Of a stretch of DNA of 64,000 nt, positions 1 through 64,000 are shown one piece after another (the stretch's first letter is position 1; each line of letters opens with the position of its first letter). Made by a program: the position numbers and the translations under genes. Under the pieces are notes generated by a model. It had not been told where the DNA came from. It ran no database searches and was given only the letters and a program-made list of their open reading frames with translations. Source of the DNA: an uncultured Gemmatimonadales bacterium (GTDB lineage: Bacteria; Gemmatimonadota; Gemmatimonadetes; Longimicrobiales; RSA9); assembly GCA_963798845.1 (NCBI GenBank), contig CAWCUS010000006.1, positions 128,001 through 192,000 of the forward strand, in the 5' to 3' direction.

Positions 1-1371
1 CCGGAACAGCAGAGCGCGATCCTGAACCTACAGCTGAGCCCATCCATGATCGGGTTCACGGCGGCTGTCGCCCTCGGCACCGGTATCCTGTTCGGACTCT
101 ACCCCGCGTGGCACGCCGCGCGGGCCACGCTGGTCACGGCGATCAGGAGTGGCAGTGGCCAGACGTCGGGGTCCCGGTCGGCCGCCCGGTTCCGGACGGG
201 GCTGGTCACCGTCCAGATCGCGCTCTCCGTCACCCTGCTGGTGGCCGCAGGGCTGTTCATCCGAAGCCTGGGCAACATCAGCCGCGTGGAACTGGGCGTC
301 CGGACGGACAACGTGGCGAAGTTCGCTATCGCACCCATGCTCAACGGCTACGACGGCGAGCGGTCGCACATCCTATTCGAGCGGTTGCGCGAGGAGCTCC
401 TGGCGCTGCCCGGCGTGGAGGGCGTGACGTCCAGCATAATCCCGGTCCTGGAGGGGAGCGCCAATATCGCGGGCGTGGCCGTGCAGGGGTTCGAGGGCGG
501 GCCGGACGTGGACCAGACCTCGTACTACAACGAGGTCGGGCCGGACTACCTGAGCACCCTCGGGATCCCCCTCATCGCAGGGCGTGAGTTCGACCGGCGC
601 GACGGCCCCGGCGCCGGGTACACGGCGGCCATCGTGAACGAGGCGTTCGCCGAGAAGTTCGGGCTGGCGCGCGGCGAGGTGGTGGGCTCGTTCATGGCGC
701 TGAACAGCCGCACCAGCGCCGACTCGTTGACCATCCAGATCGTGGGCCTCGCCCAGAATGCCAAGTACAACAGCGTGAAGGACGAGATGCCGCCGGTGTT
801 CCTGCTCGCGCACGCACAGGACCCCGACGTGGGCTTCATGAACTTCTACATCCGGACGGCCGGCGACCCGGGGCCCATGCTCCAGGCCGTGCCCGGCGTG
901 CTCCGTCGCCTCGACCCCAACATGCCGGTCACCGGGCTGATGACGCTGGAGCAGCAGGCCGCGGAGAGCGTGTTCATGGACCGCTTCATCAGCATCCTGA
1001 CCACGGCGTTCGCGGTCCTGGCCACACTCCTCGCCGCCATCGGGCTCTACGGCGTGCTGGCCTATACGGTGGCGCTTCGGACCCGTGAGTTCGGGCTCCG
1101 GATGGCGCTGGGCGCCGACACGGCGAAGGTGCGGCGAATGGTCCTCCGCCAGGTGGCCGGGATGCTCGGGGTCGGCGGCGTGATCGGTATCGCAGCCGCC
1201 CTGGGCCTCGGCCGGGCCGCAGGGTCGCTCCTCTACGAGCTCGAGGGACACGACCCCATGGTATTCGTGGCCGCGGTGATGCTGCTGGCGGGCGTGGCGT
1301 TCGGCGCCGGGTACGTTCCGGCCTTCCGGGCTTCCCGGGTGGACCCCATGGAGGCGCTCCGCCACGAGTAG
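1..1371 (+). CDS. ABC transporter permease, MacB/FtsX (ADOP-type duplicated permease), 5' truncated by window edge
   Basis: Frame is open from base 1. Motifs LVTVQIALSVTLLVAAGLFIRSL, LAAIGLYGVLAYTVALRTREFGLRMALGA and C-terminal PAFRASRVDPMEALRHE are typical of this family. Confidence 0.9.
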   Translation, partial: PEQQSAILNLQLSPSMIGFTAAVALGTGILFGLYPAWHAARATLVTAIRSGSGQTSGSRSAARFRTGLVTVQIALSVTLLVAAGLFIRSLGNISRVELGVRTDNVAKFAIAPMLNGYDGERSHILFERLREELLALPGVEGVTSSIIPVLEGSANIAGVAVQGFEGGPDVDQTSYYNEVGPDYLSTLGIPLIAGREFDRRDGPGAGYTAAIVNEAFAEKFGLARGEVVGSFMALNSRTSADSLTIQIVGLAQNAKYNSVKDEMPPVFLLAHAQDPDVGFMNFYIRTAGDPGPMLQAVPGVLRRLDPNMPVTGLMTLEQQAAESVFMDRFISILTTAFAVLATLLAAIGLYGVLAYTVALRTREFGLRMALGADTAKVRRMVLRQVAGMLGVGGVIGIAAALGLGRAAGSLLYELEGHDPMVFVAAVMLLAGVAFGAGYVPAFRASRVDPMEALRHE

Positions 1372-1649
1372 CGCTGCGGTTCGGTGGCGGCAGGTGCTCG
1401 CGCGCCCCACCCCCGCCGCGCTCGACCTCCTGATCCTCACGGCGGTGTCGCTCGGCAGCCTGGCCACCTGAGTGCGCGTGCTGGTGCTGGTGCGTTCCCG
1501 TGCCCGACTGCGGTGTCGACCGGACCCGGAGACGGAACGAACATGGTGATCGCAGCCATGAACAGGAGGGCGCCGGAGCACGGGCGGCGGACACCGTGCG
1601 GCGTCCGCTCCCACCCTCGCCGGCCCTGGCGATCCCGGTCCGATTCCCC

Positions 1650-2957
1650 CTACGCGCGATCCAACCCGCCCTGACCCAGCGCCCACGCCGCGTGCTCCCG
1701 CACCAGCGGCTCGTCGTTCTCCAGCGCGTCACTCAGCACCGCCAGCGCATCCCGCAGCACCGCCACCTCCGGCGCCTCCTCCACCGACGCCAGCCAGTTG
1801 CCTTCGGCGACTTCCGTTGCGCTCCAGTTCCCCAGCGCCACCGCCACGTTGCGCTTAAAGCCGGCGTACCCCGCCCGCCGGATCGCCGACCCCCGCGTCC
1901 ACACGTCCCACTCCTCCCGCGTCATCCGCATCAGCTCGACCAGCGACGGCGACTCCGTCCCCGGCAGGTGGTTGGAAGGCTGGGGCGCCGACCAGGCTTC
2001 CGCTGCTCGCGACGAATCAGCGGCGTCCTCGAACCTCGAACTCGAATGCCCGCTGCGCGGGCTCGCCGAGGCGCGAAGCGCCGACGGCGATCGAACGTCG
2101 ACCTCGACCGGCGGCCTGGGCACGTAGTCCGCCTCCGCGTTGATCGGCACCAACCGCGGACTGTTCCACGGACACACCTCCTGGCAGATGTCGCACCCGT
2201 AGACCCGATTCCCGATGCCCGGCCGCAGCGCCTCGGGGATCGGCCCGCGATTCTCGATGGTCAGGTACGAGATGCACCGCGTGGCGTCCAGCACGGGCGC
2301 GCCATCCTCGTTACGGCCGAGCAGCGCGCCGGTGGGGCAGGCGTCCAGGCACGCCGTGCAGCTGCCGCAGCGGTCGGCTTCGAACGGCTCGTCGTAGGTC
2401 AACTCGAAGGGCAGGAGAAGCGACCCGATGAAGAACCACGATCCGCGCTTCGGATCGATGAGCATCGTGTTCTTCCCCTGCCAGCCCAGCCCGGCGCGCC
2501 GCGCCAGATCCCGCTCCAGCACCGGCCCGGTGTCCACGTACGCGCGGGCCACCGGGAGCGGCCGCCCCGTCTCCTCCTCCAGCCACCGCACCAGGCCCAG
2601 CAGCTTCTTCTTCATGACCCGGTGATAGTCGCGCCCGCGGGCGTAGCGCGCGATGATGCCGCGATGGGGCGGGGTGCCCTCGTTGCCGTGGGCGTCGGGG
2701 TCGTCCGGGAAGTAGTGGTGCGCCACCACGAGCGCCGAGCGCAGCTCCGGCCAGCGGGTGCGGGGATCCACGCGGGCGGCCACGGCGTCGTCGCGGGCGA
2801 GGTAGTCCATCGTCCCGTGGTACCCGCGCTCCAGCCACCAGCGGTAGAAGGCCCGGTGATCACTGGCGACGATGGGCGTCGCGCCCACGGCCTCGAACCC
2901 TGCCTCCTTCGCCGCCTCCTTCAGCGCACGGGTCAGCGTGAATGCACTTTCGCTCAT
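1650..2957 (-). CDS. queG: Epoxyqueuosine reductase QueG
   Basis: IARYARGRDYH, YVDTGPVLERDLA, GLGWQGKN; ferredoxin-like CGSCTACLDACPTGA, RCISYLTIE, GCDICQEVCPWN; C-terminal HEAT-like VREHAAWAL. Confidence 0.95.
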   Translation of the reverse strand: MSESAFTLTRALKEAAKEAGFEAVGATPIVASDHRAFYRWWLERGYHGTMDYLARDDAVAARVDPRTRWPELRSALVVAHHYFPDDPDAHGNEGTPPHRGIIARYARGRDYHRVMKKKLLGLVRWLEEETGRPLPVARAYVDTGPVLERDLARRAGLGWQGKNTMLIDPKRGSWFFIGSLLLPFELTYDEPFEADRCGSCTACLDACPTGALLGRNEDGAPVLDATRCISYLTIENRGPIPEALRPGIGNRVYGCDICQEVCPWNSPRLVPINAEADYVPRPPVEVDVRSPSALRASASPRSGHSSSRFEDAADSSRAAEAWSAPQPSNHLPGTESPSLVELMRMTREEWDVWTRGSAIRRAGYAGFKRNVAVALGNWSATEVAEGNWLASVEEAPEVAVLRDALAVLSDALENDEPLVREHAAWALGQGGLDRA

Positions 2958-3030
2958 GGCCACGTCGTACCCGGTCTCCGCCCACCGCGTTCCGGGGCGA
3001 TCGGATCGCCCGCGCGCCCTGCGCAGGTCG

Positions 3031-3489
3031 CTACGGCAGCACCATGAGGAGGAACACGAACGAGAACAGCCCGACGGTCTCGACGATCCCCATGGCGATG
3101 ATCATGAAGGCCAGCCCCTGGCCGCCGCCCTCGGAGAGCGCGCGGCAGGCGGCGGCGCCGATCTTCCCCTGGAACCAGGCGCTGAACAGCTCGGCCAGCC
3201 CGCCGGCGAGGCCGATGCCGAGGAGGGCGCCGGCGTTTGCGGCCACCATGTCGGGGACGAACACGCGGTCGCGCAACCCGATGAGCATGAGGATGGCGCC
3301 GTAGATGGTCTGGGAGAGCGGCAGGCCGACCAGGATGACGTACGTGAAGCTGAGCGGCCGGCCGGCGCGGGCCTCCTTGGCCCACGCGCCGGCGGCGGCC
3401 TGGCCGGCCGTCCCGATCCCGAGCGCGCTGCCGATGGCGCTGAGGGCGAGCACGAGCCCCAGAGAGAGCTGACCCCAGAAAGCAGTCAT
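3031..3489 (-). CDS. ntpK: V/A-type ATP synthase subunit K (proteolipid, 4 TM)
   Basis: MTAFWGQLSL... with GSALGIGTAG, PLSQTIYG, FQGK, IVETVGLF; ATG overlaps the stop of subunit I (ATGA). Confidence 0.9.
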   Translation of the reverse strand: MTAFWGQLSLGLVLALSAIGSALGIGTAGQAAAGAWAKEARAGRPLSFTYVILVGLPLSQTIYGAILMLIGLRDRVFVPDMVAANAGALLGIGLAGGLAELFSAWFQGKIGAAACRALSEGGGQGLAFMIIAMGIVETVGLFSFVFLLMVLP

Positions 3490-5321
3490 GGACGTTCCTT
3501 GACGAGTCGTTCGGAGAAGGGCCGGTAGGGATACCCGGTCCAGTGGATGCCGGCGTTGCTGGAGAACTCCAGCACGTTGAGGCGCACGCCGTGGGCGAAG
3601 ATGGCGATGAGGATCAGGGCGATGTTGAGCCCGTGCCCCACCACGAGGACGAGCCCGCCGGCGAACCAGGAGGCAGAGCCCGCCAGCATGACGGCCAGCA
3701 CGTTGAACGTGGAGCCGAGATAGTAGCTGGCCAGCCCTACGGCCATTAGGCGGATGTAGCTCAGCGTGTCGCTGAACGTCCCCAGGAACGGCAGCAGACT
3801 CCCGGCGACGCCCAGTCCGATGCGCGCGGCGAACGGCTGGTCCGGCCGACTGAATCCGGCCACCAGCACCATCCCCGTCACCAGCCCGACGATGGCGGCG
3901 CGCATCACCAGCGGCGGCACGCCTTCCTGGCCGAAGAAGAGCAGCCAGATGACGGCCAGCATGGAGACCAGCACGATGGACCAGCCGGCTTCCGCCAGCG
4001 CGGTCGGATCGGGGGCCACTTCCAGGAGCCTGCGGAGGTGGGCGGACACGAGGTGGGTGGCGCCGATGAAGAAGCAGATCTTGATCAGCAGCATCCGGGT
4101 CTCGGCCTCGGTGCCCCGGATGGCCTGGAGGGCGTGGAGCCCGCGGCCCAGCACGGCCACGGTGCCGCCGGCGTCCATCATGGCGGTGGGCGTGAAGCCG
4201 AACCACACGCCGGTCAGCGCGCCCCAGACCAGCCCGGCGACGCCGAACAGCCCCACCATGATCCGCATGTCCCGCCCGAGGGCTTCGCGCAGCCTGCGGC
4301 CGCCGAAGAGAGCGGTCAGGATGAAGAGCACGCCATAGCCCGCGTCGCCGATGATCATGCCGGCGAACAGCGGCAGCGCCACCATGAACAGCGCGCTGGC
4401 GTCCATCTCATCGTAGCCGGGGACCATGCTGAGGATGCGGAACATGCCGTCCACCGGACGGGCCCAGCGGCGGTAGCGCACCAGGGTGGGCGGGCGCTCG
4501 TCGGCGCGGGGCGCTTCCACCCGGAGCGCCACCGGCGGGTGGCCGCTCGCCAGCGCTTCGCTCAGCGCATCCACGCGCTCCTCCGGGAGCCACCCCTGCA
4601 CCGCGAACAGCCGGTCCTCGTCCAGTCCGCTCCGCGTCACCTGCTCCCAGCGCTGCTCCTTTTCCAGCCGCTCCCGCTCCCGCTCCAGGTCGGGAATCAA
4701 CCATGCCAGCGCGGCCAGCCGCTCCCGCTGCGCGTCCAGCGCCCAGTGCAGCGCCGCGGCCTCCGCTTCGATGCTGTCGCGGTCGCGCTCCGGCGGCGGG
4801 ACCTCCTCCGCACGCTCCGGGATGGTGTCCGCGTCCACATCGACCACGCCCACCGCCTGCCGTCCGCGGGACAGCTTCCGCAGCGGCTGGACGAAGCGGC
4901 CGCGCAGCGCTCCCACCGAGCGCTCGGGCACGATCAGGACGCGCAGGCTCAGCCCCGCATCCCGCAGCGCCTCGAGCTGCGCCAGGCGCACGCTCCCCCA
5001 GCGGTGCAGGCCGTCGGCCTCGCGGAAGAGGGTGTCCAGCCGCTGGCGCGCCTGCTCCCCCTGGCGCCCGATCCCCGCCACCTCCTCCGCAGCGTCACGG
5101 GCGCGGAGCGGCGGCCGCGGACCGCGCGGTTCGAAGGCCCGGAGCACCTGGAGCGCCGCCTCCACCTGACGGAGCGCCTCCAGCCGCTCCTCGCCCACCG
5201 GCCCTTCGTGCGGCCGGACCGGCACGATGTGCAGGACGCCCAGGTGGCGGAGCCGGCGCAGCATGGCATCCCGGTCCTCGTGGCGGCACACCGCGAAGGC
5301 CTTCACCATCGGAACGATCAC
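3486..5321 (-). CDS. ntpI: V/A-type ATP synthase subunit I
   Basis: GTG-IVPMVK start overlaps the D stop; QGWLPE, PGYDEMD, FAGMIIGDAGYG, SDTLSYIRLMAVGLA (essential Arg), HGVRLNVLEF. Confidence 0.92.
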   Translation of the reverse strand: MIVPMVKAFAVCRHEDRDAMLRRLRHLGVLHIVPVRPHEGPVGEERLEALRQVEAALQVLRAFEPRGPRPPLRARDAAEEVAGIGRQGEQARQRLDTLFREADGLHRWGSVRLAQLEALRDAGLSLRVLIVPERSVGALRGRFVQPLRKLSRGRQAVGVVDVDADTIPERAEEVPPPERDRDSIEAEAAALHWALDAQRERLAALAWLIPDLERERERLEKEQRWEQVTRSGLDEDRLFAVQGWLPEERVDALSEALASGHPPVALRVEAPRADERPPTLVRYRRWARPVDGMFRILSMVPGYDEMDASALFMVALPLFAGMIIGDAGYGVLFILTALFGGRRLREALGRDMRIMVGLFGVAGLVWGALTGVWFGFTPTAMMDAGGTVAVLGRGLHALQAIRGTEAETRMLLIKICFFIGATHLVSAHLRRLLEVAPDPTALAEAGWSIVLVSMLAVIWLLFFGQEGVPPLVMRAAIVGLVTGMVLVAGFSRPDQPFAARIGLGVAGSLLPFLGTFSDTLSYIRLMAVGLASYYLGSTFNVLAVMLAGSASWFAGGLVLVVGHGLNIALILIAIFAHGVRLNVLEFSSNAGIHWTGYPYRPFSERLVKERP

Positions 5322-5944
5322 GTGACGCCTCCTTCCAGCCGCTCGTACGCCGCCGAGAGCGCCGCCTTCGCGATCTTCGAGCGCCCGACGGCGCCGGCCA
5401 TCTCGTCGCCCAGGTGGATGCGGATGCGCTGGATGATCTCCTGCTTCTCGGGGATCTTCACCTTCTCGAACAGGTTCACCCGCTGCACCACCCGCGTCAG
5501 CTCCCGCCGCAGCAGCTCCCGGCGACGCTCCAGGATCTCCACCTCCGCTCGCCGGCGGTTCAGCGCCCGCAGGTCGTCCAGCGCGTGCTCCACCCATGGC
5601 GGCGTGACGAACAGGCTGTACTCCACGGCATTGAACACCACCTCGTCCAGCTCCGGCACCTGGACGCCCGCGACGTTCACGGTGCGCGCGCGCACCTCCG
5701 CCGGGTCGGCCATGGACCGGACGTCGAGCCCCGCCACGTCGCCGAGCACCGGGGCGTATCGGTCCAGCGACGCCCTCACCTCCGCCAGCCTCGCCCCCGC
5801 TTCCCTGAGCAGCGATTCCGTCTTCTGGAGCGTGGCCTGGAGCTGCTGCTGCCGCAGCTTCAGTGCGGGCAGAAAGCGCTCGTAGCGCACCAGAAGCTCC
5901 CGGCTGCGCTTCAGCTCGAGGCGGGTGAGGGAGACGCGAGCCAT
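5318..5944 (-). CDS. ntpD: V/A-type ATP synthase subunit D
   Basis: RFLPALKLRQQQL, NVAGVQVP, QRVNLFEKVKIPE. Confidence 0.92.
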   Translation of the reverse strand: MARVSLTRLELKRSRELLVRYERFLPALKLRQQQLQATLQKTESLLREAGARLAEVRASLDRYAPVLGDVAGLDVRSMADPAEVRARTVNVAGVQVPELDEVVFNAVEYSLFVTPPWVEHALDDLRALNRRRAEVEILERRRELLRRELTRVVQRVNLFEKVKIPEKQEIIQRIRIHLGDEMAGAVGRSKIAKAALSAAYERLEGGVT

Positions 5945-5951
5945 GGCCGCC

Positions 5952-7268
5952 TCAGGCCGCGTCCGCCTCGGCCAGCGGCCGCGGCCAGTGGGCTTCCAGG
6001 ATGCTGCGCCGTATGCCGGTCTCCACCGGCTCGATGCACTCGGCCAGGATCTCCCAGCACCGGTCCAGTGCCGCTTCCAGCGGGATGTCCACGGCCAGGT
6101 CCATCACCCGTGCCTCGAACAGCTCACCGTAGCGCAGCAGCTTCTCGTCCCACGGCGCCAGCTCGAAGCCCATCTCCCGCTTCTCGCGGCTCTCGCGCGT
6201 CCCGGCGTACAGCTGGATGCATGCGTCCATGATGGCCCGATGGTCGTCGCGCGTTTGCCCGTTCACCAGCTGTTTCAGGCGCGACAGCGAACCGAACGGG
6301 TCGATTCGCCCGTTCCGCAGGTAGAACTGGCCCTCGGTGATGTAGCCCGTGTTGTCGGGCACCGGGTGAGTCACATCGTCGCCCGGCATGGTGGTGCAGG
6401 CCAGCACGGTGAGCGACCCCGCGCCCTCGAAGTCCACCGCCTTCTCGTAGCGGCGGGCCAGCTGCGTGTACAGGTCGCCCGGGTAGCCGCGGTTCGACGG
6501 GATCTGCTCCATCGTGATGGCGATCTCCTTCAACGCATCGGAGAACGCCGTCATGTCGGTGAGCAGCACCAGCACCCGCTTGCCTTTCAGCGCGTACTGC
6601 TCGCCCACTGCCAGGCACAGGTCCGGAACCAGCATGCACTCCACGATGGCGTCGGACGCGGTGTGCACGAACATGATCGTCCGCGCCGAGACGCCGCCCT
6701 CCTCGAACGCGGTCCGGAAGGTCAGGTAGTCGTCGTGGCGCAGACCCATGCCGCCGAACACCACCACGTCCGCGTTGGCCTGGAGCCCCACCCGTGCGAG
6801 CAGCTCGTTGTACGGCTCCCCAGGCACGGAGAAGATCGGCAGCTTCTGGGACTCGACCAGCGTGTTGAAGACATCGATCATCGGGATGCCGGTCCGGATC
6901 ATCCGCCACGGCAGGCGACGCAGGACCGGGTTCACCACCGGGGACCCGAGCTCCACTTCCTCCGCCTCCGGCTCGGAGCGGCCGTCGCGCGGGCGGCCCG
7001 CGCCGTCGAAAACGCGCCCGAGGATGTCGTCCGAGAACGGGACGCGCATGGGCTTGCCGAGAAAGCGGACCCGGTCGGCGGTGGACACCCCCTGGGTGCC
7101 CGAGAACACCTGCAGGCTCACACGGTCACCGTCCAGGCGGATCACCTGGGCCAGCGAGCTGCCGCGCGCCCCCGTGATCATCGCCAGCTCGTCGTAGCCC
7201 ACGTTCGGGGCGCGCACCGTGACCACGCTCCCGGCAATGCTCGTGATACCGTCGTAGTACTTCCTCAT
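5952..7268 (-). CDS. ntpB: V/A-type ATP synthase subunit B
   Basis: [57 protein letters not shown]. Confidence 0.95.
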
Positions 7269-9013
7269 TGGACCTCGAGGCGCTGGGCGCGCGGCCGGCC
7301 CACGCGCTCGATGAAGCGATCGACCCGCGACAGCATCCGGTCGTACTCGTCGCTCCCTGCCGCGGCGTAGTTCCAGTTCCGGAAGAGGTCGCCGGCGCGA
7401 AGCATGGCCTTCCTCGCCTCCTCCTTCGTCTCGAAGTCCAGCTCCCGCCCCAGCAGGGTGAGGAGCCTGTCGAACACGAAGCGCTGCCGGTCCGCGGGCG
7501 TCGCCGCGTCCACTGCGTCGAAGGCGTTCTGCTGGAGGTAGCACGTGTCCAGCAGCTCCGCCTTCAGCATCACCGTGTAGTCCGGGACGGAAACGCCCTC
7601 CTCGCCCACCACCGTCATCATCTGGCGGATTTCGTCACCCCGCCGGAGCAGCGCTTTCGCCTTCGCCACCTTCTCCGGGGCCACGACGCCCCGGTACTTG
7701 CTCCACGACTCCAGCGGGTCGATGGCCGGATACCGGCGCGCCCTCGCCCGCGCGCTCGACAGCCCGTGGAACGCCCCCACCACCTTGAGCGTGGCCTGCG
7801 TCACCGGCTCTTCGAAGTTGCCGCCCGCCGGGCTCACCGTCCCGCCCACGGTGAGCGTGCCGGTGCGGCCGTCGTTGAGCTCCAGCGCTCCAGCCCGCTC
7901 GTAGAACGCCGCGATCCGGCTTTCCAGATACGCCGGGAAGGCCTCCTCGCCCGGAATCTCCTCCAGTCGGCCGGAGAGCTCGCGCATCGCCTGCGCCCAG
8001 CGCGATGTCGAATCGGCCAGCAGCAGCACGTGGGCACCCATCTGGCGGTAGTACTCGCCGAGCGTCACCGCGGTGTAGACTGACGCTTCCCTCGCCGCCA
8101 CCGGCATGGCCGAGGTGTTGCAGATGATGATCGTCCGCTCCATGAGCGTCCGCCCCGTGCGCGGATCCTGGAGCGCCGGGAATTCCCGGATCGTCTCCAC
8201 CACCTCGCCGGCCCGCTCGCCGCACGCGGCCACGATCACCACGTCCACTTCCGCGTGCCGCGAAGTGATCTGCTGGAGCACCGTCTTGCCCGCGCCGAAC
8301 GGGCCCGGAATGCAGTACGTCCCGCCGCGCACCACGGGGAAGAGAGTGTCGATGATGCGCACGCCCGTGACCAGCGGCTCGGATGGCATCAGGCGGCGGC
8401 GCGCGACCTCGAGCGGCACTTTCACGGGCCAGTGCTGCTGCATCGTGACCTCGTGTTCGTGGCCCCGCTCGTCACGCAGGAGCGCGACCGCCTCCGCTAC
8501 GGTGTAGTGCCCGGCCACGGCCACGGACGTCACGGTGTACCGGCCGCGGCGCGCGAACGGCACCATGATGGGGTGCTCGAGTATGCTCTCCGGGACGCTC
8601 CCCAGCACATCGCCCGCGCGCACGGTGGCGCCCGCCCTGACGGCGGGAGTGAAGCGCCAGCGCCGCTCCTGGGGCAGACCCGGCAGCGACTCGCCGGCCT
8701 GTAGGAAGAAGCCCGTTTCCCTCGCCAGCTCCGGGAGCGGGTTCTGCAGCCCGTCGTAGATCTGGCCGAGGAGTCCGGGGCCCAGCGTCACCGACAGCAG
8801 CTGGTCGCCCAGCTCCACGGGGTCGCCCACACGCAGGCCGCGCGTCTCCTCGAACACCTGGAGCTCCGCCCGCCGCCCGCGCACCCGGATGACCTCGCTC
8901 ATGAGCCTGGCGCCGTCTCTCCGGATGCAGCGCGCCACCGAGTTCTGGACCACGGCGCCATCCGTCTCCACGGCTACCATGTTGCCGTAAACCGCTGTGA
9001 TCCGCCCCATCAT
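7265..9013 (-). CDS. ntpA: V/A-type ATP synthase subunit A (catalytic)
   Basis: [17 protein letters not shown], Walker [53 protein letters not shown]. Confidence 0.96.
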
Positions 9014-9729
9014 ACGCCGGCCTCCTTCGCCAGCGTGCGCGGCCGCGGCCGGTCGGGACCGGCGCTGCGCTGCCAGCGGTGCAGCAGGACGAGCTTCGCG
9101 GCGTACGCTGCGAACTCGTCGTCGTCGAACGTGAACCAGGGTTCGCGCTGGTCGACCCAGCGCCAGCTCGCCGTGATCAAGGTCCTCAGCCCGGTGAGCG
9201 GGTCGGGCGCCGCCGACCACGCCGCCTGCGCCGCTTCCGCCTCCCCCTCGAACTGCTGGAGATCCCACGCCACCGTGTACCGCGCCGGCTCCATTCCGAG
9301 CGCTCTGGCCCGGGCCACGGCCAGCGCGTTGCGGAGCGCGACCTCCCAGCCCACCCACTCGCCGAGGAACCCGCTCGCTTCCGCCTCCGCCAGCGCGGCG
9401 GCGAAGCGGAAGTACGCCGTCCAGAGCGCGTCCATGGGAAAGGCGGGAGTCTCGACCGGGTCGGCGGCAACCGCCAGCTCGGGGGGCAGCGGCGCGCCGC
9501 CCCTGGCCTGCTCGTCGGTCAGCACGGCCAGATCGGGCTGCTCGATCTCCCCCGCGCACACCGCCTCCCGCTGCAGGAGGTCGTGAGACAGGAGCACGGC
9601 CCTGGAAAGGCGGTGGGCACGCCCCGCCGGAACATCGGCGAGGAATTCGCCGAGCGACAGCGGCGGGAGCGCCGGCGGCGGGTCCAGCACCGGGAGCGCG
9701 GCCAGACGGTAATAATGGGGGCTCGCCAT
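9010..9729 (-). CDS. V-ATPase subunit C-like protein (DUF2764-type)
   Basis: Lies between E and A; HYYRLAALP, FLGEWVGWEVALRNALAVARAR, FTFDDDEFAAYAAKL. Confidence 0.75.
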   Translation of the reverse strand: MASPHYYRLAALPVLDPPPALPPLSLGEFLADVPAGRAHRLSRAVLLSHDLLQREAVCAGEIEQPDLAVLTDEQARGGAPLPPELAVAADPVETPAFPMDALWTAYFRFAAALAEAEASGFLGEWVGWEVALRNALAVARARALGMEPARYTVAWDLQQFEGEAEAAQAAWSAAPDPLTGLRTLITASWRWVDQREPWFTFDDDEFAAYAAKLVLLHRWQRSAGPDRPRPRTLAKEAGV

Positions 9730-9739
9730 GCTGCGACCG

Positions 9740-10474
9740 TCAGCCGTTCCGCTTGGTGGAGCGTGCGAGCGCCGGAACCCCCACCTCGCCATCGGCATCG
9801 AGCGGCCCGCGGTCCAGAATCTCCCGGAGCCGCGGCCTCACCATCTCCATGAGCTTCTCCACCGTGGACTCGACGCTCACTTCAACGGTTCCACCCCGCA
9901 CACGGTACTCGAAGCCCGCCTCGCGCAGCGCACCCTCGACCCGCAGCCCGCTCGCGCCGGTGAGCCCGGCGGCGACCTCCTTCAGCCACCACGCTTCGAG
10001 CTGCTCGGCCAGCTCACGTGGCACCCGCACCTCGGTCGGACGCCCTTCCGCATCCGCCCGGGCGTACGCGCCAGCCATTTCCCGCAGCAGCGACCCCAGG
10101 AATTCCGGATCGCGCAGGCGCGCGTCCGCGGCCCGCGACAGCAGAGTCTCCAGCACTTCGTTGAGCTTGGTGCGCAGCTCGATGACCGCGTCCCTGGCCG
10201 CCAGCGTCAGCTCCGCCTCCGCACGCTCCCGCTCCCGCGACGCCGTGTCCCGCGCCTCCGCCAGGAGCGCGTCCGCCTCCGCCTTCGCGCGGCGGATGAT
10301 CTCGGCCGCCTCTTCCCTTGCCTCCGCCGCAAGCCGACGCGCTTCGTGCCTCCCCGTCTCGACACCTTCGCTGTGCAGCTGCGCTACGAAGGTCTCGAGG
10401 GTCAGGCTCGCCGCATCCGGGCCAGTGGCGCCGTCGGGGGCTTTCCTGCCCGTCCGCTTCTCGGATCGCGTCAT
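9740..10474 (-). CDS. ntpE: V/A-type ATP synthase subunit E
   Basis: QLHSEGVETG, helical AEAREEAAEIIRRAKAEA, ELTLAARDA, C-terminal VRPRLREIL; first gene of the operon. Confidence 0.85.
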   Translation of the reverse strand: MTRSEKRTGRKAPDGATGPDAASLTLETFVAQLHSEGVETGRHEARRLAAEAREEAAEIIRRAKAEADALLAEARDTASRERERAEAELTLAARDAVIELRTKLNEVLETLLSRAADARLRDPEFLGSLLREMAGAYARADAEGRPTEVRVPRELAEQLEAWWLKEVAAGLTGASGLRVEGALREAGFEYRVRGGTVEVSVESTVEKLMEMVRPRLREILDRGPLDADGEVGVPALARSTKRNG

Positions 10475-10791
10475 CGCATCACATCGTCGAGCACGCCGTC
10501 GGCGGGTGCTCACGACCCTGGGCTGGGGGGGGTCGAATGCCGGGTGTCGCTTTCGAATTTCACAGCACACGATTCACGGAGCAATAGGAGTCTGCCCCAC
10601 ATCCACCACCCTTTTCCCCACAGACCGGCGGGAAGAAGCACGCATTCTCACGCGCGGTTCTTCCGCTGTGACGGCCGGCACAATAGCTTCGAGCAGAAGG
10701 AGAGCCCCGCGATTCCGGCCGGCCGCCGGACCGGCCGGTGGGCGCCACCAATGGGGGTGTGCGGCCACGGTCTGGAGCCAGGCGAAGAGCC

Positions 10792-11700
10792 ATGTATTCG
10801 AACATTGTCGTCCCCCTGGACGGTTCGGAGTTCTCCGAACGGGCCCTGCCGTGGGCCCGCACGATCGTCCGCCGCTCCGGCGGCGCCCTCCGCCTGGTCC
10901 ACGTCCACATCCCGCTCCGCATCCCGACGTGCGCGGAGGTCATCGGACCGCGCGTGGGAGAGCAGCTCCGCCAGATGAAGGCAGACGCCGAGCGGCAGGA
11001 GCGGGCGTATCTGGAAGTGGCCCGGAGCGGACTCGAGCCGGAGCCGGCGTCCATTTCGACGGCCGTGCTGCGCGGCCCCATCGCGCCGTCGGTGGCCGAC
11101 CACGCGGCGACGGAAGGCGCTACCCTCATCGTCATCGCGACGCACGCGCGGCCGCCACTGGACCGGGTGCGCCTGGGAAGCATCACCGACGAGATCGTGC
11201 GGCGCTGCCAGATTCCGGTGCTCATCGTGCGAGGGGAGGATCACGTGCTCCCCGGCCCGAACGAGAGCGCGCCCGTGGAGCGCGTGGTGGTGCCACTGGA
11301 CGGGAGGCCCCGCTCGGAGCGCTCGCTGAGCTACGGCGTGGAGCTCGCCCGCCTCTTCGACGCCGAGGTGGTCCTGGTCCGGGTGGTCCGGTCCGGCCGA
11401 AGGACCGAGCGAGAGGACGCGCTCGGGTGCGCGCGGCAGTATCTGCGCGGCGTGGTCTCGCGCCTCGACGCCGCGGGCGTCGTGGCCTCCTTCCGGAACC
11501 CCGAGAGTCTGGACGTCGCCGATGCAGTGGCGGAAGTCGCCGAAGAGGCCGCCCCCGGCGTGGTGGTGATGGCCTCGCGGTATCGCAGCGGCCTTTCCCG
11601 CCTGGTGCTGGGGAACATCGCCGAGGAGCTGGTCCGGAAGTCGCCCGTTCCCGTCCTTGTAGTGGGTTCGCGCACGCACATCGCCCCGACCTCCTTCTGA
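10792..11700 (+). CDS. Universal stress protein (two tandem USP domains)
   Basis: IVVPLDGSEFSERAL ... LGSITDEIVR..IPVLIV; second domain VVVPLDG ... LGNIAEELVRKSPVPVLVV. Confidence 0.92.
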   Translation: MYSNIVVPLDGSEFSERALPWARTIVRRSGGALRLVHVHIPLRIPTCAEVIGPRVGEQLRQMKADAERQERAYLEVARSGLEPEPASISTAVLRGPIAPSVADHAATEGATLIVIATHARPPLDRVRLGSITDEIVRRCQIPVLIVRGEDHVLPGPNESAPVERVVVPLDGRPRSERSLSYGVELARLFDAEVVLVRVVRSGRRTEREDALGCARQYLRGVVSRLDAAGVVASFRNPESLDVADAVAEVAEEAAPGVVVMASRYRSGLSRLVLGNIAEELVRKSPVPVLVVGSRTHIAPTSF

Positions 11701-11895
11701 CGCGCCCGCCGGGGCCGTGGTCCACTCCTCCCCGACATACCGTCGGGATATGCCGGAATTCCGCGAACCGTGGGGCAAAACCCCACCGTTCTGGCGTGAT
11801 GAACCCGACTTGACTTTCCCACTCCCCTGTGGACTTTTCGTGGTGCGCGTCCGGGGCGCGCGGGCGGGTCGTCACAAGAGCCGAACGGGGGTCGA

Positions 11896-13446
11896 ATGAG
11901 AGCGACGGGGAACCGCGCACGGCTGTCCCTGATCGTGGTTGCGGGGGGTCTGGCGCTGGCGTCGTGCGTCGATGAAAGCGTGACGTACGAGGACCGCGGC
12001 CTCTACGGTCCTGGCGTGGAAGCCGCGGGAGGGTTCATCGGGTACGCCGACCCGTCCGACGACGACAAGCTGACGGTCTGCGGCTACTGCCACGGTACGG
12101 TGCAGGCGCAGTGGGAGCAGACAGCGCATGCGTCCGCGTGGGAGGGGCTCCAGTCGAGCGACCACGTCCAGCCCGTCTGCGAGGGGTGCCACACGGTCAA
12201 CTCGCTCGGCAACATCGTCCCGGAAGGGGAGGGCGGCGCGCCGGTGGGCGGGCACGCGTCGGCGGAGACCTCGAACGGGCGCTACCTGGATGTGCAGTGT
12301 GAGAGCTGCCACGGCCCCGGGATCACCCACGCGACAGACCCCAGCAAGGGCAACCGGCCGCTGGCGCCGGTGCAAGTCCGCAGCAGCCTGACCAGAGGGT
12401 GCGGCGAATGCCACAACGGTGTCCATCACCCGTTCGTGGAGGAGTGGGAGACGTCGCCGCACGGAAACGTCAACCCCGTCCCGGCGACCGACCAGGAAGA
12501 CGGGTGCGCCTCATGCCACTCGGGCGAAGGCGCGCTGCTCCGCCTGGGCGTCACCGCCGACTACCTCGAGAAGGACTCGCTGCTCGCCAGTGACGCGGCG
12601 TATGCGCAGATCGCGTGCGCGGTGTGCCACGACCCCCACTCGAAGACGAACCCGAAGCAGCTCCGCTTCCCCGTCGAGTCGGCCACGGTGGACAACCACC
12701 TGTGCGCCCAGTGTCACGATCGCCAGTCGCAGCCGAACGCGGCGGCGGACAACTTCTTCGAGTTCCGGCCGCACTCGCCGGAGACGGCCGAGCTGAAGGG
12801 GACGGCGGGGTACTTCCCGGCCACGGCGTCGATCGGCCCGGGGACGATCACGGGACCGCACGGCATCTCGAGCAATCCCCGCCTGTGCGCGTCGTGCCAC
12901 GTGGTGCCCTACACGGTCGAGGATCCGGCCTCGGGCGAGACCTTCACGTCCACCGGGCACGGCTTCCGGGCCGCGCCGTGCGTCGGCCCGAACGGGCTGC
13001 CCTCGGGCGAGGAGGACTGCGTGCTGACGACGACGGCGCGCAGCTTCAAGGGGTGCGTCTCGGGCGAGTGCCACGCCGGCGAAGCGGAGGCGCAGGCCAC
13101 GCTCGTGTCCGCGATCGACCGAGTCCTCCCGCTGGTGACGGCGCTGTACGCCCGTCTGAACCAGGTCGACCCGAACGGCAACCTGGCGGGCGGCGCGATC
13201 GACTTCACCGATGGCGTGCTCACCGTCGCCGACGGCGCCTACTTCAACCTGGCCCTGGCATTGTACCCGGGGAGCATCACGTCGCGGACGTCGCCGGAGA
13301 CGATCCGGGGCTACCTGGCTCCGTCGGTCACCCACAATCCGGCCCTGATCGAGGCGCTGCTCCGGGCCAGCCTGGAGGCGCTGGACGCTACGTATGGCCC
13401 CAGCCCCGGCGCGGCCGCGCTGCCCACGTCCGCGACCGACCGGTGA
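11896..13446 (+). CDS. Multiheme cytochrome c lipoprotein (8 CxxCH + 1 CX4CH)
   Basis: Lipobox LALASC. Heme motifs CGYCH, CEGCH, CESCH, CGECH, CASCH, CAVCH, CAQCH, CASCH, CVSGECH. Helical C-terminus GAYFNL...HNP. Confidence 0.92.
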   Translation: MRATGNRARLSLIVVAGGLALASCVDESVTYEDRGLYGPGVEAAGGFIGYADPSDDDKLTVCGYCHGTVQAQWEQTAHASAWEGLQSSDHVQPVCEGCHTVNSLGNIVPEGEGGAPVGGHASAETSNGRYLDVQCESCHGPGITHATDPSKGNRPLAPVQVRSSLTRGCGECHNGVHHPFVEEWETSPHGNVNPVPATDQEDGCASCHSGEGALLRLGVTADYLEKDSLLASDAAYAQIACAVCHDPHSKTNPKQLRFPVESATVDNHLCAQCHDRQSQPNAAADNFFEFRPHSPETAELKGTAGYFPATASIGPGTITGPHGISSNPRLCASCHVVPYTVEDPASGETFTSTGHGFRAAPCVGPNGLPSGEEDCVLTTTARSFKGCVSGECHAGEAEAQATLVSAIDRVLPLVTALYARLNQVDPNGNLAGGAIDFTDGVLTVADGAYFNLALALYPGSITSRTSPETIRGYLAPSVTHNPALIEALLRASLEALDATYGPSPGAAALPTSATDR

Positions 13447-13456
13447 GGCGGGGGCC

Positions 13457-14953
13457 ATGAGGTTCATCGTCCTGGATCGGCGCCGACGGGGCGGCCGGCC
13501 CGGCGTTCTGTCGTGCGCGCTGCTCGCGCTGCTGGCGGCAGCGCCCGCTGCGGCCCAGGGCGTTCGCGGCACGGCCACGACGACACTCCGCTACCTGACC
13601 CTTCGGCCGATCCAGTCCGACACCGTGGATGCCGCGAACGTCTCGGCCGAGGACGGACAGCTCGTGTTCGACGGGCACTCCGTCACCTGCCTCGCGGGCG
13701 GGCTGCAATGCGTCTATTACACGCCGGATGACGTGGCGCACGCGGCCGTGGGCACACAGGACATCTCCGCCACCGCGTGGGGATTCGGGGTCCGCGGCCT
13801 CAGCGCCACCTTCCTGCTGAGGGGGCGCGCCGACCTCGGCGGCGACTTCACCTGGCCCACGTCGGACGATCCGTTCGATGCCATCCTCGCCTACGCCGAG
13901 CTCCAGCGCTCCGGCTACCGCGTGCGCGCGGGGCGCCAGCGCACCCTCTCGGGGCTCGGCTTCTCCGGCTACGACGGCGTGGACGTGCTGGCCTCGCCGT
14001 GGCGCGCGCTCCGGCTGGAGGCATACGGCGGACGATCGCTCGCGCGCGGTCTGAACGACCCGGCCAGCGAAGCGCTCCAGGGCATCGAGGACTTCGTCCG
14101 GGACCAGCAGGCCTTCCTCTTCGGCGGCGCCATCGAGGCCACGCCGTTCGCAGGCACCTCGCTCGGGCTGCGGTATCAGCGCGAGATCTGGGCGGACCGC
14201 GCCGGCCTGCTGTCCGAGCGCGCGTCACTGGATTTCCGCTCCTCGTTGCCGGGCGCGCTCTCGCGTGTGCACCTGACCGGGTCGGTGGATTACGACTTCG
14301 CCTTCGACCGGGTGGGGAAGGCGCGGCTGAGCCTGCGCTCGCCACTCCCCGGCGACTGGGGCTGGGTCGAGCTCACGGGGCGACGCTATCTGCCCTACTT
14401 CGACCTTTCCACCATCTGGGGCTTCTTCTCCCCCACTCCGTACCACGAGGGCGAGGTGGGTCTCACGCTGCGGCACTGGCAGCCGCTCACCGCCTGGATG
14501 AGCGCTGGCGTCCGCGAGTACGGTGACCCGGAGATCTCGGTCATCGGATCCCCGATCTCGGACCGCTCCGTGCGCTACGCCGTCGGCGCGCGGTTCCGGA
14601 CGGGGGGCGTCACCACCTCCGGGGAGTACCGGCTGGAGACCGGCTTCGGCGCGGTGCTGAACTCGGGCGACGCCATGCTACGCTGGGAGACGGGACCTCG
14701 CCTCGCCCTCACCGTCCGGGGAACTGCGTTCCAGCAGATCGAGGAGTTCCGGGTGGGGGACAACACGGTGTTCGGCGGCGGTCTCGGCGCGGAGCTGCGT
14801 CTTCCGGGGGAGGCGCGGCTTACGGCGGGCGCGGACGTGTACAGGCAGGCCTGGGACCACCGGCCCAGCCAGGCGGACTGGAACCAGCTCCGCGCCTACT
14901 CGATCCTGTCCATCCCGTTTGGCAGCGACCCGGGCCTCAGGGGGCCGCGATGA
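13457..14953 (+). CDS. Predicted outer-membrane beta-barrel (porin of a porin-cytochrome complex)
   Basis: Signal peptide ending AAAQ; many amphipathic aromatic-rich beta strands (YRVRAGRQ, YDGVDV, LRLEAYGG, LGLRYQRE, VDYDF); sits between two multiheme cytochromes. Confidence 0.7.
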   Translation: MRFIVLDRRRRGGRPGVLSCALLALLAAAPAAAQGVRGTATTTLRYLTLRPIQSDTVDAANVSAEDGQLVFDGHSVTCLAGGLQCVYYTPDDVAHAAVGTQDISATAWGFGVRGLSATFLLRGRADLGGDFTWPTSDDPFDAILAYAELQRSGYRVRAGRQRTLSGLGFSGYDGVDVLASPWRALRLEAYGGRSLARGLNDPASEALQGIEDFVRDQQAFLFGGAIEATPFAGTSLGLRYQREIWADRAGLLSERASLDFRSSLPGALSRVHLTGSVDYDFAFDRVGKARLSLRSPLPGDWGWVELTGRRYLPYFDLSTIWGFFSPTPYHEGEVGLTLRHWQPLTAWMSAGVREYGDPEISVIGSPISDRSVRYAVGARFRTGGVTTSGEYRLETGFGAVLNSGDAMLRWETGPRLALTVRGTAFQQIEEFRVGDNTVFGGGLGAELRLPGEARLTAGADVYRQAWDHRPSQADWNQLRAYSILSIPFGSDPGLRGPR

Positions 14954-16404
14954 GGCGGAAGTGGGGTCTGTTGGGCGCGACGATCGTCGCCGTGGGCGTG
15001 GCGGGCGGGATCCTGGTCGGGCGTGCGGGCGCGGGTGAGCAGCCGGCTTTCCCGCATGCGACGCACGCTCGCCTGTTTCCCCTGTGCACCGGCTGTCACG
15101 AAGGCGTGCCGGAAGGGGACACGGCCAGCTTCTATCCCCCGCCGACGCTGTGCGCCCGGTGCCACAATGGCGTGCGTCTGGACAGCGTCGACTGGTCGCC
15201 GCCGGCCGTGCAACCGCGCGTTCCGCTCAAGTTCGCGCATCCCGGCCACATGGCCGTGCTCGACGCCGCCGGGGACACGGCGCTGGAATGCTCGACCTGC
15301 CACGTGCCGGAAGGAGCGGGGCGGATGAACGTGGCGCCGCAGCCCGTGCTCGCAGCCTGCTTCTCCTGCCACGGCCACCCGGCCACGCAGCACATGGTGG
15401 ACGCGGAGTGCGCCACCTGCCACGTCGAGTCCGTGGAGCACCCGCGGGTGGGCGAGTGGCTGGCCTCCCTGCCGTACCCGGCGGACCACGTCACCGCCGA
15501 CTTCCTGCGCGGGGGCCACGGCCGCCTGGCGCGCACGCAGCCCGAGCGCTGCGCCACCTGCCACACGCAGGAACGCTGCACCAGCTGTCACGTGAACGCG
15601 AACAGCGTCCCTGCGATCGCGGCCATGCCGGCGGCCCCGCCGGCCGTACGGCTGCCTCGCTACGCAGCGCACTACTTCGTGCCGCCATCTCACGAGGCGC
15701 CCGATTTCCTGGACACGCATGGCGAGATCGCCTCGGTCCAGGAGTGCTCGACCTGCCACACGCAGAACGACTGCGCGGCGTGCCACGCGGCCCAGCCGCC
15801 CGTGGTGGTGGCCGCCATGCCGCGCTCCGAGGACGTGCGGGCGCCCGGCGTGCTGCTGAAGCCGCAGCCGCCCTCGAGCCACCGGGTGGCCTCGTTCACC
15901 ACGCAGCACGGGGCGCTCGCCGCGGCAGACCCATCGTCGTGCAGCTCGTGCCACACGAGGAACATGTGCTCGGACTGCCACGAGGCCGCGGCCGTCAAGG
16001 TGGTGCTGCCGCAGGACCTGGCGGGGCCGCGCTTCCATCCGGACAACTTCATGGCACAGCATTCTGCCATGGCCTATGGCCGCGAGCTGGAGTGCGCGAG
16101 CTGCCACAACGTGGCGGCGTTCTGCCGCGACTGCCACGAGCAGGCGGGCTTCGGCACCAGCGGCAGGCTCAACGCCGGGTTCCACGATGCCGAGCCGAAC
16201 TGGCTGCTGCGGCACGGGCAACCGGCGCGGCAGGCGCTGGAGACCTGCGCGGCGTGCCACGAGCAGTCCGACTGCCTGCAGTGCCACTCGACCGTGGGCT
16301 CGTTCAGCGTGAGCCCTCACGGCAAGGGGTTCGATCCCGAGCGGGCGAAGGCGAAGAACCCGGCCATCTGTTTGGCGTGTCACGTGGAGGACCCGGTCGG
16401 GTGA
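14950..16404 (+). CDS. 16-heme cytochrome c (c3/c7-like repeats), exported
   Basis: N-terminal signal or anchor; 16 CxxCH motifs counted; ATGA overlap with the porin gene. Confidence 0.93.
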   Translation: MRRKWGLLGATIVAVGVAGGILVGRAGAGEQPAFPHATHARLFPLCTGCHEGVPEGDTASFYPPPTLCARCHNGVRLDSVDWSPPAVQPRVPLKFAHPGHMAVLDAAGDTALECSTCHVPEGAGRMNVAPQPVLAACFSCHGHPATQHMVDAECATCHVESVEHPRVGEWLASLPYPADHVTADFLRGGHGRLARTQPERCATCHTQERCTSCHVNANSVPAIAAMPAAPPAVRLPRYAAHYFVPPSHEAPDFLDTHGEIASVQECSTCHTQNDCAACHAAQPPVVVAAMPRSEDVRAPGVLLKPQPPSSHRVASFTTQHGALAAADPSSCSSCHTRNMCSDCHEAAAVKVVLPQDLAGPRFHPDNFMAQHSAMAYGRELECASCHNVAAFCRDCHEQAGFGTSGRLNAGFHDAEPNWLLRHGQPARQALETCAACHEQSDCLQCHSTVGSFSVSPHGKGFDPERAKAKNPAICLACHVEDPVG

Positions 16405-16433
16405 CCGGGCATCATTGAAAAGGAGCAGCAATC

Positions 16434-16883
16434 GTGGAGTACAAGCGCTGGATCATCGCCGCGACCGTGTTGGCACTGGTGGCGTGCGGGGGAGAGCAGG
16501 AGGGCGAGAAGCGGCCGCTGAGCGAGGAACAGCCTCAGGCGCAGCCGCAGCAGCAGAATGCACGGGTCGGGTGGCCCGAAGGGCTGGGTGACTCCGTGGA
16601 CCAGGCGAACGCCGCCTACCGCGAAGGCGACTACCAGGCCGCGGCGACCATGTACCGCGAGATGTCCGTGAGCCATCCGGACATCGGCACGGTGTGGTTC
16701 GGCCTCTACATGGCCGAGACCAAGCTGGGGAACAAGGCGGCGGCGGACTCCGCTCTGGCGCGCTCCAACGAGCTCAGCCCGGGGCTGGCCAACACGCACC
16801 AGGCCGCCACGGACACGACCATGCCGTCCGTTCACGAAGGAATGATGGAGATGCCACAGGGGCACCCGCCCATCAACCAGTGA
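16434..16883 (+). CDS. TPR-like lipoprotein with C-terminal Met/His-rich PQGHPP tail
   Basis: AAGGAG RBS, lipobox LVAC, helical repeat ANAAYREGDYQAA...WFGLYMA, tail HEGMMEMPQGHPP. Confidence 0.75.
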   Translation: MEYKRWIIAATVLALVACGGEQEGEKRPLSEEQPQAQPQQQNARVGWPEGLGDSVDQANAAYREGDYQAAATMYREMSVSHPDIGTVWFGLYMAETKLGNKAAADSALARSNELSPGLANTHQAATDTTMPSVHEGMMEMPQGHPPINQ

Positions 16884-16937
16884 GCAGGGCTGCGCCCGGC
16901 GCCCGCGCGGCGTCGGTGCGGCCGGACGCGCGACCCG

Positions 16938-16969
16938 GAACGGGCCCGGCCAGACGGCCGGGCCCGTTC
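16938..16969. terminator. Perfect 14-bp stem hairpin between convergent genes (candidate bidirectional terminator)
   Basis: gaacgggcccggcc-agac-ggccgggcccgttc. Confidence 0.65.
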
Positions 16970-16976
16970 TCGGATC

Positions 16977-17321
16977 TCACCGGGCCAGCATCGGGCCCAG
17001 CGGCTTGCCGCCCAGGATGTGCATGTGGAGGTGAGCCACCTCCTGCCCGGCATGCGCGTTCGTGTTCACGATGAGCCGGAATCCGTCTTCCGCCACTCCC
17101 TCCTTCTCGGCGAGCTTCCGGGCCACCGTGAACATCCGGCCGAGCGCCGCCTCGTGGCGCGCTTCCACGTCCGCGACCGAGGCAACGGGCTCGTTCGGCA
17201 CGATGAGCACGTGCACGGGGGCCTGGGGGTTGATGTCGCGAAACGCCGTCACCAGCTCGTCCCGGTAGAGGACGTCCGCGTCGATCTCCCCCCGGACGAT
17301 CTTCCCGAAAATCGTGTCCAC
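16977..17321 (-). CDS. hinT: Histidine triad nucleotide-binding protein (HinT/PKCI type)
   Basis: [52 protein letters not shown] before GTG. Confidence 0.93.
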
Positions 17322-17489
17322 TCCCCTCCTCCGCGCTGCGATGGGCATCGTTCCACGCCTTCGGAAACTACGTCCCGCCGACGGACCCGCACACCCGCGT
17401 GCCGCCAGATTCTCGCGTTCCGGTCCGCTCCCCCCACCGCCGCTCCGGGCTTTGACCTTTCCCTCACTCCCGCCTACGTTGCGCGTCCC

Positions 17490-18641
17490 ATGGACTGGAA
17501 TCAGTGGCGCGGCGAGTTCACGATCCTCGCCCGGACGACGTACCTGAACTCCTGCTCCCTCGGCGCACTCTCCCGCCGGGCCGAGCGACGCCTGGGGACG
17601 TTCCTGGACGAGTGGCACACGTTCGGCGCCTCCGCCTGGTACGAGGTCTGGATGGGACGCCTCGCGGAGCTCCGCGGGCGCGTGGCCAGGATGCTCAACG
17701 CGGACCCTGGCGACATCGCGCTCTCCGCTTCCGTCTCCGCCGCGCTCTCGGTAGTGGCGTCCGCGGTGGACTACGGGCGCCGGCGAAGGGTGGTGTGCGC
17801 GGAGCTCGACTTCCCCACCGTCGCCTACCAGTGGCTGGCCCGTCCCGGCGTCGAGGTGGTGCGCGTGCGCTCCGATGACGGCGCGACCATCGATCTCCAG
17901 CGCTGGGCGGACGCCCTGAGCGACGACACTGCGGTCGTCGCCACCAGCCACGTCTTCTTCAGCACTGGCGCGATCCAGGACATCCGGGCGCTCGCCGACC
18001 TCGCCCACGCCCGCGGCGCGCTGTTCGTCGTGGATGCGTACCAGAGCGCCGGTCAGCTGCCGGTCGACGTCCGCGCCGCCGACGTGGACGTGCTGATCAC
18101 GGGGCCGCTGAAGTGGCTGCTCGGCGGGCCCGGCCTCGCCTACACCTACATCCGCCCCGATCTCCAGGCCACGCTCACGCCGACCACCGCCGGGTGGTGG
18201 GGTGCCGACGACCAGTTCGCTTTCGATATCGAGGCGTTCGCCTTCAAGCCGGACGCCCGCCGATTCGAGCTTGGTACGCCCGCGCTCCACACCGTGCACA
18301 CCGCTCTGGGCGGTCAGGAGATCGTGGACGAGATCGGCGTCTCCCGGATCCGCGAGCGGAACCGCACCCTCACCGGCCGACTCGTCGACAGCGCTCTCGA
18401 CGCAGGATTCCGGCTGCGCGTGGCGCCGGACCCCGCCGCCCGCTCGGCCATCGTGATGATCGGCCACGACCACCCGCACCGCGCGGTGGAGGCGCTGGCG
18501 GCGGACGGAATCATCGTGGACGCACGGCCGGGCCACGTCCGCGTCTCCCCGCACTTCTACAACACCGAGGACGAGGTGGACCGGGTGGTCGCGTCGCTGC
18601 GCGCCGTCGGCGTCACCGGCGCGCGCCGAGGATCGACGTGA
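17490..18641 (+). CDS. PLP-dependent aminotransferase class V (kynureninase/cysteine desulfurase-like)
   Basis: [28 protein letters not shown] (PLP lysine), [16 protein letters not shown]. Confidence 0.88.
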
Positions 18642-19009
18642 ACGGCTCCCGTACCGGCGACGGGGAAGGCGCCGCCCATGCCAGGGAGCTGACCCTTCGC
18701 GACGCACAGGCGGCCGTGGACGGCTGGATCTCGGGCTTCGAGGAAGGCTACTGGCCGCCGCTCGCCAACCTGGCCAGGCTGATCGAGGAGGTGGGCGAGC
18801 TCGCCCGGGAGATCAACCACCGGTACGGGAGCAAGCCCAGGAAGGCGGACGAGCCCGCCGGCGACCTCGCCCTGGAGCTCGGCGACACCCTCTTCGTCCT
18901 CATTGCCATTGCCAACGAGCAGGGCATCGACCTGGACGAGGCGCTCGGGCGGGTACTGGAGAAGTACGGGGTGCGGGACGCGGAACGGTGGAGGCGGAGG
19001 CCTCGCTGA
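18638..19009 (+). CDS. MazG-like nucleotide pyrophosphohydrolase (YpjD-type)
   Basis: [47 protein letters not shown]. Confidence 0.9.
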
Positions 19010-19039
19010 GGCTCGGTCTTGCGGCCGAGCGCCCCCCGC

Positions 19040-19609
19040 CTACGACCGCAGCCATCGCCGGTAAAAGTCCCACGCGACGATGCCGTAGGCATCCGCAAAC
19101 CGCCCGTCCGCGATCATCGCGTCGATTTCGCCCGGATCGGCTTCCCGCGGGCGGATGAACTCGCCCGGGTCCTGGTGCGGCCGCCCGACAGGGCGGCAGT
19201 CGATCACGAGCACGATGTGGAGCCGATTGTTCTGGAGAGCGGCGTTCGGTTGCACCTCACCGATCACCTTCCCGGACCGGCCCCGCCGCCCCGTCTCCTC
19301 CTCGAGCTCCCGCTCCGCGCACCGCACGGGCGTCTCGCCCTCCTCTACCAGCCCTGCGGGGAACTCGGTGGTCACCGTGCGGGTGCCGTGGCGGTACTGC
19401 TCCACCATGACGAACCGGCCCGCCGGCGTGAGCGCGATGACCTGCACCCAGTCGGGCATTTCCAGGACGTAGAAGTCCCGGACCTCGCCATCCGCCGGCG
19501 AGCGCGACCAGTCCCGCCGGACGCGAAAATGCCGGAAATCGCCGGCCGCCTCCGACCGCTCCAGCGGCCAGGCCAGCGACTCCCGGCTTTCCGCCGGGGG
19601 TTCGTCCAT
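19040..19609 (-). CDS. NUDIX hydrolase (ADP-ribose pyrophosphatase-like)
   Basis: VEQYRHG, EFPAGLVEEGETPVRCAERELEEETG (Nudix box). Confidence 0.9.
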   Translation of the reverse strand: MDEPPAESRESLAWPLERSEAAGDFRHFRVRRDWSRSPADGEVRDFYVLEMPDWVQVIALTPAGRFVMVEQYRHGTRTVTTEFPAGLVEEGETPVRCAERELEEETGRRGRSGKVIGEVQPNAALQNNRLHIVLVIDCRPVGRPHQDPGEFIRPREADPGEIDAMIADGRFADAYGIVAWDFYRRWLRS

Positions 19610-19611
19610 CT

Positions 19612-19755
19612 CCAGAAGAGGAACGAAAGCACCAGGATCACGATGCCGACCACCAGAATGAGCCATGCGGCGGTGCGCAGCGCGCCGACGACGCCGGTGA
19701 ATCCGAGCAGAGCCACCAGGATCACGACGATGGCGATGATCAGTAACAGGTTCAT
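19612..19755 (-). CDS. Small 2-TM membrane protein (about 47 aa; expected stop reads as TGG)
   Basis: AGGAG RBS; MNLLLIIAIVVILVALLGFTGVVGALRTAAWLILVVGIVILVLSFLF. As assembled the frame runs on to 19372 across the NUDIX gene. Confidence 0.6.
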
Positions 19756-19826
19756 GCGAGGTCTCCTGGTCGAAGTTTGCCGTACCTTGGGCAGCATTCG
19801 TGCCACTGCTGCGCCCCGGACGCGGA

Positions 19827-20849
19827 TTACGGAACCAGCACGATGGACCCGAAGGCCTTGCCCTCTTCCAGGCGCGCATGGGCATCCGCAGCCCGGTCGA
19901 GCGGCCAGGAAACGTCGACGACCGGGCGCAGGTCGCCGGCGAACACGCGGTCCATCGCGGCCCTGAACTCTGCGGGGGAGGACATGGTGGTCCCGAGTAT
20001 CTCCAGCTGGCGCCAGAACAGCGTGCGGATGTCCAGGGTGCCGGCCGTCCCGGTCGTCGCCCCGTACACCACCATGCGCCCATGCCGTCCCAGTGAGCGC
20101 ACGTTCTGCCCGAACGTGGCCTCGCCCACGGAGTCGAAGATCACGTCCACGCCCCGCTTCCCCGTGTCCCTCCACAGCGTGCGGCCGTAGTCTCCGTCGA
20201 GGCGGTCGTACACCACGTCCGCGCCCAGCGCTTTCACGCGCTCCACCCACCGCGACGAAGTGACGGCGTACACACGCGCGCCCACCAGGTGGGCGATCTG
20301 CACCGCAGCCGTTCCGACGCCGCCCGAGGCGCCCGTGACCAGCACGCTCTCCCCGGCCTTCAGCCGGCCGCGGGTGAGCAGGCCGCGCCACGCGGTGAGG
20401 AAGACCAGCGGTGCCGCGGCGGCCTCCTCGAAGGCCACGTGGTCGGGGATCCTGTAGAGGTTGCGGGCAGGGACGACCACGCACTCGGCGAATCCGCCCT
20501 GCGTGTGCTCCCCGAGGATGCGGAAGCCGTCGCAGAGCGGCTCCTCCCCCTCCCGGCACCAGTCGCACGTGCCGCACGAGAGCGTCGGGTTGGCCACGAC
20601 CCGCTCGCCACCCCGCCACTCCCGGACACCCCGCCCGACCGCCTCCACGGTGCCGGCCACGTCGGCGCCCCCGATGTGCGGCATCACGGTCTCCACGGGG
20701 AGTCCGCGCCGCACCCACAGGTCCAGGTGGTTCATTCCGCTCGCACCCACACGGATCCGGACCTCGCCGGGCCCCGGCTCCGGCGCCTCCACCTCCCGGA
20801 CCCGGACCACCTCAGGGCCCCCGTGCTCATCGAAAATCGCCGCGCGCAT
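19827..20849 (-). CDS. Zinc-binding alcohol dehydrogenase / quinone oxidoreductase (MDR)
   Basis: MRAAIFDEHGGPEV, NHLDLWVRRG, CGTCDWCREG...C, GASGGVG, FGSIVL. Confidence 0.92.
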   Translation of the reverse strand: MRAAIFDEHGGPEVVRVREVEAPEPGPGEVRIRVGASGMNHLDLWVRRGLPVETVMPHIGGADVAGTVEAVGRGVREWRGGERVVANPTLSCGTCDWCREGEEPLCDGFRILGEHTQGGFAECVVVPARNLYRIPDHVAFEEAAAAPLVFLTAWRGLLTRGRLKAGESVLVTGASGGVGTAAVQIAHLVGARVYAVTSSRWVERVKALGADVVYDRLDGDYGRTLWRDTGKRGVDVIFDSVGEATFGQNVRSLGRHGRMVVYGATTGTAGTLDIRTLFWRQLEILGTTMSSPAEFRAAMDRVFAGDLRPVVDVSWPLDRAADAHARLEEGKAFGSIVLVP

Positions 20850-20995
20850 GCTACCCCTTTCCCGGTCTGGATCGGCGATGATCGTAGGGGGGCGGCAACG
20901 GTCGGGCCAGAGCTGTCGCAGACCCACGGCTCCCGACCGCATGCCGGCATTCCGCCCCGTAGCCGCAAGCGGTGCATTCCCATTACTTTCCCGCC

Positions 20996-21457
20996 ATGAT
21001 CGGACCGGACCCCAGCGAGATCCTTCGGCGCCTGGAGCGGGCGGCCGCGCGCGACGCCGCCGAGCGCTCGGCGACGGAAGCGGAAGCGGTCCCGGACCTG
21101 GTCCGGCAGCTTGGAGGGGAGGGGGCCGGGCACCCGGCGCCGGACGTGACCTTTGCCGGCTACGTGGAGACCCACGAGCGAGTGCCGGCATTCGAAGGGT
21201 CGGACGGGCAGCCGTATACGGTGGACGTGGACACGGAGCAGACGGGGGATCCTGACCGGCCCTGGGCCGGTTTCCTGGTCTTCCTCCGCTGGGCGGCCAC
21301 GGGGGCGGGGATCATGGGACACGTGACGTCGGACGATGTGGCCCACGGACGGACGGAGGAGGACGCCCGGGCGGCGGTGCTCGGGTTGACCCTGTATGAA
21401 CTCAAGGAAGAGCTCGACCGCGCCATCGACCGGAAGCGCGAGCTGCTGGAGGAATAG
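20996..21457 (+). CDS. Hypothetical protein, translationally coupled to proline dehydrogenase
   Basis: Protein-like composition (PAFEGSDGQPYTVD, FLRWA, LTLYELKEELDRAI); stop TAG directly followed by the next ATG. Confidence 0.7.
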   Translation: MIGPDPSEILRRLERAAARDAAERSATEAEAVPDLVRQLGGEGAGHPAPDVTFAGYVETHERVPAFEGSDGQPYTVDVDTEQTGDPDRPWAGFLVFLRWAATGAGIMGHVTSDDVAHGRTEEDARAAVLGLTLYELKEELDRAIDRKRELLEE

Positions 21458-22374
21458 ATGCTGAGAGAAGTGCTGCTGTTCATGAGCGGAAGCGCGGTGG
21501 CGCGCAGCTTCGTGACGCACGCGCCGTTCGCGCGCACCGTCGCCCGCCGCTTCGTGGCTGGCGAGACGCTGGACGAGGCCGTGAGTGCGGCGAGGGAGCT
21601 GAACGCGGCGGGGAACACGGTGACGCTGGACTACCTCGGCGAGTCGGTGAGCGACCGCTCCGAGGCGCGCGCGGCCGCGGACACCTACCTGCGCATGCTG
21701 GACCGGATCGTGGCCGAGCAGCTCGACGCCAACGTGTCGCTGAAGCTGACCCAGATGGGCCAGGACATCGACCCCGAGTTCCTGCGCGAGAACGTGGGGC
21801 GCCTCCTGGACCGCGCCGCCGAGAGCGACAGGTTCGTGCGCTTCGACATGGAATCCAGCGCCTACACGCAGCGCACGCTCGACTTCGCGGACCGGCTGTG
21901 GACCCATGATGGTCGGCGCAATCTCGGGATCGTGCTGCAGTCGATGTTGAAGCGGACGGACGCCGACGTCCATTGGGCTATCGAGCGGGGCATAGGGGTC
22001 CGCCTCTGCAAAGGCGCGTACATGGAGCCAGAAAGCGTGGCGTTCCAGGACAAGAAGGACGTGGACGCCAGCTTCCTGCGCTGCATGGAGCTGCTGCTCG
22101 AGCACGGCACGTACCCGGGAATCGCCACGCACGACGAGCGCATCATCAGCGCGACGCGCGACTACGCACGCGCCCACGAAATCGCGCCCGACCGCTTCGA
22201 GTTCCAGATGCTCTACGGGATCCGACGCGACCTGCAGCGGCAGCTGATCCAGGAAGGGTGGCGCCTGCGCGTCTACGTGGGCTTCGGCAACGCCTGGTAC
22301 CCGTACTTCATGCGGCGCCTGGCCGAGCGGCCGGCCAACGTGATCTTCGTGGCCAAGAACATTTCCGCGGCTGA
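21458..22374 (+). CDS. putB: Monofunctional proline dehydrogenase (natural stop probably lost by a 1-nt deletion, so it reads into queE)
   Basis: RRFVAGETLDEA, TLDYLGE, SLKLTQMG, RFDMES, RLCKGAY, IATHD, EFQMLYGIR, YFMRRLAERPAN. Adding one T at 22362-22364 gives KNIFRG* ending 22374. Confidence 0.85.
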
Positions 22375-22384
22375 CGCTGGGATC

Positions 22385-23050
22385 GTGGCAGGAACGCTCC
22401 GGGTCACCGAGATCTTCCACTCCATCCAGGGCGAGAGCACCTGGATCGGCCTCCCCTGCACGTTCGTGCGCCTGACCGGGTGTCCGCTCCGGTGCGTGTG
22501 GTGCGACACGGAGTACGCATTCCACGGAGGCGAGAAGATGTCGCTCGACGAGATCGTCGCGCGCGTGGCCGGGATCGGTACCCCGTTGGTCGAGGTCACC
22601 GGCGGGGAGCCCCTGGTGCACCGCAACGCCTTCGCGCTGGTCGAGCGGCTCCTGGACCGCGGCTACACCGTCCTCGTGGAGACTTCCGGAGCGCTCGACG
22701 TGGGTCCGCTCGATCCACGGGCGCACAAGATCATGGACCTGAAGTGCCCGGGCTCCGGGGAGTCGTCGAAGAACCTCTGGTCCAACCTGGACCACCTCAC
22801 GGGCCGGGACGAGCTCAAGTTCGTGATCCGTGACCGCGCAGACTACGAGTGGGCCAGGGAGGTCATACGGGAGCGGGGGCTGGACGCCCGGCTCGCCCAC
22901 CGGTCGCTGCGGGCCATCCTCCTCTCCCCTGTCTGGGACGGGCTGGGCCTGGAGGATCTCGCCCGCTGGATCCTGGAGGACCGTCTTCCGGTCCGCTTCC
23001 AGGTCCAGCTCCACAAGGTGATCTGGGGACCGGGCGTACCCGGGGTCTGA
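22385..23050 (+). CDS. queE: 7-carboxy-7-deazaguanine synthase QueE (radical SAM)
   Basis: EIFHSIQGES, FVRLTGCPLRCVWCDTEYAF, EVTGGEPL, ETSG, QVQLHKVIW. Confidence 0.92.
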   Translation: MAGTLRVTEIFHSIQGESTWIGLPCTFVRLTGCPLRCVWCDTEYAFHGGEKMSLDEIVARVAGIGTPLVEVTGGEPLVHRNAFALVERLLDRGYTVLVETSGALDVGPLDPRAHKIMDLKCPGSGESSKNLWSNLDHLTGRDELKFVIRDRADYEWAREVIRERGLDARLAHRSLRAILLSPVWDGLGLEDLARWILEDRLPVRFQVQLHKVIWGPGVPGV

Positions 23051-23067
23051 CGCCCCGGGCGAGCGGC

Positions 23068-25449
23068 TCAGAGCCCGGCGCCAGGATCGAACGGCGACGC
23101 TGCGGGACAGGCCCCGAGAGCTGGTCCCGCGTCCAGCGGCGAGGCGTGCATGTCCGGCCGCCCCATGGCTTCGACGGTCGCCATGAGCGGCGTGAACGCC
23201 GCGACAACCGCCGGCGAAGGCGCCGCGTCCACCTCGTGCCCCTCCAGCGTCCCCTCGGCCCACCGCCCTCCCGCCGGCCCCAGCAGCTGCGCCGCGAGCG
23301 AGACCACGAGGCCCCGCGCGCGCGCGCTCGCCACGTCCGCCACCACGCGCCGCCGCGCGTCGAGCGTGCCGTCTCCGTAATCGGTGACGGCGCAGCGGCC
23401 CTCGACGGAGGCGAGCACGGAATCGCGGACGGACTCGAGCCTGTCCAGCTGCACCACCACGGACGCCATCCGGGCGAGCATGGGCGCAGGTGGCCCGGGG
23501 GCGGGCGCGCTGTCCGGGGGCGCCAGCACTCCCGTAAGCTCCTGATCGAGCAGGATTCCCGGCACCGGCGGCAGAGCGTCGGCGGACCCGCCCGACGGGT
23601 CGGGCAGAGGCGCCTCCAGGACCCGCCGCGCCAGGTCGTACGCCGTGGGCGAGCGCATGCGGCCGTAGCTCTGCAGGAACCAGCGCCGCGTCTCCGAGTA
23701 CACGGGCGCCACGTTGTCCAGCAGGGTGATCAGCGCCTGCCCCGCGCGCCCGGTCACGTCCGGCGGGCGCACGGTGCCATACCCGGTCAGGTAATCGTCC
23801 TGGACCGAGGACAGGTAGCCGTTGATCCGACCTTCCCTGGCAAGCGACACCGCCACGAACCAGTCGACGCTCCGCGCGAAGACCTCCGCCGGGCGGGTGG
23901 CGTGGCTCTGCAGCGATCTGGTGTCCACGCCCGGTGCGAGCGAAGCGGTGGTCAGCCCGTCCAGCGCCCGGGCAAAGCGGCCGTCCGCCAGGCGCACTGC
24001 GCGGTCTGTGGCGTAGTCGCCCCGGACGCGGTAGCGCCGGAGCGCCGTCTGCCAGTCCAGATCGTGCGCCACTTCATGGGCGATCGTTCCGGCCGCGGTT
24101 GCAGCGGGAAGGTACACGGTACGCGTGCGCGGATCGTGCACCGCGAGCGTCCCCGGGCTGCCGGGCCTCGCTTCGAACCGGACCTTCAGGCCACGCACGT
24201 CGAGCGACGGCATCACCCGCTGCAGGTCCGAAAGCGCGCTCTCCAGCATGCGTCGGTAGTACGGACGCCATGGCGCCGGCACTCCATCCGGGAACGACAC
24301 CGACGCCAGGCCGAAGCGGTCTTCCAGGTCACGGTCGGTGGGACCACCGAAGCCGGGGAACCACGGACGCTCCTGACCGTACGCCCGCATCGCCACCGCG
24401 GCCGACATCACCGCCAGTCGCTCCCCGGGTGAGGGCAGCGTGCGGTGCGAAAGCACAGCGTACTCCGCCGCCAGCTCCTCCTCGTTCAGGGCCCGGGCGA
24501 AGAACCGACCGTCCGGCCCCCCCTCGCGCGGGCGCCCCGTCGCGGCCGGATCGAACGGTGCGAGCGCCACCACCACCGGCGTCTCCGGCGGACCGCCGGA
24601 GTCTGCCGAAAGCTCCGAAAGACGCTCCGCCGCCGCCGCAGACAGCAGCGAGCGCTGCCTGGGCTCCGGCGCAGGGTTCAGCGGCCCCACCCGCGGCCGG
24701 TCGTGAATGGACCGGATCCCCTCGAGGAGCCGCGGCGCCAGCGCGATCGCCTCCCGCTCCGCATCCGCGGACACCGGCAGGATCGTGGGAGACTCCACCC
24801 GGAACCGGCGGTTCACCCGCCATACCGTCAGCAGTTTCAGCGGATCCGGCGCCGAATCCCCCTCCGCCACCTCCAGCAGGTGACGCGCATCCTTGCGGCT
24901 CACCACACGGTCCCGGAGAAGCGCGGTCGCATGCGCGGCACGCAGCGGAAGCGTCGCCGGGACCGTGCCCTCCGCCGCAGCCATCCCGAACGCCAGCCGC
25001 AGCGCCAGCTCCCCCGCATCGGGATCCGCCGCGCTTCCGATGGCCCCCTCGATCAGCTCCAGCTGCCGCGCGCCGGACTCCGGGTCTCCATCCACCGACA
25101 GCGTCCGCGGGTCCACACGGTACCCGGTCCCATCCAGCGCTCCCGCCATCAACGCCCACGCGAGCGCCTCCCGCTCCGGCTTCGCCAGTCGCGGATCCTC
25201 GAGCGCGTACTCCATCAGACGGAACGGGCTCCCCAGCCCCATGCGCGCCCGTTCCAGGTACCCCAGCTGGATCGCCTGCGCCGGACTGGCGGAAACGCGA
25301 GTCTGCGACACCAGCGCAGCGGCGTACCGACGCCCGCCATCGAGCTCCGCCCCCGCATCCCGGCCGAACGGCGCGGATTGCACAGGACCGCACGCCGTCA
25401 GCGTCGCCGCGGCGAGCAGCAGTGCGCGGGCTGCGCGGAGTCCCTTCAT
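23068..25449 (-). CDS. Large uncharacterised lipoprotein with zincin HEXXH motif
   Basis: Lipobox LTAC; TIAHEVAHDLD followed by RPAEVFAR. Confidence 0.75.
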   Translation of the reverse strand: MKGLRAARALLLAAATLTACGPVQSAPFGRDAGAELDGGRRYAAALVSQTRVSASPAQAIQLGYLERARMGLGSPFRLMEYALEDPRLAKPEREALAWALMAGALDGTGYRVDPRTLSVDGDPESGARQLELIEGAIGSAADPDAGELALRLAFGMAAAEGTVPATLPLRAAHATALLRDRVVSRKDARHLLEVAEGDSAPDPLKLLTVWRVNRRFRVESPTILPVSADAEREAIALAPRLLEGIRSIHDRPRVGPLNPAPEPRQRSLLSAAAAERLSELSADSGGPPETPVVVALAPFDPAATGRPREGGPDGRFFARALNEEELAAEYAVLSHRTLPSPGERLAVMSAAVAMRAYGQERPWFPGFGGPTDRDLEDRFGLASVSFPDGVPAPWRPYYRRMLESALSDLQRVMPSLDVRGLKVRFEARPGSPGTLAVHDPRTRTVYLPAATAAGTIAHEVAHDLDWQTALRRYRVRGDYATDRAVRLADGRFARALDGLTTASLAPGVDTRSLQSHATRPAEVFARSVDWFVAVSLAREGRINGYLSSVQDDYLTGYGTVRPPDVTGRAGQALITLLDNVAPVYSETRRWFLQSYGRMRSPTAYDLARRVLEAPLPDPSGGSADALPPVPGILLDQELTGVLAPPDSAPAPGPPAPMLARMASVVVQLDRLESVRDSVLASVEGRCAVTDYGDGTLDARRRVVADVASARARGLVVSLAAQLLGPAGGRWAEGTLEGHEVDAAPSPAVVAAFTPLMATVEAMGRPDMHASPLDAGPALGACPAASPFDPGAGL

Positions 25450-25543
25450 CGGGCTCTCCTCTCGAAAGCGGGCATGGGCCGGGCGTCCGGCGAGCGCCGG
25501 ACCCTATCAACATAAACAAATGTCGTCGGGCGCGGGAGGGACA

Positions 25544-25843
25544 TCACTCGGCCTCCTCCACGGCACGCCGAAGACGTGGCCAGGTCCAGCGGGCGTAGCG
25601 GAGGAAGTTCTCGCGCAGGTCGGGGCGTCGGGCGAGAAAGGCCCAGGCGGGGGCGCCGCCCTTTTCCGCGTTGCAGCGGCGGCAGCAGGTGACGAGGTTC
25701 CCCTGCGAGTGGTCTCCGCCCTTCACGCGCGGCTCGACGTGGTCCACGGTCAGCTCGGCCGGTTCGAACACCTGGCCGCAGTAAACGCAGCGGTTCCCGT
25801 CCCGCACGAAGATGCTGTCCCTCTTCGCCCCCGCCTTCGTCAT
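25544..25843 (-). CDS. Small HNH endonuclease (McrA-like)
   Basis: RDGNRCVYCG, LTVDHVEPRVKGG, NLVTCCRRCNAEKG; GAGGAG RBS. Confidence 0.9.
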   Translation of the reverse strand: MTKAGAKRDSIFVRDGNRCVYCGQVFEPAELTVDHVEPRVKGGDHSQGNLVTCCRRCNAEKGGAPAWAFLARRPDLRENFLRYARWTWPRLRRAVEEAE

Positions 25844-25975
25844 CGGCCACTCCTCGTTGCCGTCCGCTCCTCTTTAGATACCACGGCGCGGCGGAAATGC
25901 TCCGGGAGGTCCGCACGCGACGCGCCCGTGGCGTTCTCGACTTGTCGCTCTCCGGGATCGGGGCGAATATCCGCC

Positions 25976-26572
25976 ATGCTCTCCGACCCACGATTCCGCG
26001 CGCTCCGCGCGGCTCTCCAGGGCCGCGATGTGGCGCGCGGAGCAGCCAACCCGTCGCTGTCGCAGGCCGCGGTGCTGCTGGCGCTACGCGCGTCGCGCCC
26101 GCTCGAGCTGCTGCTGATCGAGCGGGCGGAGCAGGAGGGGGACCCGTGGTCGGGGCACATGGCGCTCCCGGGCGGACGCCGGTCCGCCAGCGATGTCGAC
26201 CTCATGGACACCGCGCTGCGGGAGACGGCCGAAGAAACGGCGATCGTGGTGCCGCGTCAGGCGGTGCTGGGTGAGCTGGACGAGGTGCGCCCGTCGTCGC
26301 GGCGGCGGTTCTCGATCACGGTCGCGGCCTTCGTGGCCGCCGTGCCGATGGGGACGGAAGCGGTGCCCTCGCCGGCGGAAGTGGAGAGCGCGCTCTGGGT
26401 TCCGCTTCCGTACCTGGCGAGCGACGCGGCGGTGGACGAGATCCTGATCGAGCTGGAAGACGGGTCTCGGGCGTTCCCCGCGCTGACATACCGGGAGCAC
26501 GTGATCTGGGGCCTGACGCATCGGATCCTGACCGGATTCATGGACGCGGCGAGGGCCGCCGGGCTGGTCTAG
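25976..26572 (+). CDS. NUDIX CoA pyrophosphatase
   Basis: AAVLL, DPWSGHMALPGG, TALRETAEE, EVE, IWGLTHRIL. Confidence 0.9.
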   Translation: MLSDPRFRALRAALQGRDVARGAANPSLSQAAVLLALRASRPLELLLIERAEQEGDPWSGHMALPGGRRSASDVDLMDTALRETAEETAIVVPRQAVLGELDEVRPSSRRRFSITVAAFVAAVPMGTEAVPSPAEVESALWVPLPYLASDAAVDEILIELEDGSRAFPALTYREHVIWGLTHRILTGFMDAARAAGLV

Positions 26573-26714
26573 GACGGGGGGGTCCAGCGCCGAGCGGGTC
26601 CAACTCCGGGCTGATCCAGGATCGGCGGGGGTCCAGCGCCGAGCGGGTCCAACTCCGGGCTGATCCAGGACCGGCGGGGTCCAGCGCCGAGCGGGTCCAA
26701 CGCCGGGCCGATCT
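26571..26714. repeat. Intergenic tandem repeat, about 48-49 bp x3, with 16-17 bp sub-units
   Basis: gggtccagcgccgagc-gggtccaactccgggc-tgatccagga(t/c)cggcg repeated three times between two convergent stops. Confidence 0.9.
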
Positions 26715-27843
26715 AGCGTGGGGCGTCGACGCGGGCGGCGAGGCCGGGCTGGCGGACGCCGGCGCTGAAGCCCTCGAGCTCCGCGGTGCCGGGCGCGGGG
26801 GCGAGCGTGTCCCTGGCGGCGCGGACGCGCTCGGCCGCCTCCTCGACCGCGGAGGCGACATCGACCTCCACGGCTTCCAGCCGGTCCCGGGCGACGCCGC
26901 GACCGGCGAGATACTCCTCGAAGAGGCCCACCGGGTCTCGCCGGCCCCATTGCTCGAACAGCTCGGCCGGGAAGGTGCGCCTCGCTTCCGCCTCGTCGTG
27001 GGTGGCGTGGCCGCCCATCCGGAACGTGTCGGCGACGAGCAGGGTCGGGCCGTCCCCGGCCCGGGCACGCTCCGCCGCCAGGCGCGTCGCGGCCCAGACG
27101 TCCAGGACGTTGTTGCCGTCAGCGAAGCTGCCCGGCACGCCGTACATCTTCGGCCAGCTGCGGAAGTCGCCGGCGCCGTGCTGGTCTGCACGCGTGCCCA
27201 GGGCGACCTGGTTGTTCTGGAGCACGAAGATGGCGGGGACGCGGCGGACTGCGGCAAGGTTGAGACCTTCGTGGAACGCCGCGGTCTTGGTGGCGCCGTC
27301 GCCCACCCACGTGAGCGCCACGCGGTCCTCGCCCCGCTGCTGGAACGCCAGGGCCGCGCCGGTGACCACGGGGACCATGTCGCCCACGTGGGAGATGGGC
27401 TGGAGGACGCCGTGGTCCAGGTCGCCGAAATGGAGGTCACGGCCGCCAGTGGGACTGTTCCGCGTAGCCAGGAGTCCGTGGAAGATCGCCTCGAGCGGCA
27501 CGCCCATCTCCGCCAGCGCGCCCGCGTTCCGGATCATCGGGGCGACCAGGTCGCGGCCGCGCCGGAGCGCGTGAACGGGTCCCACGGTCACGGCTTCCTC
27601 CCCCGTCCCGAGCCACGCTTTCGACAGCACGCCCTGCCGCACCCAGCGCTTGAGCGTGATGTCGTGGAGGCGAGTGCGCAGCAGCCCCGCGTACAGCTCC
27701 AGCAGCGGCGCCTCTTCGAGGGCGTCGATCAGGGCCCACCTCTCCGGGTCGGAGCGAAGGCGCTCGCCGTACTCTCGCACCAGCTCGGGATCCGGCTCCC
27801 AGCTCACGTACTCCGGGGGGTCGAACAGCGGGTAGCGCTTCAT
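26713..27843 (-). CDS. TPP-dependent 2-oxoacid dehydrogenase E1 alpha-like subunit
   Basis: GTGEEA, GRDLHFG, TPP motif VGDGAT...NNQVA, DGNNV, RMGGHATHD, RDP. Confidence 0.9.
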   Translation of the reverse strand: MKRYPLFDPPEYVSWEPDPELVREYGERLRSDPERWALIDALEEAPLLELYAGLLRTRLHDITLKRWVRQGVLSKAWLGTGEEAVTVGPVHALRRGRDLVAPMIRNAGALAEMGVPLEAIFHGLLATRNSPTGGRDLHFGDLDHGVLQPISHVGDMVPVVTGAALAFQQRGEDRVALTWVGDGATKTAAFHEGLNLAAVRRVPAIFVLQNNQVALGTRADQHGAGDFRSWPKMYGVPGSFADGNNVLDVWAATRLAAERARAGDGPTLLVADTFRMGGHATHDEAEARRTFPAELFEQWGRRDPVGLFEEYLAGRGVARDRLEAVEVDVASAVEEAAERVRAARDTLAPAPGTAELEGFSAGVRQPGLAARVDAPR

Positions 27844-27877
27844 GGCTCCGGGGGCTGAGTTGGTGCAGGCAGTGCGG

Positions 27878-28378
27878 CTACGGCTGCCGCGACACCGGGG
27901 GCGTGGCGGGCACGTTCGCATGCTCACGCCCCGCGGGCGCTGGCGTCGCGGTGTCCTGGAGGGCGCGCCCGATCCGCGCGGCCATGACGTCCAGCTCGGA
28001 GCGGGAGGGGATCGCGGAGCCGGGCTTCGGCAGCTGCAAGTCGAACGACTCGCCTTCACGCACCGGGATCAGATGCAGGTGGAAGTGCAGCACGTCCTGC
28101 CCACCGGCTCGGCCGTTGGCGCTGAACAGGTTCACCGCCGCGGCGCCTGTGGCGGCGCGGACCCCCGGTGCCAGGCGGCGGGCCACGGTGAGGCAGTGGG
28201 CGGCGATGTCGTCCGGCGTGGAGAACAGGTCGTCGTGATGCTCGCGGGAGACGATCAGCAGGTGTCCGGCGCTCGCCGGCTGGATGTCCATGAACGCGAC
28301 AGCGTGGTCGTCTTCGTGGACGAGGCTGACCGTTTCCTCGCCCGCGAGGATGCGACAGAAGACACAACTCTCATTCAT
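27878..28378 (-). CDS. HIT family hydrolase
   Basis: CVFCRILAGE, AFMDIQP..GHLLIV, GQDVLHFHLHLIP. Confidence 0.92.
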   Translation of the reverse strand: MNESCVFCRILAGEETVSLVHEDDHAVAFMDIQPASAGHLLIVSREHHDDLFSTPDDIAAHCLTVARRLAPGVRAATGAAAVNLFSANGRAGGQDVLHFHLHLIPVREGESFDLQLPKPGSAIPSRSELDVMAARIGRALQDTATPAPAGREHANVPATPPVSRQP

Positions 28379-28412
28379 GGCGACCCGGCCCGGGGAGTTC
28401 TACATTCACGGG

Positions 28413-29072
28413 ATGCATGACTCGTCTCCCGCTCCCCGCAAAGAAACGGGGGCCCCCGAACCAGCGCAAGAATCGGGCGACGGCTTCCGGGCCGATCTGC
28501 CCCTGGCCATACTCGAGTCCGTCCGTATCCACGACCGCCCGGCCGAGGTGCTCGAAGACGAGGATCTCACGGCCAGCCTGCCACGTCGCCTCGGTCTCAC
28601 CGGGGTGGTGGACAGTCAGATCCGGCGCTACGAGGCGGCTCGCCGCAGCGGTGAGCGCGTCTCGCGCGACGACGTGGCCAACCTCCTCCGGCTGGTCCTG
28701 CGCCGGCCCGACGCCGAGCCGATCCTCCGCCACGCGGGTCAGACGCTCGCCGGCGAGCACGGCCGGCGCGCGGCGCGCCTGGGAAGGGTGCTCCCCGGCG
28801 GTCTCGGGGACCTGGTGGCCAGGCGGGTGATCCGGCGCCTGATGCGGCGCATCTCGGGCGGCTCCCGCGTGCGCGTGATGCGCAACCCGCTCCGGGTCGA
28901 GCTCACGGACCCGATCACCGCCGGCGACCGCTACGGTGTGGCGTGCACGCTGTACAGCGCCGCCATTGCGGCGGCCTACGCCCGGGTCACGGGGCGGGAG
29001 CTGGATGTGCGCCACACCGGGTGCGCCGCGCTGGGGACCGCCGAAGGGAAGTGCGTCTGGGAGGTCGGCTAG
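28413..29072 (+). CDS. Hypothetical protein with C-terminal V4R-like domain
   Basis: ACTLYSAAI...VRHTGCAALG....CVWEV resembles the V4R Cys pattern; start uncertain. Confidence 0.6.
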   Translation: MHDSSPAPRKETGAPEPAQESGDGFRADLPLAILESVRIHDRPAEVLEDEDLTASLPRRLGLTGVVDSQIRRYEAARRSGERVSRDDVANLLRLVLRRPDAEPILRHAGQTLAGEHGRRAARLGRVLPGGLGDLVARRVIRRLMRRISGGSRVRVMRNPLRVELTDPITAGDRYGVACTLYSAAIAAAYARVTGRELDVRHTGCAALGTAEGKCVWEVG

Positions 29073-30223
29073 TCCTCGTCGCCGTTCTCGATCCCGGCCG
29101 CATGGAGCAGCTTTGAGCGGATCTGACGGTTGAAGGTGTCCCACTTGAGGCGCATGTGCTCCGGGTCGTGGGCGCCCTCGAGGAAGCCGACCGGGATCTC
29201 GAAGCCGCCCGCGCGGTCCCTGCCACCGCCGTAGTGGCGGCCGCGGAAGTCGCTGCCCAGCGCACTCTTCAGGAACTGGTCGACGTCCATGGTCACCTTG
29301 CTGGTGCGGACGCTCCCCACCACCAGCTCGCGCTCTCCCTCCCCCTGCACGATGCCGTAGACGATGACCGTGTGGACGTTCTCCTCGGTGAGGAGGAAGT
29401 CGGCGGCCTGCGGGATGGCGTCGCGGTCGGCGTGGCGGAGGTAGCCCACCCCCGCCAGCGAGTAGCCCCCCCGCACCAGCCGGTCCGAGAGGGCGGTCTC
29501 GATGACGTCCATGGTGCCGTGGGAGCGCTGGACCCGCATGATGGTCTCGAGCAGCTCCGGATCCATCAGCCGACTCAGGTACGCCGCCGCCAGCAGCTCG
29601 TCCGCTCCCGCCCGCACCAGTCCGTTCGTCTCCGTCCTCAGCCCGTGGACCAGGGCCGTGGCCAGGTTGATGTGCTTCTGGTTGTCCGGGCTCAGCTCGA
29701 GCGTGTCGCCGCTGCGCAGGTAGTCCGTCACGATCGTCGCCGCCGCGCCCACCGGGCGGATGTCGGTGAACTCGGGGTGCAGGATGCCCTGGGGTGCGTG
29801 GTGGTCGATCACCGCGAGCGCCGGCACGCCCAGCTCGTTCAATCGGTCCGTGAGCCGCGTGGTGGTGCCCTGGTTGTCGATGTAGACGGCGCCATCGTAC
29901 CGGTCCAGCGGGAGCGCTTCCGTGAAGCGGATCAGGTCGATGGAGAGGATGTGAACCAGCGCCAGGTTCTCCTGGTGACTGATCCGCCCCTCGTAGACGA
30001 TGTCCACCTCGATGTCCCGCTCCGCCGCCAGCGTCCGGTACGCCATGGCGGAGGAGATGGCATCGGGGTCCGGGAAGTCCTGCACCGCGACGATGTGTAT
30101 CTCGCCGCGGTGTTTCTCGAGGAAGCTCGCGAACGCGTGGGCCCGCCCTTCGTCGGCGAAGTGCGGCGCCACGTCCAGCACGCTCGCGGCCACCTTCGCA
30201 GGTGTTTCGGTAGCAGGTATCAT
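29069..30223 (-). CDS. DHH family phosphoesterase (NrnA/GdpP-like)
   Basis: PDPDAISS, IDNQG, IDHH, VGAAATI, GSVR, GGGR..AGG. Confidence 0.9.
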   Translation of the reverse strand: MIPATETPAKVAASVLDVAPHFADEGRAHAFASFLEKHRGEIHIVAVQDFPDPDAISSAMAYRTLAAERDIEVDIVYEGRISHQENLALVHILSIDLIRFTEALPLDRYDGAVYIDNQGTTTRLTDRLNELGVPALAVIDHHAPQGILHPEFTDIRPVGAAATIVTDYLRSGDTLELSPDNQKHINLATALVHGLRTETNGLVRAGADELLAAAYLSRLMDPELLETIMRVQRSHGTMDVIETALSDRLVRGGYSLAGVGYLRHADRDAIPQAADFLLTEENVHTVIVYGIVQGEGERELVVGSVRTSKVTMDVDQFLKSALGSDFRGRHYGGGRDRAGGFEIPVGFLEGAHDPEHMRLKWDTFNRQIRSKLLHAAGIENGDED

Positions 30224-30335
30224 GGTCCCCCGGTATGCGGTCCGCCACGCCTCAGTTGCGAAGGCTGTGCCACACCCTTGCGCCACCGCTCCGTCCGGGT
30301 GACGGGTCGCGGGGCCGGGGGGGCCTGCCGCCTGG

Positions 30336-32363
30336 CTAGCCGGGCTGCGGTGGCCGGCGCGAGGAGGCGGTGGGCAGGGGCGAGGACGCGGCGGCGTGCC
30401 CGACGTCCGGTCGCTCCTCGTCGCCCGGCTGGACCGGCGCGTTCCCCATGAGGCGGCGCAGCTCTTCGCGCGTGACCACCTCGTGCTCGAGAAGGTCGTT
30501 GGCCAGCCGGTCGAGGATCTCGCGATCCCGGGCCAGGATGGTGCGGGCGCGCCCGTGAACCGACTCGACGATGCGGCGAACCTCATCGTCCATCGTGCGG
30601 GCGGTGTCCTCGCTGTAGGTCCGCTGCTGAGGCCAGCCGCCGTCGCCGCCGAGGAAGGTGTGGCGCTGCTTCTCGTACCCCACCGCCCCCAGCCGCTCCG
30701 ACATTCCGTACTGCTGGACCATCCGCCTCGCCAGGTCGCCCACCCGCTCCAGGTCGTTCAATGCGCCGGTCGAGATCTCGTTGAACACGATCTCCTCGGC
30801 CACACGGCCTCCCAGGAGCACCGCCATCCGGTCCAGCAGCTCCTGCTTCTGAAGCAGAAAACGCTCGTCCTCCGGAAGCTGCTGCGTGTAGCCGAGCGCA
30901 CCCACGCCACGCGGGATGATGCTGATCTTGTGGACTGGGTCGGCGTTCTCCACCCGCTCGGCGACGATGGCGTGGCCAGCCTCGTGGAACGCCACGATCT
31001 TCCGCTCCTTCTCGTTCACCAGCCGGTTCTTCTTCTCCAGTCCGGCGATGATCCGATCGATGGCGGCGTCGAGCTCGGCCATCCCCACTTCCGTCTTGTC
31101 CTTGCGCGCGGCCAGCAGCGCGCCCTCGTTCAGGAGGTTGGCCAGGTCCGCGCCCACGAACCCCGGCGTCCGACGGGCGAGGACGTTCAGGTCCACGTCG
31201 GGGGCCAGCCGGATCTGCCTGGCGTGGACCCGGAGGATCGCTTCGCGGCCAGCCCGGTCCGGACGATCCACCACCACCTGGCGGTCGAAGCGGCCGGGGC
31301 GGAGGAGGGCGGGATCCAGGATCTCCGGTCGGTTGGTCGCCGCCATGATGATGACGCCGACCTTCGGGTCGAAGCCGTCCATCTCGACCAGCAGCTGGTT
31401 CAGCGTCTGTTCGCGCTCGTCGTGCCCGCCCATGGGGCCGCCCGCCCCGCGCGCCTTCCCCAGCGCGTCCAGCTCGTCGATGAAGACGATGCACGGCGAG
31501 TTGCTCTTCGCCTGCTCGAACAGGTCCCGCACCCGGGACGCGCCCACGCCCACGAACATCTCCACGAACTCGCTCCCGTTCATGGAGAAGAACGTCACGC
31601 CAGCTTCGCCGGCGACGGCCCGCGCCAGCAGCGTCTTCCCGGTTCCCGGCGCGCCCGCCAGCAGCACCCCCTTGGGGATGCGCGCGCCCACCCGATGGAA
31701 TTTCTTCGGCTCCTTGAGGAACTCGACGATCTCCACGAGCTCCTGCTTCGCCTCATCCGCACCCGCCACGTCCTCGAACGTGACGCCGGTGCCGTCCTCC
31801 CCCACAATGCGTGCCCGGTTCTTCCCCACGGTCATCACGCCCGAGGCGGGGTTGATGCGCCGCAGCATCCAGATCCAGAACACCACCATGAGCCCGAGCG
31901 GGAGGAGCCAGATCAGCGCCTGGCCCAGCCAGCTCTGCGTAGCGGCGGAGTACTCCACGTCGTGCGACTCCAGGAGCGGGATCAGCTCGTCATCGCCCTG
32001 CACCCGCACCGACGTCCACACTTCCGGTGCCCGCCCCCGCGCCACCAGAGCACTGTCCGGCAGCGCACGGATCGTCTCGCCCTGGAAGTGTACCTGGGAC
32101 ACCTGGCCGGCCGCGATCCGGGCCTTCAGTTCGCTGTACGGGATCTGCGCGCTCTCCTTGCCGCTCAACAGCAGGTTCAGACCGAGGAGCAGAACGAGCG
32201 CCAGCAGGAAGTACAGGATGGAGAAGCGCGTCCGCCGGTTCCGCATCGGGTTGTGACGACGATCGTCCCGCCCGTTCCTGCGTTCCGGGCCTCGCTGCCG
32301 GCCGCGGTCCCGCTCGCGCCGATCGTCCGGCCCCGTCCTCCGTTCCTGCCCGAATGGTGTCAT
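30336..32363 (-). CDS. ftsH: ATP-dependent zinc metalloprotease FtsH
   Basis: Two TM segments, [55 protein letters not shown]. Start could be the later MRNRR ATG. Confidence 0.96.
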
Positions 32364-32545
32364 GGGACGGGACTGGGGGGGCAATGTTCGTACCGGTGGA
32401 TGCGCGGCCCGCTTCCCCGGCGTTCCTTTCGCGTTGAAGCCGCGCCTCGCGCTCCACGCAGGCCGGGGGGGCGCGCCCCGCGCCGGAGCCGGCGCGTCCT
32501 GCGCCGCGGTGCCGCGCGAGCCGCAGCATCAGCGTCGACCGCGTG

Positions 32546-34078
32546 CTACCGGCTGTGCATCTCCTCCGCGAGCCGCCGCGCGAAAGCCATGATCGTCAAC
32601 GACGGGTCGACACTGATGCTGCCCGGCAACGCCGCTCCGTCCGCCACGTGCAGATTCTCCACCCGGTGTGCCTCACCCGAGGGCGATGCGAACGAGTCCT
32701 CGGCATCGCTGCCCATCGGCGCGGTGCCCATCAGGTGGGTGCCCAGGCAGACCTGGCTGTTCGGCTCCACGCTGCGCAGGGTGATGAGCGATTCGACCTC
32801 CCGCTCGTTCCGCACGCGCGTCCCCCAGACGTCCGGGATCCACACCTCCCGGGCGCCGGCGGCGAGAAAGATGCGGCTGGCGTTCCTGAGGTAGTCCACG
32901 GCCTTCAGGGCGTCCTCGCCGCGGACCCGATAGCTGGTGCGGCGGTAGCCGTCGTCGTCGAGGAAGACGCGGCCTGGATTCACCTCGTCGATGACGGACA
33001 GCACGGAGCCGAGCTGGTGCCAGCGCCCCATCCGGTCGGTGTGGCGAGGGCCGACCTGCCCCAGGAGCGCGGCGGTGCTGCCGGGCTGCTGGTGATTGCA
33101 CAGCATGATGTAGCCGCCGCCGGCGTAGCGGCCATCGGAGCGGCGGCGGACGCCGCGCCATTCGTGCACGACGTACGCGCATGGAATGCCCGTGTGATTG
33201 TCGATGTCGCGCCCGAAGTCGGCCCAGACGTTGAAGCTGGGATTGATGTAGAGGCGGCGGCCGACGGTGTGGTCGTCGAGGCTGCGAAGGAGTAGCTCCG
33301 CGGTGCCCAGGGATCCGCCGGCCACGACCACGTGGTCGGCGTCGACGCGGAAGCGGCCCACGGCCGGCCGCTCGCCGTTGCCACGGGCCAGGAACGAGCC
33401 CTCCACGCCGATGGCCCTGCCATTCTCGACGATCACGCGCTCGGCGCGCGCGTCGCTGTAGATTCGGCCACCCGCTCTGGAGACGCGCGGGATGGTGGTG
33501 ATCAGCTGGGAGCTCTTGCGGTTGTACGCACAGCCCAGCTGGGTCCAGCCGCAGCCGATGCAGTCGACTCGGGCAGTGGGGACCGTGAAGCCTTCCCACC
33601 CCAGCGTCTCGCACCCCGTCCGGACCAGCCTGTTGTTCTCGTTGAACAGCCCGTCCTCGGCCGGGTGGATCCCCAGCTCCCGCTCCACCGCCTCGAAATG
33701 CGGCCTCAGGGCACCGGGCGTGGCCCACTCGAGCCCGTGCTCGGTTCGCCACCGCTCCAGCCGGTCGTCGGGTGTGCGGATCGAGTCGCCCCAGTAGTGC
33801 ACCGTCGTCCCGCCGACGGTCTCCGCGTAGCTGAACAGGACGGCGTTGTCCACCGTGCTGTCGGCGCCGCCGCGGCCGTTGAACTCGGCCATGGCACCGC
33901 GCTCGTCCTGCGTGAAGCTCTCCGCCGTGTGGAAGCCTCCACGCTCGACCATGACGACGTCCCAGCCGCGCTCCGCCAGGTACGCCGCCAGCGTCCCGCC
34001 TCCCGCCCCCGTGCCCACCACGACGACGTCGGCCCGCTCGCCCGTCATCCCGGTCCGTTTCCAGCCCTCGAGGATCAC
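32546..34078 (-). CDS. GMC family FAD oxidoreductase
   Basis: VVVVGTGAGG, VGGTTVHYW, CIGCGW..LGC, VVAGG, HLMGTAPMG, VADG, DPSLTIMA; GTG overlaps the upstream stop. Confidence 0.9.
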   Translation of the reverse strand: MILEGWKRTGMTGERADVVVVGTGAGGGTLAAYLAERGWDVVMVERGGFHTAESFTQDERGAMAEFNGRGGADSTVDNAVLFSYAETVGGTTVHYWGDSIRTPDDRLERWRTEHGLEWATPGALRPHFEAVERELGIHPAEDGLFNENNRLVRTGCETLGWEGFTVPTARVDCIGCGWTQLGCAYNRKSSQLITTIPRVSRAGGRIYSDARAERVIVENGRAIGVEGSFLARGNGERPAVGRFRVDADHVVVAGGSLGTAELLLRSLDDHTVGRRLYINPSFNVWADFGRDIDNHTGIPCAYVVHEWRGVRRRSDGRYAGGGYIMLCNHQQPGSTAALLGQVGPRHTDRMGRWHQLGSVLSVIDEVNPGRVFLDDDGYRRTSYRVRGEDALKAVDYLRNASRIFLAAGAREVWIPDVWGTRVRNEREVESLITLRSVEPNSQVCLGTHLMGTAPMGSDAEDSFASPSGEAHRVENLHVADGAALPGSISVDPSLTIMAFARRLAEEMHSR

Positions 34079-34713
34079 GTTACCTCCCCGAAGTCCACCG
34101 GGTACGCGGGATAATGGTAGCGCTCCGTCCACGGACCTTCGAAGCCGGTGACGGGCCGCGTCTCCGGCCTCGCCCAGGCGTAGAAGTGCACCAGCGTGCG
34201 CAGCGCCTGGTACGCCGCTCGCCGCAGGTTGAACCGGCTGCGCCCCCACCCCTGCAGGTAGGCCAGCGCGTCTGCGGAGTCGAGGGCGGTGAACGGCCGG
34301 ACGTGACCGCTCAGGAACGTCAGCCGCTCCACCAGCCGCAGCACCGTCCGGATGTCCGTCACCACCGGCTCGCCCATGGCGGCGAGACCGCGGTCCACGT
34401 CACGGACGACTCTATCCGCTCCTACAGGGACGCCCTCCAGCAGCGCCGCAGCCGCCGCCCGCACCACGGCCAGCTCGCCTTCGGGCAGCACGCCTCCCGG
34501 CTGCGCCAGCTCGTGCGCGGCCGCGGGGAGGCCGGCCGGCAGCAATCGGCCCAGCCAGATCGCCGCGCCACCGCCGGCCACGCCGCGGAGGAAGCCGCGC
34601 CGGTCGAGGGGGAACGGAGGAATGGCCGCGGCCTCCGATGCGCCGTCGGGTCGGGAGGCACCCTGCCTGGCATCGGCCGCCGGGGCGCGGCGGGGAAAGG
34701 CTGTGTCGTGCAT
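34075..34713 (-). CDS. Tat-signal protein, gluconate 2-dehydrogenase subunit 3-like partner of the GMC enzyme
   Basis: DRRGFLRG twin-arginine motif, PFTALD...YLQGW, C-terminal GFEGP; coupled to the GMC gene; start uncertain. Confidence 0.7.
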   Translation of the reverse strand: MHDTAFPRRAPAADARQGASRPDGASEAAAIPPFPLDRRGFLRGVAGGGAAIWLGRLLPAGLPAAAHELAQPGGVLPEGELAVVRAAAAALLEGVPVGADRVVRDVDRGLAAMGEPVVTDIRTVLRLVERLTFLSGHVRPFTALDSADALAYLQGWGRSRFNLRRAAYQALRTLVHFYAWARPETRPVTGFEGPWTERYHYPAYPVDFGEVT

Positions 34714-34852
34714 CCTGGTCACGGGTTCGGGGTGCCTGCATCCTAACCCGCGGGCCATCGACTCGACCACCCCGACCGCGGCAGTCTGGCGTCGAACCGG
34801 CTTCTTCACCTAGGTTCAACCCTCCGACCACTCCACCCCCGACCCGACCGAC

Positions 34853-36055
34853 TTGCGCGCTATTCGCTTTCACTACCGCCCCGTACGTTATCTGCTGATT
34901 CGGGCGGCCGGCCGACGGCTGCGGGCGGGCGGCGCCGGGCCGCTCGGCTTCGTCCGGCTGGAGGAGGTCGCGCCGGAGCCGCTCCCGGCGAGCGACTGGG
35001 TGCGGGTGGAGCCGCGGCTCTCGGGGATCTGCGGGAGCGACCTCGGCGCCATCGCCGCCCACGATTCATTCACCCTCGAGCCCTACGCGTCGTACCCGTT
35101 CACCCTCGGCCACGAGGTAGTGGGCACGGTGGTGGAGGCGGGCCGAACGGTTTCACGCTGGCGCGAGGGAGACCGGGTGATCCTGAACCCGATGCTGGCG
35201 TGCCGCCAGAAGGGGGTGGAGCCGTGCGCCGCGTGCGCTCGCGGCGACTACGGCGTCTGCCGTCGCGCCACGGACGGAGTCGGCTCGATCACGGGGTTCA
35301 GTCCGCTCACCGGCGGGGGATGGGCCGATTCGCTGGTGGCGCACGAGAGCCAGCTCTGGCCGCAGGAAGAGCTGCCGGACGAGGTGGCGGTCTTCGCCGA
35401 CCCGTTCGCCTCGGCGGCGAAGGGCGTGTTCCTCGAGCCGCCTCTGGAAGACGACGTCGTCCTGGTCATGGGCGCGGGGAACATCGGCCTGCTCACGATC
35501 CACGCCCTGCGCGCCACGGGTTGGAACGGCGTCATAGCCGTGTCCGCCCGCTACGGCTTCCAGGCGGAGCGCGCCCGCCACGCCGGCGCGGATACGGTGC
35601 TGGAGTCCGACGTCGCGCTGTACGATTGGGCCGCGTCGCTGCCGGGCGCCGCCGCGTTCAAGCCCACGCTGGCCCCCCGCTTCGTCGAGGGCGGTCCGTC
35701 GCTGGTGTACGACACGGTGGGCACGGAGCGCACGGTCGCCCAGGCCCTGGCGCTCACGCGGGAAGCCGGTCGCATCGTGCTGACCGGGGCCGCCGCGCGC
35801 TCCCGTATCGATCTGACCCGTCTCTGGCACCGCCAGCTCCGGGTGACCGGTGTGATGGTGTACGGCGCCGTGGAGCTGGAAGGCCGAAAGGTCGACGTGT
35901 TCGACGCCGCGCTCGCGCTGCTCCGCCGGGGAGGCCTCGAGCGGCTGGAGCTTCTCACCCACGTGTTCGAACTGGAGGAGTATCGTGACGCCATATCGGT
36001 CGCGCTCGGGAAGGGCGGTCACAACAGCATCAAAGTCGCCTTCCGCCCCCGTTGA
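34853..36055 (+). CDS. Zinc-dependent dehydrogenase (MDR, threonine-dehydrogenase-like superfamily)
   Basis: GICGSD, LGHEVVG, structural Zn C..CAAC..C, GAGNIG, IKVAF. Confidence 0.88.
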   Translation: MRAIRFHYRPVRYLLIRAAGRRLRAGGAGPLGFVRLEEVAPEPLPASDWVRVEPRLSGICGSDLGAIAAHDSFTLEPYASYPFTLGHEVVGTVVEAGRTVSRWREGDRVILNPMLACRQKGVEPCAACARGDYGVCRRATDGVGSITGFSPLTGGGWADSLVAHESQLWPQEELPDEVAVFADPFASAAKGVFLEPPLEDDVVLVMGAGNIGLLTIHALRATGWNGVIAVSARYGFQAERARHAGADTVLESDVALYDWAASLPGAAAFKPTLAPRFVEGGPSLVYDTVGTERTVAQALALTREAGRIVLTGAAARSRIDLTRLWHRQLRVTGVMVYGAVELEGRKVDVFDAALALLRRGGLERLELLTHVFELEEYRDAISVALGKGGHNSIKVAFRPR

Positions 36056-37325
36056 GGACCTGGGTGCATACACGCGCGACCCCTTCGACGGCTTCTTCGA
36101 GGCGCGCGCGGTCGAGGATCTCATCCAGCCGGGCAGCCTGCTCGACACCGAGGCCGCCCGGCAGTGGTTCGAGCTCTTCCACCGCGGGCTCCCCCAGTCG
36201 CTCTACACGTACCAGCTGCCGCTCGAGCGCGCGGCACGCGCCGAGTCGTCCGTGTTCGGCCGCGAGCTGCTCATGTTCTCCTCCTACAGCTATCTCGGTC
36301 TCATCGGTGACCCACGGGTCGCCGCCGCGGTCCGCAGCGCCGTAGAGCTCTACGGCACGTCCACGGGTGGCGTCCGTCTCCTCACCGGGACGCTGGCCCT
36401 GCACCACGAGCTGGAGCGCGAGCTGGCCGACTTCCTGGGCGTGGAAGCCGCGGCGGTGTTCAGCTCGGGGTACGACGCCAACGTGGCCGCCATCAGCTCC
36501 CTCTTCGGCCCTGGCGACTGGGCGATCCTGGACCGGTACGCGCACCGGAGCATCCAGGACGGCTGCCGCATGGCCGGCTGCGAGGTCAGACCGTTCCGCC
36601 ACAACGACATGGCCGACCTGGAGCGCCGCCTTCGCCAGGCCCGGAGCCGCGGCGTCGAGCGCATCCTGGTCGCGGTGGACGGGGTGTTCAGCATGGACGG
36701 GGACCAGGCGCGACTCGAGCATGTCCTGGAGCTCAAGGACCGCTACGAGGCGTTCCTGCTGGTGGACGAGGCCCACGCGCTCGGCGCCATCGGCCAGATG
36801 GGGCGGGGGACGTGCGAGGCGCGCGGCGTGGACCCGGCCCGTGTGGACATTCTCACCGGCTCGCTCTCCAAGGCCATTCCCTCCTCCGGCGGGTTCGTGG
36901 CCGGGAGCCGCGCCCTGAAGATCTACGTCCAGCACGGATCGGCGCCGTACATCTTCAGCGCCGCGCTCACGCCGGCCAACGCCGCCGCGGCGCTGGAGGG
37001 GATCCGGATCCTGCGCGGCGACGCGGCGCGCATGGAGCGGCTCCGACAGAACGCCCGTCGCCTGCGCGATGGCGTCGCCGAGCGCGGCTTCGACACCGGC
37101 GCCACGGAGTCTCCGGTGGTCCCCCTGATCCTGGGCGACGAGTGGCGCGCCTACGCCTGGGCCCGCGCCATGCTCGACGACGGTGTCCTCGTCTCCGCGG
37201 TGGTATTTCCCGCCGTCGGCCGCGGGATGGCCCGCCTCCGTCTCTGCGCCACTGCCAGCCACGAGCCCGCGCACTTCGACACGCTCTTCGAGTCGATCGA
37301 CCGCCGCATTCGCGCAGAGGCCTGA
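35985..37325 (+). CDS. Alpha-oxoamine synthase family PLP enzyme (serine palmitoyltransferase/BioF/Kbl-like)
   Basis: FSSYSYLGL, GVRLLTGT, SGYDAN, AHRSI, FRHND, DGVFSMDGD, DEAH, GSLSKA, RLRL. True start is probably near 36050-36060. Confidence 0.88.
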   Translation: MTPYRSRSGRAVTTASKSPSAPVEDLGAYTRDPFDGFFEARAVEDLIQPGSLLDTEAARQWFELFHRGLPQSLYTYQLPLERAARAESSVFGRELLMFSSYSYLGLIGDPRVAAAVRSAVELYGTSTGGVRLLTGTLALHHELERELADFLGVEAAAVFSSGYDANVAAISSLFGPGDWAILDRYAHRSIQDGCRMAGCEVRPFRHNDMADLERRLRQARSRGVERILVAVDGVFSMDGDQARLEHVLELKDRYEAFLLVDEAHALGAIGQMGRGTCEARGVDPARVDILTGSLSKAIPSSGGFVAGSRALKIYVQHGSAPYIFSAALTPANAAAALEGIRILRGDAARMERLRQNARRLRDGVAERGFDTGATESPVVPLILGDEWRAYAWARAMLDDGVLVSAVVFPAVGRGMARLRLCATASHEPAHFDTLFESIDRRIRAEA

Positions 37326-37372
37326 GCGGCCGTTCCAGCTCGCGCCGCCCCCGGCGGCATGGTGACACGGAT

Positions 37373-37414
37373 GCGGAAAGTCCCCGGCGTCCGGTGGCCG
37401 CCGGGGACTTCCGC
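37373..37414. terminator. Hairpin between convergent genes
   Basis: gcggaa(a)gtccccggcg-loop-cgccggggacttccgc. Confidence 0.6.
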
Positions 37415-37458
37415 GTGATCACCGCCGGGCCAGGGCCCGGCCGGTTCGGCTCGACGGG

Positions 37459-38898
37459 TCAGGGCGTATTGGTGCTGCAGCCCGACGGGTCGTACTGCGG
37501 GTTGTTCCGCTCCTGGTACGGCACCGGGAACGCCACGTCGTCGCCGATGGCGGCGTTGAAGATGGTCGTCCCGATGGGGAACAGGTCATTGGCGGTGAAC
37601 ATCCCCTGGTAGGGGGAGATCGTGAGCAGGCGGCGCAGGTCGCCGAGCCGGTGCCCGGTCAGCCACAGCCAGAACGCGCGCTCCCTGTACAGCATCAGGA
37701 CGCGGTCCCTGGCGTTGCCCGGGTCCGACAGCGCAGGCAGATCCACCCCCGACCGGAGGTCGTTCAGGATCGCCAGCCAGTTCCCGGCCGCGCTGCTCCC
37801 CGCCGTGGCGCCACCGCTCAGGTTGGCCTCCGCGATGATCAGCTGCGCTTCCGTGTACGTCGCCAGCGGCACGCCCGTGCCCCGGCTCGGATACTTGAAC
37901 TGCGCGTACTCCGGAATCGCCGTCCCGCTCCCCACGGCGGCCGAGTCCACCGGCACCCGCGGGTCGATGATGTTGGCCGGGTCCGGCGTCGGGTTGTCCA
38001 CCGTGTTGGTCCCGATTCCGCGATTGAAGAACACGAGGCCGTTCACGCCGTCACCGGAAGCGGCGGACGAGCGCCGCTCGGAGTTGATGTTGTACCAGAT
38101 CCCGTTGTTCTGTGACGAGGCGTTCGGGCTGAACTCCACGTCGTACTCGAACCCCGACGGGATCTGCTGGGCCAGCGCCGCTGCGCCGGCCAGGTCGCCC
38201 TGGTCCTGCCTGACGCGGGCCATGCCCAGCCTCGCCAGGTTCACGAAGTCCGTGGCGCCCGCGGCCGTGCCCAGGTCCATTGCGGTCTGGAACCGAACGG
38301 CAGCCGAATCCAGCATCGCCGCCTTGTCGATGCCCGGCTCGAACACGATGTTCTGGCCGAGCGGCGCGTGGCTGAACGGGATGTGGCTGCACCAGTCCTC
38401 GGCGAAGAACACGAACGTGTACCCCGAGAGCGCCTTCATCTGCGCCCGGTAGGGGTCGTCCGAGTTCGCCGCGGCCAGGAGCTGCTCCGCCTGCTCGGCC
38501 AGGTTCCTGGCCCGGTGGAGGCGGTAGTACACGGTGTACACGTCACCGTTGGTGTCCTGCATGCTCCGGCCGTCGATCTCCTTCATGGTGTCGAACGTGC
38601 TGGAGTACCACAGCTCGTCGGCCAGCAGGCCGCCGATCCCCACCACGCCCGGTGTCTCGTTGTTCGCCGCGGGGCCGGCGATGGCCCGGGCGAACTCGAA
38701 GAGCGCGCCGTTGCGCACTGCCGGTGCGTTCGCAGTGTCCTCCACCGTGGGGAGGGTGATCAGGTCCGGATCCTGGAGGTTGACCAGCTTGTCCGTATTG
38801 CACGCGGCCAGCGCCAGGGTTGTAGCGAGCATCGCGACGCCCGCGAGCCGGAGAGGGCTCCCGAGCGGCGAGTCGCTCGTATTCGTCGTTCTCATCAA
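37459..38898 (-). CDS. susD: SusD/RagB family outer-membrane lipoprotein
   Basis: Lipobox LAAC, GLLADE, EAQLIIAEA, LNDLR, YRERAFWLWLTGHRLGDLRR, P..ERNNP. Confidence 0.88.
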   Translation of the reverse strand: MMRTTNTSDSPLGSPLRLAGVAMLATTLALAACNTDKLVNLQDPDLITLPTVEDTANAPAVRNGALFEFARAIAGPAANNETPGVVGIGGLLADELWYSSTFDTMKEIDGRSMQDTNGDVYTVYYRLHRARNLAEQAEQLLAAANSDDPYRAQMKALSGYTFVFFAEDWCSHIPFSHAPLGQNIVFEPGIDKAAMLDSAAVRFQTAMDLGTAAGATDFVNLARLGMARVRQDQGDLAGAAALAQQIPSGFEYDVEFSPNASSQNNGIWYNINSERRSSAASGDGVNGLVFFNRGIGTNTVDNPTPDPANIIDPRVPVDSAAVGSGTAIPEYAQFKYPSRGTGVPLATYTEAQLIIAEANLSGGATAGSSAAGNWLAILNDLRSGVDLPALSDPGNARDRVLMLYRERAFWLWLTGHRLGDLRRLLTISPYQGMFTANDLFPIGTTIFNAAIGDDVAFPVPYQERNNPQYDPSGCSTNTP

Positions 38899-38904
38899 TG
38901 CCTC

Positions 38905-41904
38905 CTAGAAGTTCGCGTCGACGCGGAGCGTGAACACGCGGTTCGGCGGCAGCGGCGAGAGGTCGCGTGACGAGAAGTTCGCCTGCTGCCCGTAGCTCTG
39001 AACCTCGGGATTGAGTCCCGGGTAGCGGGTCCACGTCACCAGGTTCCGCCCGGCCAGCGTCAGGCGCAGGTCGCTCGCCTTGAACGACCGCGTCCAGCCG
39101 TGCGGCAGCATGAACGTCAATGACAGCTCGCGGAGCTTCAGGAAGTCCGCGTCCTCGATGTAGCCGGCCCACGTGCCGTAGCCGGCGTAGCCGACGATCT
39201 TCGCCTGGTCCGCGAGCGAGCCCGTGTAGGCTTCCTGACAGTTGGCGTAGCTCCGGCACCGGACGTCCTCCGTCTGGTTGAACAGCTTGTAGCCGCCCTT
39301 GTAGTCGAACAGCGCCGACAGGCGGAGCGCCTTCCAGAACGTGAAGTCCGTGCTCAGCGACGCTTCCTTCGTCGGGAACGAGCTGCCCAGGTACACGGCG
39401 GTGTCGCCCACCACCATCTCGTTCGGCGCCAGGATCCCGTCGCCGTTCTCGTCGCTGTAGGACAGGATCGGCTTCTGCCAGTACCCGCCCAGCGGGTAGC
39501 CTTCCACGTGACGCTGGCGTCCGGCCGCCATCTCGATCGGCGGGATCGGGTTGCCCTCGGCGTCCGTGCCCAGGCTGAGCAGCTCGTTCGACAGCCAGCT
39601 GCCCGTCAGGTTGAAGTTCCAGTCGAAGTTGTCCGTGCGGACCGCTTCCCCGTTCAATCCCAGCTCGAGCCCGCTGTTCTTCACCGAGCCCAGGTTCTCC
39701 CATCGGCTCGTGCTGCCACCGGGCGACGGCGGAAGCGGCTTGTTCACCAGCGCGTCCGTGGACTTCTTGTAGTACCACGTGGTCTCGAGCCCGAGGCGTC
39801 CACCGAACCAGCCGCTCTCGAAGCCGAGCTCCCACTCCGAGGTCCGCTCCGGCTTCAGCTCCGGGTTCCCGAGCTCGTTGATCGTGATCGCCGGCACGTC
39901 CGACTGGTTGAACGCCGTGATCTGCGAGCCGAACGACAGCAGCGCGTCCGTTGCGCCGGGCCGGAGACCGGCCTGTCCGTACGCGGCGCGCAGCCGCAGG
40001 TCGCTCAGGGCATCCAGCTTCGGGAAGAAGCCTTCTTCACTGATCACCCACGAGCTGCTCACCGACGGGTACCAGATCCAGCCAATGTCGGTCCCGAATG
40101 CCGTGTTCTTGTCGCCCCGCAGCGCACCGTTCAGGAACACGCGGTCGCGCCACGCCAGCTGCTCCTGCGCGTAGGCGGATACCGTTCCGTTCAGCAGGTG
40201 CCCTTCGCTCGTCTCGAAGTCGCTCGTGGCGCCCGCCAGCGAGGTCTCGATCCCGGGCGTGAGGCCGGCGCCGAAAGCGTAGACGTCCCGAGAATCCTCG
40301 CGGATGTACTGCGTCCCGCCGGTGGTCGTGGACACCAGCGTCGGCGTGGCGTTCCACACCGCCGAGCCGCTCAGGTTGGTGTTGATGTTGTAGATGTCCC
40401 AGTCGTCGACCTGGATCCACCCGTGCGAGTACACGCCGCCGTACACCTGATACGCGCTCACCCGCGGGATCCGGCCGCGGTCCTCGCGCGTGATCCGGTC
40501 CAGGCCGGCCGAGCCGTTGAAGCTCAGCCACGACAGCGGCGTCCAGTCGGCGCTCGCGCTGCCGATGAAGCGGCTCTGCTTCTGGTACGTCTTCCAGTCG
40601 TAGAAGAAGTCGATCGGGTACAGGTACCCGCCCGTCGCCGCCACACTCGCCGGGTCCGACGAGCCGTAAAGCCCAAGCCCCGTGGCCCCGAACAGCGAGT
40701 TGTCGCTCAGCGGGAACTGGGCGTCGTTCTCCACGTACCCCACCGTCCCGCGGACACGGAAGTCCTCGCCCACGTTCCCCGTCAGGTTCGCCTGCAGGTT
40801 CCACTTGTGCAGCCAGTTCTCGGAGTTGTAGACCGACTCCTCCCGCGTGCGCTCGCCCGAGACGAAGAACGTCGCGTCCTCGCTCCCGCCCGAGATGCTC
40901 GCGCCGTACACCTGCCGGCTCCCACCGTCGAACACCGTCGTCGAATCGTTCTCCAGCGGGTTGGCCGAGTACATGTTCGCCACGCCGCTGCACAGCGGAT
41001 TGCCGCTCGCGTCGTACGTGACCTGGTTGATCAGCGGACAGAGACGGCCCTGCGTATCAAAGCCCTGCACGTTGTTCGGGAAATCCGCTCCCAGCCGCAG
41101 CGCGGACTGCTCCGTCCAGGCATGGATCGAGGGGGCGCCAGCGCGACCCTTCTTCGTCGTCACCTGGATCACACCGTTCGCCGCCGCCGTTCCGTACAGC
41201 GCGGATGCAGCCGGACCTTTCAGGATCTCTATGCTCTCGATGTTGTTCGGGTTCAGGTCGTTCAGCGCCGACGGCGCCTGGTCGAGGCCGCCGATCGGCG
41301 CCTCGTTCGGATCGTTGTCCACCCGCACGCCGTCCACCACCAGCAGCGGCGCGTTGCTCAGCGACATCGAGTTCGCGCCGCGGATCCGGATCCGCGACCC
41401 CGACCCCGTCACGCCACTGCTCTGCAGCACCGTCGCGCCCGCCGTCCGGCCCTGGATCAGCTGCTCGAACGACGCCACCGGCGCCAGGTCGACCTTGTCC
41501 ACGTTCACCACGCCGACCGAGCTCCCGATCTCCCGCAGCGTCTGCTGCTGCCCCGTCGCCGAAACCACCACGGCGCCCAGCTCGATCGCCGACTCCCCCA
41601 GCTGGAAGTCCTGCGTGGCCGTGCCGCCGGCCGTCACCGTCACCGTGTTCGTCGCCGTCGAGTACCCGATCAGCGTCGCTCGCACCTCGTACTGACCCGC
41701 CGGCACCTGGCGGACGATGTACTGCCCGTTCTCGTTCGCGAGCGCGCCCAGCGTCGTTCCCGTGACCGAGATCTGCGCACCCGGCAACGGCGCGTTCGAT
41801 GTACGGTCCACGACGCGGCCCACGATCGTCCCCGTCTGTGCCGCGACCGGCGACGCGCCGGCCAGCGCCAGCAACGCCACGATCGCCCACTTGTATCTGG
41901 ACAT
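38905..41904 (-). CDS. susC: SusC/RagA family TonB-dependent receptor
   Basis: Signal peptide, CarboxypepD-like N-domain, IRIRGANS, PLLVVDG, IESIEILKGPAASALYGTAAANGVI, GNPELKPE, C-terminal F. Confidence 0.93.
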   Translation of the reverse strand: MSRYKWAIVALLALAGASPVAAQTGTIVGRVVDRTSNAPLPGAQISVTGTTLGALANENGQYIVRQVPAGQYEVRATLIGYSTATNTVTVTAGGTATQDFQLGESAIELGAVVVSATGQQQTLREIGSSVGVVNVDKVDLAPVASFEQLIQGRTAGATVLQSSGVTGSGSRIRIRGANSMSLSNAPLLVVDGVRVDNDPNEAPIGGLDQAPSALNDLNPNNIESIEILKGPAASALYGTAAANGVIQVTTKKGRAGAPSIHAWTEQSALRLGADFPNNVQGFDTQGRLCPLINQVTYDASGNPLCSGVANMYSANPLENDSTTVFDGGSRQVYGASISGGSEDATFFVSGERTREESVYNSENWLHKWNLQANLTGNVGEDFRVRGTVGYVENDAQFPLSDNSLFGATGLGLYGSSDPASVAATGGYLYPIDFFYDWKTYQKQSRFIGSASADWTPLSWLSFNGSAGLDRITREDRGRIPRVSAYQVYGGVYSHGWIQVDDWDIYNINTNLSGSAVWNATPTLVSTTTGGTQYIREDSRDVYAFGAGLTPGIETSLAGATSDFETSEGHLLNGTVSAYAQEQLAWRDRVFLNGALRGDKNTAFGTDIGWIWYPSVSSSWVISEEGFFPKLDALSDLRLRAAYGQAGLRPGATDALLSFGSQITAFNQSDVPAITINELGNPELKPERTSEWELGFESGWFGGRLGLETTWYYKKSTDALVNKPLPPSPGGSTSRWENLGSVKNSGLELGLNGEAVRTDNFDWNFNLTGSWLSNELLSLGTDAEGNPIPPIEMAAGRQRHVEGYPLGGYWQKPILSYSDENGDGILAPNEMVVGDTAVYLGSSFPTKEASLSTDFTFWKALRLSALFDYKGGYKLFNQTEDVRCRSYANCQEAYTGSLADQAKIVGYAGYGTWAGYIEDADFLKLRELSLTFMLPHGWTRSFKASDLRLTLAGRNLVTWTRYPGLNPEVQSYGQQANFSSRDLSPLPPNRVFTLRVDANF

Positions 41905-42204
41905 GTTCTCTCCTCCGTCTTCGTTCCTCTCGCGTCGGCCGCACTCGCGACCAACGTCAATCTCCTCCGCAACCCCGGACCTTCCGGAGCCGCGTGCTAC
42001 GGGTCGGCTCACCTCCTGACGCACACGGACACAACAACACCGACCGATGCACGGCCGCTGTTCTCTTTCCTGCTCCGGTTTTTTTGGGGGGATTCGTAAC
42101 GCTGGGTCCTCGGCACGCCTCCTTCCTCTGGGTTCCACCCATTCACCGGGTCGGCGCCGCGCGGGCGCCGTCCCCCGGTTCTCCGGGCCACGCCAGGATC
42201 CTCG

Positions 42205-42235
42205 AATCTAGAACGAGGTCCGGCGTGGCTGTCAA
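42205..42235 (-). promoter_or_regulatory. Candidate sigma70-type promoter for susCD
   Basis: TTGACA (42235-42230), 19 nt spacer, TAGATT (42210-42205), embedded in an inverted repeat. Confidence 0.35.
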
Positions 42236-42276
42236 GCGAATCGACCCCGGTTCGGGACGATCCGCGCTATCTCAAT

Positions 42277-43881
42277 TCACATGGCCGCCACGGAAAGCAG
42301 CGCGCCTGCCTTCGCCAGCGTCTCGGCATACTCGCGGGCGGGGTCACTGTCGGCCACCACGCCCGCTCCGGCCTGGACGTGGGCCCGGCCGCCGGCCGCG
42401 ACCAGAGTGCGGATGGCGATGGCGGTGTCCATATCGCCTCCGCCGTATCCGAGCCACCCGACCGCCCCGGCGTAGGGTCCACGGCGGGCGGGCTCCAGCT
42501 CGTCGATGATCTCCATGGCGCGCACCTTCGGAGCACCGGAGACGGTCCCTGCCGGGAAGGCGGCGCGCAGCGCGTCGAAAGCGTCGAGGCCTTCGCGCAG
42601 CCGTCCGTCTACCTGACTCACCATGTGGAGCACATGGCTGTATCGCTCGACGCTCATGAGGTCCGAGACCTGCACGGACCCGTAGCGGCAGACGCGGCCG
42701 AGGTCGTTCCGGCCGAGGTCGACGAGCATGAGGTGCTCGGCGCGTTCCTTCGGATCGGCGAGGAGCTCGGCTTCGAGCCGGGCGTCCTCGCCTTCGTTTC
42801 GCCCTCGGTGTCGAGTCCCGGCGATGGGACGGACGGTGGCGCGACCATCGCGCACCCGGACGAGCACCTCTGGCGAAGCACCCGCAAGGACGACGCCATC
42901 GAGCTCGAGATAGAACATGTAGGGGGAGGGATTGAGGTGCCTCAAACGGCGGTAGGCATCGAAGGGAGCGGAAGCGAGCTGAACGTCGAGTCGCTGGCTC
43001 AGGACCACCTGGAAGGCGTCTCCGGCCGCGATGTACTCCTTGATGCGGCGGACGGCGTGCTCGAACTCGGGACGGGTGAAGGTGCTGCGGAGGTCGGCAG
43101 GGAGCCCGGGCGCCGGTGGCGCGTCCTGCCGCTTCGTCGCCCCGAGGGCCGTGGAGCTGCCGCGTGCGGCGGCGGAGTGCACGGCCAGGGACGGCGCGGT
43201 CGTAAGCGGCTCGGGGCCCGTGCCCGCGTGGAGGTCGGCGAGGGTGCGGTCGATGCGGGCGAGGGCATCCTTATAGCCGTGGCGCAGCTCGGAGCGCGAT
43301 CTCGAGCCTGTCACCCGTTGCACGGCAACGACGTGGGCGCAGCCGTACACGTTGTCGATGGCGAGTACGACGTCGGTGAACGCCAGGATGGCGTCGGGGA
43401 GCCCGAGATCGTCGGGCGGCCCCTCTCCCAGGCGCTCGATCTGGCGCACCACGTCGTAACCGAGGTAGCCCACGGCGCCGCCAATGAACGGTGGCAGCCC
43501 GGGGGGGGCGGCCAGACGCTCCCCGCGTAGCCGCCGGGCGAGCCGGTCCAGCGGACCGGCGCCGGCACGAGAGGCATGCGCGGTATGCGCCGTCTCATCG
43601 GCATCCACGGCGTCGTCGGTCCAACCGGCCTGCGGCGTCCAGCGTCGGACGCGGCCGTGCTGGAGCTTCCACGCCTCGCGCGGGCGCGTCCCCAGGAAGG
43701 TCCAGCGCGCCCAGCGCTCGCCACCGGTGACGGACTCGAGGAGGAAGGAAAAGGGCGGCGCCGCGAGTCGGGCGTACGCCGTGATCGCGGTCTCGGTATC
43801 GAACGGGATCTCCCGGGAAACGGCGACCAGGGAGGCGTCCCGGGCGAGCTCGCAGAAGGTGTCGAAATCGGGTCGGATCAT
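42277..43881 (-). CDS. trpE: Anthranilate synthase component I
   Basis: FLLES..GGERWARW, GGAVGYLGYD, GDAFQVVLSQR, NPSPYM, ASPE, PIAGT, KERAEHLMLVDLGRND, GTVSGAPKVRAMEII, AIAIRT. Confidence 0.93.
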   Translation of the reverse strand: MIRPDFDTFCELARDASLVAVSREIPFDTETAITAYARLAAPPFSFLLESVTGGERWARWTFLGTRPREAWKLQHGRVRRWTPQAGWTDDAVDADETAHTAHASRAGAGPLDRLARRLRGERLAAPPGLPPFIGGAVGYLGYDVVRQIERLGEGPPDDLGLPDAILAFTDVVLAIDNVYGCAHVVAVQRVTGSRSRSELRHGYKDALARIDRTLADLHAGTGPEPLTTAPSLAVHSAAARGSSTALGATKRQDAPPAPGLPADLRSTFTRPEFEHAVRRIKEYIAAGDAFQVVLSQRLDVQLASAPFDAYRRLRHLNPSPYMFYLELDGVVLAGASPEVLVRVRDGRATVRPIAGTRHRGRNEGEDARLEAELLADPKERAEHLMLVDLGRNDLGRVCRYGSVQVSDLMSVERYSHVLHMVSQVDGRLREGLDAFDALRAAFPAGTVSGAPKVRAMEIIDELEPARRGPYAGAVGWLGYGGGDMDTAIAIRTLVAAGGRAHVQAGAGVVADSDPAREYAETLAKAGALLSVAAM

Positions 43882-44172
43882 GGCTGAGCGAATGTCGGCA
43901 GGCGCGGCCGCGGTTGTCAAACGCGTCCGCCGCGGGAGGGAGATGGCTGTGGAGAGTGGGCCGGCCCCGCCCAGATCCGGAGTGCGGGGCCGCGGTTCGC
44001 GGCACCGGGCGGCGCCCGGCGCGGGGCGAGCGGGCGCATGGTGCGCGGGGGCACCCGGCCGCAGATTGCCGGGGCGGACGGGCCGGTCAGCCGGGGCTAA
44101 GGTCGGGGTGGAACCGGCCGGGGCCGGGGGCGCGGACTCGAGCAGGGTAGACTGGTGGAGCGGGAGAACCGA

Positions 44173-46149
44173 ATGGCGGAACGGGTGGAGACCTCCCTGG
44201 TCGCGGTGGACACGGGCGGCACGTTCACGGACGTGGTGGCGCTGGTGGCGGGGCGACTGGTGGTCGTGAAGGTGCCGTCGACGCCGGCGGATCCCGCGGG
44301 CGCGGTGCTGGATGGGGTGCGTGCGGCGGCGCCGGGCGCTCGCTGGGTGCTGGTGCACGGGTCCACCGTGGCGACGAACACGCTGCTGGAGCGAACGGGT
44401 GCCCGGGTGGCTCTGGTGACGAACCGCGGCTTCGAGGACGTGATCGAGATCGGACGGCAGAACCGGCCGCAGCTGTATGCTCTGGTGGGGCGGCGTCCGG
44501 CGCCACTGGTGGAGCGCCGGGACCGACATGGCGTGGCGGGGCGTCTGGGTCCGGATGGGGAGGAGGAGGAGCCGCTGGACGCGGGTGAGCTGGCGGTGCT
44601 GCGGGAGAAAGTGGCTGGTGCGGAGTCGGTGGCGGTGTGCCTGCTGCACAGCTATGCGGACGCGGGTCACGAAGACCGGGTGGCGGAGGCGCTGGAAGGG
44701 CTGGGTGTCCCGGTGTCGGTGTCGTCGCGGCTGCTGCCGGAGTACCGGGAATACGAGCGGACGGCCACGACGGTGGTGAATGCGTACGTGGCGCCGCGGA
44801 TGGAACGGTACCTGGGGCGCCTGGCGGCGGAGTCAGGGGCGGAGCGGGTGCGGGTGATGGGGTCGGGAGGCGGCGCAATCCCGGTGGAGCGAGCGCGGCG
44901 CGAGCCGGTGCACACCGTTCTCAGCGGCCCCGCGGGGGGAGTGGTGGGTGCGCTGCGCGTGGCTCGCGATGTGGGGGTGAGCGACATCCTCACCTTCGAC
45001 ATGGGCGGAACGTCGACGGACGTCTCGCTGTGCCCGGGGGCGCCGCTCCACACGCGCGAGTTCGTGATCTCGGGCGTGCCCGTGGCGGTCCCGGTGATCG
45101 ACATCCACACGGTGGGCGCGGGCGGCGGCTCGATTGCGGAGGTGGATGCGGGCGGGGCGCTGCGCGTGGGGCCGCGCAGCGCGGGCGCCGATCCCGGCCC
45201 GGTCTGCTACGGCCGCGGCGGTGATCGGCTGACGGTCACGGACGCCAACGTCTGGCTCGGCCGCCTGCCCGAGGACCTGTTCCTGGGCGGCAATGTTGAG
45301 CTGGACCGTGCCGCGGTCGCGGGTCCGCTTCGTGCACTGGCTCGGGAGCTGGGGATTTCGCCGGAGGACGCGGCGGAGGGCGTGCTCGCCGTGGTGAACA
45401 CGGCGATGGAAGGCGCCCTGCGTGTGATCAGCGTCGAGCGCGGATACGACCCGGCCGACTTCGCGCTGGTCCCGTTCGGCGGGGCGGCGGGGCTGCACGC
45501 CGTGGAGCTGGCGGAGCGCCTCGGGATTCCGCGGCTGCTGGTGCCGCCGGACCCGGGTGTCCTGTCGGCGCTGGGGATGCTGATCTCCCCGGTGCGCAAG
45601 GACGCGTCGCGCACGATTCTCCTGCGGGACGTGGAAGCGTCCGCGGAGCGGGTGGCGGAGGCGTTCGAAGCGCTGGAGGAGGCGGCGCTCGCGGGGATGG
45701 AAGCGGAAGGCATCGATGCTGCAGAGGTCACGATCCAGCGTCTGGCCGACGTCCGCTACGCAGGGCAGAGCTTCGAGCTCCGGGTCCCGGCGGAGGGTTG
45801 GGCGGAGAATTTCGAGCGCGCCCACGAGGCGCGATACGGCTTCAGTCGGCCGGGTGCCGCGCTGGAGCTGGTGACGGTGCGGGTGGAAGCGGCCGGGTCG
45901 TGGCGTCCGACGCCGGCGCGCGAACCGGCCCGGCCAGAGGAGGGGGTTCAGCGGCGACGCCTCGCCGTGCGGTTCCGCGGCGAGGATGTGGACGCGGAGG
46001 CGGTGCCCCGAACGGCGCTGGAGCCCGGGGCAACGGTGGAGGGTCCAGCGATCATCCACGAGTACAGCGCCACGTTCTGGCTTCCCAGGGGCTGGCGCGC
46101 CGAGACGCTGGCAGGGGGGAGCCTGTCGGTGAGGAATGCTCCCCGGTGA
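44173..46149 (+). CDS. Hydantoinase A / 5-oxoprolinase family protein
   Basis: VDTGGTFTD, HGSTVATN, EYERTATTVVNAY, SGPAGG, DMGGTSTD, GAGGGS, SAGADPGP, FGGAAGLH. Confidence 0.93.
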   Translation: MAERVETSLVAVDTGGTFTDVVALVAGRLVVVKVPSTPADPAGAVLDGVRAAAPGARWVLVHGSTVATNTLLERTGARVALVTNRGFEDVIEIGRQNRPQLYALVGRRPAPLVERRDRHGVAGRLGPDGEEEEPLDAGELAVLREKVAGAESVAVCLLHSYADAGHEDRVAEALEGLGVPVSVSSRLLPEYREYERTATTVVNAYVAPRMERYLGRLAAESGAERVRVMGSGGGAIPVERARREPVHTVLSGPAGGVVGALRVARDVGVSDILTFDMGGTSTDVSLCPGAPLHTREFVISGVPVAVPVIDIHTVGAGGGSIAEVDAGGALRVGPRSAGADPGPVCYGRGGDRLTVTDANVWLGRLPEDLFLGGNVELDRAAVAGPLRALARELGISPEDAAEGVLAVVNTAMEGALRVISVERGYDPADFALVPFGGAAGLHAVELAERLGIPRLLVPPDPGVLSALGMLISPVRKDASRTILLRDVEASAERVAEAFEALEEAALAGMEAEGIDAAEVTIQRLADVRYAGQSFELRVPAEGWAENFERAHEARYGFSRPGAALELVTVRVEAAGSWRPTPAREPARPEEGVQRRRLAVRFRGEDVDAEAVPRTALEPGATVEGPAIIHEYSATFWLPRGWRAETLAGGSLSVRNAPR

Positions 46150-46201
46150 AGTTCGCGGGCCAGGGCCGGCCCCCACGCAACGAAATTGATGGAGGTTGAG
46201 C

Positions 46202-46837
46202 ATGAATACGCTGAAGACCACGTTCGCGGCAGCCGTGTGCACGGCGGTTCTGGCCGCCCCGGCAACCGCGCAGGCGCCCGGATTCGACCTGAAGCTGAAC
46301 CCGCGCATCGGCCTGTACGAGCCATTGACCAAGCTGACGGATGCGCCGGACGCCGTGGCGGAGCTGAAGGGGAGCCTGGCGGTGGGCCTGGGTGTCGAGC
46401 TCCAGTTCGGGGCTTCCCCCTTCGGCCTCCGTGCCAACATGGACTACGCGACGAGCTCCAAGGTGGAGACCAGCTCTGGCGGCGTGACGCTGGGCGACTC
46501 GCCCGACGCCACGCTGCTCGCAGTCGTGGGCGACGTCATGCTGCGCCCGCTCCCCCGGTTCCCCATCGTCAAGCCGTACCTCTTCGCCGGGGGCGGTCTG
46601 AAGCAGTACGACGTCACCGCGAGCAACGTCGGGTACGAGTCGTTCAAGAACGAGAGCGACCCGACCGTCCACCTCGGCGGCGGGCTGGACCTGGGCCTGG
46701 GGCCGCTCGCACTGAACGCCGAGGTCGGGGACTACATCAGCTGGTCCGACTTCCAGGCCACGGCGAGCGGGCCGACCGACAAGAAGACCCAGCACGACCT
46801 GTTCGTGACGGTCGGTCTCACGATCGGGATGCTGTGA
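46202..46837 (+). CDS. Small outer-membrane beta-barrel protein (OmpA-like TM domain)
   Basis: GGAGG RBS, signal peptide ending ATA-Q, KPYLFAGGG, HLGGGLD, C-terminal amphipathic strand. Confidence 0.8.
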   Translation: MNTLKTTFAAAVCTAVLAAPATAQAPGFDLKLNPRIGLYEPLTKLTDAPDAVAELKGSLAVGLGVELQFGASPFGLRANMDYATSSKVETSSGGVTLGDSPDATLLAVVGDVMLRPLPRFPIVKPYLFAGGGLKQYDVTASNVGYESFKNESDPTVHLGGGLDLGLGPLALNAEVGDYISWSDFQATASGPTDKKTQHDLFVTVGLTIGML

Positions 46838-46938
46838 CCCCGGCACGGGGCCGTGGCCGCCGCCTGTTGAGCGGTCGCGGCCCTCGCGGTTAGGTTGGGG
46901 CCTCGTCGCAGGACCCGAACCCGTCCCGGCTCAGGCGG

Positions 46939-49320
46939 ATGAACGAGACCAAGCTGGCGGAGCAGCCGCGTACTGCAGCGCTCCGCGACGATCTGGAGTA
47001 CCGCCCCCCATACCTGGGCGCCGCCCTCGCGGCCCTGGCCGTGTGGATCCTGTACGCGCTAACGCTGGCGCCCACCACCGGGTTCTGGGACACGAGCGAG
47101 TACATCGCCACCGCCCACATCCTCGGGATCCCACACCCGCCGGGGAACCCCACGTTCGTCGTGCTCGCCCGGGCATGGGAGCTTCTCCTGGCTCCGTTCG
47201 GGCTATCGGTGGCTGCACGGGTCAACCTGTTCAGCGCCACCATGAGCGCTCTGGCCCACGGCTGCTGGTTCCTCGTGGCCCACCGCATCGTGGCGTCCTT
47301 CACCCGCGACCGCAGGCTGCGGCTGCTCGGTGCCGCGCTCGCGGTCCTGGTGAGCGCCACCGCGTTCACCGTGTGGGCGCAGTCCAATTTGAACGAGAAG
47401 GTCTACACGGTCTCCCTTTTCACGATCGCGCTGCTGAGCTGGCTGACGTTCCTCTGGCGGGACAACATTGGGAAGGGGAAGGATGACAATCTCATCCTGC
47501 TCATGATCTTCATCCTGGCGCTGTCGGTGGGGAATCATCTCATGGCCTTCCTGGCGGCGCCGGCCATTCTGGTGTTCATCCTGCTCGTCGAGCCGCGCAC
47601 GCTGCTCAACTGGAAGCTGTACGCCTTCGGCGCGGCCGTGGCAGTGCTCGGGCTCTCGATCCACCTGTTCCTCCCGATCCGCGCCTCCCTCGACCCCGTG
47701 ATCAACGAGGCCGATCCGAGCACCCTGCACGCGCTCCTGGAATCGCTGGCGCGCAAGCAGTACGACAAGCCATCCGTGTTCACGAACCCCACGGACCTGG
47801 CCATGCCGCGCAGCATGCCGCTCATCCTGGCGCAGATAGGGAACTATCTCCAGTACTTCGATTGGCAGTGGGCGCGCGGGCTCAACTTCGCGCGGTCGCT
47901 CTTCGGCGGACTGGGCCAGAACCCGCCGGGCGGTGCGCCGATCCGGCCGCTCGTCACCCTGATCTTCGTGGCCGTGGGCGCATACGGGGCGTACGAGCAC
48001 TTCCTGCGCGACCGGACGAGCTGGTGGTACGTGGTGATCCTCTTCGCGACGGTCTCCATCGGCCTCGTGGGGTACCTGAACTTCAAGTACGGCTACACGT
48101 ACCCGCAGCCGGGCGCTGGCTACGACATCGAGCTGCACGAGGTCCGCGAGCGCGACTACTTCTTCATCGTCAGCTTCAGCATCTGGGGGCTGTGGTCCGG
48201 CCTGGGCATCTTCACCCTGTGGCGCCGAATGGCGGAGGTGCTCGGGGAGAAGGTGAGCTCGCTGGCGAGCGGTCGGAAGCGGAGGCTGGCTGCGTCGCCC
48301 GTGCTGGTGCTGGCGCTGTTGCCGCTGCTGCTGAACTGGAAGTACGCGGACCGGAGCCACCAGTACATGGCCCGGGACTGGGCGTACAACATGCTCATGA
48401 GCGTGGAGCCGTACGGAGTGCTCTTCACCAACGGCGACAACGACACGTTCCCGCTCTGGTACGTGCAGGAGGTGGAAGGGATCCGACGAGACGTCACGGT
48501 CATCGTCATGAGCTACCTCAACACGCCGTGGTATGCCAAGCAGATCAAGGCGCTGACGCAGCCGTGCCCCGCCGGCGTCGATCCCCTGGCGGACCCCACC
48601 CGGATCGCCTGCCAGCGGCCGTTCCAGCCGGAAAGGGACGCGCAGGTCTACGCGGCGCCCTCAGGGTCGCCGCTGGACAGCGCCGGCATGCCGGTGACGG
48701 GCATGGCGCGGCCCGCGTGGACGAGGCCGGACCGGTCCATCCTGCCCAGGTCGGACGCGTGGATCGACTCGATCCCGAACGTCTATGCCGCCAATCCGTA
48801 CAATTTCCTGATCCAGGAGCCGATGACACTGGAGGCGGACAGCCTCCGCTTCACGATACCCGGGAACCGTGTGCTGCTCCCGGCCGACGTGTTCATGCTG
48901 AACATCATCCAGAACTCGCTCGGTGACCGGCCGGTGTACTTCGCGACCACGACGCAGGCCTACGACCGGGTCGGCCTGAGCGACCACCTGGTGAGGCAGG
49001 GGCTGGCACTCAAGCTGTTCGACGGCGATCTGAAGCCCGACTCGACCGCCGGCATCTTCGCCATCCCGCCGAGCACGCAGATTCCCGGCGAATACGTGGA
49101 TCTCCCGGCCACGGACACGCTCCTCTGGAACGTCTTCGTCCACCGGGGCGGGATCCCGGATGAGTGGGACTTCTGGCCGGAGCCTTCCACCAAGAACATC
49201 CCGTGGTACTACGTCTACGCCCACTACGCGGCGTACACCGCCCACGTGCAGCTCGGGGAGGAGGAGAAGGCGCAGCGGCATTACGAGCGGATCGAAGCGT
49301 GGACCAGGCTGGCCCAGTAG
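46939..49320 (+). CDS. DUF2723 / TMEM260-like GT-C membrane glycosyltransferase
   Basis: LTLAPT..WDTSEY...LGIPHPPG.P, NH motif, EVRERDYFF, FTNGDNDTFPLWY, LNTPWY; many TM helices. Confidence 0.88.
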   Translation: MNETKLAEQPRTAALRDDLEYRPPYLGAALAALAVWILYALTLAPTTGFWDTSEYIATAHILGIPHPPGNPTFVVLARAWELLLAPFGLSVAARVNLFSATMSALAHGCWFLVAHRIVASFTRDRRLRLLGAALAVLVSATAFTVWAQSNLNEKVYTVSLFTIALLSWLTFLWRDNIGKGKDDNLILLMIFILALSVGNHLMAFLAAPAILVFILLVEPRTLLNWKLYAFGAAVAVLGLSIHLFLPIRASLDPVINEADPSTLHALLESLARKQYDKPSVFTNPTDLAMPRSMPLILAQIGNYLQYFDWQWARGLNFARSLFGGLGQNPPGGAPIRPLVTLIFVAVGAYGAYEHFLRDRTSWWYVVILFATVSIGLVGYLNFKYGYTYPQPGAGYDIELHEVRERDYFFIVSFSIWGLWSGLGIFTLWRRMAEVLGEKVSSLASGRKRRLAASPVLVLALLPLLLNWKYADRSHQYMARDWAYNMLMSVEPYGVLFTNGDNDTFPLWYVQEVEGIRRDVTVIVMSYLNTPWYAKQIKALTQPCPAGVDPLADPTRIACQRPFQPERDAQVYAAPSGSPLDSAGMPVTGMARPAWTRPDRSILPRSDAWIDSIPNVYAANPYNFLIQEPMTLEADSLRFTIPGNRVLLPADVFMLNIIQNSLGDRPVYFATTTQAYDRVGLSDHLVRQGLALKLFDGDLKPDSTAGIFAIPPSTQIPGEYVDLPATDTLLWNVFVHRGGIPDEWDFWPEPSTKNIPWYYVYAHYAAYTAHVQLGEEEKAQRHYERIEAWTRLAQ

Positions 49321-50204
49321 CCCGGCCGGCGCTGGGCGCGGTCATGGTCATCGGGGCTGCCTCGCTCTGGGGCAGCCTCGGTCTTTTCGGGCGCCTCGCG
49401 TTCGCCCACGGCGCTTCGCCGCTCCAGGTCGGGTCCATCCGCGCGGCCTTGGCGTTCGTGGGCATCCTCCCCTTCGTCCTGGCGCGGCCTCGCCTCCTGC
49501 GCGTCCGCCCCACGGACGTGCCGCTCCTGGTCGGGTACGGCGCCGTCGGCGTCGGTTTCTTCTACTATGTGTACCTCGAGGCCGTGGCGCGCCTGCCGCT
49601 GGCCATGGCCGCGGCGCTCCTGTACACCGCGCCCGCCTTCGTGGTGGCCTTCGCCTGGACGCTGCGCTGGGAGCCGGTGCGTACACGCCGTCTGATCCCG
49701 CTGGCGATGGTGCTGGTGGGCGTGTTCGTGGTCACGGGCGCGTTCAGGGCGCTGGACGGCGGCGTGAGCGGGGTCGGGGCCGCGGCGGGAGTGGCGAGCG
49801 GCGTCGCCTACGCGCTCTACACGGTGCTCGGGAAGCGGATCCGCGCCCGCTACGACGTGCTCACCACGATCGTTTACGCCTACGGCGTGGGCGCGCTGGC
49901 TCTCGCCTTCGCCTCTCCGCCCTGGGTGGTGCTGGTGGAGCACCCGGATGCCACCGGCCTGCTGCTCCTCATGGGACTGGGGCCCACGCTCCTCGCCGCT
50001 CTCCTCTTCTACGGCGGCCTCCGTCACATTGACGCCAGCGCCGCCAGCATGCTGGCCACCATCGAGCCCGTGGTCGCCGCCTTCCTCGGGCTGGCCTGGC
50101 TGGGGGAGCGGCTGCCCTGGAGCACGTTGGCGGGCACCGCCCTGATCCTCGCCGCCGCCGTGCTCCTGCGCCCCGGCGGCGGGGGCGCCGTCAGCCCGCG
50201 GTAA
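49299..50204 (+). CDS. EamA/DMT family transporter
   Basis: About 10 TM helices, LLYTAP, ASMLATIEPVVAA, GE.L; start uncertain (GTG 49299 or ATG 49344). Confidence 0.88.
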   Translation: MDQAGPVARPALGAVMVIGAASLWGSLGLFGRLAFAHGASPLQVGSIRAALAFVGILPFVLARPRLLRVRPTDVPLLVGYGAVGVGFFYYVYLEAVARLPLAMAAALLYTAPAFVVAFAWTLRWEPVRTRRLIPLAMVLVGVFVVTGAFRALDGGVSGVGAAAGVASGVAYALYTVLGKRIRARYDVLTTIVYAYGVGALALAFASPPWVVLVEHPDATGLLLLMGLGPTLLAALLFYGGLRHIDASAASMLATIEPVVAAFLGLAWLGERLPWSTLAGTALILAAAVLLRPGGGGAVSPR

Positions 50205-52623
50205 CGGATGCGGGCGTGAGGCGCTCGTCTTCGGACCCGACCACGCTGGCGCCCGTGCGCTCGTCGAAGCGGCAGCGGATGACGTGGTCCATGCCGTCGC
50301 GGATCCCTTCGATGTGCGTGATCAGGATCACCTGCTCGAACCGGCCGGTGAGCGTGTGCAGGAGCTGGATCACGTTGTCGCGCCGGTCCACGTCCAGCGA
50401 TCCGAAGACTTCGTCCAGAATGAGCACGCCCACGGGGAGGCCCGCCCGCTCTGCGATCATCTGGCTGATGGCCAGACGGAGGACCAGGTTGGCGATGTCC
50501 TCCTCGCCGCCGCTGATCACGGGCTTCTCCTCGCCTTCGTCGAGGACCAGGACGTTGTAGGCGTCGTCGATCTCGAGGGCGGCGTAACGGCCGGCGGTGA
50601 TGTCGGAGAGGAAGGAGCTGGCGAGCTCGCTCAGCTCCGGACGGACGCGGGCGTTCAGCTGGAGCCGGAGCTGGCTGAACGCCGCATCCAGCTCGCCGTT
50701 GTGCAGCCGCTCGAGCTCGAGCGCATCCAGCACCGCCTTCTTGACGGCGTAATCAGCTTTGGCCTTCTCCGCGCCCCGCACCAGGTCCTCCGCGGCGTCC
50801 AGCCTCCCATTCGCGGCGGTCAGGCGAAGCTCCGCCCGGCGCTCCGCCTCCGCCACCCGCTCGTGCTCGGCGCGCAGCGCGTCGTGACGCTCGGGATCGA
50901 AGCCCAGCCGGGTGAGCGTCTCCCGCGCCGCCCGGCCCTTCTGTTCCGCCGCGGCTCGCCGGCCCATCACCTCGGCCCGCTCCCGCTCCAGCGGCGCTCG
51001 CCTCGAGGCCGCAGCTTCCAGCCGCATGGCGCGCCGTTCCACGTCCCGCAGCAGCTCCAGCCGCTCCTCAGCCGAGCGGTGCGCGGCCGCATCGTAGCCG
51101 GTGGGTAGCTTCGAGAGCTCCGATTCCTGCCGCTCGAGGCGGCTCCGCTTGCGGGCCAGCTCGGCCGACAGCTTCCCGCTCTCTTCTGCCGCCTGCTCGG
51201 AGCGGTTGAGCTTCTCCGTCCGCGACTCGACCCCCGCCTGGAGCTCGGCTCTGCGGCTCTCCGCCTCCTCGAGCGGCCCCGGCTTCCGCTCCAGCTGTCC
51301 TTCACGCTTCTTCAGCCACTTGCCATCCTGGACGAGGGACTCCCATTCGTCCTCCAGTGAGCGCATCACCTGGTCGTAATGGTCGTGGAGGGGGCGCCCG
51401 CATGTCGGGCACGTCCCTCTGGCCCCTGCCTCCCGGAGCTGGTCCAGCTGCTGCTGCAGCTCGGCCGTGCGGTCCTTGTAGGTCTGGAGCCGCGTCCTCA
51501 CCTCCTGGCGACCCTGCTGCCAGGCATCCCGCTCCCGTTCCGCGCTGGCCTCCACGTCCGACAGCTCGCGACGCAGCTCCTCGATCTCGGCCCGGAAGCG
51601 CTCCACGAACTCCGGGGCCCGTGCCAGCGCCTCCAGCCTGCGCTCCCCTTCCTCCACTTCCGATCTCAGCTGCCGCACGGTTTCATCGAGGACCCGCCGC
51701 CGCTCGTCCAGGCGGGCGAGCTCCGACAGCCGCTCGCACTGCTGCACCAGCTCGGGGAGCGGTGACAGCTCTTCGCGGAGCGCGGCCAGCTCCTGCTCGG
51801 CCTTCGCGACCTCCTCGAGCTCTTCCTCCGCCCGACCGACGGCCCGCACGGCATCCCGGTACTCCTGCGCTGCCATCTCCCGCTCGTGCTCCAGCTCCGA
51901 CGCCTGCTCCTGGGAGGCCCGGGTTTCCGCCCACTGCGGCTCCAGTGCTTCCAGCGCCGCCACCGCCCGGCCGAGCTCCGTGCGTGCGGCGTCCACCGCC
52001 GCCCTCGCCTCCTCGCGACGTCCTCTGGCGCCCTCCAGCTCACCGCGCAGCTCGGTGGGGTCGGGCAGCCCGGCGCGCAGCCCCTCGATCTCGTGGCGGA
52101 GGTCGTTGCGGCGAGCACGGGCGCGCTCCTGCGCCAGCCGGAGCCGCTCGTAGCCCAGCACCTGGGCGAAGAAGCGGCCGCGGTCGGTGGGCCCCATCTG
52201 CGCCAGGAACTGGAGCTCCTTCTGTCCGGTGAAGTAGGTGTTGAAGAACTCGTCCCGGGTCATCCCGAGGCGGTGCTGGAGGTAGTCGGATGCGCCGCGG
52301 AGGGTGGTGGCCACCGGGTCGTCGCCGCCGTCGATGAAAACGTCGGCCGTCGTGAGCGTACGCACGACCCGGTACGTGTGGCCGCCGAGCCCGAGCTCCA
52401 GCTCCACCCGCACGGTGCTCCGCGGCTCCGCCCGGGTGAAGCGGATCGTCTCGTTCGTCCCGCGGGCCGCCGACGCCCCGTAAATCCCCCACGCAATGGC
52501 TTCGAGCAGCGTGCTCTTCCCGGCACCGTTCGGACCGATGATGCCCGTGACGCCCGCGCCGAACTCGATGCAGGTGTCCGCATGCTGCCGGAAGTTCAGG
52601 AGTCGCAGGCGGTCGATCCTCAC
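50191..52623 (-). CDS. sbcC: Rad50/SbcC-type SMC ATPase
   Basis: Walker A GPNGAGKS, long coiled coil with Zn-hook CPTC, signature SGGE, Walker B ILDEVFGSLD, ITH. Confidence 0.9.
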   Translation of the reverse strand: MRIDRLRLLNFRQHADTCIEFGAGVTGIIGPNGAGKSTLLEAIAWGIYGASAARGTNETIRFTRAEPRSTVRVELELGLGGHTYRVVRTLTTADVFIDGGDDPVATTLRGASDYLQHRLGMTRDEFFNTYFTGQKELQFLAQMGPTDRGRFFAQVLGYERLRLAQERARARRNDLRHEIEGLRAGLPDPTELRGELEGARGRREEARAAVDAARTELGRAVAALEALEPQWAETRASQEQASELEHEREMAAQEYRDAVRAVGRAEEELEEVAKAEQELAALREELSPLPELVQQCERLSELARLDERRRVLDETVRQLRSEVEEGERRLEALARAPEFVERFRAEIEELRRELSDVEASAERERDAWQQGRQEVRTRLQTYKDRTAELQQQLDQLREAGARGTCPTCGRPLHDHYDQVMRSLEDEWESLVQDGKWLKKREGQLERKPGPLEEAESRRAELQAGVESRTEKLNRSEQAAEESGKLSAELARKRSRLERQESELSKLPTGYDAAAHRSAEERLELLRDVERRAMRLEAAASRRAPLERERAEVMGRRAAAEQKGRAARETLTRLGFDPERHDALRAEHERVAEAERRAELRLTAANGRLDAAEDLVRGAEKAKADYAVKKAVLDALELERLHNGELDAAFSQLRLQLNARVRPELSELASSFLSDITAGRYAALEIDDAYNVLVLDEGEEKPVISGGEEDIANLVLRLAISQMIAERAGLPVGVLILDEVFGSLDVDRRDNVIQLLHTLTGRFEQVILITHIEGIRDGMDHVIRCRFDERTGASVVGSEDERLTPASVTAG

Positions 52624-53918
52624 CCGTTCCCCTCCCCCGTTCGGCCCCCGTCCCCGCCGGCGCCGTCCCCGTCCTCTGCCGGCGCGGCCGGCTCCGGTCC
52701 CGCAGGGGCGAAGTCCGCTCCGCCCGAACCGGTCTGCTCCCGCCAGTCTTCCGCCGCGGACAGGTACTCCGAGCCCAGCACCAGCAGCCGCTCGAGCTCG
52801 ATCCCGGGCGCCGTGGTCCGCCAGGTGGAGAGGAACCGCTCCAGCTCCTGCTCGAGCGTCAGCCGGCGACGGTCCGCTACGAGATCGTCGCCCACCGCCC
52901 CGGCCCGGCTGTCCGGCCGCCGCGCATCCACCTGGAAGTGGACGGCTTCCGCTTTCAGCGCGCGGATGCGGCCGTGGTCGAGCTGCCGGAGGAGCTCCCT
53001 GGGCATGTCGGTGATCACCTGCCGCACGATCTTCCCGGCCACCCCACCCGACAAAGCGGCCACCGCGTCGTTGATGCGCGCGTTCACCTCCTCCGCCGGT
53101 AGCCACGACCCATCCGCAGCGCGCGCGCCGAAGCGTGGCAGGTCCACGACTTCTCGCGTGCGCACGTCCCGGAACTCGCCCTCGCCCCGGTCCACGTCGA
53201 ACAGGACCCACCCCTTCCGGGTGCCCGCCTCCGCCCACACGTTCGTGACCGTGTGCTCCGTGGCACCAGCATACCACACGTTCGGCGCGATCCGCGTGGC
53301 ATCGTGGTAATGGCCCAGGGCCACGTAGTCCCAGTCGTCCTCGCGGAGCGCGCTCCGCTCCAGCTGCGCGCCCCCGTATTCCACGAGCCGGAGCAGCCGC
53401 TCGTCCACCCCGGTGCCGGTGACGGTCCCGTGCAGCATGAGGACGTTCACGCCCGCGGTCGGATCGGGCTCGGCTTCGGCCGCGGCCCCGGCAATGAGGG
53501 CCTGGTGGGGGAGGCAATGCACGGCGACGCCTCCCCCATCGAGCCTCACCGTCCGCGCCTCGGCATCCACGACGTGAATCTCCGGGATCTCCGACAGCAG
53601 GCGCAGGATACTGCCGGAATCGGCGGAGCGCGGGGAATCGTGGTTGCCGGCGATGATGACCACCGGCGTGCCCGGCAGCCCGTGCCGGAGTCGCATGAAG
53701 AGGCGGAAGCCGTCCATGATGGCGGCGTTCGGCGGGCGGACGGTATGGAAGACGTCGCCGGCGACGAGCACCACGTCCGGCGACGCGGCCACGACCTGAT
53801 CCACGGCCCGGCCCGCCGCTTCGGCCACATCACGCTCCCGCTGGTTCATCCCCCCGCGCGCCTGACGGTGGTAGGCGCGATAGCCGAGGTGCAGGTCGGC
53901 GAGGTGGGCGATCCTCAA
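52620..53918 (-). CDS. sbcD: Mre11/SbcD-type metallophosphoesterase nuclease
   Basis: HLADLHLG, AGDVF, AGNHD, MLHG, YVALGHYH, YAG..E, KGW. Confidence 0.9.
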   Translation of the reverse strand: MRIAHLADLHLGYRAYHRQARGGMNQRERDVAEAAGRAVDQVVAASPDVVLVAGDVFHTVRPPNAAIMDGFRLFMRLRHGLPGTPVVIIAGNHDSPRSADSGSILRLLSEIPEIHVVDAEARTVRLDGGGVAVHCLPHQALIAGAAAEAEPDPTAGVNVLMLHGTVTGTGVDERLLRLVEYGGAQLERSALREDDWDYVALGHYHDATRIAPNVWYAGATEHTVTNVWAEAGTRKGWVLFDVDRGEGEFRDVRTREVVDLPRFGARAADGSWLPAEEVNARINDAVAALSGGVAGKIVRQVITDMPRELLRQLDHGRIRALKAEAVHFQVDARRPDSRAGAVGDDLVADRRRLTLEQELERFLSTWRTTAPGIELERLLVLGSEYLSAAEDWREQTGSGGADFAPAGPEPAAPAEDGDGAGGDGGRTGEGNG

Positions 53919-53919
53919 C

Positions 53920-55236
53920 TCAGCGCAGTCCTTCCCCGGGCACGCCTACCACCTGCCCGTTGATTCCCGAGCCGCCCTCGCCGAGGAGGAACAGCACCAC
54001 GGAGGCCAGCTGCCCGCGGGTCACCCACTTCGTTCCTTCCGGGTCCGCCACCTCGTCCCGGTTCTGTGCCGTGTCCACCATCCCCGGCGCGACCGCGTTC
54101 ACCCGCACGCCGGTCTCGCGCTCCTCCAGCGCCAGCGCGCGGGTGAGCGCCACGACCGCCGCCTTGGCCGCGCTGTAGGCGGCCATACCTTTCGCGGCCC
54201 GCTCCCCGGCGGGCGAGGCGAAGTTGACAATGGCGCCGCGGCTGGCACGCAGCAGCGGCAGCGCCGCCCGGCTCGCCAGGAACGCGGTCCGCGCGTTCGC
54301 ATCCAGCTCCCGCTGCCACGCCTCCGGCGACGTCTCCGACACCGGCCCCGTCGCCCGGAGTCCGCCGGCCACGTTCACCAGCCCGTCCAGCCGACCCCAC
54401 CGCGCATCCACGGCCGCGATCACCGCCGCCGCCCCCGCTTCCTCGGCCAGGTCGGCCGTCACGCCCAGCACGTCCCCGCCCAGCGTTCGGGCCAGCTCCC
54501 CCACATCCTCGCGCCGCGACGTGATCGCCACGCGCCCGCCCTCCGCCACCAGCGCTTCGGCAATGGTGAACCCCACCTGCCCCGGCGAACCCACGCCGGT
54601 GACGAGAAACACCCGCTCTGCCATCCGGCCCTCCTTCCATTCGGCCGACAGCCCGATCTCCAGCCAACCCGCCCCCGTTAGCAGGAGCGCCGCGGCCACG
54701 AACACGGGTCCCGGCGGGAACGCCGGCACCAGCCACGCCGCGGCCACCGCCACCCCGCCGGACACCCCCACCAGCGCGGGCACGACCGCGCCGCCACGCA
54801 CCGCCGAGCCCAGCCGCTTGAGCAGACCCGCGATCGCATAGCCCGGGCTCACGACCAGCACCACCACGCCCAGCGGCGGCGCCCACGGGGCCTTCTGCAG
54901 ATCCGGGTACCGTAGCCATGCCATGGCCACGAACGACGCTGCCACCAGCGCGAGGATCGCGGCCGTCCACCACGCCACTCGCCGCGACGGCGTCGGAGCC
55001 GCGGGCCCGGTGCCCTCCGCCCGCCCGGCCCCTGCGGACTCGACCGGCGCACCCGCCACCCAGACTCCGGCCGCCAGGCTCAGCAACGCCACCGACAGCA
55101 GGAATCCGACCGAGGAGAGCAGCCCTTCGCCCGTGTAGAGGAGGAGCGCGCCGGCGGAGAGCGAGGACACGCCGAGCGCCACCCCCGCCACGAGCGCGGC
55201 GACGGTCCCGGGCCACGTCCGCCCCGCGGCCATCAC
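53920..55236 (-). CDS. Short-chain dehydrogenase/reductase (53920-54624) with an in-frame N-terminal multi-TM domain (possibly two genes)
   Basis: SDR part: VTGVGS.GQVG, LVNVAGG, YSAAK, RVNAVAPG, INGQ. Upstream about 200 aa are hydrophobic. A perfect AAGGAGG precedes the internal ATG at 54624. Confidence 0.8.
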   Translation of the reverse strand: MMAAGRTWPGTVAALVAGVALGVSSLSAGALLLYTGEGLLSSVGFLLSVALLSLAAGVWVAGAPVESAGAGRAEGTGPAAPTPSRRVAWWTAAILALVAASFVAMAWLRYPDLQKAPWAPPLGVVVLVVSPGYAIAGLLKRLGSAVRGGAVVPALVGVSGGVAVAAAWLVPAFPPGPVFVAAALLLTGAGWLEIGLSAEWKEGRMAERVFLVTGVGSPGQVGFTIAEALVAEGGRVAITSRREDVGELARTLGGDVLGVTADLAEEAGAAAVIAAVDARWGRLDGLVNVAGGLRATGPVSETSPEAWQRELDANARTAFLASRAALPLLRASRGAIVNFASPAGERAAKGMAAYSAAKAAVVALTRALALEERETGVRVNAVAPGMVDTAQNRDEVADPEGTKWVTRGQLASVVLFLLGEGGSGINGQVVGVPGEGLR

Positions 55237-55706
55237 GGAGACAGTCGGCCGTAGCCGCCCCGGAAGTAGAGGAGCGGCGCACCCTGATCCGCATCGCCCG
55301 CCACGACCTCGCCCAGGAAGATCGAGTGATCACCGCCGTCGTAGCGCTCCTGCACGCGGCAGTCGAACCAGGCCAGTGCGCGCTCGAGGATCGGGGCGCC
55401 CGTGGTCTCGCGCCGGTATGCCACCCCGTGGAACTTGCGGGACCGGTCGTACTCAGCGAACCGCCGGGCGAGCCCCTCCGCCCGCTCCCCCAACACGTTC
55501 ACTGCGAACGCCCCCGCCCGCTCGATGCACCCGTGCGTGTCCGCTTCCCGACCCACGCAAACCAGGACGAGCGGCGGCTCGAGCGAGAGCGACGCCACGC
55601 TGCTCGCGGTCAGCCCGTACGGCTCCCCGTCGCTCGCCGTGACCACGGTCACGCCCGTTGGCAGGTGCCCGAGGATGCGGCGGAACTCCGCGGATTCCAT
55701 GGACAT
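55233..55706 (-). CDS. Flavin reductase family protein
   Basis: FRRILGHLPTGVTVVT, SLSLEPPLVLVCV, FAVNVL, GGDHSIFLGEV, PLLYFRGGY. Confidence 0.93.
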   Translation of the reverse strand: MSMESAEFRRILGHLPTGVTVVTASDGEPYGLTASSVASLSLEPPLVLVCVGREADTHGCIERAGAFAVNVLGERAEGLARRFAEYDRSRKFHGVAYRRETTGAPILERALAWFDCRVQERYDGGDHSIFLGEVVAGDADQGAPLLYFRGGYGRLSP

Positions 55707-55783
55707 CAGCCTCCTCGCGCCTCTCCGCTCATTGCGTCGGTGAACGACGACTCCGTAACTTCCGCGGGGTGGGAATACATGCG

Positions 55784-56887
55784 ATGGAAATCGGCCTTCT
55801 GCGAGCCGCCGCGCGCACCTGGCGCGTGGCGGCCGTCCTGATGGTAATCGCTCTCACGGGCTGCGACAACGTGGAGTGGGGCGGGGTGGAAGTGGCGGTC
55901 GTCCCGCCTCCGCCCAAGAGCGGCCCCGCCGAGACCCAGCTCGGTGAGGTCGAAGAGCTCCCGCAGGGCGCCATCCTCTACCTCGTCACGCGAGACAGCA
56001 CCCGGACCACTGCCGTCCCCGTCGCCGAGATCGCAGACGGCGAGACCCGCCCGATCCGCATGGGAGACGATCCCAAGACGTACGGGGACCGCTTCATCTC
56101 GTCGTTCCTCCGCGCGGGGGGAGAACTGACCCTCTTCCGGCACGGGCGACGCGCCGGGACCCTCCTCATCGACTCGGCCTCCGTCCAGCCGGCCGGCTGC
56201 ACCGTCCTCCCCGTGGCCGTCGGCCGGGCCGAGCTCTCCGGCCGTACCGGCGACGCCACCGAGTTCCTGGCCATGGCCCGGACCCAGGCCCCCCAGGGAG
56301 TCGTCCTCGCCCCCGATTCGCTCGAAGTCGAGCCGCGCATGCAGGTCGTGGGCAACATCCTCGCCGAGCGTATCCTGCGCGACCGTCACGCCCAGCTTCC
56401 CAACTGGTCCCGCGCCCGCCGCCAGCTCTTCCCCTTCCCCGTGGAAGGCTCTCAGGACCTGGGCTTCACCGCCACCTTCCTCGTGGACGACGCCCTCGAG
56501 GTAGGCGACGACGACCAGGGATACTCCCTCTTCGTCCTCTACACCCCCCAGGCCCAGACGTACGACACCGCCTACGTCGAATTCACCAGCTACACCGCCT
56601 CCGGCAAGGCCGCGCCCCGCGTCGTCGACTTCCTGGATTGGAACCGCGATGGCAGCGTCGAGCTCCTCCTCGATGTCTACGGCACCCGCGACAGCTGGTT
56701 CACCGCCATCGGCAAGACCGAGGGCGGCTGGCAGCAGATCATGAACGCCCGCTGCCCACCTTCCGCCACCGTCACCGACACCAGCGCCGGCCTCCCGGGC
56801 GAACCGGCCCTCGACTCGACCGCCGGGCCGGCCACCACGCCGGACACCACCGCGGCCCCCGGCGACAGCGGAGCCGTCTCGCCCTAG
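55784..56887 (+). CDS. Uncharacterised lipoprotein
   Basis: Lipobox LTGC-DNVEWGG; DWNRDG (FG-GAP/EF-like loop); Thr/Pro/Ala-rich tail. Confidence 0.75.
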   Translation: MEIGLLRAAARTWRVAAVLMVIALTGCDNVEWGGVEVAVVPPPPKSGPAETQLGEVEELPQGAILYLVTRDSTRTTAVPVAEIADGETRPIRMGDDPKTYGDRFISSFLRAGGELTLFRHGRRAGTLLIDSASVQPAGCTVLPVAVGRAELSGRTGDATEFLAMARTQAPQGVVLAPDSLEVEPRMQVVGNILAERILRDRHAQLPNWSRARRQLFPFPVEGSQDLGFTATFLVDDALEVGDDDQGYSLFVLYTPQAQTYDTAYVEFTSYTASGKAAPRVVDFLDWNRDGSVELLLDVYGTRDSWFTAIGKTEGGWQQIMNARCPPSATVTDTSAGLPGEPALDSTAGPATTPDTTAAPGDSGAVSP

Positions 56888-56961
56888 CCGCGGTCGGGCG
56901 AGCGGTGGGTGGAGGCGGCACCCGCCCGCCCCGCCTTGATGCCCCACCGCTCGCCGGGTAC

Positions 56962-57145
56962 CTTTACGGTGACATGACACGGACGGGGTCAACCGGAAGC
57001 CGGTGAGAATCCGGCGCGGCCCCGCCACTGTGAGAGGCCTGGTCCGGCGAAACCGCCGGTCCGGACGGCGCGCTCAGGAAAGCCACTGGGGCTGCGGCCC
57101 CGGGAAGGAGAGCGTCGCCGCCTCGAGCCAGGAGACCGATCCCGC
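56962..57145 (+). ncRNA. Cobalamin riboswitch
   Basis: GGAAGCCGGTGAGAATCCGGCGCGGCCCCGCCACTGT, internal GCCACTGG...GGGAAG, B12 box GAGCCAGGAGACC; directly upstream of the btu genes. Confidence 0.92.
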
Positions 57146-57244
57146 CCGTGCCCGAGCAGACCCTTCGAGGGAGGGGTGCGGGCGCGCGCGGTGTCTCGAC
57201 AACCGCAGGCGGCCCGCCCCCGTACGAGGGAGGCGGGCATTTCA

Positions 57245-58351
57245 TTGCACCGGGTCGCGAACCGCTGGTCGCTGGCGCTCCTTGTCGCGTGCGTGTTGCC
57301 GATAGCGGCATGCGGCGACGGCCGGCATACCGGGAGCGCGGGCGGCTCTGGCGGCCCTGCTCCCGTCGGTGCGCCGGACGGCACCGCGGAGGCCCCCGCG
57401 TCCGATAGGGCCTCCACGCCCGGGCCCGGCGCGCCCCACTCCGTCGGCCCGATCCAGGTCACCGATCCGGCCGGCCACTCCGTCGCCATGGACCGCCCGG
57501 CACGCCGTGTCGTCTCGATGGTGCCCGCGATGACCGAGTGGATCGTGGCTTTCGGGAGCGGTGACAGGCTCGTGGCGCGGACGGACTACGACGCGGAGCC
57601 TTCGCTTTCCGGGCTCCCCTCGGTGGGCGGCGGCCTGGACCCGAGCGTGGAATGGCTCGCAGCGCGGCATCCGGACCTGGTGATCGCGTGGCCCGACGCC
57701 CCCAGCCGCTCCCTCGTCGCCCGGCTCGAGGGGCTGGGGATCCCGGTCTACACGGCCGCGGTCCAGACCGTCGAAGGCGCGTTCGGCGCCGCCCGCGACC
57801 TCGGCCGCCTCCTTGGCGAGGATTCCGCTGCGGCCGCGGTGGTGGACCGCGTCCGCGCAGGCCTCGACGCCGTGCACCGGGGGACGGCCGGCGCTCCGCG
57901 GCCATCCGCGCTCTTCGTCATCGGCCTCGACCCCCTCATGGCGGCCGGTCCCGGCACGTTCCTCGACCAGCTTCTGGAGGAGGCCGGGGCGACGAACGTG
58001 CTCGCGGACGTGAGCGTTCTGTGGCCCCAGCTGTCGCTCGAGGAAATCGTCGCCCGCTCACCCGACGTGGTCATCCTGGCGACCGCCGGCGAAGCCGCCG
58101 CATCGCGCCAGTCCGCCTCCCCGGACAAAGCCGCCTCCGCTCCGGGGAGCTCCTCCTCCCGGGATGGCGCCAGCGCCGCCCGCTCGCACGCCACCGACCT
58201 GCTCCGCGGACGGCCCGGGTGGCGTGAGATCCCTGCGGTCCGCGACGGCCGTGTCTACGCGGTGGACCCCTACGTGGTGAATCGCCCGGGTCCGCAGCTG
58301 GCCGAGTCTGCGAGGCTTCTCGCCCGCCTGGTCCACGGAAGAGACCAGTGA
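57245..58351 (+). CDS. btuF: Cobalamin ABC transporter substrate-binding lipoprotein
   Basis: Lipobox IAAC, RRVVSMVP, PDLVIAW, GPGTF, PDVVIL, IPAVRDGRVY, RPGP; alternative GTG start at 57176. Confidence 0.88.
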   Translation: MHRVANRWSLALLVACVLPIAACGDGRHTGSAGGSGGPAPVGAPDGTAEAPASDRASTPGPGAPHSVGPIQVTDPAGHSVAMDRPARRVVSMVPAMTEWIVAFGSGDRLVARTDYDAEPSLSGLPSVGGGLDPSVEWLAARHPDLVIAWPDAPSRSLVARLEGLGIPVYTAAVQTVEGAFGAARDLGRLLGEDSAAAAVVDRVRAGLDAVHRGTAGAPRPSALFVIGLDPLMAAGPGTFLDQLLEEAGATNVLADVSVLWPQLSLEEIVARSPDVVILATAGEAAASRQSASPDKAASAPGSSSSRDGASAARSHATDLLRGRPGWREIPAVRDGRVYAVDPYVVNRPGPQLAESARLLARLVHGRDQ

Positions 58352-59343
58352 AGCCTCGGCCGCTCGCGGTACGCCTGCTGGTCCTGGCCGGAGTCCTGGT
58401 CGGCGCGCTCCTCCTGGCGGTCGGCGTTGGCGCCGTCCCGGTCTCGCCCGCCGCTGTCGTGCGCGCCCTCGCCGGCCACGGCGACGCCACTACCCGGACC
58501 ATCATCCTCGAGCTCCGCCTCCCGCGCGCCGCCACCGCCGTCCTCATCGGCGCGGCGCTCGGCGTGGCAGGTGCCGTCTTCCAGGCGCTCCTCCGCAACC
58601 CGCTCGCCGAGCCCTACATCCTCGGCGTGTCCGGCGGGGCCGCGGTGGCCGCGGTGGCGGTGATCGGCTTCGCCGGGGCAGCCGTGGCGCGCTGGCTCGT
58701 CCCCGTGGCCGCGTTCGCCGGGGGCGTTGGCGCGATTCTGCTCGTCTTCCGCATCGCGGCCTCGGTCGGACGGGCGCTGGACACGCGCGTGCTGCTGCTC
58801 GCGGGCGTGGTGGTGGGCGCATTCTTCAACGCCGTGATTCTGCTGCTCCTCACGCTCGCGGACGTGGAGACGTTCCGCTCGGCCATCTTCTGGATGATGG
58901 GGAGCCTGGCCTCGGCGACGTGGGGCACGGTCGTCGCCCTGACCGCGTTCACGCTCCCGGCTCTCGCCGCCCTCCTCGGTCTCTCGCGCGCGCTGAACCT
59001 CATGGCCGTCGGAGAGGAGACCGCCCTCTACCTGGGGACGCGCGTCGAGAACGTGAAGCGGGCTGCCTACCTGGTGGCGTCGCTCCTGGTGGCGTCCGGC
59101 GTGGCCGCGGCCGGGGTGATCGGCTTCGTCGGGCTCATCGTGCCCCACGCGCTGCGGCTGGTCTGGGGCGGCGACCACCGCTTCCTCCTCCCGGGCAGCG
59201 CCCTCGCCGGCGCCGCCTTCCTCCTGCTGGCCGACACCGCCGCCCGCACGGTGGCCGCGCCCGTGGAGCTGCCCGTGGGAGTGGTGACCGCTCTGGTCGG
59301 CGTTCCGGTCTTCGTCGCCCTTCTCACCAGGAGGTCGACATGA
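58348..59343 (+). CDS. btuC: Cobalamin ABC transporter permease (FecCD family)
   Basis: ELRLPR, FQALLRNPLAEPYILGVS.GA, WMMGSL, IGFVGLIVPH, ELPVGVVTA. Confidence 0.92.
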   Translation: MKPRPLAVRLLVLAGVLVGALLLAVGVGAVPVSPAAVVRALAGHGDATTRTIILELRLPRAATAVLIGAALGVAGAVFQALLRNPLAEPYILGVSGGAAVAAVAVIGFAGAAVARWLVPVAAFAGGVGAILLVFRIAASVGRALDTRVLLLAGVVVGAFFNAVILLLLTLADVETFRSAIFWMMGSLASATWGTVVALTAFTLPALAALLGLSRALNLMAVGEETALYLGTRVENVKRAAYLVASLLVASGVAAAGVIGFVGLIVPHALRLVWGGDHRFLLPGSALAGAAFLLLADTAARTVAAPVELPVGVVTALVGVPVFVALLTRRST

Positions 59344-60134
59344 TCTACCGCGCCCGCGGCCTCACGTACCGCTATCCGGGCGCCGCCCGCGAGGCCGTGG
59401 CCGGCGTGGACCTCGAGGTTGCCCGCGGGTCCTTCCACGCCGTGATCGGCCCCAACGGCTGCGGCAAGACGACGCTTCTCCGACTGCTCCTCGGCGCACT
59501 CCGGCCGGACGGCGGCGAGGTCCACTACGACGGTCGGGCGCTGGAAGCGTGGTCGCGCCGCGACCTCGCCCGGCGCGTCGGCGTCGTGCCGCAGACCGAG
59601 GAGCTCGTCTTCCCCCTCACCGTCGGCGAGCTGGTGGCCATGGGCCGCTATCCGCACCTCGGCCCCTGGCGGGCGGAGGGGAGGTCCGACCGCGCCGCCG
59701 TGGAGCGGGCGCTGGACACGTGCGACATTGCCGGCATGGCCGACCGCGCCGTCGGCACCCTCTCCGGCGGCGAGCGCCAGCGGGCCCGGGTCGCCCGCGC
59801 GCTGGCGCAGGAGCCCGAGGTGCTGGTGCTCGACGAGCCCACGGCGTCGCTCGACGTGAGCCACGAGATGGGGATCTTCGAGCTGGTGCGGGGGCTGGCC
59901 GATGGCGGCGTCACGGTCCTCATGGTCACGCACAATCTGAACGTGGCCGCCCGCTTCGCCGACCGGCTCCTCCTCCTCGATCGCGGGCGCGCAGCCGCGC
60001 GCGGCACCGCGGGCGAGGTGCTCCGCCCGGAGATGCTGGAGTCGGTGTACCACTGGCCCCTGACGCTACTCCGCCATCCCGGTCCCGGCCCGGACGGCGG
60101 CACGCCTCAGGTCATTCCTCTTCGACGCCCGTGA
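59340..60134 (+). CDS. btuD: Cobalamin ABC transporter ATP-binding protein
   Basis: GPNGCGKT, LSGGERQR, ALAQEP, LDEPT, VTH; AGGAGG RBS. Confidence 0.92.
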   Translation: MIYRARGLTYRYPGAAREAVAGVDLEVARGSFHAVIGPNGCGKTTLLRLLLGALRPDGGEVHYDGRALEAWSRRDLARRVGVVPQTEELVFPLTVGELVAMGRYPHLGPWRAEGRSDRAAVERALDTCDIAGMADRAVGTLSGGERQRARVARALAQEPEVLVLDEPTASLDVSHEMGIFELVRGLADGGVTVLMVTHNLNVAARFADRLLLLDRGRAAARGTAGEVLRPEMLESVYHWPLTLLRHPGPGPDGGTPQVIPLRRP

Positions 60135-60226
60135 ACTGATGTTCCAACCCGCCGTGAGCCGACCCGTGATCCCGATGCGCTTCCGACCCCTGGCGCTGGC
60201 CGGACCTGTGATCGCTGGCCCGACCC

Positions 60227-62274
60227 GTGGAGCTGGCGTGGATCGCCGTCCTCGCGCTCGCCGGAGCCCTGGCCGGCCAGCAGGGCGGCGGTCCTCGCCC
60301 TGCCCGGGACACCGTCCCGGATACGCTCCGGCTCCCGGATCTCGTGGTCACGGCCACCCGCGTCCCGCTGCCGCGCGCGGCGCTCCCCACACCGGTGTCC
60401 GTGCTTTCGGGAGAGCGCCTGCGCGAGAGCGGCGTCGAGACCGTGGCCCGGGCGCTCCGGGAAGTTCCCGGGGCGGCGGTGGTGCGTGCCGGTGCCGCGG
60501 GTGCCCAGACGTCGATCTTCCTGCGCGGCGGCGAGAGCGACTACGTGAAGGTACTGGTGGACGGCGTTCCCGTGAACGACCCGGGCGGGGCATTCGACCT
60601 CACGGACCTCACCACCGAACAGGTGGAGCGGATCGAGGTGGTGCGAGGCCCGGTCAGCGTGCTTTACGGCAGCGACGCGATCAGTGGCGTCGTCCAGCTG
60701 TTCACGCGGCGCGGGCGCGGAGCGCCCTCTCTCCTCGCCCGTCTCTCGGGCGGCGTGGGCGCTCGCCCGGACCGATCGGGGGCCGGCGACGGCTCCGGCG
60801 CAGGCGCCACGGCCGGCGCCTTCCCTTCCGGCGGCGACACGTATGGCGATGCCGAAGCGTCTGCTTCGGTGACTGGCTCCACGGGCGAGGTCTCTTACGC
60901 GTTCGGGGGAAGCCGCGCCTGGACCGATGGGCTCTACCGCTTCAACAACCACCGCGACCTCGCGACGGGGAGCGCGCGCCTGGCGTGGACTGCCGCTCCC
61001 GGGACGGAGCTCGCGGTCACCGGCAGGTTGAGTGACAGCCGTTCGGGCTTTCCCACCGATGGGACCGGCGCGCTCGTGGACCGGAACGCTCGGATCGACC
61101 GGACCCGGATCACCGGCGCCGTGGACGGGGGGATCCGGCTCTCGCGACATTCTGGAGGCGGACGTGCGCATCGGGCTCACGCGCCGGCACCAGCTGACTC
61201 TCGACGGTCCCGACGGCGGCGCGGACACGCTCGGCGTCTTCGCGTCGGAGCTGGAGTGGAACGTGGCGCGGGTGTCGGCAGACGCCCACCTGAACGCCAG
61301 GCTTCCCTGGGGGATCCTCACCGCCGGCGCGTCGCTCGACGACGCCCACGCCGACACGCGCTACCACTCCCGCAGCGAGTGGGGCGCTTCTGCCGCTTCC
61401 GCCGACTACCGCCGCAGCAGCGCCGGCTACTACGCCCAGGTCCTCGCCGAGCCAGCCGCTGACCTCCACCTTACCGCCGGCGCTCGCCTCGACTACAGCG
61501 ACACGTACGGCGCCTTCGAGACCTACCGCCTCGGCGCCACCATCGGTCTGGTCCCCGGCACCCGTCTGCGCGCAGCGGTTGGCCGCGGCTTCCGTGAGCC
61601 GGCGTTCGACGAGAGCTTCGGCAGCGGCTTCGGCGACCGCGGCAATCCGGAGCTCGCGCCGGAACGGTCGCGCAGCTGGGAAGTGGGCGTCGAGCGCGAA
61701 CTCGGGAGTGCCGCCCATCTCGCGGCGACCTGGTTCGACCAGCGCTTCGACGACCTCATACAGTTCACGTTCACCCCCCCGGCGCCGGATGCGCCCAGCT
61801 ACTTCAACGTTGGCGCCGCCGCCGCCCGCGGCATTCGAGCTCGAGGCCTCGGTCCGGTTCGGCCGCCTCGACCTGGAAGCCGGGTACACGCGCCTCCTCA
61901 CGGAGGTGCTCGACCCCGGCCTCGCCTCCGATGCCGCGTTCACCGCCGGCAGGCCCCTGCTACGCCGCCCTCCCCAGAGCGGCTCCGTGCACGCGCGCCT
62001 CGCCATTCCCGCCGGGGCGCTCACGGCCACGGTCACGGCGGCAGGGAAACGCGAGGACCTGGATTTCGGCGCCGGCTACCCGGCGCCCCGCGTGACCCTC
62101 GCCCCTTACGCCACGCTCGACCTCACGATCGAGCGACGCCTTCCGATCCCCGGCCCCGCCACCACCGCCTCCCTCGCCCTCGACAACGTCCTCGGCGCCG
62201 CCTACGAGACCGTCCGCGGGTTCCCCGCTCCCGGCCGCCTCGCCCGCCTCGGCGTGCAGGTGCGGGTGCCGTAG
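60227..62274 (+). pseudogene. btuB: TonB-dependent cobalamin receptor split by two +1 frameshifts (pseudogene or assembly error)
   Basis: Frame 1 has the plug (VVTATR, FLRGGESD, ERIEVVRGPVSVLYGSDA). Frame 2 from about 61146 has ARLD, GFREP, NPELAPE. Frame 3 from about 61835 has LLRRP, DNVL...YE..GFPAPGR and stops at 62274. Confidence 0.85.
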
Positions 62275-62292
62275 GTCACCGCCCGGACGCAC

Positions 62293-62329
62293 CTCGCCCC
62301 CGTGCGGCTTCGCGGCCGACGGGGGCGAG
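62293..62329. terminator. GC-rich hairpin between convergent btuB and DUF4382 genes
   Basis: ctcgcccccgt...acgggggcgag, 11-bp outer stem. Confidence 0.55.
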
Positions 62330-62389
62330 TGATCGCGGCTCGAGCGAGGGCGCGTCGGACGATCCGATCACGCCCTCAGCGCGGCCCGG

Positions 62390-63304
62390 TCACGGCGCGA
62401 GGGCCGCAGCCGTGATGACCCAGGCCACCGTCTGGGCCTGCGCGCTGCCGAGCGTGAGCGTCTGCACGGCAGCCGGCTCGGTCGTGAACGTGACGCCAGC
62501 GGGGCCGTTCAGGGTCAGCGTGTAGTCCATGCCGGGCTGCTCGTACTGGAAGTGCGCCTCGAACACCTGGTCGCCGTCGTCGTCGGTGAACGCCGCGGTC
62601 TCCTCGTCGCCCTCCGCCGGCGTCATGGTGACGCTGAAGTCGGCCGGCGTGAACGGGCTCGGCAGCAGCGCGTCGGGGTCGGCGAGGGTGATGTCGAACC
62701 CGCCGGTCACCGAGATGTCCGCCGCGTGCACCACTGCGTGCAGGTTGTAGCGGTTCGGGTTGCCGGTCTCGTGCAGGAACGACTCGTTCACCACGAAGTC
62801 CAGCAGCAGGATCTGCTGCGTCCCGCCCGTCACGTGGAGCCCGTGCAGCAGCACCTTGATCCCCGAGTTCCCGGTGCTGGTCATGTTGATGGTGCCGGTC
62901 GGCTCACCGCACTTCGTGTAGTCCGGGGAGGACGAGAACACTCCAGCGCCCGTGATGATGCAGGCATCGCCGAGCACCACGCGCAGCTGCCCGTAGTCGC
63001 CCTCGGGCACGTCGGCGCCGGTGGCCAGGTCGGCCACGGCGCCGGCGAGGCTGGTGAGCTCGAACTCCTGATCACTGTCCTCCAGCAGGTACACGCGCGT
63101 CCCGGGCGGATCGGCCTCGCCGTCGTCGCCCTGCAGGTAGATGTCCGTGAACGTGACCCAGGCCTCCTGGATCTCGTCACCGTTCGCATCCGTCAGCTTC
63201 AGCGAAACGGTGCCGTAGTCGTTCGCCGTGGTGTTGCCATCGCAGCCGGCCAGGGGGAGAATCAAAGCCACTGCCAGCGCAGCAAGGCCGCTGGTTCGGA
63301 ACAT
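62390..63304 (-). CDS. DUF4382-like lipoprotein
   Basis: Lipobox LAGC, VSLKLTDA, VPEGDYGQLRVV, SGIKV, LLLDFVVNESF. Confidence 0.8.
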   Translation of the reverse strand: MFRTSGLAALAVALILPLAGCDGNTTANDYGTVSLKLTDANGDEIQEAWVTFTDIYLQGDDGEADPPGTRVYLLEDSDQEFELTSLAGAVADLATGADVPEGDYGQLRVVLGDACIITGAGVFSSSPDYTKCGEPTGTINMTSTGNSGIKVLLHGLHVTGGTQQILLLDFVVNESFLHETGNPNRYNLHAVVHAADISVTGGFDITLADPDALLPSPFTPADFSVTMTPAEGDEETAAFTDDDGDQVFEAHFQYEQPGMDYTLTLNGPAGVTFTTEPAAVQTLTLGSAQAQTVAWVITAAALAP

Positions 63305-63423
63305 GGTGTTGCTCCCTATTCGGGTTCAGCCTTCGGCCGACCGGCGCCGCCGATCGCCGCTTCCCTCAACAGACGACTCACCCGGCAGTCGCGTCACGGG
63401 GCCACCCGACGTTCACCCGCCCC

Positions 63424-64000
63424 TCACGCGTCGCCCCCTTGCAGCATCGCCGCATAGCTCTCGTAGCGCTCCCTCTTGACCAGCCCTTCCGACAGCGCCG
63501 TGAGCACCCCGCATCCGGGTTCGTGGGTGTGGGAGCACGAACGTCCGAACCGGCAGCGCCGGGCGGGGCCCCGCATCTCGGGAAAATAGAAGTCGAGGTC
63601 CTTCGCATCGACGCCCCAGAGCCCCAGCTCCCGCAGGCCGGGGGTGTCGGCGACGTGGCCGCCGCAGGCGAGCGGGATGAGCCGCGCCGAGACGGTGGTG
63701 TGGCGCCCCTTCCCCTGCGCCTCGCTCACGTGCCCGGTGCGCAGGCCCAGGCCCGGCTGGATCGCGTTCAGCAGGCTCGACTTCCCCGCGCCGGACGGGC
63801 CGGCCAGGGCGCTCACCCGGCCGCACAGTCGTTCCCGAAGCGCTTCCACCCCCTCACCCGTGACGGCGCTGGTGTGGACGACCGGGTAGCCGATCTCCTC
63901 GTACGCGTCGAACGCCGCCCGCTGTGATGCGCTGGCCCGATCCATCTTGTTGGCGACGACGACCGCTTTCAGAGCGTTCGACTCCGCCAGCACCAGGAAA
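63424..64000 (-). CDS. rsgA: Ribosome small subunit-dependent GTPase A (5' truncated by window edge)
   Basis: NKMD, GPSGAGKSSLLN, GRHTT, DTPG, Zn finger CRFGRSCSHTHEPGC. Confidence 0.95.
   Translation of the reverse strand, partial: FLVLAESNALKAVVVANKMDRASASQRAAFDAYEEIGYPVVHTSAVTGEGVEALRERLCGRVSALAGPSGAGKSSLLNAIQPGLGLRTGHVSEAQGKGRHTTVSARLIPLACGGHVADTPGLRELGLWGVDAKDLDFYFPEMRGPARRCRFGRSCSHTHEPGCGVLTALSEGLVKRERYESYAAMLQGGDA

Follow-up and report, generated by a model that had tools for sequence, protein, structure and literature searches.

The four genes A to D, encoded on the + strand at positions 11896..16883 of the window (the complete 64-kb stretch of DNA that was analysed), probably include a porin-cytochrome conduit, with proteins A, B, and C together carrying respiratory electrons outward across the outer membrane. 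The open reading frames encode an OcwA/OmhA-type 9-heme lipoprotein whose C-terminal region is helical and which is predicted to be the outer, terminal redox subunit (A; 11896..13446, + strand, 516 aa); a protein with a signal peptide that was modelled as a plug-less, 22-stranded outer-membrane β-barrel of an unnamed family (B; 13457..14953, + strand, 498 aa); an exported 16-heme cytochrome (C; 14950..16404, + strand, 484 aa); and a small lipoprotein in which two helices weakly resemble a TPR (D; 16434..16883, + strand, 149 aa). As described in the first-pass annotation of this DNA, which also guessed the phylum Gemmatimonadota correctly, the genes are co-oriented and tightly spaced: A and B are 10 nt apart, B and C overlap by 4 nt (ATGA), and C and D are separated by 29 nt. 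The GC content at third codon positions is alike in all four genes (0.89 to 0.92). All CxxCH motifs found in the six frames of the window (24/24) fall within A and C, and the clustering of heme motifs is therefore not due to chance. The hairpin that had been taken to close the cluster (16938..16969, not assigned to a strand) lies 55 nt past the end of D, ahead of a convergent HIT gene; the 14-bp perfect inverted repeat with its 4-nt loop is indeed present and is a possible terminator, but it has no U-run and was not called as an intrinsic terminator. In the same-genus genome G422 a hairpin of different sequence occurs at the equivalent place and is followed by TTTT.

AlphaFold2 (AF2) was used to predict the structure of B from a 108-row alignment, as a single-sequence run gave a pLDDT of only 29.4. 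In agreement with the outer-membrane barrel proposed earlier, the resulting model (pLDDT 87.5, pTM 0.82) features 22 long strands and no plug; its first loop carries a disulfide. In structure, B came closest to TonB-dependent receptors, over their barrel part (Z 18 to 19.6, rmsd 3.6 to 4.5 Å), while MtrB aligned with Z 15.8 and an rmsd of 4.8 Å over 362 residues. Assignment of B as a TonB-dependent receptor was rejected, since the model begins at strand 1, has no N-terminal plug and no Plug match, and aligns to these receptors over the barrel only (from about residue 134-210). Foldseek and VIA-align returned generic porins, TonB receptors, ushers, and MtrB; the Geobacter Pcc porin was absent from these lists, and B may nevertheless be related to it. 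B matched no Pfam or NCBIfam family, so no curated family with a different function accounts for the barrel, and comparison of barrel profiles A1, A4, and A5 with PDB sequences gave nothing meaningful.

Protein C contains 35 His residues and, as previously counted, 16 CxxCH motifs, a number also found in 62 cluster members; 17 of its non-motif His are conserved at 90% or more. The c7-like repeats attributed to it are only part of the picture: Pfam models of the C7 type match best near the N-terminal end (residues 95-158), whereas the remainder consists of repeated paired CxxCH-x4-5-CxxCH units. No NCBIfam match was obtained at E≤0.1. Complex modelling predicts that this cytochrome threads the barrel. 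The B+C prediction scored 0.79, compared with 0.00 for the best of three controls; the mark applied to this score was reached by 116/157 solved and 2/215 mismatched pairs, counts that hold only roughly here, our own alignments having been used. The runs shared at least 70% of contacts, with a partner pLDDT of at least 77. In the model, the seven C-terminal hemes (hemes 10-16, residues about 309-477) are located inside the lumen of B and the nine N-terminal hemes in the periplasm. Specifically, C fills the whole length of the lumen, with turns on the periplasmic side at one end and the outer loops at the other, and touches 21 of the 22 strands, mostly at alternating positions, with 108 of its 111 contact residues within mature residues 281-449; the contacting strand residues are less hydrophobic (31% vs 52%), as lumen-facing positions should be. 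In loop 7 of B, invariant residues touch residues of C that are likewise invariant, although the interface strand positions of B are not more conserved than its other strand positions (0.68 vs 0.67 in profile A1; 0.38 vs 0.45 in A4). Part of the good score may stem from resemblance to MtrAB, a porin-cytochrome complex whose structure has been solved (6R2Q).

It has also been considered that no wire through the membrane exists, B serving to export cytochromes through its pore or to anchor them, or A facing the periplasm, with the hemes acting as an envelope-bound electron store. The Pfam-bearing neighbours of B in a feature-based comparison are polysaccharide-export barrels (score 0.91), its fold resembles empty usher and TonB-receptor barrels, and the surface location of A is itself inferred. 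We regard this explanation as highly improbable in the face of a confident, control-beating model in which C fills the lumen, the paired invariant residues, and the invariable linkage of the genes for B and C.

For protein A, the motif scan agreed with the lipobox cytochrome described earlier, with eight CxxCH motifs and one CX4CH behind the lipobox LASC24. When profile A3 was compared with the PDB, the closest solved relatives were 6QVM (E 2.7e-18, positions 83-449 of 477) and 6I5B, the OcwA protein of Thermincola potens (E 3.8e-13); the 681-aa chain of 6QVM has the same length as the gene for OmhA of Carboxydothermus ferrireducens given in PMC7829351. By its sequence, A is thus an OcwA/OmhA-type nonaheme cytochrome and hence not new in kind. 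A nine-heme core resembling c554 and NrfA, followed by a C-terminal helical bundle, was recognised at the sequence level, from the profile matches: hemes 1-7 align in order to OcwA, which likewise has nine heme motifs, and hemes 8-9 together with the helical tail align to 6QVM. The C-terminal helical region ending in an HN motif is common to A, OcwA, and OmhA. Unlike these two proteins, A is a lipoprotein whose gene accompanies that of a barrel; the β-sheet insert of OcwA is missing from it, and its mature chain contains no Met at all, so that none is available to ligate heme 9, which has His/Met ligation in this type of cytochrome. Nine non-motif His are conserved at 90% or more, and the pair Cys362/Cys375 is invariant. 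OcwA and OmhA are described as surface Fe(III)-reducing cytochromes (PMC7829351, PMC6703420), and a location of A at the cell surface appears likewise plausible. A role as an NrfA-type nitrite reductase was rejected for the lack of a CxxCK motif and of a PF02335 match at A.

The heme pockets of A bear on a further, rather unlikely explanation, namely that A does not respire solids but provides a short-term electron sink or reduces soluble substrates on the outside, such as nitrite, hydroxylamine, NO, or toxic oxyanions. In OcwA, two His-His pairs sit over the open-coordinate hemes 2 and 5, and nitrite and hydroxylamine are reduced (PMC6703420). The first pair is kept in A (H177/H178, conserved to 100% and 77%), and of the second pair the first His (H293, 93%). 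The nitrite kcat reported for OcwA is, however, only 1 per min (PMC6703420), such substrates would need no barrel if they were reduced in the periplasm, A has no CxxCK, and with nine conserved non-motif His all of its hemes could be bis-His ligated.

Homologs of the barrel were detected in 181 genomes of the class Gemmatimonadetes among 401 genomes of the phylum sampled, and gene order is conserved across the class. C follows B at 116/118 loci (76/78, and 40/40 distant loci), the two exceptions being one contig end and one B-C read-through. At loci with enough flanking sequence, A lies upstream of B in 51/55 cases and in 29/40 distant ones; at 11/40 distant loci, about a quarter, A is absent within 5.5 kb upstream. 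For a quick IQ-TREE tree, 73 barrels from the 78 loci were used together with that of the window, truncated, fused, and uncalled barrels being omitted. In most relatives the operon also includes a gene, here termed X, for a NapC/NrfH-like 20-heme inner-membrane protein whose family matches lie below or near the cut-off (TIGR03153, E 6e-13; PF03264, E 1.4e-9); with enough flank, it was found at 44/55 loci and 29/40 distant loci. The conserved unit is thus usually bigger than A to D and comprises an inner-membrane, quinol-linked cytochrome. In the clade of the window, X is located elsewhere in the genome; it is frameshifted in this assembly, probably by an assembly error, and at another place in G422. 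An A-X fusion in L052, which had hinted at a shared compartment, turned out to be an artefact of an N gap. The genome contains cytochrome c assembly genes and encodes a CbcL-like multiheme/cytochrome b protein away from the cluster; a CbcL-like gene stands directly upstream at 1/55 loci and 9/40 distant loci. Searches of plasmids with B, C, and a short-type porin (tblastn) gave no match.

From these components a route for outward transfer can be proposed. Quinol would be oxidised at the inner membrane by X or by the CbcL-like protein, and electrons would pass to the nine periplasmic N-terminal hemes of C, then through its seven C-terminal hemes inside the 22-stranded barrel, and then to A at the surface, which under oxygen shortage would pass them to Fe(III) oxides, humic quinones, electrodes, or other external acceptors. 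Computation shows the genes, the heme counts, the barrel fold, the conserved linkage, and the family of A, and predicts C within B; we infer the A-B contact, the link to X or the CbcL-like protein, the substrate, and the outward direction. The same architecture is also used for inward flow (MtoAB/PioAB), and porin-cytochrome wires such as MtrCAB are reversible. A mainly inward flow, in which Fe(II), reduced humics, minerals, or partner cells supply electrons to the quinone pool or oxidases, is accordingly the alternative we take most seriously, though it too seems unlikely. It would suit the three heme-copper oxidase subunit I matches in the genome, the extra Rieske/cytochrome b pair adjoining multiheme genes, and the distant loci that either show the order CbcL-like-B-C (9/40) or have no A nearby, like oxidiser clusters without an outer cytochrome (PMC4245776). 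On the other side, A is related to terminal reductases, and an electron donor module, an uptake [NiFe]-hydrogenase operon, recurs beside the cluster (10/78 and 4/40 loci). Outward conduction is preferred, the frameshift in X, the three oxidase matches, and the 11/40 distant loci without a nearby A having been counted against it, as was the report that a cultured marine member of the Gemmatimonadota failed to grow under anaerobic conditions, whether nitrate was present or absent (PMC11651109).

Among known systems, MtrCAB, MtoAB, and PioAB (6R2Q) also hold a cytochrome in a barrel with its N-terminal part in the periplasm, and the use of a lipoprotein cytochrome as outer partner and of a NapC-family quinol dehydrogenase (CymA) as feeder would be similar here. 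The system is nevertheless not MtrCAB, and the earlier judgement that its components look unlike MtrA and MtrB was borne out. MtrB has 26 strands (PMC12133095) and B has 22; MtrA/DmsE-family proteins are decahemes and C has 16 hemes, without any MtrA family match; MtrC/OmcA-type outer cytochromes are decahemes as well, and A with its 9 hemes is not of the MtrC type. MtrB/PioB models matched neither B nor any of the 90 members of barrel profile A4; TIGR03509 (MtrB) had no match in this genome, but it was silent in 14/14 control genomes too, so this blank carries little weight. PCC3 and PCC4, in which a predicted porin and multiheme cytochromes are tied to an inner-membrane b-type component as here, were set apart by published heme and strand counts: PCC3 has medians of 34 and 21 hemes and porins of up to 42 strands, and PCC4 has 4-, 5-, and 10-heme periplasmic proteins and, as described there, no outer cytochrome (PMC5566968), compared with 9, 16, and 20 hemes and 22 strands here.

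Closest in layout is the Geobacter-type Pcc (OmbB-OmaB-OmcB and ExtABCD, with counterparts in Anaeromyxobacter and Ignavibacterium, IALB_1837-1839), whose three-part arrangement is shared by A-B-C (PMC4245776). According to the same source, its porins have 18-22 strands and stand beside the periplasmic cytochrome, and its outer cytochromes have 1-15 hemes, often with atypical CX3-4CH motifs; B and the motifs of A fit these ranges, whereas C with 16 hemes exceeds the 5-14 given for the periplasmic cytochrome. Differences also lie in the longer barrel (498 aa) and the disulfide in its first loop, the OcwA/OmhA-type outer subunit, and the operon's usual 20-heme NapC-like protein. The barrel-inserted half of C has feature look-alikes in clusters of Myxococcota, Ignavibacteriota, and Thermodesulfobacteriota (0.90-0.95). 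The system would work like a Geobacter-type Pcc, to which it was likened by layout and published counts, and it may be a distant Pcc branch, because shorter homologous pairs from other class(es) of the phylum, an about 410-aa porin (nine proteins in the homolog search) with an 11-14-heme cytochrome, fit the published Pcc size range. The description as an uncharacterised family consequently applies to the present 9/16-heme form, of which no description was found in a literature search, but less well to its relatives and to A.

Soils and sediments are rich in Gemmatimonadota, whose energy metabolism the literature portrays as mostly aerobic (PMC10581226). When 495 marine MAGs were surveyed with FeGenie, the authors reported three MtrABC operons, Cyc2, and DFE_461-465 homologs but were unable to distinguish iron reduction from oxidation (PMC11316326). 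With the barrel in 181 of the 401 genomes sampled, the phylum may exchange electrons with the outside mainly through this conduit. We propose, with somewhat less than even confidence, that close to half of Gemmatimonadetes genomes encode their own, undescribed whole-envelope wire that joins a NapC-like quinol dehydrogenase with 20 hemes, a cytochrome with 16 hemes that threads the barrel, and a surface reductase of the OcwA/OmhA type. So far, reductases of this type are known in detail only from Gram-positive cells, which have no porins, and for OcwA and OmhA an association with porin-cytochrome complexes is explicitly denied (PMC7829351). If this proposal holds, a dominant soil and sediment lineage, viewed until now as mainly aerobic heterotrophs, would be a large iron- or humic-respiring group overlooked by current marker sets. 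The barrel profile offers a specific, testable marker, and the coupling of a reductase like OcwA to a porin-cytochrome wire would be a target for structural work.

Protein D, annotated at first as a TPR lipoprotein, does carry a lipobox (LVAC18), but its TPR matches stay below threshold (PF13432, E 1.6e-4, 22.5 bits against a cut-off of 32.7). Its family is present at 53/78 loci, and D is possibly an assembly or maturation helper; in this genome, a paralog of D is located after the relocated X gene.

The four co-oriented genes described as a candidate porin-cytochrome conduit in the first-pass annotation were re-read in the window sequence, and their gaps, heme counts, lipoboxes, and hairpin were all borne out. 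On the forward strand, they encode a nine-heme lipoprotein (A, 11896 to 13446), a barrel protein (B, 13457 to 14953), a 16-heme cytochrome (C, 14950 to 16404), and a small lipoprotein with weak TPR likeness (D, 16434 to 16883). The six frames of the 64-kb window contain 24 CxxCH motifs, eight in A and 16 in C. The hairpin 3′ of D lacks a U-run and is flanked on its other side by a convergent HIT gene. Directly upstream of A, on the same strand, lies a tandem universal stress protein (Usp) gene (10792 to 11700); Usp homologs also occur near the conduit operon at loci L040, L041, L070, L077, and L078. A V/A-type ATPase operon (3031 to 10474, minus strand) is transcribed away from the Usp gene and the conduit genes. 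The minus strand further carries a predicted lipoprotein of 793 aa without a Pfam match at E ≤ 0.001 (23068 to 25449) and a SusC/SusD-like pair of a TonB-dependent receptor and a lipoprotein (37459 to 41904). The source genome, G000, comprises 4.26 Mb and is 96% complete; the window corresponds to its positions C6:128001-192000. The named homologs and loci belong to the Gemmatimonadota, the closest ones being labelled Longimicrobiales.

No family in Pfam or NCBIfam was matched by B; among 8000 scored candidates, 587 homologs were found at E ≤ 0.001, and the barrel profile search yielded 522 representatives at 50% identity. The AF2 model of B (108-row alignment; pLDDT 87.5, pTM 0.82) features 22 long strands and a β-rich first loop with an invariant Cys pair. 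Its top structural matches were barrel domains of TonB-dependent receptors, never with plugs (PirA, Z 19.6, rmsd 3.6 Å, 354 aligned residues; FyuA, Z 18.6), followed by MtrB (Z 15.8). TonB-dependent receptor barrels have 22 strands. The plug-less barrel fold suggests that the lumen of B would be empty and in need of an occupant.

Complex predictions for B with C scored 0.71, 0.79, and 0.83 (median, 0.79), against 0.00 for the highest of three controls. Of 157 solved complexes, 116 reach the pass mark of this score, as do 2 of 215 mismatched pairs; these counts are only rough for B and C since the alignments were self-made, and the pair may also have been helped to pass by its resemblance to the solved MtrAB complex. 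At least 70% of the contacts agreed between runs, with a partner pLDDT of at least 77. In the model, C contacts 21 of the 22 strands of B, mostly at every second residue, and hydrophobic residues make up 31% of the contacting versus 52% of the other strand residues of B. All but three of the 111 contact residues of C fall within mature residues 281 to 449, i.e., hemes 10 to 16, and none within the first 140. The tightest contacts connect loop 7 of B (residues 286 to 296) with C residues 399 to 414, loop 4 with residue 359, and loop 1 with residue 371; strand 14, at its periplasmic end, contacts residues 285 and 286. By the usual barrel topology rule, loops following odd strands are extracellular; together with the contact map, this would orient hemes 12 to 15 toward the outside and leave hemes 1 to 9 in the periplasm. 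B and C very probably form one porin-cytochrome unit. Seventeen non-motif His residues are conserved in C for its 16 hemes, enough for an all bis-His wire with about 28 residues per heme. An assembly that provides no through-wire appears highly improbable to us.

Using the single B protein as query, matches were obtained in 182 of 401 sampled genomes of the phylum, and using the barrel profile, in 196 of them (181 in the window's class with E below 1e-50, 15 in other class(es) with E from 1e-6 to 1e-20); related genomes in these counts are not independent, and a missing match in a MAG does not prove absence. Of the 78 close loci, 76 have C after B, as do all 40 distant loci, the latter hand-picked from lower-scoring matches on long contigs. 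For upstream genes, only loci with at least 3.8 kb of upstream sequence were counted (55 close, 40 distant): A is present in 51 and 29, respectively, a multiheme gene termed X in 44 and 29, and a CbcL-like gene is located directly upstream in 1 and 9. X occurs either as a membrane-anchored, NapC/NrfH-like 20-heme protein (20 hemes in 41 of 64 cluster members) or as an exported 9- to 10-heme protein matching the C-terminal half of the former. Recurrent neighbours in the 78 close loci are D (53 loci), the monoheme lipoprotein E (30), CbcL-like genes (19), and Rieske/cytochrome b genes (7 to 8); an uptake [NiFe]-hydrogenase operon adjoins the conduit operon on either side in 10 (L049, L053, L058, L088, L093, L097, L102, L105, L106, and L108).

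X is absent from the 64-kb window. In a quick tree of locus barrels, the window's barrel falls into a 10-member clade (SH-aLRT 100) in which A adjoins B in every member and which, with midpoint rooting, is nested among X-containing loci. In this clade, X has been moved, not lost. The relocated X locus of G000, the putative inner-membrane partner, lies on another contig (C2:466727-477468, L110:6727-17469) and starts with a frameshifted 20-heme NapC-like X (C2:466727-468541), 3′ of which follow a D paralog, E, a two-component system, a CbcL-like 11-heme/cytochrome b gene, and a 13-heme gene. The X-D′-E unit is intact, with 20 hemes, in genomes G433, G167, G439, and G444, whose A-adjacent barrels are on other contigs. 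A single additional base interrupts X in G000, and a related organism's contig (630 nt, depth 5, 88 differences) has one base fewer at this position; in the same-genus genome G422, X is frameshifted too, at another place. Within the window (21458 to 23050), proline dehydrogenase and a QueE-like radical SAM protein are read as one 530-aa ORF; they are two genes in G422, G433, and G439 and one 634-aa open frame in G167. The split X and this "fusion" suggest indel errors in the G000 assembly. The alternative is that X is truly inactivated in G000, which would leave two intact CbcL-like genes to serve as feeders.

A profile of 61 A homologs matched 6QVM (E 2.7e-18) and OcwA (6I5B; E 3.8e-13) in the PDB. 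The 6QVM record is titled "multiheme cytochrome cf" and has 681 aa; we take it to be OmhA, because the OmhA gene spans 2046 nt, i.e., 681 aa, in PMC7829351. In A, hemes 1 to 7 align with OcwA in sequential order. By our own count from the profile alignment (offset 29; OcwA residues from PMC6703420), OcwA HH 281/282 correspond to A H177/H178, and OcwA H380 corresponds to A H293. Should H177 and H293 belong to the pocket, the other seven conserved His residues would serve seven hemes, and A would have kept two open hemes like OcwA; the number of conserved His residues also allows nine bis-His hemes. That A acts as a surface enzyme for soluble substrates is, in our estimation, improbable. From its lipobox, homology, and gene context, we infer that A is surface-exposed. 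A genes are duplicated near the barrel in L055, L064, L105, L106, L108, and L152, suggesting that outer subunits are exchangeable.

The most likely reading of the whole path, favoured with reasonable though limited confidence, is one in which quinol electrons would enter X or a CbcL-like protein, pass to the N-terminal hemes of C, traverse B via hemes 10 to 16, and reach A and then an external acceptor. MtrCAB is reversible. A conduit running inward seems unlikely here, if somewhat less so than the enzyme role for A. G000 has the equipment for life with and without oxygen: three heme-copper oxidase matches, [NiFe]-hydrogenase matches, several molybdopterin enzymes, and 21 ORFs with at least two CxxCH motifs.

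By membership criteria, identity of the conduit with Mtr/Mto/Pio, PCC3, PCC4, or TonB receptors was rejected. A-B-C was likened in its working to the Geobacter-type porin-cytochrome system (Pcc, OmbB-OmaB-OmcB), and it shows two of the three architectural Pcc criteria as given in PMC4245776. Short porins of about 410 to 430 aa from other class(es) of the phylum (L117 and L161 to L165) are homologous to B (barrel profile against short-porin alignment: probability 99.0, E 3.4e-18, 357 columns), and they are followed by 11- to 14-heme cytochrome genes homologous to C (probability 98.9); in size, these pairs are closer to published Pcc pairs. The barrel-inserted half of C is also similar to Atlas clusters of Myxococcota, Ignavibacteriota, and Thermodesulfobacteriota, phyla for which Pcc has been reported. 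The shorter pairs and the Atlas likeness count against full novelty, and distant kinship with Geobacter-type Pcc has a better than even chance. The operon is described nowhere in the searched literature, whose scope excluded most subscription papers; family members may appear in the PCC table of PMC13264449 and in the FeGenie tables of PMC11316326. Earlier hints for the phylum comprise one MtrCAB singleton, ImcH and CbcL homologs, Cyc2, and three MtrABC operons together with generic DFE_461-465 matches (PMC11316326). The conduit is a real, conserved porin-cytochrome variant, undescribed within the searched papers.

G000 carries further multiheme genes. A second CbcL-like protein with 15 hemes and a cytochrome b561 domain is encoded at C2:443352-445580 (L109:3352-5580), adjoined by response-regulator genes. 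Two tandem six-heme lipoproteins (C3:81321-83675, L111:9322-11675), in which a collagen-like GPxG linker follows the lipobox and the helical tail ends in HNP, are possible further surface reductases; no barrel homolog lies near them. At C6:10265-14000 (L112), a 10-heme X-like half, a nine-heme membrane-tailed cytochrome, a Rieske protein, and a cytochrome b are encoded in a row, a gene set that L032, L033, and L050 also carry immediately 3′ of the conduit operon. Finally, C6:659476-660867 encodes a membrane-anchored octaheme protein that looks like a member of the hydroxylamine oxidoreductase family, with a weak PF02335 match.
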